IMG/VR virus record: IMGVR_UViG_3300032307_000705
Location: 1 to 64,000 of that record
Reading direction: 5' to 3' (one strand)
Origin: a virus
Length of the DNA: 64,000 nucleotides
Part shown: in pieces, positions 1 through 64,000 of the stretch
Numbering within the stretch: position 1 is the first letter of the stretch
How the letters are laid out: each line of letters begins with the position of its first letter
Translations under genes and position numbers: made by a program
The notes under the pieces: generated by a model
Seen by the model: only the letters and a program-made list of their open reading frames with translations
Told to the model about the DNA's origin: nothing
Database searches by the model: none

Positions 1-2
1 CG

Positions 3-542
3 GGGTGGGCGAAAAGAATTGGAGAATTACAAACTGAAACCTATAAAAAACAATACGGGTGGGATAGGATATCAATAGTTAGACCTGCAAACGTTTATGG
101 ACCGTATGACAACTTTAATCCTGATAATGCGATGGTTGTACCTTCATTGATACGTAAAGCTCAGGAGAACGATGTTTTAGATGTTTTTGGAGATGGGTCT
201 CCAATTCGAGATTTTATTTATGCTGAAGATGTTGCAGAAGGTATGATTTTTACTGTTGAAAATAAAATCACTGAACCTGTTAACTTGGGTTCTGGAGAAG
301 GTAATTCAATTAAAGAACTTGTTGAATTAGTCATCAAATATTCAGGAAAAGATATTGATGTTAAGTGGTATACCGATGTACCGAGTGGAGATAAACAAAG
401 ATTGATGAGTATGAATAAGATGAACAAATATGGGTTCAAAAGTCATACTTCATTGGAAGAGGGTGTTAAAAAAACTACAGAGTGGTTTTTGAACAACAAA
501 GACATTTTAGATAAACGATATAATCCATTTGTGAACCATTGA
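3..542 (+). CDS. NAD-dependent epimerase/reductase, GDP-L-fucose synthase-like (5' truncated by window edge)
   Basis: Frame open from base 3 (GWAKRIGE...RPANVYGPYDNF...VVPSLIRK...GDGSPIRDFIY...VNLGSG), typical of Fcl/WcaG-type extended SDR. Confidence 0.8.
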   Translation, partial: GWAKRIGELQTETYKKQYGWDRISIVRPANVYGPYDNFNPDNAMVVPSLIRKAQENDVLDVFGDGSPIRDFIYAEDVAEGMIFTVENKITEPVNLGSGEGNSIKELVELVIKYSGKDIDVKWYTDVPSGDKQRLMSMNKMNKYGFKSHTSLEEGVKKTTEWFLNNKDILDKRYNPFVNH

Positions 543-543
543 T

Positions 544-1497
544 ATGAGTGAATTTTTCAAAGATAAAAAGGTTGTAGTAACTGGTGGATCCGGATTCATT
601 GGTACTCATTATTTAATTGAACTTGTCAAACAAGGTGCAAAAGTTATTACTCATACTCACAAATCTCCATTACAATATACGAATGAGAGTATCATTGTTC
701 ATGAAAATTTAGACCTAACAAAGTTAGAAGATTGTTTCAAACTTGTTGAAGGTTGTGATTATGTAATTCATTGTGCGGGACAAATTGCTCATCCTTCCAC
801 AGTACCAACTGATGTACAAATTTCATTGAAACAAATCCAAATAATTGGAAATGTGTTAGAAGCATCGTACAAATCAAAAGTAAAACGATTTTTAGACCTT
901 AACAGTTCTACAGGATATCCTGACATTAGAAGACCATTAACTGAAGATGAGTTTTGGGTCGATGAACCCTATAAATCTTATTATGGTTATGGATGGATGA
1001 GAAGATACAGAGAAAAATTAATGGAACATGTGTCACGATTAGGTGATATGGAAATCTGTATCGCAAGAGGTACTGCAATATTTGGGCCTTACGACAATTT
1101 TGATTTGAAAACGTGTCACGTTGTACCGGCATTAATAAAACGATTATTGAGTGGTGAAAATCCTTTTGTAGTGTGGGGGTCACCTGATGTTGTCAGAGAC
1201 TTTTTATATGTGAAAGATGTGGTCAAAGGTGGCCTTTTGATTCTTGAGAAAGGAGAACCCATGAGGCCTTATAATTTGGGGTATGGTGGAGGTATTACTA
1301 TTGGTGAAATTGTTGATACAATTATAGAAGTAAGTGAATTAAATCCTGATGTAATTTGGGACGATTCTAAGCCAACGACAATCCCTTTCAGAGCGGTGAG
1401 TACGGAAAGAATAAACACGGAACTCGGGTTTACTCCGGAATATTCTTTCAAAGAAGGAATAACTAAAACAATTCATTGGTTTAAGGGTCATGATTGA
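544..1497 (+). CDS. NAD-dependent epimerase/reductase, GDP-L-fucose synthase-like paralog
   Basis: VVVTGGSGFIG Rossmann motif, FGPYDNF..CHVVPALI, WGS..VRDFLYV; the catalytic YxxxK reads YGWMR. Confidence 0.8.
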   Translation: MSEFFKDKKVVVTGGSGFIGTHYLIELVKQGAKVITHTHKSPLQYTNESIIVHENLDLTKLEDCFKLVEGCDYVIHCAGQIAHPSTVPTDVQISLKQIQIIGNVLEASYKSKVKRFLDLNSSTGYPDIRRPLTEDEFWVDEPYKSYYGYGWMRRYREKLMEHVSRLGDMEICIARGTAIFGPYDNFDLKTCHVVPALIKRLLSGENPFVVWGSPDVVRDFLYVKDVVKGGLLILEKGEPMRPYNLGYGGGITIGEIVDTIIEVSELNPDVIWDDSKPTTIPFRAVSTERINTELGFTPEYSFKEGITKTIHWFKGHD

Positions 1498-2665
1498 TTA
1501 TAGGTTTCATAAAAGTGTTTTATTAATTAATCCCTCTGGAAGTTATACTGATATTAGAGAGATAAGTAATCTGATAGATGAAATAAAACCTGAGAGTCAT
1601 GCAATAGTTTGGCATCCTTGGGAAGCAGTCGACGAAAGATTTATAAGTTATCTAACTCACGATTATGTAAATAATCCAAATCATTCTGAAGATTTCCAAA
1701 ATTTTGAAGATACTTTGGTAAAAAATAATATTAAGTGTTACTTACTTGTTGGATGTGATTATAGTAACGCATATTCAAATATTAAAACAAATCCACTAAA
1801 AAACTTTGAAGTTTTATTTTGGCCTACAGTATTACTTCATTACACATTTTATGGAATGGTCAATTTTTATGGTAAAACCCCTTCGGAGTTATTTAATCAA
1901 TATAGACCAATTGATAAACTTTATCTGAACCTAAATAACCATGAAAGGAGCCATAGGGCTAAATTATTGGATTATTTATATAAATTCGAATTGTTCGATT
2001 ATGGGATAAATACGTGGCAACATTCTGATTTCGATACATGGCATTTCAAGTATTTCACACCAAGGAAGTTATCATTCGATGACTTTTATGATTTACCCGA
2101 CGATGCTCCTAAACGTGTATTTTCAGAAAAATTACTGAATGCTCCTAATTTAATTGATATTGTTACGGAAACTTACCCGTACCTTACGCACCATCATGAA
2201 TTTCCTGAATTGACTACAGAATTTATGTTTCATACTGAAAAAACATTTAGGAGTATTTTATTCGGTAAACCTTTTTTAGTATTGGGGGCTAAAGGCCAAA
2301 ATACCAATTTATATAAGTATAACTTTGGATTATATGGGGATATTTTTGATTATGAATTTGATAAGGCTAGTTTAATCTCTTCAAGATGTTTTGGGATAAT
2401 CGATAATCTGTACTCGATAAAAAACAAAAATTTTGGGGAAGTCCGAGATAGCGTGATGGGTTTATCACAGTCAAATATTGACACGGCGACGGGAATTGTT
2501 TATAATGATGAGTATATTCCAAATCAGTTAAAAACTATAATCAAAGAAAACAAAGATGAATATAAAATATTACTTCGGGACTTTGATAGTAATTATAATG
2601 GATCGTTTGGATTACCGGATAACTGGAGTTTAACTGAAAAAATTTTCAAAGAAATATATCAATGA
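1490..2665 (+). CDS. hypothetical protein, possible GT10-like glycosyltransferase
   Basis: LN..ERSHR and IVTET...HTEKTFRSIL.GKPFLVLG motif; paralog of 5362-6549. Confidence 0.45.
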   Translation: MIDYRFHKSVLLINPSGSYTDIREISNLIDEIKPESHAIVWHPWEAVDERFISYLTHDYVNNPNHSEDFQNFEDTLVKNNIKCYLLVGCDYSNAYSNIKTNPLKNFEVLFWPTVLLHYTFYGMVNFYGKTPSELFNQYRPIDKLYLNLNNHERSHRAKLLDYLYKFELFDYGINTWQHSDFDTWHFKYFTPRKLSFDDFYDLPDDAPKRVFSEKLLNAPNLIDIVTETYPYLTHHHEFPELTTEFMFHTEKTFRSILFGKPFLVLGAKGQNTNLYKYNFGLYGDIFDYEFDKASLISSRCFGIIDNLYSIKNKNFGEVRDSVMGLSQSNIDTATGIVYNDEYIPNQLKTIIKENKDEYKILLRDFDSNYNGSFGLPDNWSLTEKIFKEIYQ

Positions 2666-3669
2666 ATGTATTAATCACAGGTGTTTTAGGGATGGTCGGA
2701 TCTCATATGGTTGATTTTCTTTTGGAAAAACCAAATGTAAAAATATATGGATTTTGTCGATGGAATGAGTCTATGGATAACATAGAACATTTGACAGATA
2801 TTATTAATACTGGTGATAGAATTAAATTAATCTATGGAGATTTGAATGACTTTAGTTCTATTGTTAACGCGATTGATATATCTAAACCCGATTATGTTTT
2901 TCATCTTGGGGCTCAATCCTATCCCCAAACCAGTTTTGATTCTCCAATCGAAACATTACAAACAAATATAATTGGTACTGCAAATTTATTAGAAGCTCTT
3001 AGAAAATCTCAGTATAAAGATGCTTTCATACATGTATGTGCGTCAAGTGAGATTTTTGGTAGGGTTAGTAAAGATAAATTACCTATCAATGAAGAATGTT
3101 CATTACATCCCGCCTCACCCTATGCAATATCTAAGGTGGGTACCGATTTGATTGGTCGGTATTATGGGGAGGCTTATAGTATGAAGGTGATGACAACTAG
3201 AATGTTTACACATACAGGTCCAAGGAGAGGAGATGTATTTCATGAATCTACATTTGCAAAACAAATTGCGATGATAGAATATGGGTTACAAGAACCAAAA
3301 ATATTTGTGGGTAATTTGGACTCACTTAGGACATACGCCGATGTTAGGGATGCTGTCAGAGCATATTGGATGTTATTAAATATTAATCCATCTGCTGGTG
3401 CATATTATAATATTGGTGGGTCTTATACTTGTAAAGTTGGTGATACGTTGAATTATCTATTATCAAAATCTACGGTTAAGAATATAGAAGTAGTAGTTGA
3501 CCAAAATAGATTACGGCCCATAGATGCGGATTTACAAATACCTGATACAACTAAATTCAGAGAAATGACTGGGTGGGAGCCCAAAATAGACTTCAATCAA
3601 ACAATGGATGACCTATTAGAATATTGGAGAGAAAGAATAAATAAAGGACGAAAATTTTTGAACAGATAA
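2662..3669 (+). CDS. gmd: GDP-mannose 4,6-dehydratase
   Basis: LITGVLGMVGSH, HLGAQS..SF, ASSEIFG, P.SPYAISK, GNLDS.R...DVRD.VRAYW, LRPID. Confidence 0.85.
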   Translation: MNVLITGVLGMVGSHMVDFLLEKPNVKIYGFCRWNESMDNIEHLTDIINTGDRIKLIYGDLNDFSSIVNAIDISKPDYVFHLGAQSYPQTSFDSPIETLQTNIIGTANLLEALRKSQYKDAFIHVCASSEIFGRVSKDKLPINEECSLHPASPYAISKVGTDLIGRYYGEAYSMKVMTTRMFTHTGPRRGDVFHESTFAKQIAMIEYGLQEPKIFVGNLDSLRTYADVRDAVRAYWMLLNINPSAGAYYNIGGSYTCKVGDTLNYLLSKSTVKNIEVVVDQNRLRPIDADLQIPDTTKFREMTGWEPKIDFNQTMDDLLEYWRERINKGRKFLNR

Positions 3670-3670
3670 T

Positions 3671-4078
3671 ATGGAGAAGAGAAAATACTTGCCAACACTT
3701 GCCGAGTTAATTGATAGACTCAGTATTTCACAATTAAAAGAAGTTTTTATTCCCGAACACAAAGAGGAATATGCTCAAGAAATTAGAGACATCGAACACG
3801 ACATTGATTTGATTCTTAAAGAACATAATGGTGTTATTGACGCAAAGACCGTGAGGTCTATTGTTGTTTTAGCCCAAACAAACTTACACATTTGGCACAA
3901 CGAGTCCAACTATCGTAAGGGAATCAAAGAAGGTAATAATTTGGAGTTGACACACGGATTAAACGGAGTTCGTAATACCGCAAAAAATAGAATACAAGAA
4001 ATTGTAGGTGGTAGAAAAGACTATAAAACTGATTGTTTGGCTGCGGAGTTTAAGGATTGGGGTATCAGTTGGGAGTAA
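3671..4078 (+). CDS. hypothetical protein (DUF6165-like helical protein)
   Basis: [14 protein letters not shown]-terminus, N..IW..E, N..R..AKN.I. Confidence 0.5.
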
Positions 4079-4088
4079 ACTAAGTAAT

Positions 4089-4700
4089 ATGTTAGATAGA
4101 GTTACACAGGAATTGAACGAACAGGGATATTCTGTAATCGATAATTTTTTGCCCAATGATTATGCGAATAATTTACATGAGTTATTTGTTAATGCGAGCA
4201 CGTGGGAAAAAAACTTACAGAAAAGAGAAAACCATTATTCACACGTATTCAAAACCGAGTCACCCACACTACCAAATGAAACAGAAGTTTATACTTCAAG
4301 TTTTAGTAGGTCTTCTGATTTAGAGAAAGATGATTACATATCGAAAATATTCGAAGATTACTTTGTTGATACCCTTGAAAAAGTATCACCATTTATCTTG
4401 AATCAATTTGACATTAGATGTTATAAACTTGATAGTGGTGACCATTACAGGATGCATATGGACGACTACGCAGGAAAAATTAATTTAATCTATTATGTAA
4501 ACAAAGAATGGATTTGGGACTGGGGTGGTATTCTTAACATTTGTTCTGAGGTAGATGAAGAGTTTAATCAACAAATTTTCCCTAAATTCAATAGAGTTGT
4601 ACTCTTGAATAATAAAGTTTTCAGACAACCACACTTTGTTAGCACTGTCCAAGATTATGCTAAAACACCAAGATTCAGTATAGTATCATTTAATAAGTAA
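4089..4700 (+). CDS. 2OG-Fe(II) oxygenase (prolyl-4-hydroxylase-like)
   Basis: HMD, NLIYYVN..W..DWGG.L, PKFNR.V, H, PRFSI; start moved to ATG 4089 to avoid overlap. Confidence 0.8.
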
Positions 4701-4722
4701 TTTCAAAATTCTTCAGAATACC

Positions 4723-5352
4723 ATGATAAAAAATTTAGAACAGTATCCAATAGTTAGAGAACACAACTGGAATGAAGAAGAACTTATTCATTTTGAAAAT
4801 AAAATAGTTGAAAGTTGGGAAACTGGTAAAATACGAGGTCCTGTTCATTTAAGTGGAGGTAATGAAAAACATCTTATTGAAATCTTCAAAAGAATTTCAG
4901 AGAATGATTGGGTATTTTCAACATGGAGGTCTCATTATCATGCTTTACTTAAAGGAGTATCACCTGATTGGTTAGAATCAGAAATTTTGGATGGAAGATC
5001 CATTAGTATCATTAATAGAGAAAAAAAATTTTATAGTTCTGCGATTGTTGGTGGAATAATTCCAATTGCGACTGGTGTTGCAATGTCCAATAAACGAGAT
5101 AATAAGAATGATATCGTTTGGTGTTTCATTGGGGACATGACTTTTGAGACAGGTACTTTTATGGAAAACTACAAATATATAAAAAACTTTGAGTTACCTG
5201 TTAGATTTGTTGTTGAAGATAATGGAGTTTCTACAAATACCCCAACAATCGAGACATGGGGTAAAAAATTAGAGGTCCCGAATGATGTGGTTTATTACGA
5301 ATATGAAAAACATTGGCCTCATTATGGAACAGGTAAGTGGGTTGTATTTTAA
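4723..5352 (+). CDS. TPP-dependent enzyme, E1 alpha-like subunit
   Basis: GPVHLSGGNE, STWRSHYHAL.KG, IVGG.IP.A.G.A, TPP motif GD...E..N...FVVEDN. Confidence 0.85.
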   Translation: MIKNLEQYPIVREHNWNEEELIHFENKIVESWETGKIRGPVHLSGGNEKHLIEIFKRISENDWVFSTWRSHYHALLKGVSPDWLESEILDGRSISIINREKKFYSSAIVGGIIPIATGVAMSNKRDNKNDIVWCFIGDMTFETGTFMENYKYIKNFELPVRFVVEDNGVSTNTPTIETWGKKLEVPNDVVYYEYEKHWPHYGTGKWVVF

Positions 5353-5361
5353 TTGAAGATT

Positions 5362-6549
5362 ATGAAGTATTTTAATTTATTGTTTGATAGTAATATCGAA
5401 AACGAAAAGGAACATATTTTTAACACTTTGACTGCTAACAAAGTTGACGAGATTAAAATGATTGATATTAATAATTTTGAGATTGACTCCGAACAAAAAT
5501 ATTATTCATTTACAATAACAGGAACTTATATGGAAAATTTCCAATCACTTCCTGCGTCCTCAAAAGTAAAAGAGTTAATGAAATCGTACTCCAATTGCTT
5601 TCTTGTTATTTTAGCGGAACATGAGTCCGACAATGGAAACGTAATAAAACTTATTGAAAAATATTGTAATGAAGAATCGATTAATTCGAATCAGGTAATT
5701 GCAATCAATGGAAATCAGAAAATAAAAAAATTAATCAATGAGTTAGATAGTAAAGTTGTTGGACATACTTCAAATAGGTTACCTTATGTGGCGGTCGAAG
5801 GAATGACCTCATTCAAGTACGAATTTCAAAAAGACAAAGAATCATTTTTTATGTGCTATAACAGAATGTTAAAACCACATAGAGTGTCTCTGTTGGCGTT
5901 ACTGAAAAGAGAAGGGATATTAGATGAAGTTGATTGGACAATGTTACGTGGTAATGAATTGAATGAACGATTCTCCGATCCAGATGGAACACCATCATTC
6001 AATTTATTTTTTGAAGTTTTTGATAGAGACGACTTCAAAGAATATTATAATGAAATATTATTTCTTCAAAAATCAGGGGTTAAAAAAAGTAGGTTTGAAG
6101 AAGAATATAGAGTTGACCAACCACCTTACTTCATTGACTTTTATAAAACATATGAAATGAATCCTTATAGAAATTCATATGTTAATATTGTTACCGAAAC
6201 TGGTTACATATCCACAGATGTAATTCATATTACGGAAAAATCATTGATGCCAATTTATTATTCTCAAATTCCTTTGATATTGGCTAATTTTGAACATAAT
6301 AAGTTCTTGAAAGAAAGATATGATTTTGATTTGTTTGAGGATATTATTGATTATTCTTATGACAATGAAAAAGACCCGAGAAAACGGATTTTTATGTTTG
6401 TTGATGAAGTGAAAAGATTAAATTCTATCAAAGACGAAATAATTAATTTTTATAAAAATAATCAGGAAAGATTTGAACTTAATAAGAAAAAAGTTACAAG
6501 TATATTACAAGATGATACCGATTACAAGTTTTTCAAAAGTTTAATATAA
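5362..6549 (+). CDS. hypothetical protein, possible GT10-like glycosyltransferase
   Basis: CYNR..KPHR, VNIVTET...ITEKS..PI....P, FDLF.DIIDYSYD; paralog of 1490-2665; ends KSLI. Confidence 0.45.
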   Translation: MKYFNLLFDSNIENEKEHIFNTLTANKVDEIKMIDINNFEIDSEQKYYSFTITGTYMENFQSLPASSKVKELMKSYSNCFLVILAEHESDNGNVIKLIEKYCNEESINSNQVIAINGNQKIKKLINELDSKVVGHTSNRLPYVAVEGMTSFKYEFQKDKESFFMCYNRMLKPHRVSLLALLKREGILDEVDWTMLRGNELNERFSDPDGTPSFNLFFEVFDRDDFKEYYNEILFLQKSGVKKSRFEEEYRVDQPPYFIDFYKTYEMNPYRNSYVNIVTETGYISTDVIHITEKSLMPIYYSQIPLILANFEHNKFLKERYDFDLFEDIIDYSYDNEKDPRKRIFMFVDEVKRLNSIKDEIINFYKNNQERFELNKKKVTSILQDDTDYKFFKSLI

Positions 6550-7076
6550 TGGAATACAAAGATTCATTAACAATCGCAATGACAAAGTTAGGAAAAATGG
6601 ATAATACTATTTTTCTTGGGCAACAGATATTATTTCCGGGAAACCCGATGAGTTCAACTTTGGTCGATGTTCCAAAAGAAAAAATGATTGAATTACCGGT
6701 GATGGAAGATTCTCAAATGGGAATGTCTTTGGGTATGGCAATGACAGGGAAATTTGTGATTACATTTTATCCGAGATGGGACTTTTTGATTTGCGCTGCT
6801 AATCAATTAATAAACCATGTTGATAAGATGGAATTAATGAGTAATGGTCAGTGGAAACCAAATATGATTATTAGAGTCGGTAAAGGATCGGAAATACCTT
6901 TGAATCCAGGCCCTCAACACAGAAATAATTATTTCAAAGAGTTTCAGTCAATAACTCACACAATAAAATTCTTTGATTGTTTGACTGCGGATGATGTTAA
7001 AACCGCTTATGGCCACGCAATAAATGAGGGAGGGATAACCTTAATTAATGAATATCCCGAAAAATACAATTCATAA
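6549..7076 (+). CDS. TPP-dependent enzyme, E1 beta/transketolase pyrimidine-binding subunit (no C-terminal domain)
   Basis: IELPVMEDSQMG.S.G.A..G, DFL..A.NQL.N, GPQH. Confidence 0.8.
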   Translation: MEYKDSLTIAMTKLGKMDNTIFLGQQILFPGNPMSSTLVDVPKEKMIELPVMEDSQMGMSLGMAMTGKFVITFYPRWDFLICAANQLINHVDKMELMSNGQWKPNMIIRVGKGSEIPLNPGPQHRNNYFKEFQSITHTIKFFDCLTADDVKTAYGHAINEGGITLINEYPEKYNS

Positions 7077-8743
7077 TGTACGTACTTGGCATTTCATCTT
7101 TTTATCACGATTCATCCGCCTGTCTATTCAAAGACGGGGAGTTGGTGTTTGCTTGTGAAGAGGAAAAATTTACGGGAATTAAACATGATAGTTCTTTTCC
7201 AATTAATACAATTGAATACATCTTTAGTCATTATAGTATAACTTATGATGATATTGAAATGGTGTGTTATTATGAGGACCTCAATCTGAAACTAAAAAGA
7301 GTATTGAGTAACATCAAGAAAAACTTTTTTAGATCACCAAAATATTCTTTGAAATCTTTAGTTAAAATCTTGAAAAATATCTCAGATGTAAATAAACATT
7401 TGAGACCATTTAAGGGAAGAGTATTTTACTCCGAACACCATTTGGCTCATCAGTATTATTCTTTTTTCACTTCCGATTTTGAAAGGGCTATCTGTTTGTC
7501 TATTGATGGTGTTGGTGAAATTGATACCTTGTCTTTTGGGTTAGCGGATGATGATGGAATTGAATATCATGATTTGGGGAAATATCCACATTCATTAGGT
7601 CTTTATTATTCTACAATGACTTCTTATTTGGGGTTCAAACCAAATGAGGGGGAATATAAATTAATGGGATTAGCATCATACGGAGACCCGCAAGAGTATA
7701 TTGAAAAAGTTAGAAGTTTAATAGAATTCAAAGAGGGAGAATTAATCTGTGATATGAATGTTTTTTGTTGGGATAAGTCAGAAAAATTGATGTTCAACGA
7801 AAAACTAATAGAGCATTTAGGGATTTCACCAAGATTAACTGAAGAAGAAATTACTACAATTCATCAAAATTTAGCAGCGGCAGTTCAACTAAGATACGAA
7901 GAAGTTTTATTCGATATTATCAGAAGTTTGAAAAATCTTGGTAGTAATAATCTATGCTTAGGAGGTGGTTCGGCATATAATGGTACTGCGAATGGGAAGA
8001 TAGTATCCAATTCGGATTTTGAAAAAATTTGGATACCAGTTGCTCCATCTGACGCTGGATCCTGTGTTGGCGCTTGTATTCATTACCTTGTACAAAATAA
8101 AAAATTAACAAAAAGAGTTACCAAGAATCCTTTTTTGGGACCAAAGTACGATGTTGAATTTTATTTGGGTCACATTAAAAATTTGAACTTTTTTGAAATT
8201 CACGATTACAATAGATTAATAAAATACGTTGCAGAAAAAATACATGAGGGTAAAGTAGTTGGGTGGTATAGAGATAGAATCGAATTCGGAGCAAGAGCAT
8301 TAGGACATAGGTCTATTTTAGCCGACCCTACAGTTCCTGATATGAAATCCAGAATTAATAGATTGATTAAGAAAAGAGAAGGATTTCGTCCTTTTGCTCC
8401 TATGGTCACGAAAGAAAAACAACATAAGTTTTTTCATACGATTGATGATGTTCCATACATGAATCAAATTGTTAAAGTTAGAGAAGAATATGTTGATAAA
8501 TTATTAGCGGTTGTTCATGTGGACGGAACCTCAAGGATTCAAACTGTCTATAAAAATACTGTTATTCACGATTTATTAACTGAGTTTGAAAAACTAAGCG
8601 GATACCCAATTATATTGAATACATCCTTTAACATCAAAGATAAAACAATGGTACTGACTCCGTGTGATGCGATAGAAACCTTCAAGGACACTGACTTAGA
8701 TCTGTTAGTTTTGGATAATTATATAATACACAAAATACTATGA
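7076..8743 (+). CDS. O-carbamoyltransferase (NodU/CmcH family)
   Basis: LGIS..YHDSSA, EEEKFT.IKH, HH.AH, DGVGE, GEYKLMGLASYG, EFGARALGHRS, RE.FRPFAP, HVDGTSRIQT, LNTSFN. Confidence 0.92.
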   Translation: MYVLGISSFYHDSSACLFKDGELVFACEEEKFTGIKHDSSFPINTIEYIFSHYSITYDDIEMVCYYEDLNLKLKRVLSNIKKNFFRSPKYSLKSLVKILKNISDVNKHLRPFKGRVFYSEHHLAHQYYSFFTSDFERAICLSIDGVGEIDTLSFGLADDDGIEYHDLGKYPHSLGLYYSTMTSYLGFKPNEGEYKLMGLASYGDPQEYIEKVRSLIEFKEGELICDMNVFCWDKSEKLMFNEKLIEHLGISPRLTEEEITTIHQNLAAAVQLRYEEVLFDIIRSLKNLGSNNLCLGGGSAYNGTANGKIVSNSDFEKIWIPVAPSDAGSCVGACIHYLVQNKKLTKRVTKNPFLGPKYDVEFYLGHIKNLNFFEIHDYNRLIKYVAEKIHEGKVVGWYRDRIEFGARALGHRSILADPTVPDMKSRINRLIKKREGFRPFAPMVTKEKQHKFFHTIDDVPYMNQIVKVREEYVDKLLAVVHVDGTSRIQTVYKNTVIHDLLTEFEKLSGYPIILNTSFNIKDKTMVLTPCDAIETFKDTDLDLLVLDNYIIHKIL

Positions 8744-8856
8744 AAACAATTATTGATTGGTTTTTGAAAAAAATCAAAGATCGCAAACGGAAAAAAGAAT
8801 TAAAGAAGAAAATCGAAGAGTTGAAAAAAAGAGATCCTTTTATTTACAACCATTAA
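8740..8856 (+). CDS. 38-aa basic micro-protein ending RDPFIYNH
   Basis: Translated by hand: MKTIIDWFLKKIKDRKRKKELKKKIEELKKRDPFIYNH; ATGA overlap with the carbamoyltransferase stop. Confidence 0.6.
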   Translation: MKTIIDWFLKKIKDRKRKKELKKKIEELKKRDPFIYNH

Positions 8857-8884
8857 ATTTGATTATTAGATAATATGAATTTAT

Positions 8885-9379
8885 ATGGGAGTAATTAGAT
8901 TTACAACTGATGAATGTGCTAAAATTATTTCACTGTCAAATGTTTTTGAAAAACATTTATCAAGTGAATGGTGGGAGGGTAATCAGACCATATATTCAGC
9001 ATGGCATTTAGAAAGGAATGAAATGACTGAGTGGATTTTCGAAAGATTATTAACTTATCTCGAACAAAATACAAATATAGTCTTAAAACAACCTCTAAGT
9101 TTGATTCATTTACAAAATGTTCAAACTGGAAACAAGTTTGAACCTCATATAGATAAAAGGAGTGAATATAACGTAGGGGTTTGCCTTAATGATGATTACG
9201 GAGGTGGGGAACTCATATGTTATGAACCAAAAATTATCTTACCTAAAATTACTGGAAGTATATATACATTCTACGGTACTAAGGTTCATGAAGTTAAAGA
9301 AGTAACCTATGGAGAAAGATGGTCTTTAATCGCGTTTTTCGATAAAAATACGATTGATAGAAAGAAAAATTCAATATAG
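8885..9379 (+). CDS. 2OG-Fe(II) oxygenase
   Basis: F.PHID, LNDDY.GGEL, HEVKEVT.GERWSL. Confidence 0.85.
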   Translation: MGVIRFTTDECAKIISLSNVFEKHLSSEWWEGNQTIYSAWHLERNEMTEWIFERLLTYLEQNTNIVLKQPLSLIHLQNVQTGNKFEPHIDKRSEYNVGVCLNDDYGGGELICYEPKIILPKITGSIYTFYGTKVHEVKEVTYGERWSLIAFFDKNTIDRKKNSI

Positions 9380-9410
9380 ATAAATGCACTATGTATAAAA
9401 ATTTTTTCTA

Positions 9411-9418
9411 TATTTATA
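9411..9418 (+). promoter_or_regulatory. putative late promoter TATTTATA
   Basis: Recurrent intergenic motif, 17 nt before the ATG at 9436. Confidence 0.5.
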
Positions 9419-9435
9419 ATTGAACAAAAAATATT

Positions 9436-11718
9436 ATGAAAGGAACCTTATTTTCGGCTGACTTTGTCAAAGACTCAGATGGCAATTTGAGATTGTTAGA
9501 ATTAAACACTGATACAGGATTTATTAAACAAGAATTACAAAATTTCGATTTTTCTCAGTTCGAACAAATGTTAGAGGATAATAATATTTCTGAACTAGAT
9601 ATCATATATAAACCGGATCTCCATGAATATTTTGTAAACCAATTATTATCTTCTCTATCACTTGAAATTCCTGTAAACTTACATAAAGAAGATAATACTA
9701 CAATATATCCAACGCAAGTTACAAATTCTGATAATAGATTTATTTTAAGATTAGCGTATGATGAATCCGCTTTATTTGATAGTGAATATTGTAAAAATAG
9801 ATTGAATGTGTTCAATTTATTTACTGATAATTCCATAAATGATTATTGTGTTGGATATTATCATTCATCATCATCGGGAGTAAAAAATACTCTTACAAAG
9901 GAGATAAATCCAAATAATATACCCGATGCTACTATAAAAGATGTAGATGAATCACACAATCCAATTGATTTCTTCAAAATAGGTTCTCAAAATGAAAATG
10001 AATCAGTCGAAGACCGGTGGAACAACTTTATTAGTGAAAATGATACAGAAGATAAATTGATAGAACAATATCACTTTCACCCATCTAGTGTTGATGTAAA
10101 CAATCACATAACATCATATAGATTTTTTGGAATAGTGTATGGGTCTAATTTGGAAGTAGTAACTTTACACACTTACAAAATTAGTTCAATATTCGATTTA
10201 CCAATTGATTTAACATCTGAAATAGTTGAGAACAACTACACAAACAAAATTCCTGATTTCCATTACTACGAGTTTGCAACTAACTTATTCAGGGGTGATT
10301 CTTCAGGAATATTATCAACTCATGAAATTTTAACTGACGAAAACACTTATAAACCGATATCAGAATTTGTTGTCGGAGATTATGTGAAATCGTACTATGT
10401 ATCTCGTTCTCTTGAAGACAAGTTGAATCTTGATTTTACTTTTCCAACTGACACACCACCAAATGGATCATATCTTACATCATCGGTTGTCGTTTATAAA
10501 GCAATCGAAAATTTAACATATAATAGTATGTTCGAATTAAAAGTAGATAATGATTCTTTTTTCTGTGGAGTGAATAAACCATTTTTGGTTTTTGATTCTG
10601 ATTCTAATACTAGCTCATTTAAGCAAGTACATAAAATAAAACCAGGAATAGATTATCTATACGATATTGATAGTAATATGGTTGGCATAGATGAATTGAA
10701 TTTCTATGTGTCCACCGACAATAATTTAAGTTATATCGAACTGGATGTTGAAGATACCGATACCTATATTATAAATGGATCTACCTCAATCCATTCGATA
10801 GTTTCTCATAATTCTCCTTGTTTTGTTGCGGGTACACAAATTTTGTTAGAAAATGGACTTACAAAAAATATTGAAGATGTAGTTGTAGGTGAATATGTAA
10901 TGTCATTTGATTTGAAAAATAACGAATCGAAAGTTAGTAAAGTTCTAAATATTTTTTCTAAAAAAATCGACAAGATTGTTGAATATGAATTTTCGGATGG
11001 AAGTACTTTGAAAGCAACATTAGATCATCCAATTTATGTTATAGATAAAGGATGGGTCAACTATTTAGGTGAACCAGAACAATATAATAATATTTCATTT
11101 GACGGAATCAAACCGGCCAAAAAACTGGAAGTAGAAAAAATACAAATCGGTGATAGTGTAAAATTACATAATGGAGATATTAAATTGATTAATATGAATG
11201 TAATAGAAGAATCCACAATCGTATATAATTTATCAGAAATTGAAAAATACCATACATATTTTGCTAATAATGTATTAGTTCATAATTTTAGACCAGTTCT
11301 TATCTGTTTTACGGCTGAAACTAAAGTGAAAATGGAAGATGGTAGTTTCAAAAAAATTGTTGATATCGAAATCGGAGATTATGTTTTAAGTTACAAGGAT
11401 GGTAAATACGTAAGAGGTGTCGTGACTGATAAATTAATACACCCAATGAATTCAATAATTGAAGTTGTTAAATATAAAGGAATGACCGCCGATAGGTTAC
11501 ATCCATTTTATGATAACGGAGAATGGAAACCAATTTGTGAAGCTAAGGGAGTTGAATTTGATGTTCAATATGTAGATAATTTTTATAATTTAGAAGTAGA
11601 TGGTGATGTTTTATTTGAAAGTGATCATAATTTTATAGTAGAGGATTTTGTGGTTTCTGGTTTAGGAGATAATGAATTACTTAATACAACATTCAAAAGA
11701 CAAGCAGTTTTTCAATAA
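9436..11718 (+). CDS. circularly permuted ATP-grasp-like domain fused to three tandem Hint (intein-like) domains
   Basis: N-terminal ADFVKDSDGNLRLLELNTDTG, later IKD, IEQY, YR; Hint blocks CFVAGT..I....K.IEDV.VG.YV, T.DHP, VYNL..HTYFAN.VLVHN. Confidence 0.75.
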   Translation: MKGTLFSADFVKDSDGNLRLLELNTDTGFIKQELQNFDFSQFEQMLEDNNISELDIIYKPDLHEYFVNQLLSSLSLEIPVNLHKEDNTTIYPTQVTNSDNRFILRLAYDESALFDSEYCKNRLNVFNLFTDNSINDYCVGYYHSSSSGVKNTLTKEINPNNIPDATIKDVDESHNPIDFFKIGSQNENESVEDRWNNFISENDTEDKLIEQYHFHPSSVDVNNHITSYRFFGIVYGSNLEVVTLHTYKISSIFDLPIDLTSEIVENNYTNKIPDFHYYEFATNLFRGDSSGILSTHEILTDENTYKPISEFVVGDYVKSYYVSRSLEDKLNLDFTFPTDTPPNGSYLTSSVVVYKAIENLTYNSMFELKVDNDSFFCGVNKPFLVFDSDSNTSSFKQVHKIKPGIDYLYDIDSNMVGIDELNFYVSTDNNLSYIELDVEDTDTYIINGSTSIHSIVSHNSPCFVAGTQILLENGLTKNIEDVVVGEYVMSFDLKNNESKVSKVLNIFSKKIDKIVEYEFSDGSTLKATLDHPIYVIDKGWVNYLGEPEQYNNISFDGIKPAKKLEVEKIQIGDSVKLHNGDIKLINMNVIEESTIVYNLSEIEKYHTYFANNVLVHNFRPVLICFTAETKVKMEDGSFKKIVDIEIGDYVLSYKDGKYVRGVVTDKLIHPMNSIIEVVKYKGMTADRLHPFYDNGEWKPICEAKGVEFDVQYVDNFYNLEVDGDVLFESDHNFIVEDFVVSGLGDNELLNTTFKRQAVFQ
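10306..10812 (+). other. Hint domain 1 (no N-terminal Cys, intact C-terminal HN, +1 Ser)
   Basis: GILSTHEILT...KPISEFVVGDYVKS aligns with block A with Gly at position 1; ends ELDVEDTDTYII...IVSHN|S. Confidence 0.6.
10819..11286 (+). other. Hint domain 2 (complete: Cys1, TxxH, HN)
   Basis: CFVAGTQI...ATLDHPIY...VYNL.EIEKYHTYFANNVLVHN|F. Confidence 0.85.
11305..11661 (+). other. Hint domain 3 (Cys1 present, terminal HN replaced by SG)
   Basis: CFTAETKV.MEDG..K.I.DI.IGD.V, LHPF, FYNLEV...HNFIVEDFVVSG. Confidence 0.75.
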
Positions 11719-11749
11719 AATTAATTTTAATAAATAAAAATAAATAATT

Positions 11750-11902
11750 ATGGATATAGATAAACACCCACCTCTATATAAAAAAAAGTCAATAAATGAT
11801 GTAAATAATAGAACTACATCTCAACTGACAACTGAACAAAAACAAAGAGTTCAAGTTGTAATCAATAAATTTTTTGAATTATTTATTGCAAAACATTCAT
11901 AA
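11750..11902 (+). CDS. 50-aa hypothetical micro-protein
   Basis: Translated by hand: MDIDKHPPLYKKKSINDVNNRTTSQLTTEQKQRVQVVINKFFELFIAKHS; fills the gap after the Hint gene and has an A-rich leader. Confidence 0.55.
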   Translation: MDIDKHPPLYKKKSINDVNNRTTSQLTTEQKQRVQVVINKFFELFIAKHS

Positions 11903-11936
11903 TAAAATATTAAAATGAAAATCTAATATATAAGTT

Positions 11937-12326
11937 ATGATATATTTTAGATATAGATTTAACACACGAGGTGTTGGGATTGTATCAAATAGTCAAATAG
12001 TGAAAGACACTTATATAGGGAATTGTGCCTCTAAGTTTGAAACTATAACAAAAGAGAACAGAATAATTTATAACGGGTGGATTGAAACGAACCCATTAGG
12101 TAGATACATAAATCATAATAGAACCCCAAATTGTAAAGTAATTTTGGATGGTGATACTGTTAAGTTGTATTCGATGAATAATATTGATATGTGGGAAGAA
12201 CTTACAGTAAATTATTTAGATTTTGCAAATGTAATTGAAATGCCTGAAAATTTGTTAGAAAAATTTGGAATAAGAGATTTCGATTACATTCCTGAGACAA
12301 TAAAAGTAGAAACTAAATTAATATAG
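11937..12326 (+). CDS. SET-domain methyltransferase
   Basis: GVG, GRYINHN..PNC, I...EELTVNY (NHxxxPN and ELxxxY SET motifs). Confidence 0.8.
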   Translation: MIYFRYRFNTRGVGIVSNSQIVKDTYIGNCASKFETITKENRIIYNGWIETNPLGRYINHNRTPNCKVILDGDTVKLYSMNNIDMWEELTVNYLDFANVIEMPENLLEKFGIRDFDYIPETIKVETKLI

Positions 12327-12362
12327 AATTTTTTTGTTTGGAATAGAATATCATATTATTAG

Positions 12363-12884
12363 ATGCAAGCCGTTATTCAAAAAAAATTATTTAATAAAGA
12401 TGAATGTGATTATTTCAAATCATTGTCTGACGATAAATCGTTTCAACGAGAACACAGTAAACTTCTAATTCTATCGGAACATAGAACTTGGACTGAGTCA
12501 GTGATAGATTTGAATTATGATTTATCAAATATAATATTGGAGAAATTAAAAGAATTTGGAATTGTAAGTTTACCCAAATTTTTTGTAATTCTAAAATATA
12601 TTAAGGGCCAAGAATTAAAAAGACATAATGATACTGCCCTACAATATCCAAACAGATATAAAACTTTGATAATACAACTTTCAAATGAAACCGATTATGA
12701 TGGTGGAGAACTATGCATTTTTCAAAATGGTAAAACTACTATCTCATCAAAAGAAATCGGGAATGTTATAATGTTTGATTCGTCTATAGATCATTGCGCT
12801 AATAAAATTAAGGATGGCATACGATATAGTATGGCTTTTTGGCTATCTATAGATAATTTTGGATTAAATAAATCTCTAGTATAA
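12363..12884 (+). CDS. 2OG-Fe(II) oxygenase
   Basis: KY..G..LKRHND, IQLS..DYDGGEL, FDS..DH....I.DG.RYS. Confidence 0.85.
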   Translation: MQAVIQKKLFNKDECDYFKSLSDDKSFQREHSKLLILSEHRTWTESVIDLNYDLSNIILEKLKEFGIVSLPKFFVILKYIKGQELKRHNDTALQYPNRYKTLIIQLSNETDYDGGELCIFQNGKTTISSKEIGNVIMFDSSIDHCANKIKDGIRYSMAFWLSIDNFGLNKSLV

Positions 12885-12939
12885 CATTGAATTCAATTTA
12901 TGTGTATAGTGATAAAGGTTTATTGAACGATGAATCATT

Positions 12940-14007
12940 ATGATTGAAAAATCAAAATATATTTGTGAAGTTCCATTCACATCCTTAGAGATTCATGACC
13001 ATCAAAGATTTTTATGTTGTGCATCTTGGTTAACTAAATTTTTACCTGATGATACTAAACCAAACGAAGCATGGAATTCCGAGGAAGCGAATGACATTCG
13101 AAATAGTATATTAGACGGTTCATATAGGTATTGTGATGATAAACAATGCCCGTTTTTACACCAATTAAATACATTTGGTGATGTTGGTAGAATACAGCCT
13201 ATCTACCATAAAGATAAACTAACCCCCGAGTTAAAATTAAAAATAGAAAAACATAAAGAAGGTAAATTAACATCACCACAGATAGTTCAATTTTCGATGG
13301 ATAGGAGTTGTAACCTTGAGTGTCCCTCATGTAGATTGGAGATGATTATTGCTGATAGCAAAAAAATTAAAAAAGTAAAACAAGATATACAAGATATTGA
13401 AGACTCATTTGGAAGTGAAGTTAATACACTATACATAACGGGTAGTGGAGACCCATTTGTGTCAGTTGGTTTTAGAGATTTTTTAAGAAATTTTGATAAA
13501 TCTAAATGGCCAAAATTGAAAACAATTCACTTACATACTAATGCAACACGTTGGACTAAGGAAATGTGGGAATCGATGCCAAACATACATCAATATGTTA
13601 AAAGTTGTGAAATTAGTGTCGATGCTGGAACTAAAGAAACCTATGAAACAAAAACAAGAATAAACGGTGATTGGGATTTATTAGTAGATAACTTGAAGTT
13701 TATCTCTACAATACCAACTTTAAGGAGTATAAAAACTTCGTTTGTAGTCCAACAAAAAAATTATAAAGAAATGAAGTTATTCTACGATTTAATGTATTCT
13801 ATTTTTGGTGAAAAGGTAAATGTGTTTTTCGGTAAAATAACTAATTGGGGTACATTTAGTGAAGATGATTTTTTATTAGAACAAATTTGGAATGAATCTC
13901 ATCCGGAGTATAACGAATTTATAAAAGAAGTTAATTCTTTCTTGCCAAACAATTATAGTTGGAGTAATTTACAAGAATTTATCACACCTGTTAAAACTTT
14001 AATATGA
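12940..14007 (+). CDS. radical SAM protein with N-terminal SPASM/twitch-like Cys domain
   Basis: CNLECPSC (CxxxCxxC), ITGSGDPF, HTNA, ISVDA; N-terminal C..PF...CC..W...WNS..A..IR...C....CP. Confidence 0.85.
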   Translation: MIEKSKYICEVPFTSLEIHDHQRFLCCASWLTKFLPDDTKPNEAWNSEEANDIRNSILDGSYRYCDDKQCPFLHQLNTFGDVGRIQPIYHKDKLTPELKLKIEKHKEGKLTSPQIVQFSMDRSCNLECPSCRLEMIIADSKKIKKVKQDIQDIEDSFGSEVNTLYITGSGDPFVSVGFRDFLRNFDKSKWPKLKTIHLHTNATRWTKEMWESMPNIHQYVKSCEISVDAGTKETYETKTRINGDWDLLVDNLKFISTIPTLRSIKTSFVVQQKNYKEMKLFYDLMYSIFGEKVNVFFGKITNWGTFSEDDFLLEQIWNESHPEYNEFIKEVNSFLPNNYSWSNLQEFITPVKTLI

Positions 14008-14570
14008 TTATTACAATATTGAGTGAGCCGAGATCTGGAAGTACTAATTTATTATTTTGGTTAGGGCAACATAATGAATGTACCGTACTTCTTGAACCAA
14101 CAACTAATTCTGAATATAAAAAATATTCAGATAAAGAAGTGGTTATAAATGAAATCAATGATTTTAATACGTGGAAATATTTGACAAAACATTTAGTTAT
14201 TAAAGAAATTTGTGAACCAAATAAAAATTATGAAACTATACTCCAACATTCTGATAAAGTTATAATTTTATTTAGAGAAAATTATATTGAACAAAAAGAG
14301 TCTTGGTTAATGTCAATAAACACAAAAAAATGGGGAGGAGAATATTTTTTGGATGAATCGTTATTATTGGATAGTAATGACAATTATTTAATTGAAATCA
14401 AAAAAGAAATCGAGAAATATAAAAATTCAAATAATTTTGTAATTTCTTACGAAGAATTGTATTTCAATAATGGAATTAAAAAATTAATTAATTACATTGG
14501 TATTGAAGAATTAAATGAAAATAAATTTCCTTATGGACAAAAATATCGAAAATACAAGGTAGTGATATAA
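14004..14570 (+). CDS. sulfotransferase-family protein
   Basis: PRSGST 5'-PSB loop, EP, I.L.REN...Q..S, ISYEEL. Confidence 0.7.
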   Translation: MIITILSEPRSGSTNLLFWLGQHNECTVLLEPTTNSEYKKYSDKEVVINEINDFNTWKYLTKHLVIKEICEPNKNYETILQHSDKVIILFRENYIEQKESWLMSINTKKWGGEYFLDESLLLDSNDNYLIEIKKEIEKYKNSNNFVISYEELYFNNGIKKLINYIGIEELNENKFPYGQKYRKYKVVI

Positions 14571-14646
14571 CATAAATCAATAATATGGTGATAAAAAACA
14601 CACATTTTTGGTATTAATCAACTATTATTTAATTGATTTAATTTTT

Positions 14647-15456
14647 ATGAAAAAAACATATTATCCATCTTTGAATACATTAAAATATTGGACTCCTGAA
14701 GGATTTGAAATTTCAAGTTATAAATGGAATTTGTCGGAGAAAGTTAATCAATCGTATGACACATCTGGATCTGATAAAACTAAATTGTGTACCTATACTT
14801 ATAATGAATTGGGATTTAGGGGAGATTCGGTATCAAAGGAAGGGTTCAAAATCATGAGTATTGGAGATTCAAATACAGAAGGTGTCGGGGTTAACAATGA
14901 TGAAACATGGCCGGCACAATTTTCTAAATTAATACCTAACGGAGTGAATCATAACTTTGGTATGGGTGGGAGAAGTAATGATTATATATCAAGATGTTTG
15001 ATAACATATTACGATTTTATCAAACCTGACTTAGTCTTGATTATGTATACGTCACCACAAAGAAGAGAACTTTATACTAAAGACGGTGGATTAGAACCCT
15101 TCATGATAACCTCACAGTGGGGGTATACAGAAGAAACTGAAGAAGGCAGAGAAGTTCAACAAAGTTTAACTACAATACAAAACGACTATGCAGATTTTAT
15201 GAATTGGTATAAGAATCACCTTTTAATAAAATATTTTTTGGAATCCAAGAAGTGTAATTGGTTGTGGAATGGATGGTATGAAGTACCTCTGATATATGAG
15301 GAATTTAATCGGTTTGATGGATTATATGGTAAATTTGTGGATGATGCTGTTGACTTTATTCATCCAGGCCCTTTACACAATAAAATTTATGCTAAAAACT
15401 TGATGGACCACATATACACAAACTTTAGAAGTTATGTACCAAATAATTTGATTTAA
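14647..15456 (+). CDS. SGNH/GDSL hydrolase-family protein (possible acyltransferase)
   Basis: YN.LGFRG, IGDSNTEGVG, NFGMGG.SN, D..HPG; ATG at 14647 preferred over TTG at 14608. Confidence 0.75.
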   Translation: MKKTYYPSLNTLKYWTPEGFEISSYKWNLSEKVNQSYDTSGSDKTKLCTYTYNELGFRGDSVSKEGFKIMSIGDSNTEGVGVNNDETWPAQFSKLIPNGVNHNFGMGGRSNDYISRCLITYYDFIKPDLVLIMYTSPQRRELYTKDGGLEPFMITSQWGYTEETEEGREVQQSLTTIQNDYADFMNWYKNHLLIKYFLESKKCNWLWNGWYEVPLIYEEFNRFDGLYGKFVDDAVDFIHPGPLHNKIYAKNLMDHIYTNFRSYVPNNLI

Positions 15457-16127
15457 TTTCTATTATCAATATATATCATAATTTCGTTATAATAAGGAAT
15501 AAAGTTTTCATTCCATATTGACCAAGTAATATCAATTCCATCAAAAGAATAAACTTTGAAATTAGGGAAAAATCTTAAATAAACATCTCTGAATATTCTG
15601 AACTTTTCTTTCATCCATCCTTCTCTTAAATGCCATTCACCTGAAATTTTTCTCACATTATTTTTAATCCAAAATAAATTTTCCAATGTGAAAATATCGT
15701 ATTCACCAGTTTCACAGTCAGTTTTCAAGAAATCAATTTTTTTGATGTTGTAATCTTTGATTACCTTATTGAATGTAGTTGAATAGAGTTTATGGCCACC
15801 TGAAACATCAAATACTTCAGAAAATTCAAATTCTCCGATAGCGTTGGTTATGCCTTTATTAATATGAGTAACATTTCCATGTCTTGTATTCAAAACTAAT
15901 GTTTTGAATTCTTCGAAACTTGGTTCAAAGGCAAAAACCTGTGAAGGATTTTTGTGTAAGATAGAATAGGTGAATGGGCCAAGACTAGCTCCAATATCAA
16001 ACACTACATCTCCCTCCTCGACTTCGAAGAATCTTTCATAAATTTTATCCACGAAAATTTCTTTTTCGACGGTTTCTCGGAATCCTTCATAACATTTAGG
16101 TTCCCAAACAAAGTTTTCTAAGTTCAT
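15453..16127 (-). CDS. FkbM-family methyltransferase
   Basis: VFDIGASLGPF, AFEP, IDFLKTDCE.GEY; ATGA overlap with the upstream gene stop. Confidence 0.85.
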   Translation of the reverse strand: MNLENFVWEPKCYEGFRETVEKEIFVDKIYERFFEVEEGDVVFDIGASLGPFTYSILHKNPSQVFAFEPSFEEFKTLVLNTRHGNVTHINKGITNAIGEFEFSEVFDVSGGHKLYSTTFNKVIKDYNIKKIDFLKTDCETGEYDIFTLENLFWIKNNVRKISGEWHLREGWMKEKFRIFRDVYLRFFPNFKVYSFDGIDITWSIWNENFIPYYNEIMIYIDNRN

Positions 16128-19100
16128 TTTAATAAGTGTTGTATTTGATTTATTACCATTTCTGGTGTTATTGATGTATGACATTCAAATTGTCGGTTTG
16201 TTCCTTTGTGGACTGGACACCAATTCCAGTCTCCTTTATCGAATTTATATATAGGACTATTCCAACACCCGTTGCAAACATTTGGATTTGTAATTCTTGT
16301 ACAGTTAGAGGTAAATTCGTGGTCAGGTTCTGTGAAATTACTAATCATTACAACGTGTTTACCCATTGCCCAAGATAACCAAGATAGTCCACTTGATAAA
16401 CCAATAAAGAATTCACTGTGATGGATTACATTCATTGTATAATCCATCGCAATGTCTTTTATTTTTTCACAGTTGTCGAATCGATTATCTTCTTTAGATA
16501 CATTGATAACTTTATATCCGAGAGAATGAAGATAATTTATAAGACCTTGCCATCCCTCTTTTGTCCAAAACTTACACCCTGCGGTTGAGTTGGTTGCAAT
16601 TGTTACATATTTCTCTTCATAAGGTCTTTCAATAATTTTATAAGAGATTCTTGGTTTAATCTCTTTATATGGTAACCCCAATATGTTTGTCGCAGCTTGT
16701 TGTAAAGGGATTGTGTTTGGGGTAATGGGTTCTTTTTTGATATCATAGTACCATCCAATATTGTATTGACCAAATATATTATAAACAACACTTCCTGGTT
16801 CAACAAATTCTAATTCAGGATACACTTCACGGAATAAATGGTTCCAATATGTTGAAACAACTACCTCGCATTTGTGGGTATTTTTGAATTCTAAAACATA
16901 AGGTATCCATGATATTGTATCCCCCAAAGAACTGCTGTCAAAATTTATAAAAACACGTTTCCCCTCATAATTTAGAGTTTCATCATATATTAAAACCCCA
17001 TCTTCAAGAACTTTTGTATTCCATTTTGTAAAATATTGCCGATTTAATTTAACCCAATGATTTGTTTTTATTTTATTATGATAATGGCAGATATCGAATT
17101 CATCAAAGAATTTTATATCATATTCGCTATTACTTTCTCCGATAATTTCTAAAAATGGTTCATTTATGAAAAATTGTTTAATGTTTACTTTGGTACTATT
17201 TTTAGATTTCTTTCTTGGTTCTTGGGTTAATAAATAATTATAAAGATTATAATGTTTAACGGCAAATTCTTTAGTCATGCCATCTAAAATTTTATAGTCC
17301 CGACTTGATGAGATTAATCTGCGTAATGAATTTACATTTGAGAGTAAATCGTCCGTAAGAGGAGTGATTAAACCGTTGAACATTCCGACATATTGAGGTA
17401 AATCTCTTGCAATTATTTTCAACCCCAACGATGCCGCTTCACGTATCACAAGAGGATTACATTCCCAAGTTGAATTGAACATTAAAATATCTGAAGCTTT
17501 CATAAATGTTTCAACATCGTTTCTTTCTCCCCAAACTTTTACATTAGATGGTAGATTAGCCATTAAAGGCCCCCAATAACTTTCAAAGTTTGATGCTTGA
17601 TTTCCCACGAAATGGAATTCAACATTTGTATTTTCGAAATGTCTAGCAATTTCTATTCCCTCACCTTGATTTTTACCTGATGTCCAAAGTCCAACATTGA
17701 TAATATGTACCTTTGTGATATCTAACTCTAATTCTTCTTGTGCTCTAACTTGGTCTATACGAGTTCTAAATTTATTTTCTATTGGGTATTCAAAAACTTC
17801 TTGGTGAGATGGCATTCCTTTGAATGTCTTTTGTAAATGGTATGGAGTACACAAAGCGTACGCATCTGGATGAAAGTGTTTTGAGGACCCTGGGTCGAAC
17901 CAAATGTTATGGCATGTCTCAACCACTCTCCACGTTCTATCGTTGTCATAGAGGGCATGTTTAAGTTCGTCAGGTACTTTATTGAAAGAATCAAATCCTT
18001 CAATCATTTCATCAACATGTACAATATCTATGAAATGAGTTTTGAGAAGGTCAATCACTTTCATAGAGTTTTCAACCGTATGGTCATCCAAAGTGTTAAT
18101 AGTCCAAAATCTTTCTTCGGGGATTATTTGTTTTATTCTATCTCGTTGAACGGTGTATAGTGTTGAATATTGACAAAACTCAGCGAGAAAAAATTCTACG
18201 TCGGGATAATAGGATGAAATAGATTCGATTCTTTTTAATAAATAAGAGGGCATACCGCCTGTGGAAAGATGAGGAGCTAAATACAAAACCCTAAGTCTTT
18301 TTGGTTCAGATTTTGGAAAATATTCGCAGTCGGAATCGATCCAAGGAGAGTGTTCTAATAGTTGTTCAGCAATTGAAACATCTCCGATTTCAAATTTCAA
18401 TTTTTCTAAATCTTCCAATGCAATTTGATTAGTTAAAATTATAGGGTTATGATATTCTCTTTTTACTGACAAGTGATAATCTACGAATTTGAAGTCACCA
18501 CCTTGGATTAAATCTGATATTGAGACGATATGATTAGGAATACCATATGCATCCGATGCGATTAACCCATGTAAACTTGATGATAATATGTTTTCACATT
18601 CCAAAAGTTCATCTATGAACTCATATATTCCCGAAGTTATATTAATAATTTTAATACCTAAGTTTTCAATATTGTTAATTACCCTCAGTCCTTCTATAGT
18701 TGTGTAATCGGAGTAGTGGGGTATTAACCCATATTTATACTTTTTTTCTATTTTTGGGTTATATATTTTTGGAAAAAGTAATGCTGGATCACCATATATT
18801 TCAGGTACTTCCCACCCTTTTCTCATCAAAACTTCTCTTGTTTGTGGACCCCGAACCGCATATATTTTTTTAGGGATATCTCCGATACTATCATTGTCAA
18901 TACATCCTGTACCCCAGACATAATCATTAGGTTTGGTAAATCTTGTTAAACTACCCGTCCCAATAATTTTTCCATTTTTGAATGGAATTATACCCCGACT
19001 ATCAAAGTGAAAAACATCTTCATCATTTAATTTTTTTCCTGAAAAATGTTCCAAAATGAATTTGGTAATAATGTCTCCCCAATTTTTTGATGGGTCTATG

Positions 19101-20068
19101 TTTGGATATTCTCTAATCTCTTCGGAGGTGGTGTTATATTTTTTTATTTCTTTTACCATCTCTCTCATTAATTCAATATTTTTTTCTCCATGAAAAAACA
19201 AGAGATGTTCTTTATAATAAGGTACTCGTAACCAATTTCCATGAAAATTGAATGTGCCAGGTCCTTTGTATTCTAATTCATTATACATTTTGTTCACGGT
19301 CTCAACACTACCGTTAACATAGATATAAGGTAATCCCTCTTGAATATTATATTTCCAAAGCAAAACATTTGAGATTGTTTCTTCGTCGTATGGGGCATAA
19401 TGACTTATATTGTTTAGAATTTTCGGATGATTACACATCCAATACCATTCATCTAAAAAATCATATGTGTTTTGTCCTGCAACAAAATATCCTGTTTGTC
19501 TATAAAACTTTCTTACTGTTTGGTCAACATTGAATAGTTCGCATGCGTTGTGCTCGAGAGTGTCAGACCATCCACCTCCCAACGCGCCTCCACCACCTCT
19601 ACCATCGTATTTCAAAAATTCATATATCCCTTCAACAAAATAAGGGAATGCCGAGTCTTCTTTGAAATATGAGAATATGGTATCAATTAATGGAGTTGCA
19701 ACAGAATCACTATCGACGTAGCATACTGTGTTAGAATACTTCGATAGGGCATCTTTGATGACTAGTGGTCGTTGAATTAAAATCTTATAAATTGTTGGAT
19801 TTTTTCTATCAATATAGAAATTATTATTATTTTTAAGATAAAGTTCATTCGATAAATCATTAATTTGTAAGTCCCATCTTATTGTTTTGGTATTTGAGAC
19901 TTCAACTTGTTTGTCTGAGTTTATGAGATAGACTATAACAGGTAATTCACTGAATTCTCTAATAGATTTTACGCATTCGGTAAGAATATCAAAATAGTTT
20001 TCAGTTGAACACAAAACGAATGATTTATCGAATTTTGTTATATTTTCATTGGTGTTTGAATTATTCAT
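16124..20068 (-). CDS. four-domain glycosylation enzyme: GT-A-like + polysaccharide pyruvyltransferase + GT4-like + TibC/Aah-like O-heptosyltransferase
   Basis: YVDSD; NWGD..AVRGP.T..GDPALL..SSSLHGLI.SDAYGIP; APHLSTGGMP..KNQ..STWECNPLVIREA; SLGD.I.W..FIGLSSGLSWL.WA..ISNFT..EF..CNGCWN..WCP.H..FEC. Confidence 0.75.
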   Translation of the reverse strand: MNNSNTNENITKFDKSFVLCSTENYFDILTECVKSIREFSELPVIVYLINSDKQVEVSNTKTIRWDLQINDLSNELYLKNNNNFYIDRKNPTIYKILIQRPLVIKDALSKYSNTVCYVDSDSVATPLIDTIFSYFKEDSAFPYFVEGIYEFLKYDGRGGGGALGGGWSDTLEHNACELFNVDQTVRKFYRQTGYFVAGQNTYDFLDEWYWMCNHPKILNNISHYAPYDEETISNVLLWKYNIQEGLPYIYVNGSVETVNKMYNELEYKGPGTFNFHGNWLRVPYYKEHLLFFHGEKNIELMREMVKEIKKYNTTSEEIREYPNIDPSKNWGDIITKFILEHFSGKKLNDEDVFHFDSRGIIPFKNGKIIGTGSLTRFTKPNDYVWGTGCIDNDSIGDIPKKIYAVRGPQTREVLMRKGWEVPEIYGDPALLFPKIYNPKIEKKYKYGLIPHYSDYTTIEGLRVINNIENLGIKIINITSGIYEFIDELLECENILSSSLHGLIASDAYGIPNHIVSISDLIQGGDFKFVDYHLSVKREYHNPIILTNQIALEDLEKLKFEIGDVSIAEQLLEHSPWIDSDCEYFPKSEPKRLRVLYLAPHLSTGGMPSYLLKRIESISSYYPDVEFFLAEFCQYSTLYTVQRDRIKQIIPEERFWTINTLDDHTVENSMKVIDLLKTHFIDIVHVDEMIEGFDSFNKVPDELKHALYDNDRTWRVVETCHNIWFDPGSSKHFHPDAYALCTPYHLQKTFKGMPSHQEVFEYPIENKFRTRIDQVRAQEELELDITKVHIINVGLWTSGKNQGEGIEIARHFENTNVEFHFVGNQASNFESYWGPLMANLPSNVKVWGERNDVETFMKASDILMFNSTWECNPLVIREAASLGLKIIARDLPQYVGMFNGLITPLTDDLLSNVNSLRRLISSSRDYKILDGMTKEFAVKHYNLYNYLLTQEPRKKSKNSTKVNIKQFFINEPFLEIIGESNSEYDIKFFDEFDICHYHNKIKTNHWVKLNRQYFTKWNTKVLEDGVLIYDETLNYEGKRVFINFDSSSLGDTISWIPYVLEFKNTHKCEVVVSTYWNHLFREVYPELEFVEPGSVVYNIFGQYNIGWYYDIKKEPITPNTIPLQQAATNILGLPYKEIKPRISYKIIERPYEEKYVTIATNSTAGCKFWTKEGWQGLINYLHSLGYKVINVSKEDNRFDNCEKIKDIAMDYTMNVIHHSEFFIGLSSGLSWLSWAMGKHVVMISNFTEPDHEFTSNCTRITNPNVCNGCWNSPIYKFDKGDWNWCPVHKGTNRQFECHTSITPEMVINQIQHLLK

Positions 20069-20071
20069 GGA

Positions 20072-21019
20072 TTAACTAAATTTTATAATTTCATTTACTT
20101 TATTGAATACTTGTGAAACGCTCGGGTGACAAACAAATTCTTTTTTATTCTCCAAACAATTAACGATTGGAGGAACTCCACGGATGGAACCCCATTCTCT
20201 CACACCGTATCTCATATCAGATGCACACGCAATTTTACAATCACCATCAACATAGTGGTGTTTATATTCTTGTTTCCCATTTCGGAATGGAGCCCGTAAT
20301 TTCCAATTAATTGAACTTCCAAGTTGAATAATTTCAGAGTCAGTTGTGCCCGCAAGATGTAGAAGACCCGAATCCATAGTAACGAACGCCATACTTTTTT
20401 GTATTAACCACCAAGTTTGTGATATAGTAGTTTGATTCATTAAGTTAAGACCTAATTTAATCGGGAAATCAAAAACAGGTTTTTGAACCATATGCCATCC
20501 AACCTCACTTGAAGATTTACCAACAGAAACTACGGCAATTCCGTTATCATTTAACATGTTTGTCAATAATTTCCATTTTTCATAGTCCCAAGTTCTTGAG
20601 TCCCAACTTTGTACTGGATGGATTAAGATAAATTTATCAGGTAGATTTTCGATTGGTTCCCATTCATCTGGAGTATATTCTACAGTGCATTCTTCAGGTA
20701 ATAATTGAAACCCTAAACCTGATGCGTGAAACTGCCGAATGTCCATTACGTTATGACGTAACCCTAATTTATATTCATTTTCTAAATTAGGGGCAAAACT
20801 GACTAAAAGTTCGAATTCTTCTTGTAACCCTTCCCGTGAAATTTCTGTTGAATTGAAAATTCTGTCAACGTATTTGTTATTCTTGAAGATATTAGGGTGT
20901 TCTGTTAATACGGATATTTTTTTACCGTATGCAAAAAATAATTTACGTAGAGATGGGGTTGAACAAATGGTGTCTCCAAGTCCTCTACATAGATGTAAAT
21001 CTAATAATGGTTCTTTCAT
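20072..21019 (-). CDS. glycosyltransferase family 9 (heptosyltransferase-like)
   Basis: GLGD..C.TP, ILIHP..SW..R.W, VTMDSGLLHLAG. Confidence 0.75.
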   Translation of the reverse strand: MKEPLLDLHLCRGLGDTICSTPSLRKLFFAYGKKISVLTEHPNIFKNNKYVDRIFNSTEISREGLQEEFELLVSFAPNLENEYKLGLRHNVMDIRQFHASGLGFQLLPEECTVEYTPDEWEPIENLPDKFILIHPVQSWDSRTWDYEKWKLLTNMLNDNGIAVVSVGKSSSEVGWHMVQKPVFDFPIKLGLNLMNQTTISQTWWLIQKSMAFVTMDSGLLHLAGTTDSEIIQLGSSINWKLRAPFRNGKQEYKHHYVDGDCKIACASDMRYGVREWGSIRGVPPIVNCLENKKEFVCHPSVSQVFNKVNEIIKFS

Positions 21020-21072
21020 ATTGAACAAATATATGAAAGGTGTGTAGAAAAATCTATTGACTTGGGATTAAA

Positions 21073-21243
21073 TTATCGTTTCTTTTTTTCTTCAGACTGA
21101 TATAATCTGAGGAGTTTGAGAGAATCTTTGTAGCGCTTTTCAAGTTTATCCAATTCTTCAACTGGAACACAAGAATCACATGCATTGTTATATTGTTCCT
21201 CGGCTTCCTGAATAATTTTTTCGATAGTCTTTATAAGTTTCAT
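21073..21243 (-). CDS. 56-aa hypothetical protein (CxxC)
   Basis: Translated by hand: MKLIKTIEKIIQEAEEQYNNACDSCVPVEELDKLEKRYKDSLKLLRLYQSEEKKKR; TATTTATA motif on the minus strand at 21249-21256. Confidence 0.55.
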   Translation of the reverse strand: MKLIKTIEKIIQEAEEQYNNACDSCVPVEELDKLEKRYKDSLKLLRLYQSEEKKKR

Positions 21244-21328
21244 ACACATATAAATATTATTGGGATACTACTTTATTTAGTTTTCAACAAAACTATATTA
21301 TTCAATGTGTAAAAACCTGTAATCTGGT

Positions 21329-21336
21329 TATTTATA
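21329..21336 (+). promoter_or_regulatory. putative late promoter TATTTATA
   Basis: Recurrent motif upstream of the 21355 gene cluster. Confidence 0.5.
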
Positions 21337-21354
21337 TTATAAGAAAAAAATTTT

Positions 21355-24300
21355 ATGTCGAGTTGTGGTACAATCTTAAATAGTGGATACACAGGGTTTG
21401 ATTCAATAACCCAAGTTTATGACTTGGATTTTACGGGGTTAGCTAATGGGTCGTCTATTGATATTACAGTTGGTTCTGTTGAAAGACCTGATTATTTTAC
21501 AGTTCGAATCGATGGAACTCCTGTTGAAAATTCTGGATGGATAGGATTCGCAACCTACGCCGGACCTTGGGGAGCAACCTTGAATGGACCAACTTCATAC
21601 TTTTTTTCAACAATTACTTACGATAATACAAAGTCATATTCAGTTGATATACTCATCGGACCTGCAGATCCAGGTGCTCCAACCTCTGATGCCTATGATA
21701 TCGAAGTTGATTGTGGACCAGCGCCGACACCAAATCCAACACCTGACTCGACTCCTCCTGTAACACCATCAAATACGCCTACTAATCAAACACCAACACA
21801 AACTCCTACAAATACCGAAACTCCAAGTCCCACCCCAACATTAACTCCTACTTCAACTCTTCCCCTTGGACAATGTTGGAGATTACAGTCAGCTCCATTT
21901 GGAGGATGTACATTTGTATATGTAAATCAATTTGGAGGTACAACAACCCTCAACATACCACCAGAAGATGTGGGATTGTGTTTTACAGAGTGTGTTGTAT
22001 CTGTAATAAGTGATGATTGCGGATTCTTAAATGAACTAATTCCTTGTAATGATCCACAATGCGATTGTAGTGCAATTACGCCTACTCCCACCGCTACTCC
22101 AACTGAAACTCCTACCGAAACTCCAACACAAACTCCGACTACTACTACGACTGCAACAAGTGGAACAAGTCCAACCCCTACCGAAACTCCTACCGAAACT
22201 CCTACCGAAACTCCAACACAGACTCAAACTCAGACTGCAACCAATACGAATACTCCAACAGAAACACCAACCCAAACACCTACAGAAACACCAACACAGA
22301 CAGCGACTAATACTGCAACTCCAACTGAGACACCTACGCAAACTCCAACTGAGACACCTACACAAACTCAAACTGCGACTAATACTGCTACTCCAACTGA
22401 AACACCAACCCAAACCGCAACTGCAACTGAAACACCAACATCTACCCCAACAGAAACTCCTACACAGACTCAAACGCAAACCCCAACTCAGACCGCGACT
22501 AATACCGCTACTCCAACTGAGACTCCTACACAGACCGCGACTCAAACCCAAACCCCAACTCAGACCGCGACAAACACTTCTACTCCAACTCAAACTCCAA
22601 CTCAAACTTCGACCCAAACACAAACACCTACACCAACAAATAGTATAGTTGTACAATTCCAAGATTGTACAAATGGTTCAAATATTTTCAGATTTGGTGG
22701 GCCAAGTATTCCAACAGTAATCGGAAATGTATATTATATTACAGGGAGCACTGAGTTTGAGGGTTGTGCCACAATCGTGAGTGGATTCACTGCAGGGCCA
22801 TTATACGATTCTGTAGGAGTCACCTTTACACAAGTACCAACATGTGCTGACTCATTTTGTCCAAGAACTGCCGTCACAGCGGCTTTACTAACAAAGTGCT
22901 CAAATGGTGAAGTGTTATACGCTAACGTAAATGAAGACACTGCATTTGTTGGAGCTGCCTATCTTTACAATGGTGAATGTTATAGTTTTGTGGAATTTTC
23001 TGGACCAGGTGGTCCTGATTTTGGTGATCCTGACTTCGAGGATTGTTTATTATGTGTTCCAACGCCAACTCCAACTAATACTCCACAACCAACACCAACT
23101 AATACTCCAACTATTTCACCGTCCCCTTCGGCATGTGCATTTACAGATTTTTGTTTTTACACGACTTTACCGTCTTTTTCAGGTTACAATGGAAATTACG
23201 AGGTTGCTGGAAATTATAATTCAAGATTGTACTATACAGGAGATGGAATAACTTCTGCGGTCATTTATTACACAGGAAATTATTGGTGTTTAAGCACATC
23301 TTTGGGCGGATCTTGTCTGTTGAGAGGTTCTTACCCTTGTAATTCTCAATGTCCTGATATATCTGCTAACGATTTTAGTGGAGGTATTTGTCCAACACCA
23401 ACACCGACAGGAGTTGATTGTTCTACGTTCGATTTCAATGCGTACTTCGATTGCGCTTATACTCCGCCAGTAACTCCAACTCCAAGTATTGCTTGTGATG
23501 ATGTTAATTTTACAATCAGTTCATTTGGAGTAACTCCAACACCATCCCCCACAGGTAACTTCTGTGTTGGTGTTGGGATTGATTTTAGTTTGAGTGGATA
23601 TACTTCAACCACTCCGTCTGTAACCTTAACTCCTTCGGTAACATTAACGAGAACTGTATCTATTGGAGGCAGTGTATCTTTCGAGTTAATGGATCAAACC
23701 TTCAGTTGTGTATCTGTAAAAGTATTAACTGATTGTAACACAGGTGAGGAATTCTATACTAATGATTCATTATCATTTGCAGGAACACCTGTATTGATTG
23801 GTATGACAATGTTCGTTCAAGTTAATGGAGTAAATCGTTGTGTTGTATATACAAGAGATGATAATAACTTGTCATCTAACAGTAATCTTGGAAGTATTGT
23901 ACAAATTTACTCTTCTTGTGAATTCTGCAGTGTAATACCTACACCAACTCCAACGGTAACATCAACACCAACAAATACTCCAACATCAACTGCGGGTATT
24001 ACACCAAGTGTAACCGCGACTCAAACGGCAACACCATCTCAAACAGCTACAAATGGTACTACACCTCCACCGACACCAACTCAAACTAGAACTCCAACGG
24101 CTACAAACACACCTACACCATCTATAACCGCATCCCCATCGGCTACTCCTAATTTCCTATATGTTTATCAATCTTGTAATCGTATTGGTGGAGGAAGAGG
24201 GACGATAACTCAAGTTATTCAAACTCAACCAGTATCTTTCCCAATTGTTGTAAACGAAACATTCAAAGATAACGATGCTAACTGTTGGTATTTTGTTGGT

Positions 24301-24660
24301 CAGTTTAATACATCTTATATTCCATCACCAAAAGTTACACCAATAAACTTTGGAGGTAATTATTTCACAGGTGTTCCAAGTCAAACTTATTCTAATTGTG
24401 AGACATGCGCAACAGGAAACATCGGGGCTTTCGGAAATAGTGGAGTAAGTGATGTAAGTGTTACGGACGCTTGTTCTGATGCTATTATCAATCCGAAAAC
24501 ATTATATTCAAATTGTCAGACGATTAGTGTTGGGTGTACATTATACACAGATTCAACATTACAGAATGTGGTTAGTGAAATATATGTATTCCACCAAGGG
24601 GCGAATTGGGACTTAAATGGTTCGGGAGTTGTAACTGGATTATCATCAACACAATGTTAA
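21355..24660 (+). CDS. Cys-rich modular protein with long Thr-Pro (mucin-like) linkers; putative virion fibre/decoration protein
   Basis: Several PTxT tracts separating small Cys-paired modules; no signal peptide; late-type motif upstream. Confidence 0.65.
22078..22640 (+). repeat. coding low-complexity tandem repeat ([12 protein letters not shown] units)
   Basis: Degenerate 12-nt units such as ACTCCTACCGAA and ACTCCAACTGAG over about 560 bp. Confidence 0.9.
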
Positions 24661-24672
24661 AAAAAATATAAT

Positions 24673-26097
24673 ATGGCTGTACAAGTAACTATAAACGATA
24701 TTTCAGGGCAAACTCCGTATGACATTTATGTTTGTCAGGTAGATGGGTCAGGTTGTTTTTATATATCAACAATAACGGATTCATCATTTCCATATGTTTT
24801 TGATATACCGGCCCCTAATGATACATCTGCGAATTATATGATAAAGGCAATTGACGCAAACAATTGTGTAATATCGGGAACAAGTTCGGTTAATTTCTTT
24901 GTAACTCCAACTCCAACTCCAAGTTCAACACCTTGGAACTATTGCTTTAGTTTTAACGGGGGGTTCAATAATCAACCTGAAGACGCTGTCGAAGATAGTA
25001 GTGGTCGAATTATATTCGTAGGGGGTTTTACAACGTATAGTGGATTACCGTTCAATAGGATAGTTAGAATAAATGGAGATGCGACCGTAGATAATACATT
25101 CAATATAGGTACTGGATTCAACGACGTGGTAACTGAAGTTAAGATACAACCTGATGGAAAAATACTTATTGGGGGTATTTTTACTTCTTATAATGGAACC
25201 CCCGCAAATAAAATTATTAGATTGAATAGTGATGGGACTGTGGATGGTACATTTAATAGTGGTACGGGATTCGATCAAATTATTTATGCAATTAGTATTC
25301 AATCAGATGGTAAAATTTTGGTTGGAGGATTTTTCTCACAATATAACGGAGTTCCTTACAATCGTCTGATTAGGTTAAATAGTGATGGAAGTGTAGATAA
25401 CTCATTTACAATCGGCACTGGGTTCAACAATACTATATTTGACATTAAACAACAGGTTGATGGTAAAAAGTTAATCTTTGGTGGATTTACAATATTTAAT
25501 GGGGTAGCACACAATAGTCTGGTTAGATTGAATAATGATGGTTCGATAGATAATACTTTCAATACTGGAGTTGAATTTAATGGGGCGACTTATTCTGGAT
25601 TAATTGACAATGGAAAAATAGTAGCAGTTGGAGATTTTTTTGAATATAGTGGACAAACAAATCGAAACATTGTGAGACTTAATCAAGACGGATCGATTGA
25701 TAATACATTTAATTCTGGAAACGGATTTACACGGACATCTGGATTATCTTATGCTTTGAGTATATCGAACTATCTTGGTAAATATTTCATCACAGGAGAT
25801 TTTAATACATATAACGGAGGTTCATCAAATGGACTAATAATGCTGAACAATGATGGTAGTATTGACCCTACATTCAATGTGGGTACTGGATTAATTTTTG
25901 GATCTTCTACGGATAACCGTGGGTTTATACTATCTAATGGGATTCATGTTGTATATGGGACATTTATAGGATATAATGGGTATGAGGCTAATGATATTGC
26001 ATTCTTAAACCCATTTGGAACATTATTAAATTGTTTGTTACCCACCCCTACTCCAACGGCAACACCAACATATACTCCAACACCAAGTTCAACTTAA
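24673..26097 (+). CDS. delta-60 repeat beta-propeller protein with Cys-containing N-terminal module and PT tail
   Basis: About 6 repeats of Q.DGKILVGG.F..YNG....I.RLN.DG.VD.TF..GTGF. Confidence 0.8.
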   Translation: MAVQVTINDISGQTPYDIYVCQVDGSGCFYISTITDSSFPYVFDIPAPNDTSANYMIKAIDANNCVISGTSSVNFFVTPTPTPSSTPWNYCFSFNGGFNNQPEDAVEDSSGRIIFVGGFTTYSGLPFNRIVRINGDATVDNTFNIGTGFNDVVTEVKIQPDGKILIGGIFTSYNGTPANKIIRLNSDGTVDGTFNSGTGFDQIIYAISIQSDGKILVGGFFSQYNGVPYNRLIRLNSDGSVDNSFTIGTGFNNTIFDIKQQVDGKKLIFGGFTIFNGVAHNSLVRLNNDGSIDNTFNTGVEFNGATYSGLIDNGKIVAVGDFFEYSGQTNRNIVRLNQDGSIDNTFNSGNGFTRTSGLSYALSISNYLGKYFITGDFNTYNGGSSNGLIMLNNDGSIDPTFNVGTGLIFGSSTDNRGFILSNGIHVVYGTFIGYNGYEANDIAFLNPFGTLLNCLLPTPTPTATPTYTPTPSST

Positions 26098-26109
26098 CAT
26101 TTTATAGAT

Positions 26110-26757
26110 ATGAGTCAACAAGTAACAATAACTTCAGTAACCGCAAACACTCCAGTAGATGTATACTACTGTAATGCATTTAGTGCAAGTTGTGTGTCTG
26201 TTGGAACAGTATCGACTTTTCCGTTTACTTTCTCTGTTCCACCACCATATGACCAAACAAATATTGTTATCAAAATAGAAGATAATAATGGTTGTATTGA
26301 TGGTGAAATAATCTACATCACCCCAACGCCAACATCTACTGTTACTCCTACAGTTACGAAGACACCAACAAACACTCCTACCCCAACTCAGACTCGAACT
26401 AATACTCCGACAGTAAGTCCTACCCAAACAAGTACTCCAACAACAACTCCCACATTCACACCAACACCATCTGTGACACCTGCGTTCTCACTTCATTTGA
26501 TTGGACAAAATACCTTTTCAACTTCAGCAAACACCTGTAGTGATGCACTTACACTTGTAAATTATTACACGTATATTAACCAGGCGAATATTATCCCTGT
26601 GGTTGGAGTAAAGATATATCAAACTGCTTTTGGTGGAACATTATTCAACCCATACAATGGTAATAATCGATTTACTAAATTTACCTTTGGAGGAAACAAT
26701 TATGCTGTTCAGGTAGATGGAGATGGGACAATAACAAGTTTTGTTGCATGTTCATAA
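26110..26757 (+). CDS. PT-linker modular protein
   Basis: N-domain paralogous to that of 24673; central TPT tract; C-domain similar to the C-terminus of 21355. Confidence 0.7.
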   Translation: MSQQVTITSVTANTPVDVYYCNAFSASCVSVGTVSTFPFTFSVPPPYDQTNIVIKIEDNNGCIDGEIIYITPTPTSTVTPTVTKTPTNTPTPTQTRTNTPTVSPTQTSTPTTTPTFTPTPSVTPAFSLHLIGQNTFSTSANTCSDALTLVNYYTYINQANIIPVVGVKIYQTAFGGTLFNPYNGNNRFTKFTFGGNNYAVQVDGDGTITSFVACS

Positions 26758-26820
26758 ACTTCACAAATATATACAAAATATTGTGAGTTCTTATAATTAT
26801 AGGATATAATAAATTAATAG

Positions 26821-29316
26821 ATGTCGGCTTGTACCTGTTATTACATTGAAGTCCCTTATGATTTAGCCACCAGTGGAGGCCAGGATTTATACGTTGTGTA
26901 TACTGACTGTGATGGGCAAGCGGATAGTGCAGTTGCATTGAACTTACCTACCATTAATCTTGGAAGTTCATTTGCATTTTATATTTGTTCATCTATATTA
27001 GATACTCCAACATTCAAATATGGTTTCTTTGGAGATACAGTATTAATTGAAGGAATTACCGTGACTGACACGGAAACCGTTTGTACTAGTAATTCAAGTT
27101 GTTATCCGGTAGTTTCACCCGAACCATCAGCAACACCAACACAAACTCCAACAAATACTCAAACTCAAACTGCGACTATAACGCCAACCCGAACACCAAG
27201 ACCGACTCCTACTATTACATCTTCACCAACTGCGACACCAACTCAAACAAGGACTCCGAATCCAACTCCATCTTCTACCCCAATTTTATGTGGACAAGCG
27301 TTCACTTCAGTAAACCCTGGTAGTACGTATTTTTACACGGATTGTTGTGGCAATTTCCAACAAGGAAATCAGAGTGGATTATCCATTACAATGGATTATA
27401 CCAAGCCATCAAATGGTGTTGTAAAATTGAACATAACTGCTTCAGTTAGTTGCCCAACTCCAACACCAACACAGACTCCAACCACAACACCTACAAATAC
27501 TACTACTCCGACTATTACTCCTACAAGTTCATCAACTCCATCAGTTACAAGAACTCCAACACAAACACCGACTAATAGTCAAGTTTTCTCATTAAAAAAT
27601 AACTGTGATGTGTTTACCCTTTTCGATATGGGAGTGACTTGTTTTCCCATATCCATGCCAAGTTCTTCAAGTTCTTTGGATGGTATTTTATCTTTGAAAA
27701 TTACTGGAGGTACAAGTCCTTATTCTATTTATTGGGAAGGAGGACAGAGAACACAAACTTTGGTTGGTATACCTCAAGGAAATTATCAAGTAACTGTTGT
27801 CGATTATTATGGGGATTATACCGCAAATACTGTTTGTAGTTTGTTTCCTCCAACTGCAACTATTACTCCGAGTCCAACTGCAACACCAACAGTTACTCCA
27901 TCAGGAGTTTGCCCTCAATTGTGTTTAATAGCTTTAAGTACTTCAACCGCTTATGGTCCATTACAATTTAATTGCAATGGAATGAGAAATGGACGAACTA
28001 CTTGGACAACTGTAGATGGACAATATAATATTGTTTGGAACTCCACATTAACGAGATGGGAAGTAACCGGATCTAATCCGACAATACCATTCAACCCTGT
28101 AGGTGGAGGTATATTCATTAGCACATCTTCATCTTCAGTTCCGACTTCAGGTTGGGTCATTGCTGGTGGAGTTAATACATATAGTGTAACTATGACTCAA
28201 GGTGTTTGTCCTTCGGTGATACCAATGCAAGTGGCCTTGTCTGTAAATAATAACTCATGTGATAGTGTTGTGAATTGTGATGGTGATATAACGGTCAATG
28301 CTCAATATGGTTATCCTCCATATCTATTCTCTATTAATGGAGGATCTACTTATCAGTCGACAAATGTTTTTGAAGATTTGTGTGCTGGAACATATACAAT
28401 AACAGTAAGAGATTCTGCTGGTAATACTGAAATAGAAAGTATTACAGTTGGATTCACTCAACAACCTGTAACTTATCAATTGTCCTTGAGTGCTAATACG
28501 TTAGCAACTCAAACCATTACTTTGAGTAATTACAATTCTAATACAACATATTATCAAGTTGTAAGCACTCCACCATTACCACCTGGAGTTACCATACCAT
28601 TCAATTTGACACTATCATCCATAAAAACTTATAACGGACCTGGTACTGGATTAATTACTGATACGTTCTCCATCACTGAGAATGGAGTGACTAAAACTCC
28701 AACAACAACTCAGACAGTAGTTCAGACTGGTAGCAGACCAAATTGTAGTCCTGAAACATTTACTGCGGTTACTGAGGCGGACACCTACCAATTACAGATT
28801 GGACTAAACTCTCCTGTCTTAATAACCAGTACTTCTGTATTGTCTATTACAAGTGGACAAACTAACACTCAAAGCAACTGTATAACTAATCTTCAACAAC
28901 AAATTAGTGCTCAGTTCACTCAAGCAAGTATTAATGGATGTAGATGTTGTACGGTGATTTCTGATACAACTTCGAATACAATTAATAGTAACAGTGTGAA
29001 CTTCAGTTCGACAGGTAATATTCCATCCAAACCATTGGTTGCAACATCTAATGTACTTTGTGGATTTGGAGGAATTAATTCTGTGTTCATCACAGGTATC
29101 GCTGGAGGATCTGGTCAGTACGACATGACAGATACATATTACACAACTTGTAATGATGCGTTGAACGGGATATTCAACTCGATACAAGGAAATACAACAG
29201 ATTATCTTTACGTACCAAATGGAACGGTTTATTTTGGTTTGAGAGATACGAATAATCCAACCAACGTTACTTGTATAACTGTTGTAGTAAATTGCGACTT
29301 CGGACCGATATCATAA
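26821..29316 (+). CDS. Cys/Thr-Pro-rich modular protein with SprB-like repeats
   Basis: DG.L..ITGGTSPYS..W..GNYQVTVVD and CDG.ITV..GYPPY.FSI.GG..LCAGTYTITVRD; PT tracts. Confidence 0.7.
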   Translation: MSACTCYYIEVPYDLATSGGQDLYVVYTDCDGQADSAVALNLPTINLGSSFAFYICSSILDTPTFKYGFFGDTVLIEGITVTDTETVCTSNSSCYPVVSPEPSATPTQTPTNTQTQTATITPTRTPRPTPTITSSPTATPTQTRTPNPTPSSTPILCGQAFTSVNPGSTYFYTDCCGNFQQGNQSGLSITMDYTKPSNGVVKLNITASVSCPTPTPTQTPTTTPTNTTTPTITPTSSSTPSVTRTPTQTPTNSQVFSLKNNCDVFTLFDMGVTCFPISMPSSSSSLDGILSLKITGGTSPYSIYWEGGQRTQTLVGIPQGNYQVTVVDYYGDYTANTVCSLFPPTATITPSPTATPTVTPSGVCPQLCLIALSTSTAYGPLQFNCNGMRNGRTTWTTVDGQYNIVWNSTLTRWEVTGSNPTIPFNPVGGGIFISTSSSSVPTSGWVIAGGVNTYSVTMTQGVCPSVIPMQVALSVNNNSCDSVVNCDGDITVNAQYGYPPYLFSINGGSTYQSTNVFEDLCAGTYTITVRDSAGNTEIESITVGFTQQPVTYQLSLSANTLATQTITLSNYNSNTTYYQVVSTPPLPPGVTIPFNLTLSSIKTYNGPGTGLITDTFSITENGVTKTPTTTQTVVQTGSRPNCSPETFTAVTEADTYQLQIGLNSPVLITSTSVLSITSGQTNTQSNCITNLQQQISAQFTQASINGCRCCTVISDTTSNTINSNSVNFSSTGNIPSKPLVATSNVLCGFGGINSVFITGIAGGSGQYDMTDTYYTTCNDALNGIFNSIQGNTTDYLYVPNGTVYFGLRDTNNPTNVTCITVVVNCDFGPIS

Positions 29317-29330
29317 AAAAACAGAACAAC

Positions 29331-29338
29331 TATTTATA
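29331..29338 (+). promoter_or_regulatory. putative late promoter TATTTATA
   Basis: Motif 4 nt before the ATG at 29343. Confidence 0.5.
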
Positions 29339-29342
29339 GACA

Positions 29343-31529
29343 ATGGCTTATATTATTAAAAATACTGCAGGACTTATTAACACCCGACTTACAGACGTTG
29401 GACGTAGAAACCTTTCTCAAGGTAACTTCAATATTTCCTATTTCCAAATTGGAGATAGTGAGGTGAGTTATACTGCAGTACCGAACTATAATCAGACCAA
29501 TAATAATATTTTGATGCCGGCGTTTAACGCACAAAATGATACAGGTTCACCGCAGTCGAACAAACAAAATATAAAATATCCATACTATGTACAAGGTTCG
29601 ACAGGTAACACTTATGGAATACCTTTTATGGATAGTAACTTCCAACAGGTCTATAATTCTGCGGGAGTAAAAGGATTTTTCACAACTGGAGTCACTCAAA
29701 TACAGACAAGTACCGCATATACAATGACCACAAGTTATTGGGTTGATATGTCAACGTTGTCAGGACAAACTTCCATGCAAATCGAATTTGATAATTCACC
29801 AACAAGTTGTTTGACATCAGGTACTCCGTCTATTAATGATTTTGTTACGATTGTATATGATGGAAATGGAGGATGTGGAGATTTTACTACAAACCAAATT
29901 TTAACATATAAGATTCAGAATATGAGTCCTGTTACAGGAACTACAGGAAGTACATTTACATTAACCTTAGATAGATCGTTACCAACGTTTGATAACTTAC
30001 CAGTTCAAACGAACTTTGCAAGACTATATGTTTATCCGTCAGGTATGACTGAATTGTATGATTTCATTACACCGGCACCTTATTGGCAAACAGATACTCT
30101 TAACTTTGAATCACCTTGTGATGTAAGTAATCGAGAGAATACTCTTATTTGGAACATGAACATTCCTTGGACCGAGAGCCCCGCTGGATTATTCAGTAGT
30201 ACATATGAAGACTATACCAAGTTTGGGTCAGTATCATACATAGGCACTAAAGAATATTTGGGATACAACGAACCATCAGGACAGACTGACACGAGTCAAG
30301 TGTTTTATTATAATTCCTTCGATGAGAAAATTGTTGTAAGACCTCAGGACCAAAAAGCCATTGCGATTATTCATTATACTAATCAAGATATTGATAATGT
30401 CTATGGTGAGAAATTCTCAACACAGCCATTTGACCCACAGAATCCGACAGACGATATTGGATTAGCGAGACACTTCAAATTGAACATGCCAACATTGATG
30501 TGGCATAAATCAACAGGAACTACCATCGGACAAACTTTCTTTATTGACCCTCCAGGATATGACTTGTGCAAACCATATTACATCAAGTCAACTAAAAACA
30601 TTGACATGAATGACCCTGGTATAAGATACTATCATTTGTGGGACACCAATGCGGATAGTAATGGTAACTTGAATAGAATAGGTAAAGTATTCCCTGACCA
30701 AGAAATTATTGTGGTTGATGATGAAGAAGTAATTGCTGCGTTATCCTATAAATCAAACAGGAACTTTACATTACCTGCACCAAAGTTGAGTTTATTAACT
30801 CCAAACATTTGTGATACGGGAAACAATTCTAACGGACTCATGACAAATCCGGATCAGAGATTTTGGGTAAGTTATTTATTTGAATCACAAACTGGTGTTA
30901 CAAGTTCGCTTCATTGTAATTATTATTCTGTGGTACAACCAACAAGTTCGGTTACGGCAAACACTCAAAACGTTGCAGTAAGATTCGGAGGAGAATTTGG
31001 ATTCTTGGGGGTTAATGAATTTACAGGATACACCGCTACCTCCATGAAGATTATTTGTCAAATGGTGACAGGTGATACAAGACCATCACCAACTGCTTGG
31101 AGACAGATAGATGTAACCTCAGCGATGACATTATCAAATGGGTATATCACTCAAGCATCATTGACAGGAACAACATTCCAAATAGGACTTGATGATTATA
31201 ACGGTGCGGCGGCATATCAGTTACAGAATTATTTGGACATTCCATTGAATGGACAGACCGATGTTCTGAACTTTGGCGATGAGTATTATTTTTATGGGAA
31301 CTTAGAAACTGATATCTCGGCAACGATTTATGAGATGAAATATTTGGTAAACTTGAATCGAAATCAGTTTACAAATACATCTAACCCCACATGGACACAA
31401 GGGACAAAATCATATATTACTGAAATTGGCCTTTACGATCAAAATAATGATCTTATAGTTATATCTAAGCTACAATCTCCTGAATTAAGACAGGGTATTC
31501 AACAATTTGTAGTTAAGTTAGATTTTTAA
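29343..31529 (+). CDS. tail-collar/baseplate-associated structural protein
   Basis: N-terminal LTDVGR..L..G.F.I.YF.IGDSE and C-terminal ITEIGLYD..N.LI.ISKL..P......VKLDF, both tail-collar-fibre-like motifs. Confidence 0.6.
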   Translation: MAYIIKNTAGLINTRLTDVGRRNLSQGNFNISYFQIGDSEVSYTAVPNYNQTNNNILMPAFNAQNDTGSPQSNKQNIKYPYYVQGSTGNTYGIPFMDSNFQQVYNSAGVKGFFTTGVTQIQTSTAYTMTTSYWVDMSTLSGQTSMQIEFDNSPTSCLTSGTPSINDFVTIVYDGNGGCGDFTTNQILTYKIQNMSPVTGTTGSTFTLTLDRSLPTFDNLPVQTNFARLYVYPSGMTELYDFITPAPYWQTDTLNFESPCDVSNRENTLIWNMNIPWTESPAGLFSSTYEDYTKFGSVSYIGTKEYLGYNEPSGQTDTSQVFYYNSFDEKIVVRPQDQKAIAIIHYTNQDIDNVYGEKFSTQPFDPQNPTDDIGLARHFKLNMPTLMWHKSTGTTIGQTFFIDPPGYDLCKPYYIKSTKNIDMNDPGIRYYHLWDTNADSNGNLNRIGKVFPDQEIIVVDDEEVIAALSYKSNRNFTLPAPKLSLLTPNICDTGNNSNGLMTNPDQRFWVSYLFESQTGVTSSLHCNYYSVVQPTSSVTANTQNVAVRFGGEFGFLGVNEFTGYTATSMKIICQMVTGDTRPSPTAWRQIDVTSAMTLSNGYITQASLTGTTFQIGLDDYNGAAAYQLQNYLDIPLNGQTDVLNFGDEYYFYGNLETDISATIYEMKYLVNLNRNQFTNTSNPTWTQGTKSYITEIGLYDQNNDLIVISKLQSPELRQGIQQFVVKLDF

Positions 31530-31531
31530 TT

Positions 31532-32134
31532 ATGTCAAAAAACATTAGGAAAGATTCGCCCAAAGTACTTGGGCTTGATGTGTCGACCAAAACGATAGGT
31601 TGGTCTTTATTCGACATCGGTACTGGAAATTTATTAGAATTAACTCACATCTCACCAGTTCCAAAACCAAAGGTAGAAAATAAAATTGAAGAATTGCTAC
31701 TCAAGGCACAAATCTTCAGAGAAAAATTATTATCCTATAAAGAACTTGGTATTCAGTATGTTGTCATCGAAGAACCTTTATTGAACTCCAATAACGTTTA
31801 CACGGTCAGTACTTTGATGAGATTCAATACATTAATTTGTAAAGAAGTTTATGATGTATTGGGAGTAGTTCCTGAATTTATTTCGACGTACAATTCACGA
31901 AAATTTGCATTCCCTCATTTAGTTCAACCTAATGACAAAGACAAATATGTTTTGTTTGGTGGTATGCCAAAAGATATTGATAAGAAAGTGGTTATATGGG
32001 AATTAGTTGCAAAGAGAGAACCACAAATTACTTGGCAATACACAAAGAACAATACTCTCAAAAAAGAAAATTATGACCAAACTGACGCCTATTGTGCCGC
32101 ACTTGGTTATATGAAGATGAAAGAAATTTGGTAG
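31532..32134 (+). CDS. RuvC-like Holliday junction resolvase
   Basis: VLGLDVST..IGW, VVIEEP, K..V, D.TDAY. Confidence 0.75.
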   Translation: MSKNIRKDSPKVLGLDVSTKTIGWSLFDIGTGNLLELTHISPVPKPKVENKIEELLLKAQIFREKLLSYKELGIQYVVIEEPLLNSNNVYTVSTLMRFNTLICKEVYDVLGVVPEFISTYNSRKFAFPHLVQPNDKDKYVLFGGMPKDIDKKVVIWELVAKREPQITWQYTKNNTLKKENYDQTDAYCAALGYMKMKEIW

Positions 32135-32162
32135 GTTAATTTTTTTATAGTATCTTAGCTTT

Positions 32163-32528
32163 ATGAAAGGATACGTGACAAAAACCCCCGAAGCAAAAGC
32201 ACTCAGACGAGTTGTCAAAAAGTACGGCACTTTGAATATCAAGGATGATAATATCGAAGGTACCATTCAGATTACTCACTATCGTCAGTATGACTACCAA
32301 GAAGAAGTTGATGTTACTTTCGTGGGTAAAATTCATGTTAGATACGGAGGTGGTCTAATGTGGATCGACCATCAAAGGATTACCAAAGACATGAAAAATA
32401 TTTCCAAGTTAAAACTCAACAGAGTTTTACGAAAATTCTTTATCAGTCACTTACGATCACACCTGTCGATTTTTAGTGTTCAATTAAACTACGCCGCAGA
32501 TATAAAAACCGTAAAATGGATTGGTTAA
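32163..32528 (+). CDS. hypothetical protein
   Basis: ORF with a host-like promoter variant (TATCTTAG at 32151) upstream. Confidence 0.6.
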   Translation: MKGYVTKTPEAKALRRVVKKYGTLNIKDDNIEGTIQITHYRQYDYQEEVDVTFVGKIHVRYGGGLMWIDHQRITKDMKNISKLKLNRVLRKFFISHLRSHLSIFSVQLNYAADIKTVKWIG

Positions 32529-32683
32529 TTCTATTCTATTTCGTTTGTTTGGTTATAACAACCGTCTTCGCGATTGCATATTATTTTATTGAGAGGTATC
32601 TTGATGAAACTCACCCTGTTATGAAGTGGTGGAGAAAAAACATTGTTGGTTTGAATTCATATCCTGATGATAATCAGGAATAA
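32516..32683 (+). CDS. 55-aa single-TM micro-protein
   Basis: Translated by hand: MDWLILFYFVCLVITTVFAIAYYFIERYLDETHPVMKWWRKNIVGLNSYPDDNQE. Confidence 0.5.
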   Translation: MDWLILFYFVCLVITTVFAIAYYFIERYLDETHPVMKWWRKNIVGLNSYPDDNQE

Positions 32684-32688
32684 TTGAT

Positions 32689-32696
32689 TATATTTG
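32689..32696 (+). promoter_or_regulatory. Bacteroidota sigma-A -7 element TAnnTTTG (TATATTTG)
   Basis: Exact consensus 4 nt before the primase ATG. Confidence 0.6.
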
Positions 32697-32700
32697 TAGA

Positions 32701-33615
32701 ATGACAGACGAGGTTGACGTATTAGTTGAATTACTCACGGAGTTTCTTGGTGACTTCCACCAACACTACGAATCAAAAGGGCAAATATCTTTTGACTGTC
32801 CTGTCTGTGCTGAAGAAAAAGGTTTGGATGGTGGTGATGGTAAAGGTAACTTGGAAATTAACTATGGTAAACACGTTTATAAGTGTTGGTCCTGTGGTGA
32901 GACTCACGGAACTCACGGACCATTGGGTAAACTATTTGACCAATACGCGACCAAAAGTCAAAAGAAAGTCTACAACTTAATCAAACCTGAGGAACTCAAA
33001 CAAGAGGATGTCAAACGACCCAAACTCAGACTACCTGAAGGTTATACCACCTTCCAAGATTCCAACCCAAGATTCATTCCACATATGGAAGCATACAGAT
33101 ACCTCCAATCAAGAGGTATTACTGATGAGATGATTGAGAGGTTCAAGATAGGTTATACCGTAAGTGGGGACTTTGCCTACAGAATTATTGTACCTTCATT
33201 CAACAAGGAAGGAGCGTTAAATTATTTTGTCGCCAGATCTTGGGTGCCCAAGAAGATGAAGTATAAGAACCCTTCCGTTCCCAAAGATGAGATAATCTTC
33301 AATGAGAGTTTGATTGATTGGGATAAGGACGTATATTTGTGTGAAGGTGCGTTTGACTCCTTCTTCCTATCCAACTCTATTGTAATGTTGGGAAAGAAGA
33401 TGAGTAAGTTGTTGTTTGAAACTTTATACACCAAGGCGAATGCTCAAGTCATCATCTGTTGTGATGGAGATGCGTTTGAAGATGGACTCCGAGTTTATCA
33501 TGAACTAAATGGAGGTAGGTTGTATAATAAAATTAAAATAGTTAAATTGCCAGTCGATAAGGACGTTTGTGACCTACGTGGGCAAATTGACGAGTATTAC
33601 TACGAAATAAGATAG
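32701..33615 (+). CDS. DNA primase (Zn-binding + TOPRIM)
   Basis: CPVC...CWSC, YL.SRGI, RIIVP, KYKN, LCEGAFD, DGDA, KD. Confidence 0.85.
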   Translation: MTDEVDVLVELLTEFLGDFHQHYESKGQISFDCPVCAEEKGLDGGDGKGNLEINYGKHVYKCWSCGETHGTHGPLGKLFDQYATKSQKKVYNLIKPEELKQEDVKRPKLRLPEGYTTFQDSNPRFIPHMEAYRYLQSRGITDEMIERFKIGYTVSGDFAYRIIVPSFNKEGALNYFVARSWVPKKMKYKNPSVPKDEIIFNESLIDWDKDVYLCEGAFDSFFLSNSIVMLGKKMSKLLFETLYTKANAQVIICCDGDAFEDGLRVYHELNGGRLYNKIKIVKLPVDKDVCDLRGQIDEYYYEIR

Positions 33616-33616
33616 A

Positions 33617-34462
33617 ATGATAGATTTGAAATCGGTCGCCTCAGAGATACGTGAAATTATCTCTGAGAGACAAAAAAGTTTGGGATTGGTCTTTGAAGAA
33701 GACAATCACATTTACACTATGGGTGGTAGACAAGACTACCCTTCAGTATCCAAAATACTAAAAAAATTCTATAGAGAGTTTCCTTTAGATGAGGCGGCGT
33801 TGAAGAAGTCTGGTGGAGACCCTGAGGAGGCGGAGAGATTAAAAGAAGAGTGGGCAGCCGCAGGTGACTATTCCACGAACATGGGGTCTCGTGTTCACTT
33901 TATATTGGAGAAAAAAACCATCGAGAGAAACGGAAACTATAAGGAAGTAAGACAGCCTATTTTTACTTGTGACCCATCCCAACTTATCAAAGGAGACGCA
34001 ATGATTAAGGGAGGTGAACAATATATCAAACTGATGGAAGAGAGAGGAGCGGTTCTTCTTGATACTGAAATGGTTTTGGGGGATCCTGAATTAGGATATG
34101 TTGGGCAACCAGATAAAGTTTGGATTATCCCTAACCGACAGAAAACTGAGTTCGGATTGGTGATAACTGATTGGAAAACCAACAAAGCAAAAAACTTTGT
34201 TGAAACGAGATATACTGATAGGATGTATGAACCATTCCAAAAGTATCCAAATACAGCGTTAGGACACTACTATCTTCAATTACCTTTCTATGGTAAGTTG
34301 CTTGTAAAAATGTTACAGGGAACCAAGTATGAAAATCTTAAGTTGTATGGATGTGTAATCTCCCATTTGAAAGAAGATTCTATGTATGATGAATACAAAG
34401 TTCCTCAAGAAGTTATCGATATCATCATGGGAATGGATATGAAAAAGTATCTAAAGAAATAA
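33617..34462 (+). CDS. PD-(D/E)XK exonuclease (RecB/Cas4-like)
   Basis: SVS, GS.VH..LE, E, GQPD, ITDWKT, Y.LQL..Y. Confidence 0.75.
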   Translation: MIDLKSVASEIREIISERQKSLGLVFEEDNHIYTMGGRQDYPSVSKILKKFYREFPLDEAALKKSGGDPEEAERLKEEWAAAGDYSTNMGSRVHFILEKKTIERNGNYKEVRQPIFTCDPSQLIKGDAMIKGGEQYIKLMEERGAVLLDTEMVLGDPELGYVGQPDKVWIIPNRQKTEFGLVITDWKTNKAKNFVETRYTDRMYEPFQKYPNTALGHYYLQLPFYGKLLVKMLQGTKYENLKLYGCVISHLKEDSMYDEYKVPQEVIDIIMGMDMKKYLKK

Positions 34463-34485
34463 CCACCGAAGGGTGGTTTTTTTTT
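34461..34485 (+). terminator. intrinsic terminator
   Basis: AACCACC-GAAG-GGTGGTT followed by a T run. Confidence 0.85.
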
Positions 34486-34539
34486 GAAAAGTCAAAAATT
34501 ATTCGTACTATTGTGTCTAACATTAATTGTAAAGTCGAT

Positions 34540-35421
34540 ATGTCAAAGGTAGATGATTTGAAAAAAAAATATTCTGAGGTTTCCACGGCAAGTTTTACCA
34601 AATTTGTTGAAGGGGATACTACACCCACAAAAAAGTATTTGGAATTCATGTTGAAGACTTGGGAGGATAGGAAACTTGGAGGACATTACAGAACGACTAG
34701 TACCATCATTAAACATGTTACTAAGTTTAATGAGCTACTACCATACATCAGCAACAAAGACATTTATTCCAAAGAATATGGCAATTATCAAAAGTTAATT
34801 GATGTTATTGAAAATGCGGAACAAGCAAGAGAAGAAAAATATTTCGTAAAAGAAGACCATATCAATGTTCTCCTTGAGACGGAAGAGTTTATTTTACTTC
34901 AACCCAAAACCCATAAAGGTTCCATGAAGTATGGTGCGAACACAAAATGGTGTACTACAACTAAAAACAACGAATCAATTTTTAAGAACTACACTCGAGA
35001 CGGATTTCTTGCATACCTGATTGATAAATCAGAAACTAAGAATGAGAACTACAGGAAAGTTGCTTTGTACCTTGAGTTTGCTCAAGGAGGGTTGAACGAA
35101 AGTATTAAGATATATGATGTGAAGGATAAGTATGCCCATGAGAGTCACTTAATTGCTAGTGAATGGGAACTTGAAAAGTTATTTCAAATCTTCACAACCT
35201 TTAGATATCACTTTATTAAAACGAGAGAGTGTAAACTGAGTAGAGATTTCGTCAACTCATTTGTCAATACAATCAGTAAACTTGATTTTACAAAGTTCGA
35301 GTTACACTTGTCTAGACTTGATGAAGGTGGAGATTTATCTTATATTAATAAGGCACAAACAAAAGTAGAATCATTTATAGAAACATTAAACAATACAAAA
35401 TATGGAGTTAGAAAAACCTAA
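34540..35421 (+). CDS. hypothetical protein with YG..TKWC motif (paralog of the 53905 N-domain)
   Basis: KYL.FM, NKDI, PKT...S..YG.NTKWCTT, F..Y...G.L.Y. Confidence 0.6.
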   Translation: MSKVDDLKKKYSEVSTASFTKFVEGDTTPTKKYLEFMLKTWEDRKLGGHYRTTSTIIKHVTKFNELLPYISNKDIYSKEYGNYQKLIDVIENAEQAREEKYFVKEDHINVLLETEEFILLQPKTHKGSMKYGANTKWCTTTKNNESIFKNYTRDGFLAYLIDKSETKNENYRKVALYLEFAQGGLNESIKIYDVKDKYAHESHLIASEWELEKLFQIFTTFRYHFIKTRECKLSRDFVNSFVNTISKLDFTKFELHLSRLDEGGDLSYINKAQTKVESFIETLNNTKYGVRKT

Positions 35422-35638
35422 AATTAATTTAAGAGACGTACCGACCATCAAGTGCGATAATTGTGGAGGAGTTTATTTCAGAGAAGTTACTTACCTGAAG
35501 TTAGTCCCAAAGTTGATGACTGGTTCATCCGAAGACACAACTGTACCATTTCCAATCTACAAGTGTGATTCTTGTGGACACATAAACAAAGGGTTTAATC
35601 CCTTCGAAGAAGAACCGAAAGTTATCATTAATGATTAA
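35402..35638 (+). CDS. small Zn-ribbon protein
   Basis: CDNCG...CDSCGH. Confidence 0.65.
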   Translation: MELEKPKINLRDVPTIKCDNCGGVYFREVTYLKLVPKLMTGSSEDTTVPFPIYKCDSCGHINKGFNPFEEEPKVIIND

Positions 35639-36410
35639 TAGATTAGTTCATTTTTCTGACTTACACGTAAGACTATTCAAGGACCATGATTTGTATCGTG
35701 GAATCCTTGAGTCTGCGTTGAAAGAATGGAAAACACTACAACCTGATAGAATAGTTTTCACTGGAGATTTGGTTCATTCCAAAAATCAAATGACACCAGA
35801 GTTGGTGGAGTTTGTTGCTTGGATATTGACCGAGTGTGCAAAAATTACAAAGACTATTGTAATTATTGGTAACCACGACTTCCTTGAGAATAACAATACT
35901 CGTTTGGATGCTTTGACTCCGATTATCGATTCGTTGAAGAATGATAACATAGTTTATTATAAGAACCGTGGGGTGTATGAGGATGAGAATATTAATTGGT
36001 GTGTGTATTCTTTGATGGAACACAACATTCAACCTGATATTCAGAAGTCCAAGAACAAGAACATTGGATTATTTCACGGACCTGTCACTGGTCTTTACAC
36101 CGATATTGGATATAAGTTTGAGGATGGGTTTGATACGAGTAAGTTCAAGGGGTGTGACTTGGTACTTTGTGGAGACATTCACAAGAGACAAGTGTTTGAC
36201 ATTCCTGGTGGAAAGAAAGCGTACATGGTTGGGTCAACTATCCAACAGAACTTTGGAGAGAGAGTAACTAAACATGGATATGGTGTTTATGACATTGAGA
36301 AAGACCAGTATGACTTTGTTGACCTTCCGAACCCAAAACCTTTTCTATCATTCTATATAAACTCAATTGATAACTTGGTTAACGGAACCGAGAAACTTGT
36401 AAATTACTAA
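35631..36410 (+). CDS. Mre11/SbcD-like metallophosphoesterase (gp47-like)
   Basis: SDLH, TGDL, GNHD, FHG, GDIH.RQ, GS.IQQNFGE. Confidence 0.85.
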   Translation: MINRLVHFSDLHVRLFKDHDLYRGILESALKEWKTLQPDRIVFTGDLVHSKNQMTPELVEFVAWILTECAKITKTIVIIGNHDFLENNNTRLDALTPIIDSLKNDNIVYYKNRGVYEDENINWCVYSLMEHNIQPDIQKSKNKNIGLFHGPVTGLYTDIGYKFEDGFDTSKFKGCDLVLCGDIHKRQVFDIPGGKKAYMVGSTIQQNFGERVTKHGYGVYDIEKDQYDFVDLPNPKPFLSFYINSIDNLVNGTEKLVNY

Positions 36411-37178
36411 ATGGAATATAAACTAAACCTTTCTTCCACTGAAAACAAAGATCTCATATCATATTGTAATATGAATGACTTGAGAATTAGTGAGGTGATT
36501 AAGAAATCTTACCTTGAAGGATTTAACATTGAGAGGTATGGTTTGTTAAATGTGGGTGGGACTCGTGAAAAACAGGTGGAAAAAGAGGTCATTGTTGAAA
36601 AACGGGTGGAGATTCCTGTTGAGGTAATTAAAGAGGTTGTCAAGATTGAGTATATTGAAGTTGAAAAACCTGTTGAAAAGATTATAGAAATTATTAAAGA
36701 GGTTCCGATTGAACGAGTTGTTGAAAAAATAGTCGAGATAGTTAAGGAAATACCTGTTGAAAAAGTTGTTTTGAAAGATGTAATCAAAGAGGTGGTTGTT
36801 GAGAAAGTTGTTAGAGTCTCTGATGACACTCAAGTAAATGAACTGTTGTTGAAAATAGAAGAGTTAGAAAATAAACCTCCAAAAGTTTTAGAAGTGATTA
36901 GAGAAGTTCCTGTTGAGAAGATAGTTGAAATTATTAAAGAAGTTCAAGTTGAAGTCATCAAGGAAGTAGTAGTTGAAAAAGAAAGTACCGATATTGGATT
37001 GAAATCAAAGTTGGATGCAATTCAGAATACTGTCCAAAAGTTGAAACAAGACAATATCGAGAAAGATAATAAAATCAGAGAATACGAAAAAACTATCGAA
37101 GACATTCAAAAGTTTCAAACAGATAGGAAAGCGGCTTTTCTTAAAGGGTCCAACTTGGACGACACATTATATAAATAA
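36411..37178 (+). CDS. protein with alveolin/articulin-like EKIVEVPV repeats and C-terminal coiled coil
   Basis: Many VEK(I/V)VE / KEVP(V/I)E units. Confidence 0.7.
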   Translation: MEYKLNLSSTENKDLISYCNMNDLRISEVIKKSYLEGFNIERYGLLNVGGTREKQVEKEVIVEKRVEIPVEVIKEVVKIEYIEVEKPVEKIIEIIKEVPIERVVEKIVEIVKEIPVEKVVLKDVIKEVVVEKVVRVSDDTQVNELLLKIEELENKPPKVLEVIREVPVEKIVEIIKEVQVEVIKEVVVEKESTDIGLKSKLDAIQNTVQKLKQDNIEKDNKIREYEKTIEDIQKFQTDRKAAFLKGSNLDDTLYK

Positions 37179-37183
37179 AAATT

Positions 37184-37534
37184 ATGGTACAAATATTAAT
37201 ATGGATGATTATGGCTTATGGTATGAGCAACATCCTCGTTTATGGAAGTATTTTCAATAGACCAAGAAATGCAATAAACAAATGGGCGGCAGATGTTGAC
37301 TCAATTTTCCAAGATTTTTGGATATTCTTATCCGATATGTTAAGATGTATGATGTGTACATCAACTTGGGTTGGATTCTTTATTGGAATTTTTGTATATT
37401 CGCCTTGGAATATAATCATTGGAGAATCATTATGGTACTCTTGGTTTTTTGATGGGATGTTTGCCTCAGGAGCCGTATGGGCAATAAATGCAATCGTAGA
37501 ATGGTTCGAGGTAAACCGACCAAAATCAGAATAA
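37184..37534 (+). CDS. membrane protein (DUF1360-like)
   Basis: Hydrophobic segments, YG.IF..PR, L.C.MC.S.WVG. Confidence 0.55.
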   Translation: MVQILIWMIMAYGMSNILVYGSIFNRPRNAINKWAADVDSIFQDFWIFLSDMLRCMMCTSTWVGFFIGIFVYSPWNIIIGESLWYSWFFDGMFASGAVWAINAIVEWFEVNRPKSE

Positions 37535-37561
37535 AAAAACAAACAACAAAATAAAAACAAG

Positions 37562-38155
37562 ATGGCAAAGTATCAATTAAAAGTTTACGGGTGGGAATTG
37601 AATGCATCCGCACAATCTATTACTGACCAACAGGTTCAAGATATTCAAGAATATCAAGAAGAAAATGGATATGAGGATCTGAGTGAAATGGCTTGGGACT
37701 TGGAAACAATCGTTGAAGGTTATGAGCCCTTTAACACAAATATGTGGGTTATTGACAAACCTATGGACAATGATGGACTTAGTTTCATAATCGCAGATGA
37801 AAATGGTGAGGACATTGCTACATTCAATTTGGATGAAATGACTGACCACTATGAAATTGATGAAAATTATGAAAGTATTGATTATCATGGATTTCCTTCT
37901 GAAGGAGAGAATGAGAATGTTTTGCTTTTCATGGAAGAGAATAAAGGAATGGTTTATGGATTCAATTTTGAATCTGAAGAAGTTCCAACACCAAAAGATT
38001 TTTCATATATTCCTGGTACAATAGGAACTGACTACGCAGATTATGATTTCATTGATAAAGTTTTCTTCAAAGGAAGTGAATTGGAAGTGGATTATGACTT
38101 TCAAGCAACCAATGGAAAAGGTGTAACGGTTCAATTATTTACATTAAACGACTAA
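37562..38155 (+). CDS. acidic hypothetical protein
   Basis: 197-aa ORF with an A-rich leader. Confidence 0.65.
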   Translation: MAKYQLKVYGWELNASAQSITDQQVQDIQEYQEENGYEDLSEMAWDLETIVEGYEPFNTNMWVIDKPMDNDGLSFIIADENGEDIATFNLDEMTDHYEIDENYESIDYHGFPSEGENENVLLFMEENKGMVYGFNFESEEVPTPKDFSYIPGTIGTDYADYDFIDKVFFKGSELEVDYDFQATNGKGVTVQLFTLND

Positions 38156-38159
38156 TAAG

Positions 38160-38348
38160 ATGGGAAAATCAAAAGTAAGAGGTGGAGCTAAGGCTCACAG
38201 AAAAAGAGTTGAGAACAGAAACCAAAACATTAAGACGCAACAATCTGCAATTCAAAAACTTTTCAATGAAACGATGAAACTTCAAATGGAAGAGTTCAAG
38301 AAAAAACAAGAAGCTGAACAAAACGGAACTTCTGAAACAAACCAATAA
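38160..38348 (+). CDS. small basic hypothetical protein
   Basis: MGKSKVRGGAKAHRKRV; in tight operon spacing. Confidence 0.6.
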   Translation: MGKSKVRGGAKAHRKRVENRNQNIKTQQSAIQKLFNETMKLQMEEFKKKQEAEQNGTSETNQ

Positions 38349-38349
38349 A

Positions 38350-40731
38350 ATGAAATGGGATTTATTCAATCCATATCCAACTTACAACTATTCAAATATG
38401 CCAACTAATTTAGATGTATCTACATTAGAAACCCCTTACATTCAGGTAATTTGGGAAGACACACCCGAAAACTTTACTCAGGAAAGAATTAAGTCTGTGA
38501 AGCAGTACTTTATGAAAAAGTATTATTCAACAAACATTAATGTGATTACCAAAGTGAAGACATCGGATGAAGACTCCATGCAGACCATTGATGTTTCAGT
38601 GAACATCATGGATAAGAATTATCAGACAGAGTTGGTAAAAACTTATTTGGAATCCAAAGGTCAAGAACAATATTTCGACCAACTAATGAACATCGACCTT
38701 GCGGTTGAAAACAGAATGTTGGCAAACGAAGTTGAGGTAACTCCATTCAAAAGATGGTATATCAAAAAAATTGAGTTCGATAACTTCTTATCTTATGGAC
38801 AGAATCAAGTAATTGATTTTGACAAGTGTAATGGGATTACTGTAGTTGAATCGGATCCACCAAACTTTGGAGGGAAGACGGTATTAACCGTTGACCTTCT
38901 ATTGTTTTTGTTCTTCAACACAACAACCAAAACTCAAAAGGCTGAAGAAATCTTCAACAGATTTACTGATGTAAACAAAGTTAGTGTTAAGGGTGACATC
39001 ACAATCGATGGTGAAGACTATGTGATTGTTCGTCAGATTGAAAGAAAGAAGTCCAAGGCGGGTGAATGGAACATTAAGACTGAACTTGAGTTCTTTAAGA
39101 AACTTGCTGATGGTCAACTTCAAAACTTCACTGGTGAACAAAGACGTGAGACAGAAAACTTCATGAAGAAATCCATCGGAAGTATGGAAGACTTTTTGAT
39201 GACCATTGTTACAACTGCATCCAATCTTGAAGACTTGTTGGATGCAAAACCAACTGCTCGTGGACAGGTATTGACTCGATTCTTGGGATTAGAATTTCTT
39301 AAGAAAAAGGAAGAGACTGGCAAAGAACTTTATTCAGAGTTCTCCAAAGGAATGATTTCTAATGTGTATAACACAGAGTCTCTTAAACAGGATAATGAGA
39401 CCTCTGGTGAGGAGATTATCCGAATGAAGGATGAGATTATCGAGATGTCCAAAAACATCTCAGATGTCGACAAAAGACTTCAGAAGGGACAGGATTATAA
39501 AGATAATTTGTTGAAATCCAAATTCACTGATTTGGATAAGGAACTCATTACCTTGAATCCATTGTTATTACAATCTTCAATAAGCAACTTAGAGGACTCA
39601 AAACAAAAGACCGAACAGGACATCAAGAATATTAAGATAGTTGAACCCAAAGAATTTTATCATGAGGATAAACATGATAACGTAAAAGAGGTTATCAAAT
39701 CAAGATTCGCTGAACTTGTTACTTGCGAGAATAAAGTTGAGGAAATTCAAGACCTTATCGAAAAGTATGGTGACGGAATTCAATGTGACCACTGTGGTAT
39801 CAAATTGATGGAAGCTAAATTGACCAACGAGAAAATTAAACAACTCGATTCATTCAAAAGACTTGTTCAGGACTTCAAAGAAGAAATTGATGGGTACGAA
39901 AAGAAAGAACAATCCTTTACACAACTCAAAAAAGATTTTGATGAATATGAGAGAAATAAGCTCATAAAAGAAAAATATGAGTTATCTTTGGAATCCACTC
40001 AACTCAAATTGGAGCAAGTTAAAGATAAACTCAAAAGATATGAGGAAGTCCAAGACAAAATTAAGAAGAACAATGAGATTGATGCTCAGTTGTTAAAGGC
40101 TGGATTACGTATTGACGAATTGATTAATGAGAAGAGAGGATATGAAAAGGTTCAAAATACAAACTCAACTCGTATTGAAACTATTGAATCAAGAATCGAA
40201 AAGAATAAAGACCTCATCTCGAAAATTGCTGAAGAGTTTGAAAGAGAAAAGATTTATAAAATCTATGTTGAAGTTTATGGTAAGAATGGTATCACCAAAA
40301 TGATTATGAAAACCATGATGCCGTTAATCAATTCAGAACTTCAGAGACTCTTACAAGATTCTGCTTACTTCAATTTGGAGATTCGTATCAATGACAAGAA
40401 TGAGGTGGAGTTCATGATGATTGATAATTCAACTGGTATTGAAAAACTGATGGTCTCAGGATCTGGTTATGAACGAACAATTGCTGCGATGGCGTTAAGA
40501 GCGGTGTTGTCTAAAGTATGTTCATTACCAAAACCAAATATCATAGTTTGGGACGAAGTTTTTGGTAAAATTTCCAATGACAATTTGGAAATGGTTGGAG
40601 AATTTTTTACCAAAATGAAAGAATATTTTGAAAAGATATTCGTTATTACCCACAATCCTTTAGTGAATAACTGGGCGAACAACACCGTCAGAATTAATAA
40701 AATAGACAATATATCAAAAGTAACACAATAA
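38350..40731 (+). CDS. Rad50/SbcC-like ATPase (gp46-like) with an N-terminal extension
   Basis: FDNFLSYG, NFGGKT Walker A, coiled coil, CDHC Zn hook, SGYE signature, IVWDE Walker B, VITH. Confidence 0.88.
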   Translation: MKWDLFNPYPTYNYSNMPTNLDVSTLETPYIQVIWEDTPENFTQERIKSVKQYFMKKYYSTNINVITKVKTSDEDSMQTIDVSVNIMDKNYQTELVKTYLESKGQEQYFDQLMNIDLAVENRMLANEVEVTPFKRWYIKKIEFDNFLSYGQNQVIDFDKCNGITVVESDPPNFGGKTVLTVDLLLFLFFNTTTKTQKAEEIFNRFTDVNKVSVKGDITIDGEDYVIVRQIERKKSKAGEWNIKTELEFFKKLADGQLQNFTGEQRRETENFMKKSIGSMEDFLMTIVTTASNLEDLLDAKPTARGQVLTRFLGLEFLKKKEETGKELYSEFSKGMISNVYNTESLKQDNETSGEEIIRMKDEIIEMSKNISDVDKRLQKGQDYKDNLLKSKFTDLDKELITLNPLLLQSSISNLEDSKQKTEQDIKNIKIVEPKEFYHEDKHDNVKEVIKSRFAELVTCENKVEEIQDLIEKYGDGIQCDHCGIKLMEAKLTNEKIKQLDSFKRLVQDFKEEIDGYEKKEQSFTQLKKDFDEYERNKLIKEKYELSLESTQLKLEQVKDKLKRYEEVQDKIKKNNEIDAQLLKAGLRIDELINEKRGYEKVQNTNSTRIETIESRIEKNKDLISKIAEEFEREKIYKIYVEVYGKNGITKMIMKTMMPLINSELQRLLQDSAYFNLEIRINDKNEVEFMMIDNSTGIEKLMVSGSGYERTIAAMALRAVLSKVCSLPKPNIIVWDEVFGKISNDNLEMVGEFFTKMKEYFEKIFVITHNPLVNNWANNTVRINKIDNISKVTQ

Positions 40732-40735
40732 AAAT

Positions 40736-41329
40736 ATGAGTGCAATTAAAGAATACATTAAAGAGTTATTATCCCAAAACTTAGTTGATTTTGAATTAGT
40801 TGATGGGGGAATGCAAAGAACTGTTGGTGATTTAATTGAAAACAAAATCAGTGATATATTGTTCAATTCTAATAGTGAATTGATTACAGAGAAACGGGAA
40901 CCAAGAAGTAAAAAGTCAATCGAAGATGTTACACTTGTGTCAGATGGGGTTTTATACTACATCGACCCTAAGACTCATGATACAAATTCTGATTTTTCAA
41001 TGCCGAATCTTACGTCGATAGATAAGATTAAGAAATTATTTTCCTCTGATGAACAGGAACTAATCTATGTCTTTGTAAGTTATGGATTGGATAACGGAAT
41101 GGTAGTTATTAGCGACATCAAAGTATTCTTTATTTGGGAATTGGATATTTCAATATTAGGTATTGGGGCGTTAGGTAAAGGTCAACTTCAAATAAAAAAC
41201 GCAAACAATGAACTTGTTTTTACAAACAAAGGAAAAGAGGAATGGTTTGAGGACTTTAAGAAATTGGTACAGGAGTATTTGAAAAAACAAATTACCAAGA
41301 CAAACAAACAAATTTCTGAGTGGGTGTAA
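40736..41329 (+). CDS. putative type II restriction endonuclease-like PD-(D/E)XK protein
   Basis: R.VGD.IE, ED.......YIDPKT, PNL.S, GQLQ. Confidence 0.5.
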   Translation: MSAIKEYIKELLSQNLVDFELVDGGMQRTVGDLIENKISDILFNSNSELITEKREPRSKKSIEDVTLVSDGVLYYIDPKTHDTNSDFSMPNLTSIDKIKKLFSSDEQELIYVFVSYGLDNGMVVISDIKVFFIWELDISILGIGALGKGQLQIKNANNELVFTNKGKEEWFEDFKKLVQEYLKKQITKTNKQISEWV

Positions 41330-41348
41330 ATAATTGAAATCTTTCACA

Positions 41349-41356
41349 TATCTTTG
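41349..41356 (+). promoter_or_regulatory. Bacteroidota -7 element TATCTTTG
   Basis: 5 nt before the ATG at 41362. Confidence 0.6.
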
Positions 41357-41361
41357 TCTTT

Positions 41362-41835
41362 ATGAAGAGAACATTAAACCAAAATCAATTATCTAACATC
41401 GAAGAAACCTTGGAAGACTTCAAGGTATTGTTGGCACGTTATCGAAATATTAAAGGTGATGAGAACAAATTAAGACAATTCTTTGTCAGAAATAGAAATC
41501 CGATTTGGGATATTACCAACTGTAAATTTTTTAAGACAGGGTTAATGTCAGAGTCTGCAAAAAATATGACGTTAACACAATTGGTGGATGACCACTTCAT
41601 TCAAAGAAGTAAAGCAATGAGATTTATCTTTTCTGAGTTGGATAAAGACGAGAACATGGGATTGGATAGGTTCATTGGGTTATTAAAAAAATATTGTTCT
41701 ACAGTAAAGTTATCGAAAGAGGAACATTCTAAGGTTACAGTTGTTGCGAAACAAAATCCAACTTATTTGAATTACGAAAGTTATTTGGCGTGTAAGATTC
41801 AAATAGATGGATTATCTGATTTAATGTTGAGCTAA
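41362..41835 (+). CDS. hypothetical protein
   Basis: 157-aa ORF with its own promoter motif. Confidence 0.6.
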   Translation: MKRTLNQNQLSNIEETLEDFKVLLARYRNIKGDENKLRQFFVRNRNPIWDITNCKFFKTGLMSESAKNMTLTQLVDDHFIQRSKAMRFIFSELDKDENMGLDRFIGLLKKYCSTVKLSKEEHSKVTVVAKQNPTYLNYESYLACKIQIDGLSDLMLS

Positions 41836-41850
41836 TATCAAATTAATTCA

Positions 41851-41858
41851 TATCTTTG
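41851..41858 (+). promoter_or_regulatory. Bacteroidota -7 element TATCTTTG
   Basis: 4 nt before the ATG at 41863. Confidence 0.6.
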
Positions 41859-41862
41859 TGGT

Positions 41863-42363
41863 ATGCAAACATTCCTACCATACGCGGATTTAACCGAATC
41901 ACTCAGAGTCCTTGATAATAAGAGACTTGGCAAACAACGAGTTGAAACCTATCAAATTATCAGTGCAATCACTGGCAGATTAAAGCTGGATGGTACCCCC
42001 TACAAAGGGTGGATTAACCATCCATGCTCTGTTATGTGGAGAAACCATGTTCCACTCCTTAAGATGTACTTGAACGCAAGTATAGATGAGTGGGTTAGTC
42101 GTGGATTCAAGAACACAATGGATAAGGAGGATATCGATGAGGAGGTGACTTATCCTGATTGGTTCGGTAATCAAAAGTTTCATGACTCACACAAATCCAA
42201 TCTATTAAAAAAAGACTTCGACTTCTATTCTCAATATAGATGGAGTGTTGACCCAACCAATCCTTACGTTTGGAAAGATAAAGAAGGTAAGTGGTACGAG
42301 CAACATTCGGGAACTAAAGGAAGAGTATATTTTGTTAGTAATATTAAATCAGTATCTTTGTAA
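41863..42363 (+). CDS. pyrimidine dimer DNA glycosylase-like (MSMEG_6728-type)
   Basis: MQTFLPY..LD.KRLGKQRVE..QI, GW.NHP...MW, H.SH.SNLL.KD. Confidence 0.8.
   Translation: MQTFLPYADLTESLRVLDNKRLGKQRVETYQIISAITGRLKLDGTPYKGWINHPCSVMWRNHVPLLKMYLNASIDEWVSRGFKNTMDKEDIDEEVTYPDWFGNQKFHDSHKSNLLKKDFDFYSQYRWSVDPTNPYVWKDKEGKWYEQHSGTKGRVYFVSNIKSVSL
42353..42360 (+). promoter_or_regulatory. Bacteroidota -7 element TATCTTTG with TTTG at 42331
   Basis: Consensus match upstream of 42378. Confidence 0.55.
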
Positions 42364-42377
42364 AAAAAATCAAACAC

Positions 42378-42950
42378 ATGAAAAACTATTTAGCCACAGT
42401 TATCGGTAATTTCATCACAGACGAAAGTTGTAATCAACTAGTAATGGCAGTCGCGCCATTGGTGGATTCACCAAACATGAAGTATCAATTCGGAGGAGGA
42501 ATTGTAATGATGTATTTCGCAACAGATGTTCCCAAAGACGAAATCTTTGAATATATCACTGGACTTATCCATGTTGATAGTGAAATACTAATTTTGACAG
42601 AAGTATCTGACAAAGTGTCAGTTCACGTTCCTTATGAAAAGTCTGGTCATTTATTTGATTTGGATAATCCTGGTCAAAATAATGACTATTCAATCGACAT
42701 GAAAGGTGTTGTTGAGAATACTGATTTGTATAGTGACTATGATGAGGATGATATCGACATCAGTTTTTCAAATGAAATGATTCTTCCAAACGAATTACAT
42801 TCAGAGATTAAGTCTAAGATTTCACAATGGATGGGTACTCCAGCAACTAAAACAACTTTGGATTCCATCTTGGATAAGATTAATGTCTTAGGAATGGACT
42901 CACTTACTAAACACGAATTAACTCTACTTCAAAACTACAGTAATAGCTAA
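42378..42950 (+). CDS. hypothetical protein
   Basis: C-terminal LD.ILDKI...G..SLT..E motif. Confidence 0.6.
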   Translation: MKNYLATVIGNFITDESCNQLVMAVAPLVDSPNMKYQFGGGIVMMYFATDVPKDEIFEYITGLIHVDSEILILTEVSDKVSVHVPYEKSGHLFDLDNPGQNNDYSIDMKGVVENTDLYSDYDEDDIDISFSNEMILPNELHSEIKSKISQWMGTPATKTTLDSILDKINVLGMDSLTKHELTLLQNYSNS

Positions 42951-42951
42951 T

Positions 42952-43749
42952 ATGAAAGAAAAATCTTCAATTCCCATCAACCAAGAAGAGATAAGTCATT
43001 ATCTAAAAGACATCAGAAAGATTAGGGTCATGACTCCTGAGAGGGAGCGTGAACTTGCTGAAAGAATGTTATCAGGGTTTATTACTGAAGAAGAGAAGAA
43101 AGAAATCCAAAAAGAATTATTGGAAGGTAACTTACGTTTCGTTATCACCGTATCGAAACAATATCAGAATCAAGGTTTGGATTTGTGTGACTTGATTGCT
43201 GAAGGTAATCTTGGATTGATGAAGGCGATTGAAAACTTTGATTGGACAAAAAGATTAAGATTCATCTCTTATGCGGTATGGTGGGTTAGACAATCTATTT
43301 TGCAATCTTTGAATGAGAATGCAAGAACTATTCGTCTACCAGTCAATGTAGTTCAAGAACTTCATAAGGCTAAGAAAGAACTTGAAAAGGCTGGTGTTGA
43401 ATTACCTGAAAAGATGGTGAATCTACCTTATACCATTAACTTGGACAATCCACTTAATGAAGAAGGTGATACATTGTTGGATATTTTGGTAAACCCAAAT
43501 GCTGATTTGGCGGACAAAAACTTATCTACAGAAGACACTTTGAAAGAAAAACTTTTGAATATGTTGGATGTTTTGGACGAGAGAGAAAAGGTTATTATCG
43601 AAGATTATTTTGGGTTATCTGGTTCAACAAGAACCCTTGAGGACATTGGAACTGACTTCGATTTAACCAAAGAAAGGGTTAGACAAATCAAAGAAAAGGC
43701 TTTGAGAAAGTTACGAAACGAAACAGGTATTCTCTTCGACTATCTGTAA
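42952..43749 (+). CDS. RNA polymerase sigma-70 factor, Bacteroidota RpoD-like
   Basis: NLRFVITVSKQYQNQGL...DLI.EGNLGLMKA..FD...RFISYAVWWVRQSI; region 4 TLEDIG..F.LTKERVRQIKEKAL.KLR; no region 1.1. Confidence 0.92.
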   Translation: MKEKSSIPINQEEISHYLKDIRKIRVMTPERERELAERMLSGFITEEEKKEIQKELLEGNLRFVITVSKQYQNQGLDLCDLIAEGNLGLMKAIENFDWTKRLRFISYAVWWVRQSILQSLNENARTIRLPVNVVQELHKAKKELEKAGVELPEKMVNLPYTINLDNPLNEEGDTLLDILVNPNADLADKNLSTEDTLKEKLLNMLDVLDEREKVIIEDYFGLSGSTRTLEDIGTDFDLTKERVRQIKEKALRKLRNETGILFDYL

Positions 43750-43761
43750 TTTAGAATAAAG

Positions 43762-43786
43762 GGTGTATTTATTTAATACACCTTTT
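43762..43786 (+). terminator. hairpin terminator overlapping a TATTTATT late-promoter motif
   Basis: GGTGTATT-TATTT-AATACACC + TTTT; TATTTATT at 43766-43773. Confidence 0.6.
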
Positions 43787-43818
43787 ATATTTTAAGGATA
43801 AATCAAAATAAAATTGTT

Positions 43819-44106
43819 ATGAAAAAATTTATTGAAAACAACTTTGTTATAATCGTTTTGGTAATCACCTTGCTCACATTATTCAAGTCCTGTGGTGATT
43901 CAAGAGAGTTAACCAAAGTAAGACAAGAGATTACCGCAATCAAAGACTCAACATATACCAAACAAGAATTAAACATTGAACTACAAATCTCAGGATTGGA
44001 AGCGGAAAAAAGAATGATTCAGGCTACCGATAGAAAATTATTTGATGTCAGAAGACAAACTGAAATCGAAGATGAGATAAAGAAACTTAAATCACAGAGA
44101 AAATGA
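43819..44106 (+). CDS. membrane-anchored coiled-coil protein
   Basis: N-terminal TM ending KSCG, then coiled coil. Confidence 0.6.
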   Translation: MKKFIENNFVIIVLVITLLTLFKSCGDSRELTKVRQEITAIKDSTYTKQELNIELQISGLEAEKRMIQATDRKLFDVRRQTEIEDEIKKLKSQRK

Positions 44107-44813
44107 ATTGGGTTCAGAAGAATTTCAAGGCGATAATTTATATCTCATTTTTAGTTCCAATCTTAACCGTTGCATTTGTATCCATATCTCACGTAACTTC
44201 TTGGTATGGATTATCAAATCCATTAAGTTGGGCAATTTATTTGTCAGTGGGTATTGAAATCGCGGCACTTTCTGCATTGGCGGCAATCTCAGCACAGATG
44301 GGATCTAAGGTATATTTCCCATTCGGTATTGTGACACTTATTCAATTCATAGGAAATATTTTCTTTGCCTATCAATACATTGATGTTGATTCACAATCAT
44401 TTAAGGATTGGGTTGATTTAGTTGACCCTTTTGTTAGTTATTTGGGTGTTGAATCTGGTGATTTTGTTGGTCATAAAAGATTTTTGGCTTTGTTTGCTGG
44501 AGGTATGTTACCAATAATTTCTCTTTCATTCTTGCACATGTTAGTTAAGTTTGAAGAAGAGGAAAAGAAAAAAACACCAACACCACAACCTCAAGTTTTG
44601 GATATTGACCAATTAAGTATTCAGGCTGGCAAAATGGAGGCGGAAGTTGATAAAGAAAAATATACACCGACTCAAGAAGAATTGGAAAAGTTGGAGAATG
44701 AATTAAGAAAACTGAATGAACAAAAATTTGGAGTTTTAGAAAATGAACTCCAAGAAGAATCAAATTCTGATTCTGAAGTTAAAAGGCTCAGTTATTTGAG
44801 AAGTCATGGTTAA
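44103..44813 (+). CDS. multi-TM membrane protein (DUF2637-like; holin candidate)
   Basis: About 4 TM helices (S.SH, S.GIE, GN, LP...L) directly upstream of the amidase-like gene. Confidence 0.55.
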   Translation: MNWVQKNFKAIIYISFLVPILTVAFVSISHVTSWYGLSNPLSWAIYLSVGIEIAALSALAAISAQMGSKVYFPFGIVTLIQFIGNIFFAYQYIDVDSQSFKDWVDLVDPFVSYLGVESGDFVGHKRFLALFAGGMLPIISLSFLHMLVKFEEEEKKKTPTPQPQVLDIDQLSIQAGKMEAEVDKEKYTPTQEELEKLENELRKLNEQKFGVLENELQEESNSDSEVKRLSYLRSHG

Positions 44814-45411
44814 TATTGAAAGATACGGAAAATTCAAACCAACAGGAAAATACAAACAAAAGACGCAAATAATTTTGTGTCATACTTCAAGGGAAGTCGA
44901 GGAATACTTGGCTTCCCTTACGTTTAGATACAACACCAAATACGATAAAATACCAAACTATGTTGTGACTCGAGATGGAAGGGTATTACAATTATTGTCC
45001 AATGAAGGATATAGTAATTTCTTTAACGATGTAATAACAAACAAACTTTCGATAGTTGTGAGTTTGGAGAATTTGGGATGGTTGGAAAAGAAACCATTAT
45101 CTAACCATTATATTAACTGGAAAGGAAGTATTTATAATCAACAGGTTTACGAAAAAAAATGGAGAGACTATTATTTTTGGCAACCTTACACTCCTGAGCA
45201 AATTCAAACAACTGCTGAGCTGTGTAAGTATTTGACAGATACTCTTCAGATTGAAAAGACGTGTGTAGGTCATAACACGAAAGTGGATGGTATAGAAAAC
45301 TTCGAGGGTATTTGCTCGAGAAGTAACTACGACTCCACATTCACAGACTTAAGCCCATCATTCAATTTCGAAACCTTTATTAAATTTTTGGAAAATGAGC
45401 AATTTGCATAA
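44806..45411 (+). CDS. N-acetylmuramoyl-L-alanine amidase-like protein (Amidase_2 fold, atypical metal ligands)
   Basis: QIILCHT, Y.V.RDG.V.QL, SI.V.LEN.GW, YT.EQ....L, TDLSP. Confidence 0.65.
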   Translation: MVNIERYGKFKPTGKYKQKTQIILCHTSREVEEYLASLTFRYNTKYDKIPNYVVTRDGRVLQLLSNEGYSNFFNDVITNKLSIVVSLENLGWLEKKPLSNHYINWKGSIYNQQVYEKKWRDYYFWQPYTPEQIQTTAELCKYLTDTLQIEKTCVGHNTKVDGIENFEGICSRSNYDSTFTDLSPSFNFETFIKFLENEQFA

Positions 45412-45967
45412 CGAAAGGTACGACGAGATTAAATCTCTATTAAAGAAGTCTAAATTACTCTTTGAGCAAGACGGACAAATAAACGTTGCTAAAGATGTTG
45501 AGAGTAGAATCCAACAGGATGTTGAGTATGATACTGCTGAGACTGAGGTTGATGCTGGTGAAGAACCAACTCCAAAAGATAAGTCCCAAAAATACAGAAT
45601 TTCTGGAGGTATCTTGAAACTTCACGGTAAAGATAGAAGTGATTTGGATATCACCACAGATGAGAAAGTTGCTTTCCAAGAGACTATGGACGAATTCGTT
45701 GAGGAGGTTTCTGACTTGGTTGATTTCAACACATTGAATGTATATAAAAATAGTGTTGAGTGGTCGGGAAAACTTATTGACGAGGACATTGACTTCATTT
45801 TTACAATCGGAGAAGACAGTGGAATCTATATCAACGGAGAAATGATTAAAGTTGACCAAGAGTTCTTGGATATGATTAATAAACTTCAACAATTCTATCA
45901 AAAGTTTAAGTCCAAGTGGGGTAAAGTTTTGGCGAATAGAAAAAAGACAGCAGAATCACCAGTTTAA
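45395..45967 (+). CDS. acidic hypothetical protein (putative head protein)
   Basis: N-terminal IKSLLKK..LLFEQ. Confidence 0.6.
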   Translation: MSNLHNERYDEIKSLLKKSKLLFEQDGQINVAKDVESRIQQDVEYDTAETEVDAGEEPTPKDKSQKYRISGGILKLHGKDRSDLDITTDEKVAFQETMDEFVEEVSDLVDFNTLNVYKNSVEWSGKLIDEDIDFIFTIGEDSGIYINGEMIKVDQEFLDMINKLQQFYQKFKSKWGKVLANRKKTAESPV

Positions 45968-45968
45968 G

Positions 45969-46319
45969 ATGAGAGAGAAAATAATCAATAACAGACAAGA
46001 CATATTACTTGCAATAGTAATGGTGTTAGCGTTATGGAATATTTTTAATACAAATGGGATTAAAACAGATGTGAAATCCTATAAAGAAAAGATTGAGAAT
46101 ATTCAAGTTGAAATTGATTCAGCTCAATCTGTCAACAAAGAGATGGATGAAAAAGTTTTGGTAATAAAAGAAACAGTAAATTCTATTACCAACGAAATTC
46201 ATGAAATCGATAACAATATAGAAATGGTAAAAGAACAAACTGATGAAAAAGTTATTAGTGTTGGTTTTATTGGTAATGATGAGCTCGAGAAGCTTTTCGC
46301 AGACCGTTATTCAAACTGA
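45969..46319 (+). CDS. N-terminal TM coiled-coil protein (i-spanin-like)
   Basis: Single TM then coiled coil; overlaps the next gene. Confidence 0.5.
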   Translation: MREKIINNRQDILLAIVMVLALWNIFNTNGIKTDVKSYKEKIENIQVEIDSAQSVNKEMDEKVLVIKETVNSITNEIHEIDNNIEMVKEQTDEKVISVGFIGNDELEKLFADRYSN

Positions 46320-46668
46320 AACAACAGATTCTTCCAAAGTAGTATTAAGTGTTAGAGTTGCTAGATTGGTCTATCAAGATTTGTTAAAATATGATGGATT
46401 GAAGGAAGAGATGGGATTTATGAAACTTAAACTTCAAAAAGTAGAGGAAAGAGAGTTTCAAAAAGATAATATCATTACTATTTTGACACAAAAAGATGAG
46501 AACAATCAGTTCATCATTGGAAAAAAAGATGAACAACTTAAACTATCCAAAGAATTAACGGATAGTTTACATAAAGAATTAAAAGGTCAAAGAGCCCAAA
46601 CATTCCTATGGAAAGTTGGGACTTTTGTTGGCTTGGGATTAACATCGTTTTTATTAATAGGTAACTAA
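46243..46668 (+). CDS. signal-peptide coiled-coil protein with C-terminal TM (spanin-like partner)
   Basis: MKKLLVLVLL..SFSQ signal peptide; C-terminal hydrophobic helix; 77-nt overlap with 45969. Confidence 0.5.
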   Translation: MKKLLVLVLLVMMSSRSFSQTVIQTETTDSSKVVLSVRVARLVYQDLLKYDGLKEEMGFMKLKLQKVEEREFQKDNIITILTQKDENNQFIIGKKDEQLKLSKELTDSLHKELKGQRAQTFLWKVGTFVGLGLTSFLLIGN

Positions 46669-46913
46669 TGGCACTCACAAGTTCAGAAGCTAAAGAAATA
46701 GAAGTTATGATTCGTAAAGAAATAAAATCCTTTATGAATAATAACACTATCAAACAATTTGAAGACCAATTGATGGACAGAATTCAAAAAGAAATAAAAA
46801 GAGGGAAGCTCGAAGGAGAAGTCAAAGACATTACTCTAAGAATGTTCCGAGAATTCTACCAATTCATGTGGATGAATAGAAGTTATTGGGAGCCAAGGCT
46901 TAAGAATGCCTAA
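46668..46913 (+). CDS. hypothetical protein
   Basis: TAATG coupling with the upstream gene. Confidence 0.6.
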   Translation: MALTSSEAKEIEVMIRKEIKSFMNNNTIKQFEDQLMDRIQKEIKRGKLEGEVKDITLRMFREFYQFMWMNRSYWEPRLKNA

Positions 46914-46924
46914 AAATAAATGAA

Positions 46925-47902
46925 ATGAAAAGTTCAGCAGATTTATTCAAGAATAGTTTAGATAAAGCGTTTTCGCAGATAAGTCTGAACTCATCAACAT
47001 TACAAGATCATATGAAATACAAACAAGGATTCACAGAGGAAAATTTAGAAGGTGGTATCGCTGACAAAAAAACCGTTGAAGACATTGCAAAAAAATATAA
47101 GTTAGATGTTGAAGTCATCAATAAACACTTGAATGATGGGATAAAAGTTGAAATGGAACATACCAATCTGAAAACTAAGGCAAAAGAAATTGCCATGGAC
47201 CATTTATTTGAAGACCCTAATTATTACACAAAATTAAAAAAAATGGAAGCAAAAGAATCTAAAGATTTGAAATTAAGTAAAAATGATAATGAGATGGTAC
47301 GTGGTATCGTTGATATCATTAATCAAGTCAAAGATGTTGAAAATAAAAAACAGATTGCTCGAAACATGGTTAAACAATTCAAAAAGGAAAACATTGAAGT
47401 CGACACCAATGAATTTTTGAAGATGTGTAAGTTGAATGGTATGAAGAAAGAGGAAAATAACGAGGCGACAGGTTCTGGATCATCAGGAGCATATGTTGGG
47501 CCAGTATTTGGTGGTGATGATGAGTTTTGGGAAAGAAGTAGAAGTGAGACACCTAAATTGAAGGAAAGTGATGTGGAAAAGGTTGAAGCAAAAGAAGCGA
47601 CGACAACAGGATCTTCAGGAGGATATGAGACACCGGCAATGTGGGCAAAGTCTACAAAGAAAAAAGATTGGGGACCAAGTAGAAAAACTCAATACAAAGG
47701 TGGATCGTTTGTAAAGATTAAGAAGAAATGTACAACATTCCCATATTGTAATCAGGGTGATATCACAAACTTGAAACTAAGTAAAAATGAATCAGTTAAA
47801 GAAGCAATTAAGAATGTTGCGAGTAAATTGAATATTGATGAATCTCTTATTATAACTATTTTGGAACATGAGTACCAAATGAAGAATAAAAGGAACAAAT
47901 AA
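46925..47902 (+). CDS. putative head-internal protein with DUF5661-like domain
   Basis: GIKVEMEHT...A.EIAMDHL.EDP.YYTKL..ME; duplicated EATxxGSSG.Y..P; C.TFPYCNQG. Confidence 0.6.
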   Translation: MKSSADLFKNSLDKAFSQISLNSSTLQDHMKYKQGFTEENLEGGIADKKTVEDIAKKYKLDVEVINKHLNDGIKVEMEHTNLKTKAKEIAMDHLFEDPNYYTKLKKMEAKESKDLKLSKNDNEMVRGIVDIINQVKDVENKKQIARNMVKQFKKENIEVDTNEFLKMCKLNGMKKEENNEATGSGSSGAYVGPVFGGDDEFWERSRSETPKLKESDVEKVEAKEATTTGSSGGYETPAMWAKSTKKKDWGPSRKTQYKGGSFVKIKKKCTTFPYCNQGDITNLKLSKNESVKEAIKNVASKLNIDESLIITILEHEYQMKNKRNK

Positions 47903-47905
47903 AGA

Positions 47906-47913
47906 TATTTATT
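47906..47913 (+). promoter_or_regulatory. putative late promoter TATTTATT
   Basis: Recurrent motif before 47930. Confidence 0.5.
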
Positions 47914-47929
47914 ATAAAAAATAAAAACA

Positions 47930-49363
47930 ATGAGAATCAACATAGACAAATTAGTTTCCAAAATATTGAACGAGGAAATTGAAAATAAAGCAAAACAAAT
48001 TTCTGAACAGTTAGAAGAAGGAGAGTGGACTGAAATTGAAGTTGACGAACAACTTAAAGGTGGTCAAAAAAAGATTGATGTCGCCGAACCAAAAGGTAAA
48101 ATCACAGCAGCAGACTTCAAAAAACTTAGAGATAATAAAACGAATAAAAAAGAAGTTGACGAGTTTTACTTTGAGTTTGATGGGGATGATTCTGAAGATG
48201 AAGAAATGGAAATGGGTAGAGATAAATTTCATGTGACTCGTAAACCAAAAATGATGGGTTCATTTGATGATGATCACGGATTTTATGACGAAGACGAAAG
48301 ACGATATACTGGAGATTTTGACTTTGACTATGATGAAGAAGAGTTTGACGATTTCGATTCATTTGATTCTAAGTATGGAGGGAAACAAAGATTATTCGCG
48401 CCAGGTAAAGAGGGTAAAAAATTCTTCGACATGTATAAAGAAAGGTTCGGTAAACCATTTAGAGTTAGAACTCCAAGAGACATGGGAGAAGCTGAGACTG
48501 AAGAAGGAAATGCATTTAGTGGAGCATTAGCAGACGCGAAGAAATCTGGTAAAGATTCATTTGAAGTTGATGGAAAAACATACAATGTTAAGGAAAATAG
48601 AAAATCTTCTTTGAAATTGACTGAAGATGAATTGATTGACCTAATCGAACAAATCGTGTTGGAGCAATCAGTAAAAGATAAAGACGAAAAATCAAATATT
48701 TCTAACAAGAGTCCTGAAGGTTTGAAAAAAACTGATAAGGTGTTGGGTCTTAATAAGAAAGAAAATGATGATTATGCTAAAGAGGTTGTCAAGAAGATGA
48801 CAGATTATATGAAGGATATGGTTTCAGGTGGTAAAGGATATGATGAAAATCCTGACGACTTCCCTCAAAGTAATTATGACATGGAAAAAGACCATAAAGA
48901 AAAGAAATACCATCCGTCTGATGCTGTTGAAGAATATATTGAAGCCTTTGCTTATCCTGGTATGACTAATTTGGTTTATGACGAAATCAAACCTGATGAT
49001 GAAATGATTGAAAAACAAATCAAGGGAGATTCTAAAAATGGAAATGCGGTTACTGGTAAAGATGGTAAAGCATTAGGTAATGTTTCAAAAAGAAGTGAAA
49101 AAGTTGGAGAGAGATTCAAAAAGAATTTTGACGAAAACTTGTACGGAGCGGAACAAATGAACGTATCATATAAAAGACAACCACAACCTGTAGATATCGC
49201 TGGTGAAAAGAAAGAATCAGGTGGATTGAAGAAAGGTTCTACCGCAAAGGCTCAGAAAATAATGAACCAACTTGAGTCAAAAGAAGATAAGAAGTCTAAA
49301 GTTATTTCTGAAGAGATGGAAAAGATGAAAAATCTTATCGGATACAACAGAAAAACACAATAA
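47930..49363 (+). CDS. highly charged putative head-internal protein
   Basis: ILNEE, ISEQ, LTEDELI.LIE.IV.EQ, ISEEM.KMK.LI.Y motifs; D/E/K-rich. Confidence 0.6.
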   Translation: MRINIDKLVSKILNEEIENKAKQISEQLEEGEWTEIEVDEQLKGGQKKIDVAEPKGKITAADFKKLRDNKTNKKEVDEFYFEFDGDDSEDEEMEMGRDKFHVTRKPKMMGSFDDDHGFYDEDERRYTGDFDFDYDEEEFDDFDSFDSKYGGKQRLFAPGKEGKKFFDMYKERFGKPFRVRTPRDMGEAETEEGNAFSGALADAKKSGKDSFEVDGKTYNVKENRKSSLKLTEDELIDLIEQIVLEQSVKDKDEKSNISNKSPEGLKKTDKVLGLNKKENDDYAKEVVKKMTDYMKDMVSGGKGYDENPDDFPQSNYDMEKDHKEKKYHPSDAVEEYIEAFAYPGMTNLVYDEIKPDDEMIEKQIKGDSKNGNAVTGKDGKALGNVSKRSEKVGERFKKNFDENLYGAEQMNVSYKRQPQPVDIAGEKKESGGLKKGSTAKAQKIMNQLESKEDKKSKVISEEMEKMKNLIGYNRKTQ

Positions 49364-49402
49364 AAATTCACATTTATTTTATTTATATTATATTCTCCAT
49401 AG

Positions 49403-49879
49403 ATGAACTCTATGGAGAATTTTTTTAATTGGATAGCCAAACCAGTTCCCAATGACGAAGTGGTCATTTGGTTTAACGTGCACAATATGATTTATGAAAA
49501 AATTGAATTATATGGTGATATATTCAAATCATTGAACTATGTGATTACTGATACCTATATGGGTGATTCAAATGGCAACGCAATTGAAACTAAAATAGTT
49601 TTATCTCAAGATGATAAAAAATCTCATTTTGACTGGTGCTGGGAGAAAATGATTGAAAATTTCAAGAAAGAAAATATAGTAATTACTTTGAATGGAGAAC
49701 ATAAAGACTATTTGAAATCATTTTACATGGATACGTTTTATAACCAAAGTGAAAAAAAAGTTAAAGACTCCGTTCCAATATTTCTAAACGATATATTCAA
49801 TATGTCAAAACCATTTAGCAAGTCAGATTTAGATATGCTCACGGAGATTTACAAAATGATGGAAAAAAATGTTAAGTAG
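49403..49879 (+). CDS. hypothetical protein
   Basis: 158-aa ORF; DTYMG, HF.WCW. Confidence 0.65.
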   Translation: MNSMENFFNWIAKPVPNDEVVIWFNVHNMIYEKIELYGDIFKSLNYVITDTYMGDSNGNAIETKIVLSQDDKKSHFDWCWEKMIENFKKENIVITLNGEHKDYLKSFYMDTFYNQSEKKVKDSVPIFLNDIFNMSKPFSKSDLDMLTEIYKMMEKNVK

Positions 49880-49959
49880 AAAAAAACCATACTCTATTTA
49901 CACAGGGACAAATAAAGTTATTTTTATCACATAAACAATAAACATTAATTAGATTAGAA

Positions 49960-50142
49960 ATGGAAACATTAGAACAAATTAAAGAACTTACTGAACTATT
50001 GTCAGTTGATGCTGCTAAATTCTATAAAGGTAATAAAAGTGCGGGTACCCGTGCAAGAAAATCTGCACAAGAACTAAAAGCGTTACTTCAACAATTCAGA
50101 ACTGAAGTTCTTGAACACAGCAAAACTGAAAAGAATGCATAA
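49960..50142 (+). CDS. histone H1-like protein Hc1 (Bacteroidota type)
   Basis: D..KF.KGNKSAGTRARK...EL..L...FR signature. Confidence 0.8.
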   Translation: METLEQIKELTELLSVDAAKFYKGNKSAGTRARKSAQELKALLQQFRTEVLEHSKTEKNA

Positions 50143-50323
50143 CATTAATACAATATATTTTTTTATATTTGTGTTTACAATATTAGTGTCATTACGGCAC
50201 GTGTTGAAATTTATAAGAGCCCTGTTAGCTAAAGAGCCAAAACCTTTGGTTTATTCTAACAGGGAACTTATAACCTTAGGATTATCAATAAGTTACATCA
50301 TCACCTACATATATCTATCATGA
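50135..50323 (+). CDS. small 2-TM membrane protein
   Basis: Two hydrophobic segments. Confidence 0.55.
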   Translation: MHNINTIYFFIFVFTILVSLRHVLKFIRALLAKEPKPLVYSNRELITLGLSISYIITYIYLS

Positions 50324-50790
50324 GTTTTTATAAAGAATTATTGCCATTTGTTGAGTATCTACACTCAATTAGAAAACTAAAAACTTACTTAAGTTTTGAC
50401 ATGGTTTTTCCTACTAAATGGTCTTTACCTAAAAGTATTGTTGAAGAAGGCCAGATCGTCGGATTTGAGGCAGAAAATCAAAACCTGAAAGGGATTTCAT
50501 TTGTTTCTCCTATAGATGATTCTGAAGTCTCTAAGACTATGATAAAAATATCTAAGGTTATTAAGTTGAACAAAGAAAAAGAATTAAAAGAAAGACTATT
50601 CAAAGAAACTGTTGAACGATTGAAATCCACATTTGAAAAAACTGATTTAGATAAACTCCAAAATTTATATTTTGACTTCGATGATGGTGATACACCAGAA
50701 TTAGATGTTGAATTGGATGATGACGATAATGATTCTGACTATGAGCAAGACGAACAGGGACCAGTCGATACTGAATTGGTTGGAAAGTGA
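50320..50790 (+). CDS. hypothetical protein
   Basis: ATGA-coupled ORF with an acidic tail. Confidence 0.6.
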   Translation: MSFYKELLPFVEYLHSIRKLKTYLSFDMVFPTKWSLPKSIVEEGQIVGFEAENQNLKGISFVSPIDDSEVSKTMIKISKVIKLNKEKELKERLFKETVERLKSTFEKTDLDKLQNLYFDFDDGDTPELDVELDDDDNDSDYEQDEQGPVDTELVGK

Positions 50791-50935
50791 AAAATTAAAA
50801 GATACCAAAGATATTGAGAATACTAAAAGAAAATATATTGAGGAGATTCGAGGTATCAAGAAAGAAGAATTGTTTAGAGTACCTAAAAAACTAACATTAT
50901 GGCAGAAAATAAAGATAATAATTTTGGGGAGTTAG
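50741..50935 (+). CDS. small hypothetical protein
   Basis: Fills the gap; C-terminal KLTLWQKIK..I; start uncertain. Confidence 0.45.
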   Translation: MSKTNRDQSILNWLESEKLKDTKDIENTKRKYIEEIRGIKKEELFRVPKKLTLWQKIKIIILGS

Positions 50936-51129
50936 AAAAGTTGGCGTTAATTGCTGAGTCCTGTCAGACTATTTTTAGTGGCAAGGCGACCGTTGTGTTT
51001 GAGTTACCAAAGGGAGAATATACCAGCGTTATTAATCATTTTAGAGAGGTTGACAGACATCACAAACAATTTTCTATTGATATTTCAGGTACGGAATTTC
51101 ATTTCATTTTGACTGAGGTAGAGTCGTAA
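50899..51129 (+). CDS. small hypothetical protein
   Basis: 76-aa ORF. Confidence 0.55.
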   Translation: MAENKDNNFGELEKLALIAESCQTIFSGKATVVFELPKGEYTSVINHFREVDRHHKQFSIDISGTEFHFILTEVES

Positions 51130-51748
51130 ATTTCCGATATAATATTTTTTTATCGATACCTGCAGATTCCAATAATGTGTATAATGATTTCCTTTGTGCT
51201 GTGGAATAATCTTTTACAAACAAACAATCTCCTCTTTTGATTTTGAAAAAGTGCGAGGAAAGATTATCAACAAATCTTGAAGATTCACTTTCTGACTTTA
51301 ATGTAAAGATGTGAATCTTTTCATCTTCCTGAAGTACAATTTTATTGTTAAGGACTGAAATCATTTTCAAACCATCTCCCTTCAAATATTTTTTAATAAA
51401 GGATTGTGTTGTTATTTTTTTCTGTTCCTTGATGTCGTAAATGGTTTCTTCTTTTTTGTAAGGGTTAATCTTAAATAAAGTCATACCATCCTCATCTAAT
51501 TTCACTTTGATATTCCTTCCATACTCGTCAGTCATGTAAACTGGTATTAATTGTTTTGAACTCATTTCAACAATTCCAACTTCATACCTACATTCAGATC
51601 CACCTTCAACTTTAACTTCGAATAATACTTCATTTGATTCTTCGATTAATTTGTCATAAAATTGTTTTGCGCGGGAGAATGTTATAAACTTCTTTATAAT
51701 TTTTTTCTTTTTTTTATTCTTGAATAAGACTACCACGTAGTTCTCCAT
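51104..51748 (-). CDS. hypothetical protein
   Basis: Long minus-strand ORF; first ATG (MENYVV) at 51748. Confidence 0.6.
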   Translation of the reverse strand: MENYVVVLFKNKKKKKIIKKFITFSRAKQFYDKLIEESNEVLFEVKVEGGSECRYEVGIVEMSSKQLIPVYMTDEYGRNIKVKLDEDGMTLFKINPYKKEETIYDIKEQKKITTQSFIKKYLKGDGLKMISVLNNKIVLQEDEKIHIFTLKSESESSRFVDNLSSHFFKIKRGDCLFVKDYSTAQRKSLYTLLESAGIDKKILYRKFTTLPQSK

Positions 51749-51750
51749 AT

Positions 51751-52668
51751 ATGAAAGATTACTATAAAATATTAGAAGTTGAAGAGAAAGCCTCTCAGGA
51801 TGAAATAAAAAAGTCTTATCGAAGACTTGCAGCACAATACCATCCAGATAGAAACCCTCAAGGTGAAGAAAAGTTCAAAGAAATTGCCGAGGCATATGAA
51901 ACTTTAGGTAATCCTGATAAAAGGACTGAATACGACAATCGAGGAAACAATCCATTTCAAGGTACCGCTTACGAACAAATGTTTTCACAAATGTTTGGTG
52001 GAGGAGGATTTCAACAACCAAAACGAAAGAGCGCTCCTGATAAGATTGTACGAGTACAAATCAATCCTATTGAATCATATAAGGGTGAGGAGAAGACTAT
52101 CCAATACATGAAGGATACTCATTGTAATGTATGTAGTGGCGCTGGTGGAGAACAACAAAAGTGTGTATCTTGTAATGGACAAGGGTTCTTTATGAAATCT
52201 TTTGGTACTGGATTTATGACTCAACAAGTTAGATCTGCTTGTCCAACTTGTGGAGGTAGGGGATATACTTTGGTTCACAAATGTTATGGGTGTGATGGTA
52301 GAGGTACCAAACAAAACGCTGCAGACTTAAGGTTTATGATACCTAAAGGAGTTGACAGTGGACAGTACTTGAAAATAGAAAGGGCTGGAGATTTTAAGAA
52401 TGGAGAGTATGGTGATTTGGTAATTCAAATTGAGGTTGTACCTAAAGACGGTTTTGAGAAATTCAACAACGACTTAATTTATAACTTATTTTTGAACTTG
52501 GAAGATTTGAAAAAGGATAAATACAATATCCCACATCCTGATGGTGAGTTAAGAATTGACTCACCAAAGATATTTGATACTTCCAAACCTCTGAGATTGA
52601 GAGGTAAGGGTTATAATGGTGGGGATATGTATTTGAAATTGAACGTAAAGTTCGAGAGGACTAATTAA
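51751..52668 (+). CDS. dnaJ: DnaJ chaperone
   Basis: DYY.IL, HPD, four CxxCxGxG repeats, C-terminal domain. Confidence 0.92.
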   Translation: MKDYYKILEVEEKASQDEIKKSYRRLAAQYHPDRNPQGEEKFKEIAEAYETLGNPDKRTEYDNRGNNPFQGTAYEQMFSQMFGGGGFQQPKRKSAPDKIVRVQINPIESYKGEEKTIQYMKDTHCNVCSGAGGEQQKCVSCNGQGFFMKSFGTGFMTQQVRSACPTCGGRGYTLVHKCYGCDGRGTKQNAADLRFMIPKGVDSGQYLKIERAGDFKNGEYGDLVIQIEVVPKDGFEKFNNDLIYNLFLNLEDLKKDKYNIPHPDGELRIDSPKIFDTSKPLRLRGKGYNGGDMYLKLNVKFERTN

Positions 52669-52801
52669 TTAATCCAATTAGTAATTCAAATATTTTTACT
52701 GTTCCGTAAATTGATGAACCTAACAGATAGAAACCTGCGGCTATTGTAAAATATTGAGTTTTACTTGTTGGTTTTTGATTACATTTTTTACATTCTGCCA
52801 T
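52661..52801 (-). CDS. 46-aa CxxC + TM micro-protein
   Basis: Translated by hand: MAECKKCNQKPTSKTQYFTIAAGFYLLGSSIYGTVKIFELLIGLIN. Confidence 0.5.
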   Translation of the reverse strand: MAECKKCNQKPTSKTQYFTIAAGFYLLGSSIYGTVKIFELLIGLIN

Positions 52802-52811
52802 AATTATAAGT

Positions 52812-52985
52812 ATGTTAAGTGAACAAATTCGTAGAATCCTTTATATGTACCTTGACGAGAAGGAACAAGGAAAATATAAAAAACCTCGCAAATATAGTAA
52901 ATCGTATTGTGAATCTACACCATGTGATGAAATGGGATTCACACAGAAAGCATCTTGTCGCCCATACAAAAATTGTTATAAGTAA
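52812..52985 (+). CDS. 57-aa Cys-rich micro-protein
   Basis: Translated by hand: MLSEQIRRILYMYLDEKEQGKYKKPRKYSKSYCESTPCDEMGFTQKASCRPYKNCYK. Confidence 0.55.
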   Translation: MLSEQIRRILYMYLDEKEQGKYKKPRKYSKSYCESTPCDEMGFTQKASCRPYKNCYK

Positions 52986-53020
52986 TTGCCTTTGTTGAAT
53001 TTTTTTATTATCATTGTGTC

Positions 53021-53860
53021 ATGATAAGTTATATTGGAGGTAAATCAAAAATAGGTAAGTGGATAGTACCATTTTATCCAACAGACATGGAAACATACGT
53101 AGAACCTTTTTCAGGTATGTTCTGGTGTTTTTTTAATATGGACTTGGAGAAGTATCCAAACCTGAAGAAAGTCGTTTACAATGACTTTAATCCACTAAAT
53201 TACAATCTATTTCAGTGTGTTCAAAATCCATCAGAACTTCAACGTGTGATGGATGAAATTGAAGTACAACAAGTTGGGGTAATCGATACCTCAATCGAAC
53301 TTAAAGAAAAGTTTAATACGTTCCAATCTGAAATTTTTGGAGAGGGGTTCAAAGTTGGGAACTGTGATTATCTAACTGCTGCTAAGTACGTTTATGTATT
53401 GTCTCAAGTCTTCAGTGGTAGTAAACCTGAAATATCTAATTTCATTGATTTGAAAGGTAAGTATAGATCGAAATATCTTGCGTTCAGGGACAAACTTAGT
53501 AAACCAAATTGGGTCGACCATTTCCTTAAAATTACTGACGTGGAGAATTTAGACTTCCAAGATGTAATTGAGAAATATGATTCTCCATCCACTTATTTTT
53601 ATGTTGACCCACCTTATTGGAAAACTGAAAACTATTACAGTAACCATGATTTTGATAGGGATGACCATGAAAGATTGGCGATTGCGTTGAATAATATACA
53701 AGGTAAGTTCAGTTTATCCTACTACGATTTTGAACTATTACACGATTGGTTTCCTGAAACCAAAAATCGATGGGAGAAAAAAGAATTTGCAAAGGCGGCG
53801 GCAGCGAAAAAAGGTACAAAACAAAATATGGGAGAAGAGCTGTTAATATTGAATTATTAA
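53021..53860 (+). CDS. dam: DNA adenine methyltransferase (D12/Dam family)
   Basis: YIGGK, YVEPFSG, ND, YVDPPY. Confidence 0.88.
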   Translation: MISYIGGKSKIGKWIVPFYPTDMETYVEPFSGMFWCFFNMDLEKYPNLKKVVYNDFNPLNYNLFQCVQNPSELQRVMDEIEVQQVGVIDTSIELKEKFNTFQSEIFGEGFKVGNCDYLTAAKYVYVLSQVFSGSKPEISNFIDLKGKYRSKYLAFRDKLSKPNWVDHFLKITDVENLDFQDVIEKYDSPSTYFYVDPPYWKTENYYSNHDFDRDDHERLAIALNNIQGKFSLSYYDFELLHDWFPETKNRWEKKEFAKAAAAKKGTKQNMGEELLILNY

Positions 53861-53880
53861 TTATTTTTGTAATAACAATA

Positions 53881-53888
53881 TATTTATT
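53881..53888 (+). promoter_or_regulatory. putative late promoter TATTTATT
   Basis: Recurrent motif before 53905. Confidence 0.5.
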
Positions 53889-53904
53889 AATAAATTAAAG
53901 TTAA

Positions 53905-55245
53905 ATGAAATTTACTTCGTTATTAAAGTCAATCATAGTTGAACAGTCAAGATTTGAGGTTTTGATGAACGCTTTAACTAAATCTGGTAAGGACAAAGAG
54001 GGCAATAAGTTAAGACCTAAACTTTCAAAGAAAGAGTTTGTTGATTTGGTATTGGCAGACCCAACAACTAGATTAAACAATGTGGACATAGAAACCGCAA
54101 CTCCTGAGGAATTGGGTAAAATTAAAGCGGGAAGTTATGTTCCATGGTTGGTGAAACATTATTTGATACCAAAAACTGAGACAAGTCCTGGTGACTATAC
54201 CTATGAAAAAGATGTAAAACGGGCGAAGGATGTTTTCATGGAAGACCTTTACAAGGTTACTGATGACCTTAAAAAGTTTGATAGATTCAAAGGACGACTT
54301 CCTAAAGAAATGAGAGACATCAACAAGTTAACACCAGATCAACTTTATGATGCGGTTAAAGATTTTGATTTAACATTAGCGACTACAACAAAGGCAGAAA
54401 GAAAGTCTGCACCTGTTCATCCAGGAGCAAAGTTAGTTTATGACGGGGAAAATTGGAGGGTTGTTGAAATTGAGGACAAAGGACAAGTAGGTAAGGAGGC
54501 GGCTTGTTTCTATGGTGGAAACAACCAAGAAACGAGATGGTGTACTTCAGCACCAGGGGCTAGTTGGTTCGACAGATACATAAAAGACGGACCGTTATAT
54601 GTTATTTTCAATCCTAATGATACTGATGTCAGTCCAATGACAGGTCTTCCTAAAGAAAGATATCAATTCCATTTCCAATCTAATCAATTCATGGATAAGG
54701 ATGACAGACAACAAGATTTAGTTCAATTATTGAATGGGTCTATGTCTGAGTTGAAACCTTTCTTCAAACCTGAATTTGCAAAAAATATTGTACTCGGAGG
54801 TAAAGAATTGAAAATTGAGAGTTTAACTTCAGGTTCTGTTGGTAAATTCATTGCATTATATGGTTTAGAGGATTTGATGGACAGTTTACCTAAATCTTTG
54901 GAAAGAATTCTAATTCAAAACAGAGACAGTAAAGACCCAATACATGTGGAATTACCTGAAGATATCGGCAAGCTTCAAAACTTGACGAATATTCTTACAG
55001 ACAATATTACATTCTCAAAAATACCTGATTCAATATGTAATCTTAAAAATTTGAATTTTTTAGCGATTACTAGAAATCCTGAATTAACAACAATACCTGA
55101 TTGTGTTGCTGATTTACCGAATCTTATGTTTTTGAATCTAAAAGGATCTGACAACGCAAGAATACCTAAGAAAATAGAAGAAAAAGGTGATCCAATAGGC
55201 CCTAACATGTGGGATTTGGAATTAATGGACAAAAGTGAAGATTAG
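53905..55245 (+). CDS. YG..TRWC-domain protein with C-terminal leucine-rich repeats
   Basis: AACFYGG...TRWCTS, YQFHF...FMD..D; LPEDIGKLQNL, IPDSICNLKNL..L, IPDCVADLPNL..LNL. Confidence 0.75.
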   Translation: MKFTSLLKSIIVEQSRFEVLMNALTKSGKDKEGNKLRPKLSKKEFVDLVLADPTTRLNNVDIETATPEELGKIKAGSYVPWLVKHYLIPKTETSPGDYTYEKDVKRAKDVFMEDLYKVTDDLKKFDRFKGRLPKEMRDINKLTPDQLYDAVKDFDLTLATTTKAERKSAPVHPGAKLVYDGENWRVVEIEDKGQVGKEAACFYGGNNQETRWCTSAPGASWFDRYIKDGPLYVIFNPNDTDVSPMTGLPKERYQFHFQSNQFMDKDDRQQDLVQLLNGSMSELKPFFKPEFAKNIVLGGKELKIESLTSGSVGKFIALYGLEDLMDSLPKSLERILIQNRDSKDPIHVELPEDIGKLQNLTNILTDNITFSKIPDSICNLKNLNFLAITRNPELTTIPDCVADLPNLMFLNLKGSDNARIPKKIEEKGDPIGPNMWDLELMDKSED

Positions 55246-55271
55246 TATTTCGTAAATTAATTTTAATTGAT

Positions 55272-55553
55272 ATGGTTGATGTTGAAATATACATGAATAA
55301 CATCATTAAGTTTTTTAGGGAAAATCCTACTGACTTATTGAATCTGGTCCCCAAAGACAAGGAAGAATACTTTTACACAAAAATCAAAAAAGTGGCGATT
55401 GAAAATTATGAGAAGGGTGAGGACGTAAGCCTCACCCAATCTCAATTAATTGATGTCTGCTCCGAAATTAATCAACCTGATAAACAGGTAGTTGAGGAAA
55501 TTTCAAAAAATTTTATTCAAAAAACGAAATTTGGTTATCTTTTTTTGAATTGA
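55272..55553 (+). CDS. hypothetical protein
   Basis: 93-aa ORF. Confidence 0.6.
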   Translation: MVDVEIYMNNIIKFFRENPTDLLNLVPKDKEEYFYTKIKKVAIENYEKGEDVSLTQSQLIDVCSEINQPDKQVVEEISKNFIQKTKFGYLFLN

Positions 55554-55578
55554 GTTTGGCGAATTAAATTTCTTATCA

Positions 55579-55586
55579 TATCTTTG
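55579..55586 (+). promoter_or_regulatory. Bacteroidota promoter: TTTG (55555) - 20 nt - TATCTTTG
   Basis: Full -33/-7 consensus upstream of 55606. Confidence 0.7.
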
Positions 55587-55605
55587 AATTCTAAATCAAT
55601 AAGAC

Positions 55606-56355
55606 ATGATAACGACAGACTACCTCAAGAGAATCGCTCCCTCAGTGTTCACCACCTCTCCATCTCCAAAAATGTCGAACAAGTACACTTTTGTACCGAC
55701 TTTGGATATTCTCGAAAACTTTGAGAATGAAGGATGGAAAGTATTCTCCGCTAAACAAAATGGTAGAGGAGATTACAATCAACATGAGTTAAGACTACGT
55801 AATGTGGAATTTCCACAGGTAGGAGATTCTTTGGTAGAGGCGATTATTAGAAACTCCCACAACGGAATGAGTACGTTCTCAGTAAGTGCTGGTCTTCATC
55901 GATTAGTTTGTTCCAATGGTTTAACAGTACCAACATCCCTTTCGGATAAAATTTCTGTTAAACACATGAAGTTTGACATGGGGACAGTGAGACAAATCAC
56001 AGACCAATTTGCGGAAAGACTGCCAGTAATCCAAAGGTCTGTAGGTAAGATGGAGACCACATTCTTGGATGAAGAAAAAGTGGTTGACTTTGTCACCAAA
56101 GCCACCTCAATCCGTTGGGAAAGTGGGTCAATCCCTAAAATCAAATTTGAGGACTTCCTTCGTCCTATCAGACATGAGGATTCAGGAAGTTCAGTTTGGA
56201 CTACGTTCAACGTAATTCAAGAGAAGTTTGTTCGAGGGGGTTTGAGATACCAATCCGAAAAAGGAAGATTCACTTCGATGAAAGAATTGAAAAACTTCCA
56301 ATCCATCAACAAGATTAATACTAATCTTTGGGAGTTGGCTGAGTCTTATTGTTAA
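55606..56355 (+). CDS. DUF932/DUF945 family protein
   Basis: APSVF..S.KY.FVPT, NSHNG.S.F...AGL.RLVCSNGL, R.ED...W..FN.IQE. Confidence 0.85.
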   Translation: MITTDYLKRIAPSVFTTSPSPKMSNKYTFVPTLDILENFENEGWKVFSAKQNGRGDYNQHELRLRNVEFPQVGDSLVEAIIRNSHNGMSTFSVSAGLHRLVCSNGLTVPTSLSDKISVKHMKFDMGTVRQITDQFAERLPVIQRSVGKMETTFLDEEKVVDFVTKATSIRWESGSIPKIKFEDFLRPIRHEDSGSSVWTTFNVIQEKFVRGGLRYQSEKGRFTSMKELKNFQSINKINTNLWELAESYC

Positions 56356-56357
56356 TT

Positions 56358-56388
56358 AAATGGGGGGTTTATATCCCCCATTTTTTTT
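56358..56388 (+). terminator. intrinsic terminator
   Basis: AAATGGGGG...CCCCCATTT hairpin followed by a T run. Confidence 0.85.
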
Positions 56389-56402
56389 ATTATAATTAAA
56401 AT

Positions 56403-58079
56403 ATGAAAGAAGAAATTTTCAAAGTTAGTTATGAGGCTTACACTACGATCGTATTCCACGACACCGTCCCGATTACCTTCCCACACTCAAGGAACAAATA
56501 TTTTTTCGAGGACGAAAATGAGGCGGATATTTGGGACCAATTACTTTATGCAAATGATAGAGTAAACTTATCGAAAAAATCTGATGTTTATTTAGAGGAT
56601 TTCGTTTCTAATGTTGAGGAGGACTTTGTGTTACACTACGGAAATCCTTTAGCCAGAGTACTCAAATCTTATTTGATGATTCTGGTCGAACGTGATGGAG
56701 ATAAGGTCTCTATGAAGGTCTTTAATGGGTTCAGGGAAAGAAGAGTTGGAAACAAGTGGTTCAAAGTTGCTCGGAGCGTGGACTATATTACCGTCAACAC
56801 CAAAACTGGTGATGTATACTCAGGATTTCTACACAATTATCAAAATAAGAAGAAGGTACGGAAAAAACTTAACAAAAACTTTTTTTTGAATGAACCAATA
56901 GCACAAGTAATGTATACCATTAGAGACAAAGGGTGGTCATACTCACACAATAGTTCCGAGATTGCTAATGACGCGGTATCAAAATTCATGTATGAGATTG
57001 ACGGTAGGGAAGAACCATACGAATTCAACTTCGAAAAGAGATTATTCAAGTTCTATTTGGATAAAAAAAGAATAAGATACCCGAACAATTTCCGTTTGTA
57101 TTCTTCTAAATTAGTTGGTCCAATCTTTAGAAAGATACTCAAAAAGAATGACAATCGATTGGTGGACGCGTTTATGATACATAATGGACTGACTGGAAAG
57201 AAATTAAAAAAATGTCTTCATAGTTGTAAATCACTTAACTTGGACTTGTACTTGATAGCAAGAAAATTATTCGGTGATGATTGGATTAATCAGGATGATG
57301 ATTTTATTTTACAAACTTTGAATTCTGAATTCAACATCAAAGATAGGGATATTCCCGCTGAGTTTGTAAATGTAATTGGTAAAGATGAACTACGTAGGGT
57401 ATTCAATCTATTCAAGAAAGTATATTTTGAGGAAATGCTAGACACCTATACATTCATCGACCACATTGAAATTTACACCCAATTAAAAATGTATGGTGAA
57501 ACTGATTTGAGGTGGATGAGTAATGATGTGGATGTCTTTAGAAATGAACATTTGGATTGGTCGGATAAATTAACATTCTATAAAAATGGCCACTATGAAA
57601 GGATTTATCCCATCTATTCTTACGAACATTTGGAACAACCATTGGGAGAGTATTACCCTGTATTATTGGATGATTCAACATCATATAATCAAGAAAGTTC
57701 AATTCAATCAAACTGTGTAAAAACTTATATTGGTAAGTCGTCAAATATAATATTATCTTTGAGAAAGGGTTCAAGATATTCTGAGGAAAGGGCGACTATT
57801 GAATATCAGTTATATCGAGAAGATGATAAGGTCAAATGTCGTAGAGTACAAAGTTTGGGGAAATACAATGGGAAATTATCAGATGAATGGACACACTGGC
57901 TATTGAAATTGGATTTGAAAATGTTATATTACGTAAACGATGACAGATTTGAACCTGTAAAAATAACCAAAAAGTGTTACAATGGGGCTTTCTTTGAATC
58001 TGGTTCATATTGGGATGAGGATGGTTTCTTGAAATGGACACATAAAACAATCGAGGGACCTCGTACATTAGACTTTTAA
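56403..58079 (+). CDS. PcfJ-like domain protein
   Basis: C-terminal ES..Q.NCV.TY, SLR, RATIE, VQ..GK.N. Confidence 0.65.
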   Translation: MKEEIFKVSYEAYTTIVFHDTVPITFPHSRNKYFFEDENEADIWDQLLYANDRVNLSKKSDVYLEDFVSNVEEDFVLHYGNPLARVLKSYLMILVERDGDKVSMKVFNGFRERRVGNKWFKVARSVDYITVNTKTGDVYSGFLHNYQNKKKVRKKLNKNFFLNEPIAQVMYTIRDKGWSYSHNSSEIANDAVSKFMYEIDGREEPYEFNFEKRLFKFYLDKKRIRYPNNFRLYSSKLVGPIFRKILKKNDNRLVDAFMIHNGLTGKKLKKCLHSCKSLNLDLYLIARKLFGDDWINQDDDFILQTLNSEFNIKDRDIPAEFVNVIGKDELRRVFNLFKKVYFEEMLDTYTFIDHIEIYTQLKMYGETDLRWMSNDVDVFRNEHLDWSDKLTFYKNGHYERIYPIYSYEHLEQPLGEYYPVLLDDSTSYNQESSIQSNCVKTYIGKSSNIILSLRKGSRYSEERATIEYQLYREDDKVKCRRVQSLGKYNGKLSDEWTHWLLKLDLKMLYYVNDDRFEPVKITKKCYNGAFFESGSYWDEDGFLKWTHKTIEGPRTLDF

Positions 58080-58084
58080 TTACT

Positions 58085-58423
58085 ATGATAAAAAAACCAA
58101 AATTTATAAAGAATAATGAAAAATCTTTAGGAGTTTTTTCCAGTTTAAGATTGGATTTTCCTGGTCATTCTATTTATAAATTCATCGATAATAGAAGTTT
58201 AGAAGTCGTTTGGAGTGAGGCATTCACAGGTATTATTAATGTAAAAACTGAATTCAATAAAAAAATTTATAAAACAAAACAGGGATTTTATTTATATTTA
58301 TTGTTAGGTGAAGTTGAATCGAATTTGATTGTCTATTACAATCAGAGCCAATACAGTGAACTAACAATTTTTATACAACAACTATTAAAACAATTTAACA
58401 ATGACAAAACAACTAACAAGTGA
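58085..58423 (+). CDS. hypothetical protein
   Basis: 112-aa ORF. Confidence 0.5.
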   Translation: MIKKPKFIKNNEKSLGVFSSLRLDFPGHSIYKFIDNRSLEVVWSEAFTGIINVKTEFNKKIYKTKQGFYLYLLLGEVESNLIVYYNQSQYSELTIFIQQLLKQFNNDKTTNK

Positions 58424-58718
58424 AGAACTAAAACAAAAAATTAACAACAAGGAAAACTTCGTCCTTGACCTATTTGCAACTTGGTGTGGACCGTGCAAAA
58501 TAATGTTGGGGAACCTTGAAAAAGTTAATGAATCTTTAATTCAAAAAGGAACACCAAAATACAGTGTTTATAAATTTGACATTGAACAAGATATGGACCT
58601 TATGAAAGAGTGGAACGTTAGAGGAGTTCCGACGATTAAAATATTCGAGAATGGTGAGGAAACTTTCTCAAGACCAGGTGTGATGTCACCAGATCAACTT
58701 CTTAAATTATTAGATTAA
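58401..58718 (+). CDS. trxA: thioredoxin
   Basis: FATWCGPCK, VRGVPT. Confidence 0.9.
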   Translation: MTKQLTSEELKQKINNKENFVLDLFATWCGPCKIMLGNLEKVNESLIQKGTPKYSVYKFDIEQDMDLMKEWNVRGVPTIKIFENGEETFSRPGVMSPDQLLKLLD

Positions 58719-58723
58719 AGGTT

Positions 58724-59023
58724 ATGAAGGATCTGAATGTAATTGTCTATACTATGAAAGGATGTCCTTTTTGTGTCGACTTCAAAAAAATGTTGAAGGA
58801 AGAAGGAGTTGAATTTTTTGATAGAGATATCGATGAGTATAAAGATGAGTACGACATTTTCAGTGAAATAACTGACAATGACATGATTCCAGCATTATTG
58901 ATTATTGAAGGTAGTGGGAAGGATTATAAATCCTTCCTATACACACCTGAAAAAAATTATAACGAGTTAACCGAGGCACTTCAAATAATCAATGAACATC
59001 GAAAGAATGTTGGGATTATTTAG
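58724..59023 (+). CDS. glutaredoxin-like protein
   Basis: YTMKGCPFC, cis-Pro IPA. Confidence 0.8.
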   Translation: MKDLNVIVYTMKGCPFCVDFKKMLKEEGVEFFDRDIDEYKDEYDIFSEITDNDMIPALLIIEGSGKDYKSFLYTPEKNYNELTEALQIINEHRKNVGII

Positions 59024-59766
59024 AAAATAATAAAGTCCTTATTTTTCTTTTTAATAAAAGAATATTCCTCAAGTGGATTTGTGAGTTCAATACTCCAATC
59101 CACTTTTTTCATTTCAGATGATAACCAAGACATATCAAAATCGAACACATCTAAGATTGCCGATTTCAAAGTTTCATCTTCAGAGTTTTTGTCTACATTA
59201 AAGATTGATATGATATTATCATTATCATCATCTTTATCCAAAGACAGATTAAAAATAATGGATGAATCTGTGTAGTTAGTTGGGATACTATAAAAAATAT
59301 GTTTTCCGTAAAGATAGATAAGTCTTCCTTGACTCAATGAATAACCATGAGGAAATTCGGATGTAACAATTAATTCATCATCAGATACTTCTGATGGATA
59401 ACAACTGAAATCAAATGATGACTCACTTGATAAGAATTTTTCTATTTGGGTTTTATGATAAGAACAGTTTTCTGACTTATGTAAGATGAACTCCAAATTT
59501 TTTACTTTGGATAACTTACAATCATATTCAATTAAATCTATTGTATGGGAGATTGGTGTCTCAGGTTCGTATTTTTCGTTAAACTCTTTTGTTATTGAAC
59601 TGATATCCAAAATTTCTTTATGGGAGGTCTTACCTTTTATAATAATGAAATTTTTACAATCTACGACAGAGAAAATTGATTCTTCTGTGTTTGGGATTTT
59701 GGTTAGTAGATAGTCTGAAAATAAATTTATTGTATAAACCCTGCTGTTAGTCTTCTTTAATATCAT
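59020..59766 (-). CDS. hypothetical protein (weak resemblance to the MetK N-terminal domain)
   Basis: INLFSDYLL..V.D..NFIII.G.T; catalytic GHPDK absent. Confidence 0.5.
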   Translation of the reverse strand: MILKKTNSRVYTINLFSDYLLTKIPNTEESIFSVVDCKNFIIIKGKTSHKEILDISSITKEFNEKYEPETPISHTIDLIEYDCKLSKVKNLEFILHKSENCSYHKTQIEKFLSSESSFDFSCYPSEVSDDELIVTSEFPHGYSLSQGRLIYLYGKHIFYSIPTNYTDSSIIFNLSLDKDDDNDNIISIFNVDKNSEDETLKSAILDVFDFDMSWLSSEMKKVDWSIELTNPLEEYSFIKKKNKDFIIF

Positions 59767-59823
59767 TTAATTAACTGATTTGTTGAATGATAATAAATTG
59801 TACTTACAAAAAGAATAGAATAA

Positions 59824-60819
59824 CTAGATGTAATCTGTGAAAATTTCATTGATATTATTTTTAACTTCACTAAAGTCAGGATAGTCTGGATAGTATGCTG
59901 TTAAACAATCTTGTTCATCTTGAACCATTGGTATGTAATCACCCCAATATTCTAATAATCCACGAGATCCTTGATTTTTGTTTGAAATTAAATAGTCCAA
60001 AATTATTTCGTCAAAGTTTGATGCAACAGGAACTCTGAAACGTTGTGTCATGGTATCTTTTTTGAAACGGTGAGGTTTCGAATAATATTCACCATTACCA
60101 TTTATATATTCTTGTAATTCACTGAAAATTTTTCCGTAAAGTTCACTCTCATATGCTTGGCTGTAAGCACTATTGTGAATGGACTTTAGTTGGTCATCTA
60201 AGTCTTCAAGATAAGTATTCAAAAGGTAATTCATTGACTCTTCATCGTCTATGATAGTCTGTGCTGTTGTAGGATTATCAACTGTCACGTATTCTGGATG
60301 ACCTTGTTCTTTAGCAATATCTTGTAGTTCAATAGTTTCAGTTTCTATTTTTTGACCTTTTAGATTTTCGACTACATATTCTCTAAGGTGTTTCATATTT
60401 TTTGGGGATAGTTCTTCAATAACATCACTATAAACATTACCAGTTGTGTCGTAATCGAAGAAGTTATCGTATTCACCTGAAAGAATTTCCTTAATACTAT
60501 CCATTGAAAGACCATTTCGGGAACGGTCACAGAAAAAATTTGATAATTCAGACCTATCATCCAAATCCAAATAAATTGTACCGTTTTCGTCCATATCAAC
60601 ATCGGACAATTTATCTATGACAAATTCATGAAATCGTTTACGGTCTCGTCCATGAAGCCAAATTAACAATGAATTCTGTACTTCCGTGTTTTCAATATCG
60701 ATTTGAGAAATCAATCCTCTCTTATCCAATACGGTAAAAAATGTGTTCCAGTCACCGAAAAAAAGTTCAGCGTCAAACTCACCATCATTGAAGTCGTCAA
60801 TTATTTTTTGAAAATCCAT
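59824..60819 (-). CDS. acidic hypothetical protein
   Basis: ATG at 60819 (MDFQ) lies 3 nt after a minus-strand TATTTATT (60823-60830). Confidence 0.65.
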   Translation of the reverse strand: MDFQKIIDDFNDGEFDAELFFGDWNTFFTVLDKRGLISQIDIENTEVQNSLLIWLHGRDRKRFHEFVIDKLSDVDMDENGTIYLDLDDRSELSNFFCDRSRNGLSMDSIKEILSGEYDNFFDYDTTGNVYSDVIEELSPKNMKHLREYVVENLKGQKIETETIELQDIAKEQGHPEYVTVDNPTTAQTIIDDEESMNYLLNTYLEDLDDQLKSIHNSAYSQAYESELYGKIFSELQEYINGNGEYYSKPHRFKKDTMTQRFRVPVASNFDEIILDYLISNKNQGSRGLLEYWGDYIPMVQDEQDCLTAYYPDYPDFSEVKNNINEIFTDYI

Positions 60820-60831
60820 ATTAATAAATAC

Positions 60832-60856
60832 AAAAAAGGGACAAAAAATTGTCCCT
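60832..60856 (-). terminator. intrinsic terminator on the minus strand
   Basis: AGGGACAA-AAAA-TTGTCCCT inverted repeat with an A6 run (U tract on minus) downstream of the MGCGCK ORF. Confidence 0.7.
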
Positions 60857-60880
60857 CTCATAAATCCCTTACACTAAAAC

Positions 60881-61036
60881 TTAGTTAGAAGTTTTATTTA
60901 CGTTGTAATACTTCTCCACAGTTTTTTTGATAGCCGCCTTAACACTCTCATTTTGTTGTTCTTTTACTAATTGAGTTGTTGTTGGTTGTTGAGCCTGAGG
61001 CTGAGGTTGATTATTGTTTTTGCATCCGCATCCCAT
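60881..61036 (-). CDS. 51-aa micro-protein starting MGCGCK
   Basis: Translated by hand: MGCGCKNNNQPQPQAQQPTTTQLVKEQQNESVKAAIKKTVEKYYNVNKTSN; own TATTTATA motif (61065-61072, minus) and terminator. Confidence 0.65.
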   Translation of the reverse strand: MGCGCKNNNQPQPQAQQPTTTQLVKEQQNESVKAAIKKTVEKYYNVNKTSN

Positions 61037-61102
61037 AGTGATGATAATTTAATTTGTTTATGTCTATAAATAGTTCCTTACTTTAATTATATTGCATAAA
61101 GA

Positions 61103-61110
61103 TATTTATT
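61103..61110 (+). promoter_or_regulatory. putative late promoter TATTTATT
   Basis: Recurrent motif before 61123. Confidence 0.5.
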
Positions 61111-61122
61111 AAATAAAAACTG

Positions 61123-61968
61123 ATGAATTTTTTAGAACAAAATGAATCCGCTGAAGATAGAACCAAATTATACATGGAAAATAATCCCTCACTAAAAACA
61201 AGAGCTAAACTTCTTTTGAGTTGGTTGAAAGATGTTGGGGATTTAGGTGAGGACGCTACATTGGAAGATATCATCTTCGTTGGAGATTACTACGATTTAG
61301 ATAGATTCAGTGTTGAAGGTTCTGAATATGCGGTAGGTAGTGAATATGACACACATGCATCTGCTGAACAATATATCAAAGATATGATAGATTCCGAAGG
61401 GGTATCGGTATTTAATCAAGATTTCCTAAAAAGTCACTTGGACATCAAAAGAGTCATGGAATACGCCCAAGATTATTATACTGAAGATGTTTATGATTAC
61501 GCTGAAGGGTATTTCGATGATACAGATAGGATGTTGTCATCTAAACAACAAGAACAAGTTGAAATTTTAACAAACAAACAAAAAAGATTAGAAAATGGAG
61601 TAAAACAATTTCAAAATTTTATGGAGAAAGGGAATGAAGATTTTTATTCATCCAAAATATCTGAGTTTGAAGAATTAATTGATGATTATGTTTTAGAAAT
61701 TTTGGAAATAAGATCTGATCCGCAAGGAGAATTCCCTGATGAATTAATTGATGATATGATTGAAACCAAATTACGTGAGGTTAAAGCCGACCCTTGGGAG
61801 TTTATAGGGAGTTTAGATTTAGACTATGAACCATTTATAGATGTTGATAGTCTAATAGAAGAAGCGATAGACACGGACGGTTACGGACATTTCCTTGCGA
61901 CCTACGATGGAGAAGCTCACGAGGTTTATGATGACAGAGACTTATTTTATATAATGAGAATTGATTAA
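61123..61968 (+). CDS. acidic hypothetical protein
   Basis: C-terminal DG.GHFLA.YDG.E motif. Confidence 0.65.
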   Translation: MNFLEQNESAEDRTKLYMENNPSLKTRAKLLLSWLKDVGDLGEDATLEDIIFVGDYYDLDRFSVEGSEYAVGSEYDTHASAEQYIKDMIDSEGVSVFNQDFLKSHLDIKRVMEYAQDYYTEDVYDYAEGYFDDTDRMLSSKQQEQVEILTNKQKRLENGVKQFQNFMEKGNEDFYSSKISEFEELIDDYVLEILEIRSDPQGEFPDELIDDMIETKLREVKADPWEFIGSLDLDYEPFIDVDSLIEEAIDTDGYGHFLATYDGEAHEVYDDRDLFYIMRID

Positions 61969-61994
61969 TAGTTAATAACTATTATAATTTCCCT

Positions 61995-62774
61995 ATGGGT
62001 AGAAAGAAAAAAATATCATTCAAACTAAATCCCGAATGGATGTTCAAAGAGCCATTGGATTTCGAGTACAACAAATATACCTTGTTGGACTATCTTCAGA
62101 AATGTGACCAAAGTTTTGACAAGTTTGAGTTATACCCAAATTTTGTAGAATTATCATTACATTTAGCAAATGTTCAATCAATCTCAAAGGAGAATACACT
62201 TTTATTAACCAACAAGAAATTCGAATCTCCTGATGATGAAATACTTGTTAAAGAATTAACTCCAAAGAAACCAAGACAGTTAACCGAACAAGAAGAAAAT
62301 GAATTAGACAAAACTCTGAGGTTTTCGGGGCCAAAACTATTTGACGCCTTCAACATTGCCAAATCAATATGGAACATCGCATTCGAATCTATTGATTTGT
62401 ATTTACGAAAAAACAAAAACAATTTAGTATCAAGTTTAGGATATATTTTTTTCTATCGAAAATCCGAAGAAAAGATGTATGTGTGGGAGTATGAAATTAA
62501 GTCTGACAAAAAGGATAAATCCACAAACAGAACACATTTGAGTTTGATATCTGAGGGTGGAATTGATGAACGGACACTTACTGAAATTATTGATTCAAAT
62601 TCAAAATGGAATCAAACCGAATTTTACAAATCCTTACCAATATTCGAAATCAAATGTTCGCAGAATTTTCCATTCGAGGAAACGATGGTACCCATCATCA
62701 AAAGAAAAGTTATGTCTTACATTTTTCAAGTTGTTAATTTCGAAAAAATTAATAACTTTGACTCTCAGAACTAA
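61995..62774 (+). CDS. hypothetical protein
   Basis: W....P.DFEY.KY.LL.YLQ, LYP, P..ET..P..KR. Confidence 0.65.
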   Translation: MGRKKKISFKLNPEWMFKEPLDFEYNKYTLLDYLQKCDQSFDKFELYPNFVELSLHLANVQSISKENTLLLTNKKFESPDDEILVKELTPKKPRQLTEQEENELDKTLRFSGPKLFDAFNIAKSIWNIAFESIDLYLRKNKNNLVSSLGYIFFYRKSEEKMYVWEYEIKSDKKDKSTNRTHLSLISEGGIDERTLTEIIDSNSKWNQTEFYKSLPIFEIKCSQNFPFEETMVPIIKRKVMSYIFQVVNFEKINNFDSQN

Positions 62775-62792
62775 CTTTATTATATTTTCAAA

Positions 62793-62975
62793 ATGAGCGT
62801 TAACAAGAGATGGGTAAAACTTGACCAGTGTGTCTCTGCCCTAAAAGAAGGAAGATTGAAAGAATACTACGGAAAAAGTGATATGTTGTATTTTGAGAAT
62901 GATACTTGTTCTCTTATTTTTAACTTGTATGTGGAGGGAAAAACTGATAAAGAAATATTGAATCTAATTAAATAA
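62793..62975 (+). CDS. small hypothetical protein
   Basis: 60-aa ORF in operon spacing. Confidence 0.5.
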   Translation: MSVNKRWVKLDQCVSALKEGRLKEYYGKSDMLYFENDTCSLIFNLYVEGKTDKEILNLIK

Positions 62976-62977
62976 AA

Positions 62978-63199
62978 ATGAAAGTTATGAATAAAAATCT
63001 AATCAAAATGTTAAAGACCTCAGCGGAGGCAGATAAAGCAAAAGCACTATTAACTTTAGACTTGTTGGGTAATACTGGTGTAGGTATTGGTGACCACTCA
63101 ACAAAAGACTTTTATGAGAATGCTGAAGAAGCTCTCCGTATGTTGGCAGATGCTGATGAACGACTTGAAACTATTGAACAATATTTTGGAAAAAATTAA
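62978..63199 (+). CDS. small hypothetical protein (GIGDH motif)
   Basis: VGIGDHS motif, common in small phage proteins. Confidence 0.6.
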   Translation: MKVMNKNLIKMLKTSAEADKAKALLTLDLLGNTGVGIGDHSTKDFYENAEEALRMLADADERLETIEQYFGKN

Positions 63200-63315
63200 A
63201 AAAGGACTTAAAAAGATAGAATGGTTCATTGATATCTATTTTGTTTGGATGTTGTATAGTCCAAGAAAATATGATAGATACAATGAATACATCGGAAAAA
63301 AGTGGGGTAAAAACA

Positions 63316-63540
63316 ATGAGTAAAGAAATGGTAAATCATCCTAACCATTATGGTGGTGAAGACAATACGTACGAGGTTATTAAAGTATGTGAGGCTTGGG
63401 AACTTGATAAAGATGCTTACCTATTCAACGTGGTTAAATACGTTGCAAGGGCGGGTAAAAAAGACCAAACCAAAGAACTTGAAGACCTGAAGAAAGCAGC
63501 ATTTTATTTGGACAGAAAAATCAAAAATTTAGAAAAATGA
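63316..63540 (+). CDS. DUF3310/SaV-like protein
   Basis: VNHPNHY, EVI, N.VKY..RAGKK, EDLKKA.FYL. Confidence 0.8.
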   Translation: MSKEMVNHPNHYGGEDNTYEVIKVCEAWELDKDAYLFNVVKYVARAGKKDQTKELEDLKKAAFYLDRKIKNLEK

Positions 63541-63980
63541 TAATTTGGTTAACAGGACAACCTGGTTCGGGTAAGACAACTCTATGTAAACAAATGATGT
63601 TAAACATGGGTTCGGATGTATTTCATATTGATGGTGATGATTTGAGGGATTTATTTGATAATAAGGATTACTCTGAAGTTGGACGTAGAAAAAATATTGA
63701 ACTTGCACAACAAATCTCAGAATATCTTCATAATAAAGGTAAACACGTATTTGTTTCTTTGGTATCTCCATATAAAGACCAAAGAGATAAGTTCAAATTA
63801 AAGATGGAAGATAATCTTTTCGAAGTTTATCTTTATACAAGTGAGATTAGAGGAAGGGAAGATTACTTCGTAAATGAATATGAACCACCAACTGAAAAGT
63901 ATCTCAGATTAGACACAACAAACGATAGTGTTGAAGAATCAGTAAAAAAAGTTTTAGAGTATGCAAAAAATTCACGTTGA
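63537..63980 (+). CDS. cysC: adenylyl-sulfate (APS) kinase
   Basis: IWLTG.PGSGKTT, IDGD.LR, DYS..GR..NI, VSPY...R, YEPP. Confidence 0.85.
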   Translation: MIIWLTGQPGSGKTTLCKQMMLNMGSDVFHIDGDDLRDLFDNKDYSEVGRRKNIELAQQISEYLHNKGKHVFVSLVSPYKDQRDKFKLKMEDNLFEVYLYTSEIRGREDYFVNEYEPPTEKYLRLDTTNDSVEESVKKVLEYAKNSR

Positions 63981-64000
63981 GGGAGACCCAAAGTTAAAAA

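What the first reader, a model, noticed from the sequence alone, without database searches (positions are those of the whole stretch)
8885..15456. Shared C-terminal x-[LVS]-[IV] tail on six unrelated tailoring enzymes, matched by the Hint linker FRPVLI
Seen in sequence: the six enzymes around the Hint gene belong to five unrelated folds, yet end KKNSI (2OG), ETKLI (SET), NKSLV (2OG), VKTLI (radical SAM), YKVVI (sulfotransferase) and PNNLI (SGNH). In each the tail is a short extension past the catalytic domain. The GT-like protein at 5362 ends FKSLI. Among the roughly 60 other CDS only 58724 (VGII) ends similarly. N-terminal cleavage by Hint3 would create a new C-terminus ...FRPVLI, i.e. the same type of tail. 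Inference: a C-terminal recognition tag, used for docking on a scaffold or virion, as a degron, or as the carboxylate that the ATP-grasp domain activates for covalent conjugation. That would be an undescribed tag-directed enzyme assembly system.
Basis: partly seen in the sequence, partly recalled or inferred. Interest (0 to 1): 0.85.

Follow-up and report, generated by a model that had tools for sequence, protein, structure and literature searches.

The report
Shared C-terminal tag on phage enzymes
In this uncultured giant phage and its relatives, many unrelated small modifying enzymes next to one ligase/self-cutting protein end in the same four or five residues (about Lys-Ser/Thr-Leu-Ile), which selection keeps at the protein level and which looks like an undescribed address or docking label whose reader is unknown.

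Summary
All seven quoted endings are in the sequence. Seven of 11 genes at 5353-15456 end in [LVS][IV], against 5 of 104 elsewhere in the 83.7-kb record (Fisher 5e-6). Orthologues at 24-90% identity keep the ending while the residues before it vary. All 120 radical-SAM relatives end in a hydrophobic residue (I in 98). Of 150 representatives of the 2OG subfamily, 122 are tagged. Cultured-phage 2OG relatives end ...GPxF[RK] with no tag. Leu codons at -1 follow normal usage, so the selection acts on the protein. Families are bimodal: about 19 are 62-100% tagged and about 20 are 0%. No replication or structural family carries a conserved tag.

Consensus: [KN]-K-[KNST]-[LI]-[IL]-COOH.

Tagged genes form runs directly after a constant pair: a permuted ATP-grasp fused to Hint domains, and a 44-53-aa protein.

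The claimed match with the Hint linker FRPVLI is not conserved (RAPVVS, LRPPS, KVTTTTS, R) and looks coincidental.

The most likely reading is a docking or address tag. Earlier agents of this scan reported the same tag on other phage genomes.

The parts
6532..6546 (+). Tag FKSLI of the 398-aa GT-like protein (5353-6549)
   Evidence: The family is 67-83% tagged in relatives (FNKTLI, RNKRFI, LFWDLI). Two orthologues are extended to ...SLINFQ.
9362..9376 (+). Degenerate tag KKNSI of 2OG oxygenase 8885-9379
   Evidence: Pfam PF13640. Orthologues at 72% identity end KNKLV and KKKIF.
9436..11718 (+). Untagged constant core: permuted ATP-grasp-like domain (aa 1-287), Hint-A (aa 288-457, Gly at position 1), Hint-B (aa 459-612, starts Cys462), Hint-C (starts aa 619)
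   Evidence: Model of aa 1-612, pLDDT 85. Hint folds Z 20.4 and 22.4. N-domain against YgiC E 4e-5, and against glutathione synthetases. Hint-C from Pfam and sequence only. 56 distinct orthologues.
11272..11289 (+). Linker FRPVLI between Hint-B and Hint-C
   Evidence: Not conserved in orthologues: RAPVVS, RAPV, RQPVVS, LRPPS, KVTTTTS, R, RR, RA.
11750..11902 (+). p50: untagged 50-aa protein that always follows the Hint gene (invariant Tyr10, near-invariant Lys11, Phe41, His49; end ...KH[SLMT])
   Evidence: Present in 52 of 56 distinct Hint loci. Alignments A2 and A4.
12309..12323 (+). Tag ETKLI of SET-domain protein 11937-12326
   Evidence: PF00856. The separate SET145 family in relatives is 100% tagged.
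12867..12881 (+). Tag NKSLV of 2OG oxygenase 12363-12884
   Evidence: PF13640. Orthologues end NKSLI or TKSLI. 122 of 150 family representatives are tagged.
13990..14004 (+). Tag VKTLI of radical-SAM protein 12940-14007
   Evidence: In 120 homologues the last residue is I98/L12/F6/M2/V2, position -1 is L81/I30, and position -3 is K in 80.
14553..14567 (+). Tag YKVVI of the sulfotransferase-like protein 14004-14570
   Evidence: Orthologues in three other genomes end KNRNLI, KRDTLI and SKRSLI. Weak Sulfotransfer_3 hit.
15439..15453 (+). Tag PNNLI of SGNH/GDSL hydrolase 14608-15456 (true start probably the ATG at 14647)
   Evidence: Orthologues end PSSLI, PNSLI, PSRLI, YKKII and YNKLL. The tag is present although this is the last gene of the run, facing a convergent gene.

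Best explanation
The ending [KN]-K-[KNST]-[LI]-[IL]-COOH is a short linear recognition tag. It marks the interchangeable tailoring enzymes of a phage modification module: 2OG oxygenases, SET and class I methyltransferases, radical SAM, GDSL/SGNH, sulfotransferase-like, GT-like and several unknown families.

The constant core of the module is the permuted ATP-grasp-Hint protein and the adjacent 44-53-aa protein p50. I infer that a single receptor reads the free carboxylate, the two aliphatic residues and the upstream lysine. That receptor is most probably the core protein, alone or with p50. It would bring every tagged enzyme to the same substrate, which is possibly p50 itself or a peptide carried by the core.

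Shown: the tag exists, it is selected at the protein level, it is restricted to these enzyme families, and it is linked in the genome to the core.

For: Protein-level selection:
- The tail is kept at 24-90% identity while the preceding residues vary.
- Leu codons at -1 (TTA 66, TTG 17, CTT 14, CTA 11) mirror internal usage.
- The tag occurs whatever the distance to the next ORF, and also on the last genes of runs.

Specificity:
- Families are bimodal, 62-100% against 0%.
- Among 193 families shared by four genomes, 158 have no tail. The families that keep it across divergent orthologues are tailoring enzymes.
- The Phi-Phi criterion did not select positions -3 and -2, yet they carry information: K 52% at -3, and K/N/S/T 83% at -2.
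- Related 2OG enzymes of cultured phages end ...GPELR or ...GPKFR without the tag. Those phage records also show no match to the ATP-grasp domain.

Linkage to the core:
- In 56 distinct Hint loci, 61% of the first 8 ORFs after p50 are tagged, against 23% upstream.
- One locus has 17 tagged ORFs among the 19 after p50.

Strict terminality suggests that the carboxylate is read.
Against: No reader was identified.
- No PDZ or S41 domain was found in five genomes.
- Hsp20 is missing from the complete relative G001.
- One subclade keeps Hint-p50 without an adjacent tagged run, and some tagged genes lie far from the core. The coupling is therefore not obligatory in cis.
- Tag flavour is uniform across lineages, so no co-variation with a candidate reader could be sought.
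- Absence of the core from genomes that carry tagged enzymes could not be tested, because most contigs are fragments.
Confidence: 0.5

Rival explanations
1. Covalent handle. The ATP-grasp domain activates the tag's terminal carboxylate. Alternatively the conserved Lys at -3 accepts p50 or a Hint-generated thioester. Either way the tagged enzymes become covalently joined to a partner, in the manner of Pup, ubiquitin or the BUBL proteins.
For: The N-domain's best structural matches are ATP-grasp ligases that act on peptide C-terminal carboxylates: YgiC/YjfC and (homo)glutathione synthetase. Its E-x-N and several Lys/Arg/Asp residues are invariant in 57 sequences. Hint-B is closest to BIL2 of the Tetrahymena BUBL1 locus, Z 22.4. 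From my own knowledge, those BIL domains are proposed to conjugate a ubiquitin-like domain. The tag is strictly terminal and has a conserved Lys.
Against: There is no evidence of ligation. p50's last residue varies (S/L/M/T/G), unlike known modifiers. The Hint linkers vary freely. Joining enzymes covalently has no obvious benefit.
Confidence: 0.17
2. C-terminal degron. The basic-then-aliphatic ending is read by a host AAA+ protease, so that these enzymes are short-lived. Candidates are ClpXP (compare the MuA-type ending RRKKAI) and FtsH (non-polar tails).
For: The ending resembles basic-plus-hydrophobic C-terminal degrons (my own knowledge of ClpX C-motif 2, not tested). No phage-encoded reader was found.
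Against: A degron does not explain why only the tailoring enzymes clustered after Hint-p50 carry it, and no other early or auxiliary protein. It also does not explain why at least a dozen families acquired and kept it. The host is unknown.
Confidence: 0.15
3. Localisation signal that sends the enzymes into or onto the virion, an assembly site or the membrane, as encapsulin cargo-loading peptides or the HK97 protease tail do.
For: This would follow the known precedent of C-terminal targeting peptides on unrelated cargo enzymes of HK97-fold shells (papers listed; the rest is my own knowledge). The island borders glycosyltransferases and Pro/Thr-rich proteins that may be virion proteins.
Against: No structural or capsid family carries or accompanies the tag. 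The tail is polar and Pro-containing, not an amphipathic membrane helix. Earlier notes of this scan (not checked here) report that this genome appears to use N-terminal (I/L/V)xE leaders for capsid cargo.
Confidence: 0.1
4. No function: a by-product of AT-rich DNA or of translational-coupling sequence at gene ends.
For: C-termini in the relative G001 are generally enriched in K, I, L and N. Terminal Ile uses ATA in 74% of cases against 46% internally. Many tagged genes overlap the next start codon.
Against: The background in spurious ORFs is 5%. Families are bimodal. Codon choice at -1 is unconstrained. The tag is present with any intergenic gap. It is conserved over 122 clusters at 50% identity.
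Confidence: 0.02

Closest known systems
Peroxisomal targeting signal 1 (-[SAC]-[KRH]-[LM]-COOH, read by the TPR domain of Pex5)
   Same: A 3-5-residue ending with a basic and an aliphatic residue and an obligatory free carboxylate. It is shared by enzymes of unrelated folds as an address label.
   Different: The sequence and register differ: Lys sits at -3, followed by a polar residue and two aliphatic residues. This is a prokaryotic virus with no peroxisome, and no Pex5 was sought.
CIA targeting-complex recognition tripeptide [LIM]-[DES]-[WF]-COO- (Marquez et al., PMC10245660)
   Same: A C-terminal tripeptide is necessary and sufficient to recruit unrelated client proteins to one machine.
   Different: The motif differs (acidic and aromatic). 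That is a eukaryotic Fe-S delivery system. Here the clients are the enzymes, and the machine is unknown.
Class I/II PDZ ligands (x-[ST]-x-Phi-COOH; Phi-x-Phi-COOH)
   Same: The terminal aliphatic residue and the carboxylate are read. Ser or Thr is common at -2 (34%).
   Different: Position -1 is constrained here (L/I 88%) but free in PDZ ligands. K or N is as common as S or T at -2. No PDZ domain was detected in five phage genomes.
Encapsulin cargo-loading peptides and the HK97 protease capsid-targeting tail
   Same: Unrelated cargo enzymes share a short C-terminal peptide that docks on a common partner of viral origin.
   Different: There is no GSL-type motif. No shell gene was noticed in the island (no dedicated search). 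The tagged proteins are tailoring enzymes placed next to a ligase-Hint protein.
RiPP gene clusters (precursor peptide plus tailoring enzymes recruited through a leader/RRE)
   Same: A small conserved peptide gene (p50) sits beside an ATP-grasp and up to 17 tailoring enzymes: 2OG, radical SAM, methyltransferases and others.
   Different: The common recognition element sits on the enzymes (a 4-5-residue tail), not on the substrate, and no RRE was detected. That p50 is modified is only inferred.

Membership tests
PTS1 | Ending [SAC]-[KRH]-[LM]-COOH | tested here: not met
   Logo of 254 tails: -3 K 52%, -2 K/N/S/T 83%, -1 L/I 88%, 0 I/L 92%. The lysine is one position further from the end, and two aliphatic residues are required.
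PTS1 | Read by Pex5 in a cell that has peroxisomes | not testable with these tools
   The gene overlaps (ATGA) and the phage-type genes point to a bacterial virus. The host is unknown.
PDZ ligand | S/T or a hydrophobic residue at -2, a free -1, and a hydrophobic terminal residue | tested here: not met
   Position -2 is S/T in 34% and K/N in 49%. Position -1 is strongly constrained.
PDZ ligand | A PDZ-domain reader is present | tested here: inconclusive
   PF13180, PF17820 and PF03572 were not found in G000-G003 and G005. A host PDZ protein cannot be excluded.
ClpX C-motif-2 degron (MuA-like) | ClpX-dependent recognition or degradation through the basic-aliphatic C-terminus | not testable with these tools
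   Only a resemblance recalled from my own knowledge. The host and its proteases are unknown.
Encapsulin cargo-loading peptide | GSL-type motif in the C-terminal 10-20 residues | tested here: not met
   There is no Gly-Ser-Leu core in the logo.
Sliding-clamp-binding tail (QL[SD]LF type) | The motif is shared with replication proteins | tested here: not met
   No replication family among the 193 shared families keeps the tail. There is no conserved Gln or Phe.
sHSP IxI motif / alpha-crystallin groove | An Hsp20 reader co-occurs with the tagged proteins | tested here: not met
   Hsp20 is present in G002, G003 and G005 but absent from the complete G001 and from this record.
Hint/BIL domains (core protein) | Hint fold with Cys at position 1 and a terminal His-Asn | tested here: met
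   Hint-B: Z 22.4 to 6y75, with invariant Cys462. Hint-A: Z 20.4 to 2lwy, His458 (at least 90% conserved)-Asn459 (invariant), but Gly291 replaces the nucleophile, so only C-terminal cleavage is plausible there.
ATP-grasp ligase, permuted GspS/GS type (core protein) | ATP-grasp fold with the E-x-N metal site | tested here: inconclusive
   Foldseek YgiC E 4e-5, glutathione synthetases 1e-4, with low TM. E22-x-N24 is invariant. No Pfam or PDB sequence hit. The VIA table was filled by the Hint domains.
RiPP cluster | A precursor peptide modified by the neighbouring enzymes through leader recognition | not testable with these tools
   p50 is conserved and always adjacent. Modification cannot be shown in silico.

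The most novel reading that the evidence does not exclude
The tag is the handle of a phage-encoded protein-conjugation or plug-in system. The permuted ATP-grasp-Hint protein binds the tag. It may also activate the tag's free carboxylate, or load p50 onto the tag's lysine. Any enzyme that acquires the 4-5-residue ending would then be plugged, reversibly or covalently, onto one peptide substrate or scaffold. That would be a modular, tag-addressed enzyme assembly line with no described counterpart.
Probability: 0.25. Interest if true: 0.92.

Novelty: new variant of a known kind. Interest (0 to 1): 0.8.

Why it matters
A 4-5-residue ending acquired independently by a dozen or more enzyme families would be a minimal, transferable address label in viruses. 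It defines, from sequence alone, the full toolbox of an undescribed phage modification module. That module is widespread in uncultured aquatic jumbo phages: about 2,000 radical-SAM relatives, and at least 122 clusters (50% identity) of tagged 2OG enzymes. If the tag is portable, it could be used to recruit chosen enzymes to a scaffold.

Tried and rejected
- The search for related loci with the 2OG alignment failed for lack of a conserved stretch. The tagged/untagged against core present/absent table could not be built that way.
- DNA-level explanations were rejected: a shared DNA word, a promoter, or translational coupling.
- The Hint linker as a tag mimic was rejected.
- Phage-encoded readers were sought and not found: Peptidase_S41, PDZ_2 and PDZ_6.
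- Hsp20 was rejected because it is absent from G001 and from this record.
- DUF2061 (p70) and p78 are not universal.
- Co-variation of tag flavour with the core was abandoned because the flavour is uniform.
- The first N-domain model (13 sequences, pLDDT 61) was too weak. It was replaced by the 57-sequence model.
- A profile search of the N-domain against PDB sequences gave nothing.
- There was no nucleotide match in cultured phages, and no protein match there for the radical SAM or the N-domain.
- PHROGs did not identify the lineage.
- A stricter regular expression misses real tags such as ETKLI and was not used for the conclusions.
- Three literature searches found no description of the system.
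- ORFs were called by a greedy longest-ORF rule. Start codons may be wrong, but C-termini do not depend on them.
Full report
**Context.** The window is the first 64 kb of an 83.7-kb IMG/VR virus record, estimated 24% complete. Its closest complete relative is a 326-kb uncultured phage, G001. There is no nucleotide match in cultured phages. There is no protein match there for the radical SAM or for the N-domain of the Hint protein.

- 5353-6549: FKSLI
- 8885-9379: KKNSI
- 11937-12326: ETKLI
- 12363-12884: NKSLV
- 12940-14007: VKTLI
- 14004-14570: YKVVI
- 14608-15456: PNNLI

A third 2OG paralogue beyond the window (79717-80199) ends VSKLI. Pfam confirms 2OG-FeII_Oxy_3 and SET. It gives weaker support for radical SAM, GDSL/SGNH and sulfotransferase.

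The internal frequency of that dipeptide class in the same proteins is 4.3% (binomial 8e-8). Only 5.2-5.6% of spurious open frames in the same AT-rich DNA end that way.

**Is it selected, and at what level?**
- Thirty-three related viral loci show orthologues and paralogues at 24-90% identity that keep the ending while the residues before it change. Radical-SAM examples are EFITPVKTLI, EFILQKQNLI, EFIVANKNLI and HLYTTEKPLI.
- In the 120 best radical-SAM homologues (58-88% identity) the last residue is I 98, L 12, F 6, M 2, V 2. Position -1 is L 81 and I 30. Position -3 is K in 80.
- A profile search with the 2OG subfamily found 122 of the 150 best 50%-identity representatives tagged. The lowest-ranked untagged ones end ...GPxF[RK]. 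Cultured Synechococcus and Xanthomonas phage 2OG proteins end the same way...GPELR and ...GPKFR.
- Leu codons at -1 (TTA 66, TTG 17, CTT 14, CTA 11, CTC 3, CTG 1) follow normal usage. Only the terminal Ile shows a mild ATA excess.
- The tag occurs whether the next ORF overlaps (137), lies 0-20 nt away (85), 21-60 nt (31), more than 60 nt (15), or is absent or convergent (20).

The constraint therefore acts on the protein, not on a DNA or coupling signal.

**Which proteins carry it?** Clustering all ORFs of the related loci gives a bimodal picture.
- About 19 families are 62-100% tagged: several 2OG subfamilies, radical SAM, SET, two GDSL/SGNH families, a sulfotransferase-like family, the GT-like 5353 family and several families with no Pfam hit. 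A class I methyltransferase and a GT2-like protein are also tagged.
- About 20 families are 0% tagged: the Hint protein, p50, FkbM, the TPP beta subunit, a large glycosyltransferase and the APS-kinase cassette.
- The carbamoyltransferase (38%) and GT9 (40%) families have hydrophobic endings in some members, but these are not kept as orthologues diverge.
- Across this record and three near-complete genomes, 158 of 193 shared families never have the ending. No replication or structural family keeps it across divergent orthologues.
- A logo of 254 distinct tails gives [KN]-K-[KNST]-[LI]-[IL]-COOH. K reaches 52% at -3 and K/N/S/T reach 83% at -2. These positions were not used to select the tails.

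**Genomic architecture.** A scan with the N-domain alignment returned 80 loci with 56 distinct Hint proteins (35-83% identity).
- In 52 of them a 44-53-aa ORF, p50, follows immediately. It has an invariant Tyr10, near-invariant Lys11, Phe41 and His49, and an end of ...KH[SLMT].
- Of the first eight ORFs after p50, 61% are tagged, against 23% upstream.
- One locus has 17 tagged ORFs among the 19 after p50, and its Hint gene lies just upstream.
- One subclade keeps Hint-p50 but has unrelated, untagged genes downstream.

The core is therefore constant and the tagged toolbox is variable.

**The core protein.** With a 57-sequence alignment, residues 1-612 fold confidently (pLDDT 85).
- Residues 288-457 are a Hint domain (Z 20.4 to the C. 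thermocellum BIL). Gly replaces the first nucleophile, and the terminal His-Asn is retained.
- Residues 459-612 are a second Hint (Z 22.4 to BIL2 of the Tetrahymena BUBL1 locus) with an invariant Cys462.
- A third Hint starts at Cys619 (Pfam and sequence only).
- The N-domain's best structural matches are YgiC/YjfC and (homo)glutathione synthetases (E 4e-5 to 3e-4). These are ATP-grasp ligases. From my own knowledge, they act on peptide C-terminal carboxylates and some are circularly permuted. That fits the E-x-N motif at residues 22-24.
- This assignment is moderate. There is no Pfam or PDB sequence hit.

**The Hint-linker claim.** FRPVLI would indeed become a C-terminus if Hint-C cleaved at its N-terminal junction. 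The equivalent linkers in orthologues are RAPVVS, RAPV, RQPVVS, LRPPS, KVTTTTS, R, RR and RA, and many orthologues stop after one catalytic Hint (...VHNK). The resemblance to the enzyme tails is therefore specific to this genome and probably accidental.

**What reads the tag?** I could not find out.
- No Peptidase_S41 or PDZ domain is encoded in five genomes.
- An Hsp20 near the island in some relatives is absent from G001 and from this record.
- Tag flavour is uniform, so co-variation was not informative.

The tight linkage to Hint-p50, the restriction to tailoring enzymes and the strictly terminal position favour a docking or address tag read by the module's core (confidence about 0.5). Three readings remain open: covalent use of the tag by the ATP-grasp or the Hint chemistry (0.17), a host-protease degron (0.15) and a localisation signal (0.1). 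A compositional artefact is excluded.

**Comparison with known systems.** The nearest analogues are C-terminal address tags read through the free carboxylate:
- PTS1/Pex5
- the CIA targeting tripeptide (PMC10245660)
- PDZ ligands
- encapsulin cargo-loading peptides

The motif matches none of them (see the membership tests). Three searches of the held paper library found no description of this module.

**Earlier notes of this scan.** Follow-up agents reported the same tag around the same ATP-grasp-Hint gene in other phage genomes. My results agree with theirs, and I reached them before reading those notes. One note reports a complex model that places the tail in a groove of the ligase. I could not test that.

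Noticed in passing
window 63229-63980: DUF3310 protein (63229-63540) followed by an APS kinase (63537-63980; PF01583, E 1.5e-17). In relatives, the APS-kinase orthologues and the next small ORF lie immediately upstream of the Hint gene (L007, L024), or later in the same run of genes after it (L118). This would supply PAPS to the tagged sulfotransferase-like enzymes.
   Followed up: partly
window 132-3669: Nucleotide-sugar genes (NAD-dependent epimerase/dehydratase, GDP-mannose 4,6-dehydratase type) lie upstream of the island. Together with the TPP-enzyme subunits (4723, 6549), the carbamoyltransferase (7076), the 1314-aa multi-GT/pyruvyltransferase (16124-20068, minus strand), GT9 and FkbM, this is a glycan-building block. 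None of these has a conserved tag.
   Followed up: partly
window 21355-24660 and beyond: There are very long Pro/Thr-repeat proteins ([11 protein letters not shown]...), transcribed divergently from the glycosyltransferases. They are possible substrates of hydroxylation or glycosylation.
   Followed up: no
window 14608-14647: The SGNH gene probably starts at the ATG at 14647, not the TTG at 14608. All orthologues align from residue 14 onwards.
   Followed up: partly
window 4008-4700: A fourth 2OG oxygenase (Oxy_4/Oxy_3 type, 230 aa) at the edge of the island ends ...SFNK without a tag. Its only orthologue found also has no tag.
   Followed up: partly
window 11596-11718 (aa 721-760 of the Hint protein): After the third Hint, a peptide of roughly 30 residues (...SGLGDNELLNxTFKRQxxFQ) is conserved in the subset of orthologues that have this Hint. 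It would be released by C-terminal cleavage.
   Followed up: no
L007 3724-3933; L024 2257-2484; L028 12999-13208: A 69-75-aa DUF2061 predicted membrane protein sits next to the Hint gene in L007 and L024, and about 8 kb downstream of it in L028. No homologue was found in this record.
   Followed up: partly
L028 9947-14105: The flank of the module in the 202-kb relative carries Hsp20, UvdE endonuclease and peptide deformylase genes.
   Followed up: partly
record 74770-75114 (outside the window): A 114-aa protein ends VLRKLF and its G001 orthologue ends ILSKLF. It may be another tagged protein of unknown fold, far from the island.
   Followed up: no

Follow-up and report, generated by a model that had tools for sequence, protein, structure and literature searches.

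A virus-restricted ATP-grasp-type ligase fused to tandem Hint domains and linked to a small partner gene in large T4-like phages

Ligation by ATP-grasp enzymes and autoprocessing by Hint/BIL domains are both known chemistries, and their fusion in one protein is not described in the literature that we searched. LysW-type carriers, which work with a ligase of the RimK/LysX type, are proteins of approximately 54 aa that contain a Zn finger and an acidic C-terminal EDWGE. In the LysW/LysX, RiPP and pearlin pathways an ATP-grasp ligase, a protein of approximately 50 aa and tailoring enzymes are found in one block, as is the case at the locus reported here. Among the ATP-grasp enzymes closest in structure to the ligase described below, all that are characterised use ATP to link a carboxylate to an amine (PMC12568646). 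Type-A BIL domains carrying Cys1, a TxxH motif, a terminal His-Asn and a non-nucleophilic residue at +1 mainly cleave (PMC4031507). For large phages, Iyer et al. (2021, PMC7824862) described a cyanophage cluster that encodes carbamoyltransferases, 2OG-Fe(II) dioxygenases and methylases and is predicted to produce a metabolite derived from amino acids and sugars; this description contains the same kinds of neighbouring enzymes in T4-like large phages as found here and no ligase-Hint protein, partner or tag. Searching the literature on ATP-grasp enzymes with Hint domains in phages, on tandem or intein-like arrangements and on phage RiPPs, no description of the ligase-Hint architecture was found, and the obligate partner, the half-disabled first Hint and the shared tag were likewise not found in the papers or family libraries searched.

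The window analysed here is the whole stretch of 64,000 nucleotides comprising positions 1 to 64,000 of IMG/VR record IMGVR_UViG_3300032307_000705, and its source is a large uncultured freshwater T4-like phage. A T4 gp23-like capsid gene is present in 5/5 long relatives examined. An NCLDV identity was considered and dropped; the NCLDV capsid family was absent from the record and from five long relatives in a search that was silent in control genomes too. Megablast of the 10-kb region gave no match, and near-identical intact copies of the ligase-Hint gene occur in freshwater metagenomes of several independent studies. The sequencing data that cover the locus are DNA contigs only, and no RNA data set was listed for it.

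Architecture of the ligase-Hint protein

The ligase-Hint ORF (9436..11718; all features given here lie on the + strand) encodes 760 aa in the order N-domain, Hint1, SP, Hint2, FRPVLI, Hint3 and tail. A sequence-only reading had proposed this layout, and the ORF, both linkers and the catalytic residues agree with it in all details; it had also stated that no homing endonuclease is present, which fits with sizes of 169, 156 and 119 aa for Hint1, Hint2 and Hint3 without any endonuclease insert.

Family searches gave little for the N-domain (aa 1-290, 9436..10305): Pfam returned nothing on residues 1-450 of the protein, weak matches were limited to Dala_Dala_lig_C (E 0.02, 2/14) and GSP_synth (E 0.04, 1/14), a PDB sequence-profile search with an N-domain-only alignment found no match at E up to 10, and a BFVD fold search found none at E <= 0.001. 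The AF2 model (pLDDT 95.3, pTM 0.91) has an ATP-grasp fold, as had been expected from the sequence. Foldseek matched it with a probability of 1.0 and E values of 6e-6 to 1e-4 to YgiC, YjfC, GspS and GS, with YgiC 7uka at E 6e-6, and in VIA superpositions 5oeu (Z 9.6), 7uka (Z 9.4) and 2io7 (Z 9.1) aligned over 205-221 residues, all from model residue 1, whereas the classic ATP-grasps RimK, LysX, Ddl and TTLL align only from about residue 50. This difference in starting points bears out the circular permutation that had been claimed. As modelled, the N-domain is a circularly permuted ATP-grasp carboxylate-amine ligase domain of the YgiC/GspS/eukaryotic glutathione-synthetase type. The metal, K, EQY and R motifs attributed to it are also present, namely a putative Mg triad of D9, E22 and N24 (E22-x-N24 motif), K168, E210-Q211-Y212 and R229; D9 and E22 are invariant and N24, K168 and R229 at least 90% conserved in 98-113 diverse homologues, while the residue-by-residue match of these motifs to GspS is read from alignment ranges only. 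With the peptidylpolyamine synthetases YgiC/YjfC, the GspS synthetase domain, the eukaryotic (homo)glutathione synthetases and the fungal Cp1B the domain shares a fold that is collinear from residue 1 and the early E-x-N; it differs from these permuted ATP-grasps in measuring only about 290 aa, in lacking their N-terminal 90-300 residues, in having no sequence-level family match and in its fusion to Hints. It is likewise of the GS/GspS type (Z about 9) and not of the RimK/LysX type (Z 5.7 for LysX). By analogy with YgiC/GspS, it probably joins a carboxylate, possibly that of a peptide or protein C-terminus, to an amine.

Hint1 (aa 291-459, 10306..10812) has no Pfam match. It is counted as a Hint because hhalign aligns it in register with Hint2 (positions 6-40 to 6-40, 88%, E 3e-6) and because in VIA the AF2 model fits the C. 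thermocellum BIL domain 2lwy with its residues 287-457 (Z 19.4, rmsd 1.4 A, 138 residues) and residues 1-170 of a Prp8 intein with its residues 291-457 (Z 16.6). In the model, Hint1 is a complete Hint fold that is half-disabled: Gly291 (nt 10306) replaces Cys1 and K381, inside CGVNKP, replaces the block-B His, and the domain ends in H458-N459, an Asn-cyclisation site, which is the combination that the sequence-only reading had described. Across 98 diverse sequences N459 is invariant and G291 and H458 are at least 90% conserved, and this conservation extends to members without a further Hint (with tails such as K, AKSY and KVKIEPPK) and to a distant subfamily whose His-Asn is followed by Cys-rich tails. 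The residue after the His-Asn of Hint1 is S here and A in most members.

Hint2 (aa 462-617, 10819..11286) is a complete type-A BIL-like mini-Hint: it has C462, T528-x-x-H531 and H616-N617, and its +1 residue is F618. The Pfam families Hint, Vint and Intein_splicing match residues 453-617 and 624-745 (E 1e-13 to 2.5e-9), and the best structural match of Hint2 is BUBL BIL2 6y75 (VIA Z 24.0, rmsd 1.2 A, 143 residues, model 460-619), with Hedgehog 1at0 at Z 17.6 and an overall Z range of 16-24 for the Hint folds. C462, T528, H531 and N617 are invariant in the 21 sequences of alignment A1; in the 84 sequences of alignment A2 the first three are invariant and N617 is at least 90% conserved. Hint2 thus shares with the type-A BIL 2lwy and BUBL BIL2 (6y75/6tmm) the endonuclease-free mini-Hint fold, Cys1, TxxH, His-Asn and the lack of a +1 nucleophile. 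Of the features that define type-A BILs, Hint2 has Cys1 and block B as well as a His-Asn without Cys, Ser or Thr at +1, Hint1 lacks the first two (G291, K381) and Hint3 lacks the His-Asn. Canonical (class 1) inteins, which sit in a conserved site of their host protein and have a functional C-extein and a nucleophile at +1, are not matched, the pieces on the C-side being 2, 6 or 18 aa long (1 aa in most relatives) and the +1 residue of Hint2 being Phe.

Hint3 (aa 624-742, 11305..11661), matched by Pfam Vint (E 1.3e-13 on 624-745) and by hhalign to Hint2 with 99.9% probability, keeps C624 and H689, has Asp for the block-B Thr and, as had been noted from the sequence, S741-G742 in place of His-Asn. 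Judged from these residues, only N-terminal thioester chemistry would be possible for Hint3. The variant without His-Asn recurs in distant members, and the tail that follows, LGDNELLNTTFKRQAVFQ plus stop codon (aa 743-760, 11662..11718), carries a motif, SGLGDNxxLNxx[FY]xRQ, that is kept from close to distant members and for which the model predicts a helix at 746-759. Cys1, the block-B His, the lack of a terminal Asn and an additional conserved segment are also found in the C-terminal autoprocessing domain of Hedgehog, a Hint with a sterol-recognition region; the extension of Hint3, however, comprises 18 aa and not about 60.

Family range, junctions and neighbouring genes

The family comprises 969 matches in a 90%-identity cluster library and 172 IMG/VR contigs, and is restricted to viral and metagenome data in the searches made. 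Its carriers are large aquatic T4-like phages of 200-326 kb, in which the family genes are located in hypervariable islands with oxygenase and carbamoyltransferase genes. A tblastn search of 50,697 GenBank phage records with the N-domain gave no match (E limit 0.01), 185,579 prokaryote species genomes yielded no relative by one pattern only, a search of limited sensitivity, and an IMG/VR scan with one protein (P0248) of the distant subfamily with Cys-rich tails gave no match. Members contain between 0 and 3 canonical Hints after Hint1, with C1, TxxH, HN and a non-nucleophilic +1 residue (R, K or F / [FYL]R). Within a protein, sibling Hints share about 35% identity and were nearest relatives of each other in 0/362 cases, and the Hints cluster by position and not by protein, which indicates old, maintained modules; a recent tandem duplication was therefore dropped as an explanation. 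Free-standing Hint ORFs are found near the locus in two relatives. A basic residue follows almost every canonical His-Asn and a terminal Lys is nearly universal; neither observation is explained by the self-trimming model presented below.

The linkers of this protein are the dipeptide Ser460-Pro461 (10813..10818) and the hexapeptide FRPVLI (aa 618-623, 11287..11304), the latter being the single hypervariable segment of the protein. N459, C462, N617 and C624 flank both exactly, so the statement that only the linker-flanking cleavage sites are retained holds for this protein, and the chemistry invoked for them, Asn cyclisation and Cys1 thioester formation, is established for type-A BIL and BUBL domains (PMC4031507, PMC8616854). 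Over the family, junctions range from 0 to 61 residues and many members have just AP, R or K, with R alone in 14 members. Between Hint1 and the next domain, 275 distinct members have AP (111), SP (35), no residue (27, with HN joined directly to C) or other pieces of 1-14 residues; Pro461 is invariant in the near subfamily only. Junctions between later Hints read R, RA, KF, RAPV, [FYL]RP-x and many others. At the position of FRPVLI, a sequence found in 2 proteins only, relatives carry R, RA, RAPV, YRPPV, LRPPA, LRPVFS or RGTTTTTVLPL, and in the four-Hint class (Hint1 plus three canonical Hints) nearly all junctions are exactly two residues long (AP, R-x, K-x). Each protein has at most one hypervariable segment, which lies at the terminus or in the stretch from a His-Asn to the Cys1 that follows. 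Some lineages have a Cys-rich peptide of about 20-60 residues as this segment, and in two members a weak Peptidase_S74 match replaces the downstream Hint. SP and FRPVLI look like lineage-variable junction pieces and not like defined products.

Compared with BIL and BUBL proteins, where the hosts are secreted bacterial proteins or a ubiquitin-like chain, the domains described here sit in a phage ATP-grasp ligase. In BUBL proteins cargo lies between the BIL domains; in the present family the pieces at this place measure 0-14 residues (2 and 6 in this protein), the N-terminal end of the first Hint stays joined to the ligase for good and the last Hint is without His-Asn here. An Asn-cleaving Hint upstream of a short peptide and a thioester-forming Hint downstream of it are also the parts of engineered TWIN/SICLOPPS-like systems, from which the present arrangement differs in being natural and in bracketing a piece that is not conserved, can be absent and has no N-terminal Cys.

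Downstream of the ligase-Hint gene lies a partner gene of 50 aa (11750..11902; MDIDKHPPLYKKK...KFFELFIAKHS), for which a homologous ORF of 46-53 aa is found 4-100 nt downstream in 80/80 related loci. Its homologues form 198 clusters, all of 45-64 aa, belong to no Pfam family and have the invariant residues Y10, K11 and H49. Unlike LysW, the partner has neither a Zn finger nor an acidic C-terminus; it contains no Cys and ends in K-H-S. Both genes belong to a same-strand block of 11 genes (5353..15456), whose other products, assigned with Pfam where possible, include a 398-aa protein, a transketolase-like protein, a carbamoyltransferase, two 2OG-Fe(II) oxygenases, a SET protein, a radical SAM protein, a 188-aa protein and a GDSL-like protein. 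The products of 8/11 block genes end in [K/N]-x-[LSIV]-[ILV] (KSLI, HKIL, KNSI, TKLI, KSLV, KTLI, KVVI and NNLI), compared with about 2/65 other ORFs of the window. A C-terminal tag K-x-[LIV]-[ILV] is shared by neighbouring enzymes, also at the loci of relatives (2OG oxygenases 103/116, radical SAM proteins 21/23), and is common to unrelated enzyme families; in contrast to LysW/LysX, RiPP and pearlin pathways, it is the enzymes and not the substrate that carry a tag. The tag is absent from the 2OG oxygenase and the carbamoyltransferase of two cultured cyanophages examined, which come from the collection in which tblastn gave no match to the ligase domain. That the tag is a by-product of a DNA signal, e.g., a T4 late promoter over the stop codon, was rejected because the genes use all three stop codons (TAA, TAG and TGA), encode the tag with differing codons and share no sequence downstream; TATAAATA occurs 12 times in the window against 9.2 expected and shows no enrichment.

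Proposed self-trimming of the ligase and alternative readings

We propose that T4-like jumbo phages carry a conserved two-gene module, restricted to viruses, of which the ligase-Hint protein is the large component. The ligase would be joined to Hint1 through an uncleavable junction, Gly291 standing for Cys1, and everything beyond N459 would be removable after translation because Hint1 keeps only its C-terminal Asn-cyclisation site. Hint2 could generate a thioester at C462 and cleave at N617, whereas Hint3 could only generate a thioester, at C624. The predicted products are a ligase-Hint1 core with a succinimide at its end (residues 1-459), free Hint2, Hint3 together with the tail, and the remnants SP and FRPVLI; the working unit would consist of the trimmed ligase, the 50-aa partner and the tagged neighbouring enzymes. 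Pro at position -1 is unfavourable for the N-S shift, as seen in intein expression work, so the N-terminal junction of Hint2, where Pro is invariant in the near subfamily, may be slow or silent. From the conserved residues we infer this processing, and we give an even chance to the reading of a self-trimming ligase, with the Asn cut of Hint1 as its universal step, that acts with the partner and the tagged enzymes.

The sequence-only reading had gone further and seen the purpose of the Hint pairs in excising segments with a free amine and an activated carboxyl, i.e., cyclo(Ser-Pro) and linear, cyclic or ligated FRPVLI serving as signals or tags, a reading that the data support weakly and that we hold to be rather unlikely. 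In this protein the four retained sites bracket exactly the two linkers, dipeptidyl thioesters cyclise readily, and the two-residue junctions of the four-Hint class would suit such a product. The single hypervariable segment of each protein, bracketed by His-Asn and Cys1, its Cys-rich forms of about 20-60 aa there or as terminal tails and the weak match to Peptidase_S74, a self-cleaving module, in place of a downstream Hint in two members also point in this direction, and in BUBL proteins the cargo between BILs can be dispensed (PMC8616854). Against this stand the many members whose junctions shrink to 0 or 1 residue, the lack of conservation of SP and FRPVLI, a stoichiometric output of one peptide per 760-aa protein, the hindrance that Pro at -1 may pose to thioester formation, and a set of tailoring enzymes that is equally full at loci without a real inter-Hint peptide (AP+R+K, or K). 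The linkers do vary among homologues, and the complementary ends are not family-wide: in most clades the last Hint retains its His-Asn, after which come one Lys and the stop codon. Since the one hypervariable segment is sometimes Cys-rich, a cargo role may hold in parts of the family, and there this segment looks more like cargo than like a linker.

A transfer of the Hedgehog/BUBL kind, in which an external nucleophile (candidates are the partner's invariant Lys11, a polyamine and a host molecule) attacks the thioester at C462, at C624 or at both, so that ligase-Hint1 or a junction peptide becomes covalently attached to it, appears unlikely. In such a transfer the helical tail of Hint3 would take the role of the adduct-recruiting region of Hedgehog, and the layout of Hint3, from Cys1 and the block-B His to the missing His-Asn and the conserved extension, fits the Hedgehog type in its residue pattern. 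BIL2, the best structural match, makes Lys isopeptides (PMC8616854), and both the invariant Tyr-Lys of the partner and the basic residue after nearly every canonical His-Asn would be compatible with a transfer; most clades, however, lack an ending of the Hint3 type and stop at HN-K, and at +1 the non-nucleophilic Arg is met as often as Lys.

That 0-3 Hints vary among otherwise similar proteins, that the joined remnants (AP+R+K, AP+RAPV+K) resemble Hint-less tails (PAPPPKL, KVKIEPPK) and that free-standing Hint ORFs occur near two relatives would be expected if the canonical Hints were selfish or near-neutral BIL/mini-intein insertions in a dispensable tail, which add no function and stay active only since failed self-removal would harm the ligase. 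We consider this improbable, as homing endonucleases are absent, the Hints fall into old lineages specific to their position instead of having spread recently, distant members too retain the Hint3 variant together with its conserved tail, and the basic +1 residue is conserved. A structural or binding array of non-processing Hints, for which nothing speaks directly although Hint1 and Hint3 are each partly degenerate, is highly improbable: over hundreds of sequences C462, T528, H531, C624 and N459 are invariant, and N617 nearly so, a pattern that would be hard to explain without catalysis.

A possible viral pathway

Beyond the self-trimming ligase, the neighbourhood can tentatively be read as one undescribed viral pathway comprising the ligase-Hint protein, the partner, the tagged oxygenases, the radical SAM protein and the carbamoyl- and methyltransferases. 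In this pathway a self-cleaving scaffold might, as a possibility that we rate below an even chance, present a ribosomal peptide or C-terminal residue and then release or transfer it autocatalytically, and the enzymes could, equally tentatively, be recruited or ligated via their K-x-Phi-Phi tail by the ATP-grasp ligase. If true, T4-like jumbo phages would encode a ribosomal natural-product or protein-tagging system of a new kind. Confirmation of processing and ligation would explain part of the dark oxygenase/carbamoyltransferase island, would establish natural tandem BIL arrays with minimal exteins and could yield compact self-cleaving and thioester-forming modules for protein engineering.

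The ligase-Hint protein and its N-terminal domain

The open reading frame at 9436-11718 (+) encodes a protein of 760 aa, in which Pfam recognizes Hint-type domains at residues 453-617 and 624-745 (E 1e-13 to 2.5e-9) and finds no match in residues 1-450. The virus record containing the window comprises 83.7 kb and is estimated to be 24% complete (IMG/VR). The protein has 969 matches in a 90%-identity cluster library, the best 120 of which are full-length or almost so, 51-98% identical and located on contigs of up to 326 kb. As the start MKGTLFSADF is common to 21 of 21 sampled full-length relatives (alignment A1) and to most other relatives seen, the protein is not N-terminally truncated. At least five studies, a possible source not being counted, contain near-identical DNA in metagenomes from freshwater, lakes and estuaries; one metagenome contig fully covers this gene and the partner gene behind it with 5 differences, and two further contigs, which span 1981 bases, show 9 differences and an unbroken reading frame. 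No description of an ATP-grasp ligase-Hint fusion was found in the literature, and the family was not found in BFVD at E <= 0.001.

Residues 1-295, modelled by AlphaFold2 from a 113-sequence alignment, form an ATP-grasp fold in the model (pLDDT 95.3, pTM 0.91). The best PDB matches in Foldseek (E 6e-6 to 3e-3, probability 0.9-1.0) are E. coli YgiC and YjfC, the synthetase domain of GspS, the (homo)glutathione synthetases of yeast, human and plants, and Cp1B, a fungal ligase. In an independent all-against-all structure alignment the domain matches GSS22 (5oeu; Z 9.6, 212 aligned), YgiC (7uka; Z 9.4) and GspS (2io7; Z 9.1, model 1-287 to chain 310-610) collinearly from the model start, whereas the classic ATP-grasp enzymes LysX, RimK, TTLL and Ddl reach Z 4.6-6.2 and align only from approximately residue 50. 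Such a pattern is expected of a domain that is circularly permuted as in GS and GspS, with the E-x-N hairpin first in the chain, in agreement with what the sequence-only reading had proposed. In 98-113 diverse homologues D9 and E22 never vary, and N24, K168 and R229 hardly do; by the alignment ranges D9, E22 and N24 would correspond to D318, E330 and N332, the Mg ligands of GspS. At the sequence level the domain was not placed in a family, Pfam and PDB-profile searches giving nothing better than E 0.02-0.04 in a few members. Every characterized structural neighbour is an ATP-dependent carboxylate-amine ligase, and YgiC and YjfC have been named peptidylpolyamine synthetases (PMC12568646).

Hint domains and family architecture

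In the full-length model (pLDDT 74.7), Hint2 (460-619) matches BIL2 of BUBL, a bacterial intein-like (BIL) domain (6y75; Z 24.0, rmsd 1.2 Å over 143 residues), and Hint1 matches the C. thermocellum BIL domain 2lwy (287-457; Z 19.4, rmsd 1.4 Å over 138 residues) and residues 1-170 of a Prp8 intein (291-457; Z 16.6). Profile alignments place Hint1 and Hint2 in register (88%, E 3e-6) and join Hint2 to Hint3 at 99.9%. The catalytic residues are as first read from the sequence: Hint1 has G291, K381 replacing the block-B His, and H458-N459; Hint2 has C462, T528-x-x-H531 and H616-N617, followed by F618; and Hint3 has C624, H689 and S741-G742, with the tail LGDNELLNTTFKRQAVFQ behind it. Type-A BIL domains are defined by Cys1, a C-terminal His-Asn and the absence of a +1 nucleophile, and in them cleavage dominates over splicing (PMC4031507); Hint2, alike in Cys1, terminal His-Asn and a non-nucleophilic +1 residue (Phe), therefore falls under this definition.

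The N-domain matched 257 proteins (HMMER, 1.84 billion cluster representatives), almost all from their own residue 1, with lengths gathering near 460-530, 600-650, 750 and 900 aa, and HMMs built for each of the four modules revealed all steps from N-domain and Hint1 alone up to the addition of three canonical Hints. N459 does not vary across 98 diverse sequences, in which H458 and G291 are conserved to at least 90%. Members without further Hints stop shortly after His-Asn (their tails read, for example, K, AKSY or KVKIEPPK); Cys-rich tails of approximately 15-75 residues follow His-Asn in 13 of 13 representatives of a distant subfamily, and two members show a weak Peptidase_S74 match there (E 0.0035 and 0.0065, under the curated cut-off). 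A relative that co-occurs in metagenome run X5 has a contig of low depth (record 30) that matches the last 38 nt of Hint2 (11249-11286) and then reads AAATAA (Lys, stop) at precisely the point where the window has FRPVLI-Hint3; this short match with 5 mismatches is only a hint of module boundaries at the His-Asn site.

Partner gene, tagged neighbours and host virus

Directly downstream lies the partner, an ORF of 50 aa at 11750-11902 (+), and a homologue of 46-53 aa follows the ligase-Hint gene after 4-100 nt in 80 of 80 related loci. Partner homologues form 198 clusters, all of 45-64 aa, which matched no known family; Y10, K11 and H49, the penultimate residue, do not vary. The partner may be a substrate, a carrier or a subunit.

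Among the neighbouring genes, those for 2OG-Fe(II) oxygenases are commonest (73 loci, mostly at +1 to +6 and in multiple copies), followed by those for radical SAM enzymes (30 loci) and carbamoyltransferases (21 loci). Eight of 11 consecutive genes at 5353-15456 (+) end in the tag [K/N]-x-[LSIV]-[ILV]-COOH (KSLI, HKIL, KNSI, TKLI, KSLV, KTLI, KVVI, NNLI), compared to approximately 2 of 65 other ORFs of the window. They encode proteins of 398 and 188 aa without assigned function, a carbamoyltransferase, two 2OG-Fe(II) oxygenases, a SET-domain protein, a radical SAM enzyme and a GDSL-like protein. Among relatives, 103 of 116 oxygenases, 21 of 23 radical SAM enzymes and members of several unrelated families end in it. 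The tag is thus conserved, and it is a protein-level feature, a DNA motif having been ruled out. It was not seen on the oxygenase, the carbamoyltransferase or their neighbours in two cultured cyanophages of the GenBank phage collection, and the ligase domain gave no tblastn match in GenBank phage records. Cyanophage clusters with similar kinds of enzymes have been described as probably producing a metabolite derived from amino acid and sugar, in an account that mentions no ligase-Hint protein (Iyer et al., 2021, PMC7824862).

Two related loci each have a free-standing BIL-like Hint ORF (L013:14724-15224 and L061:13669-14175; 166-168 aa), located downstream of the ligase gene at a distance of a few kb; the former carries a 14-residue N-terminal peptide, MEKFLNSKQMSNKL, ahead of Cys1 and ends in ...VHN-KNL. 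Beside the ligase cluster but on the opposite strand, a 1314-aa protein with polysaccharide pyruvyl transferase, GT1 and GT9 glycosyltransferase domains (16124-20068, -) adjoins an FkbM-type methyltransferase (15453-16184), which suggests a surface-polysaccharide-modifying block. The window also encodes a 474-aa DUF5122 beta-propeller protein with six repeats (24673-26097, +; E 9e-67) and a 446-aa protein with leucine-rich repeats (53905-55245, +), both unusual in phage.

IMG/VR holds 172 relatives. A T4 gp23-type capsid protein is encoded in five of five long relatives (202-326 kb; four rated at least 97% complete), which gave no match to an NCLDV capsid. In two relatives of 324-326 kb (L085, L087, L084, L088; G001:C1:136712-138250 and G002:C1:79709-81178) the gp23-like match is broken in two (profile 3-70/93 and 83/109-356) within a single open frame of 582-604 aa, which suggests that the major capsid gene carries an insertion of approximately 100-180 aa that may be an intein or extra domain.

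Proposed self-trimming and competing readings

An active-looking ligase, an uncleavable ligase-Hint1 junction, the invariant terminal Asn of Hint1, the partner gene and tagged neighbours are universal in the family, and because of these features we favour, giving it an even chance, a self-trimming ligase whose helpers would be the partner and the enzymes that carry the tag.

The sequence-only reading had instead proposed SP and FRPVLI as excised peptide products. Among 275 distinct proteins, the junction after Hint1 is AP in 111, SP in 35, absent in 27 and otherwise one of many strings of 1-14 residues, and Hint-to-Hint junctions, whose first residue is almost always basic, read R, RA, KA, KF, RAPV, RAPVVS, [FYL]RP-x and others. 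Each protein has at most one hypervariable piece, the remaining pieces being minimal (e.g., AP+R+K; AP+RAPV+[Hint3 variant]; PYGAGRGAYYGF+K; AP+RF+KF+K), and a few contain Cys-rich pieces of 30-61 residues. As such pieces are bracketed, hypervariable and sometimes Cys-rich, they may serve as cargo in part of the family. FRPVLI is present in two proteins, pieces vanish in many members, and enzymes are equally present in loci without a real piece (AP+R+K or K alone), where as many as six 2OG oxygenases or two radical SAM enzymes occur alongside 6-10 tagged neighbours, so that the segments behave as a variable region able to vanish and not as a conserved product. Nor are the complementary Hint ends general: the last Hint ends in ...VHN-K-stop in most clades, and it is the window's clade, along with scattered distant members, that has the Hint3 variant, marked by SG and by SGLGDNxxLNxx[FY]xRQ as its conserved tail. 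We consider excised peptides unlikely as the purpose of the array, and a Hedgehog/BUBL-like transfer, moving a thioester-bound piece to a nucleophile such as Lys11 of the partner, quite unlikely.

Sibling Hints within one protein are approximately 35% identical and mutual closest relatives in 0 of 362, and Hints cluster by position, last versus internal, in 346 of 362. Judged by these comparisons the Hints are old, maintained, position-specific lineages, which makes selfish BIL insertions rather unlikely. Recent tandem duplication is ruled out by the same counts. That the Hints form a non-catalytic array is hardly credible.

In the self-trimming reading, cyclization of Asn459 would remove everything downstream and extra BIL Hints would remove or activate themselves; the trimmed ligase would then work together with the tagged enzymes and with the partner, and by analogy to YgiC and GspS its target would plausibly be a C-terminal carboxylate.
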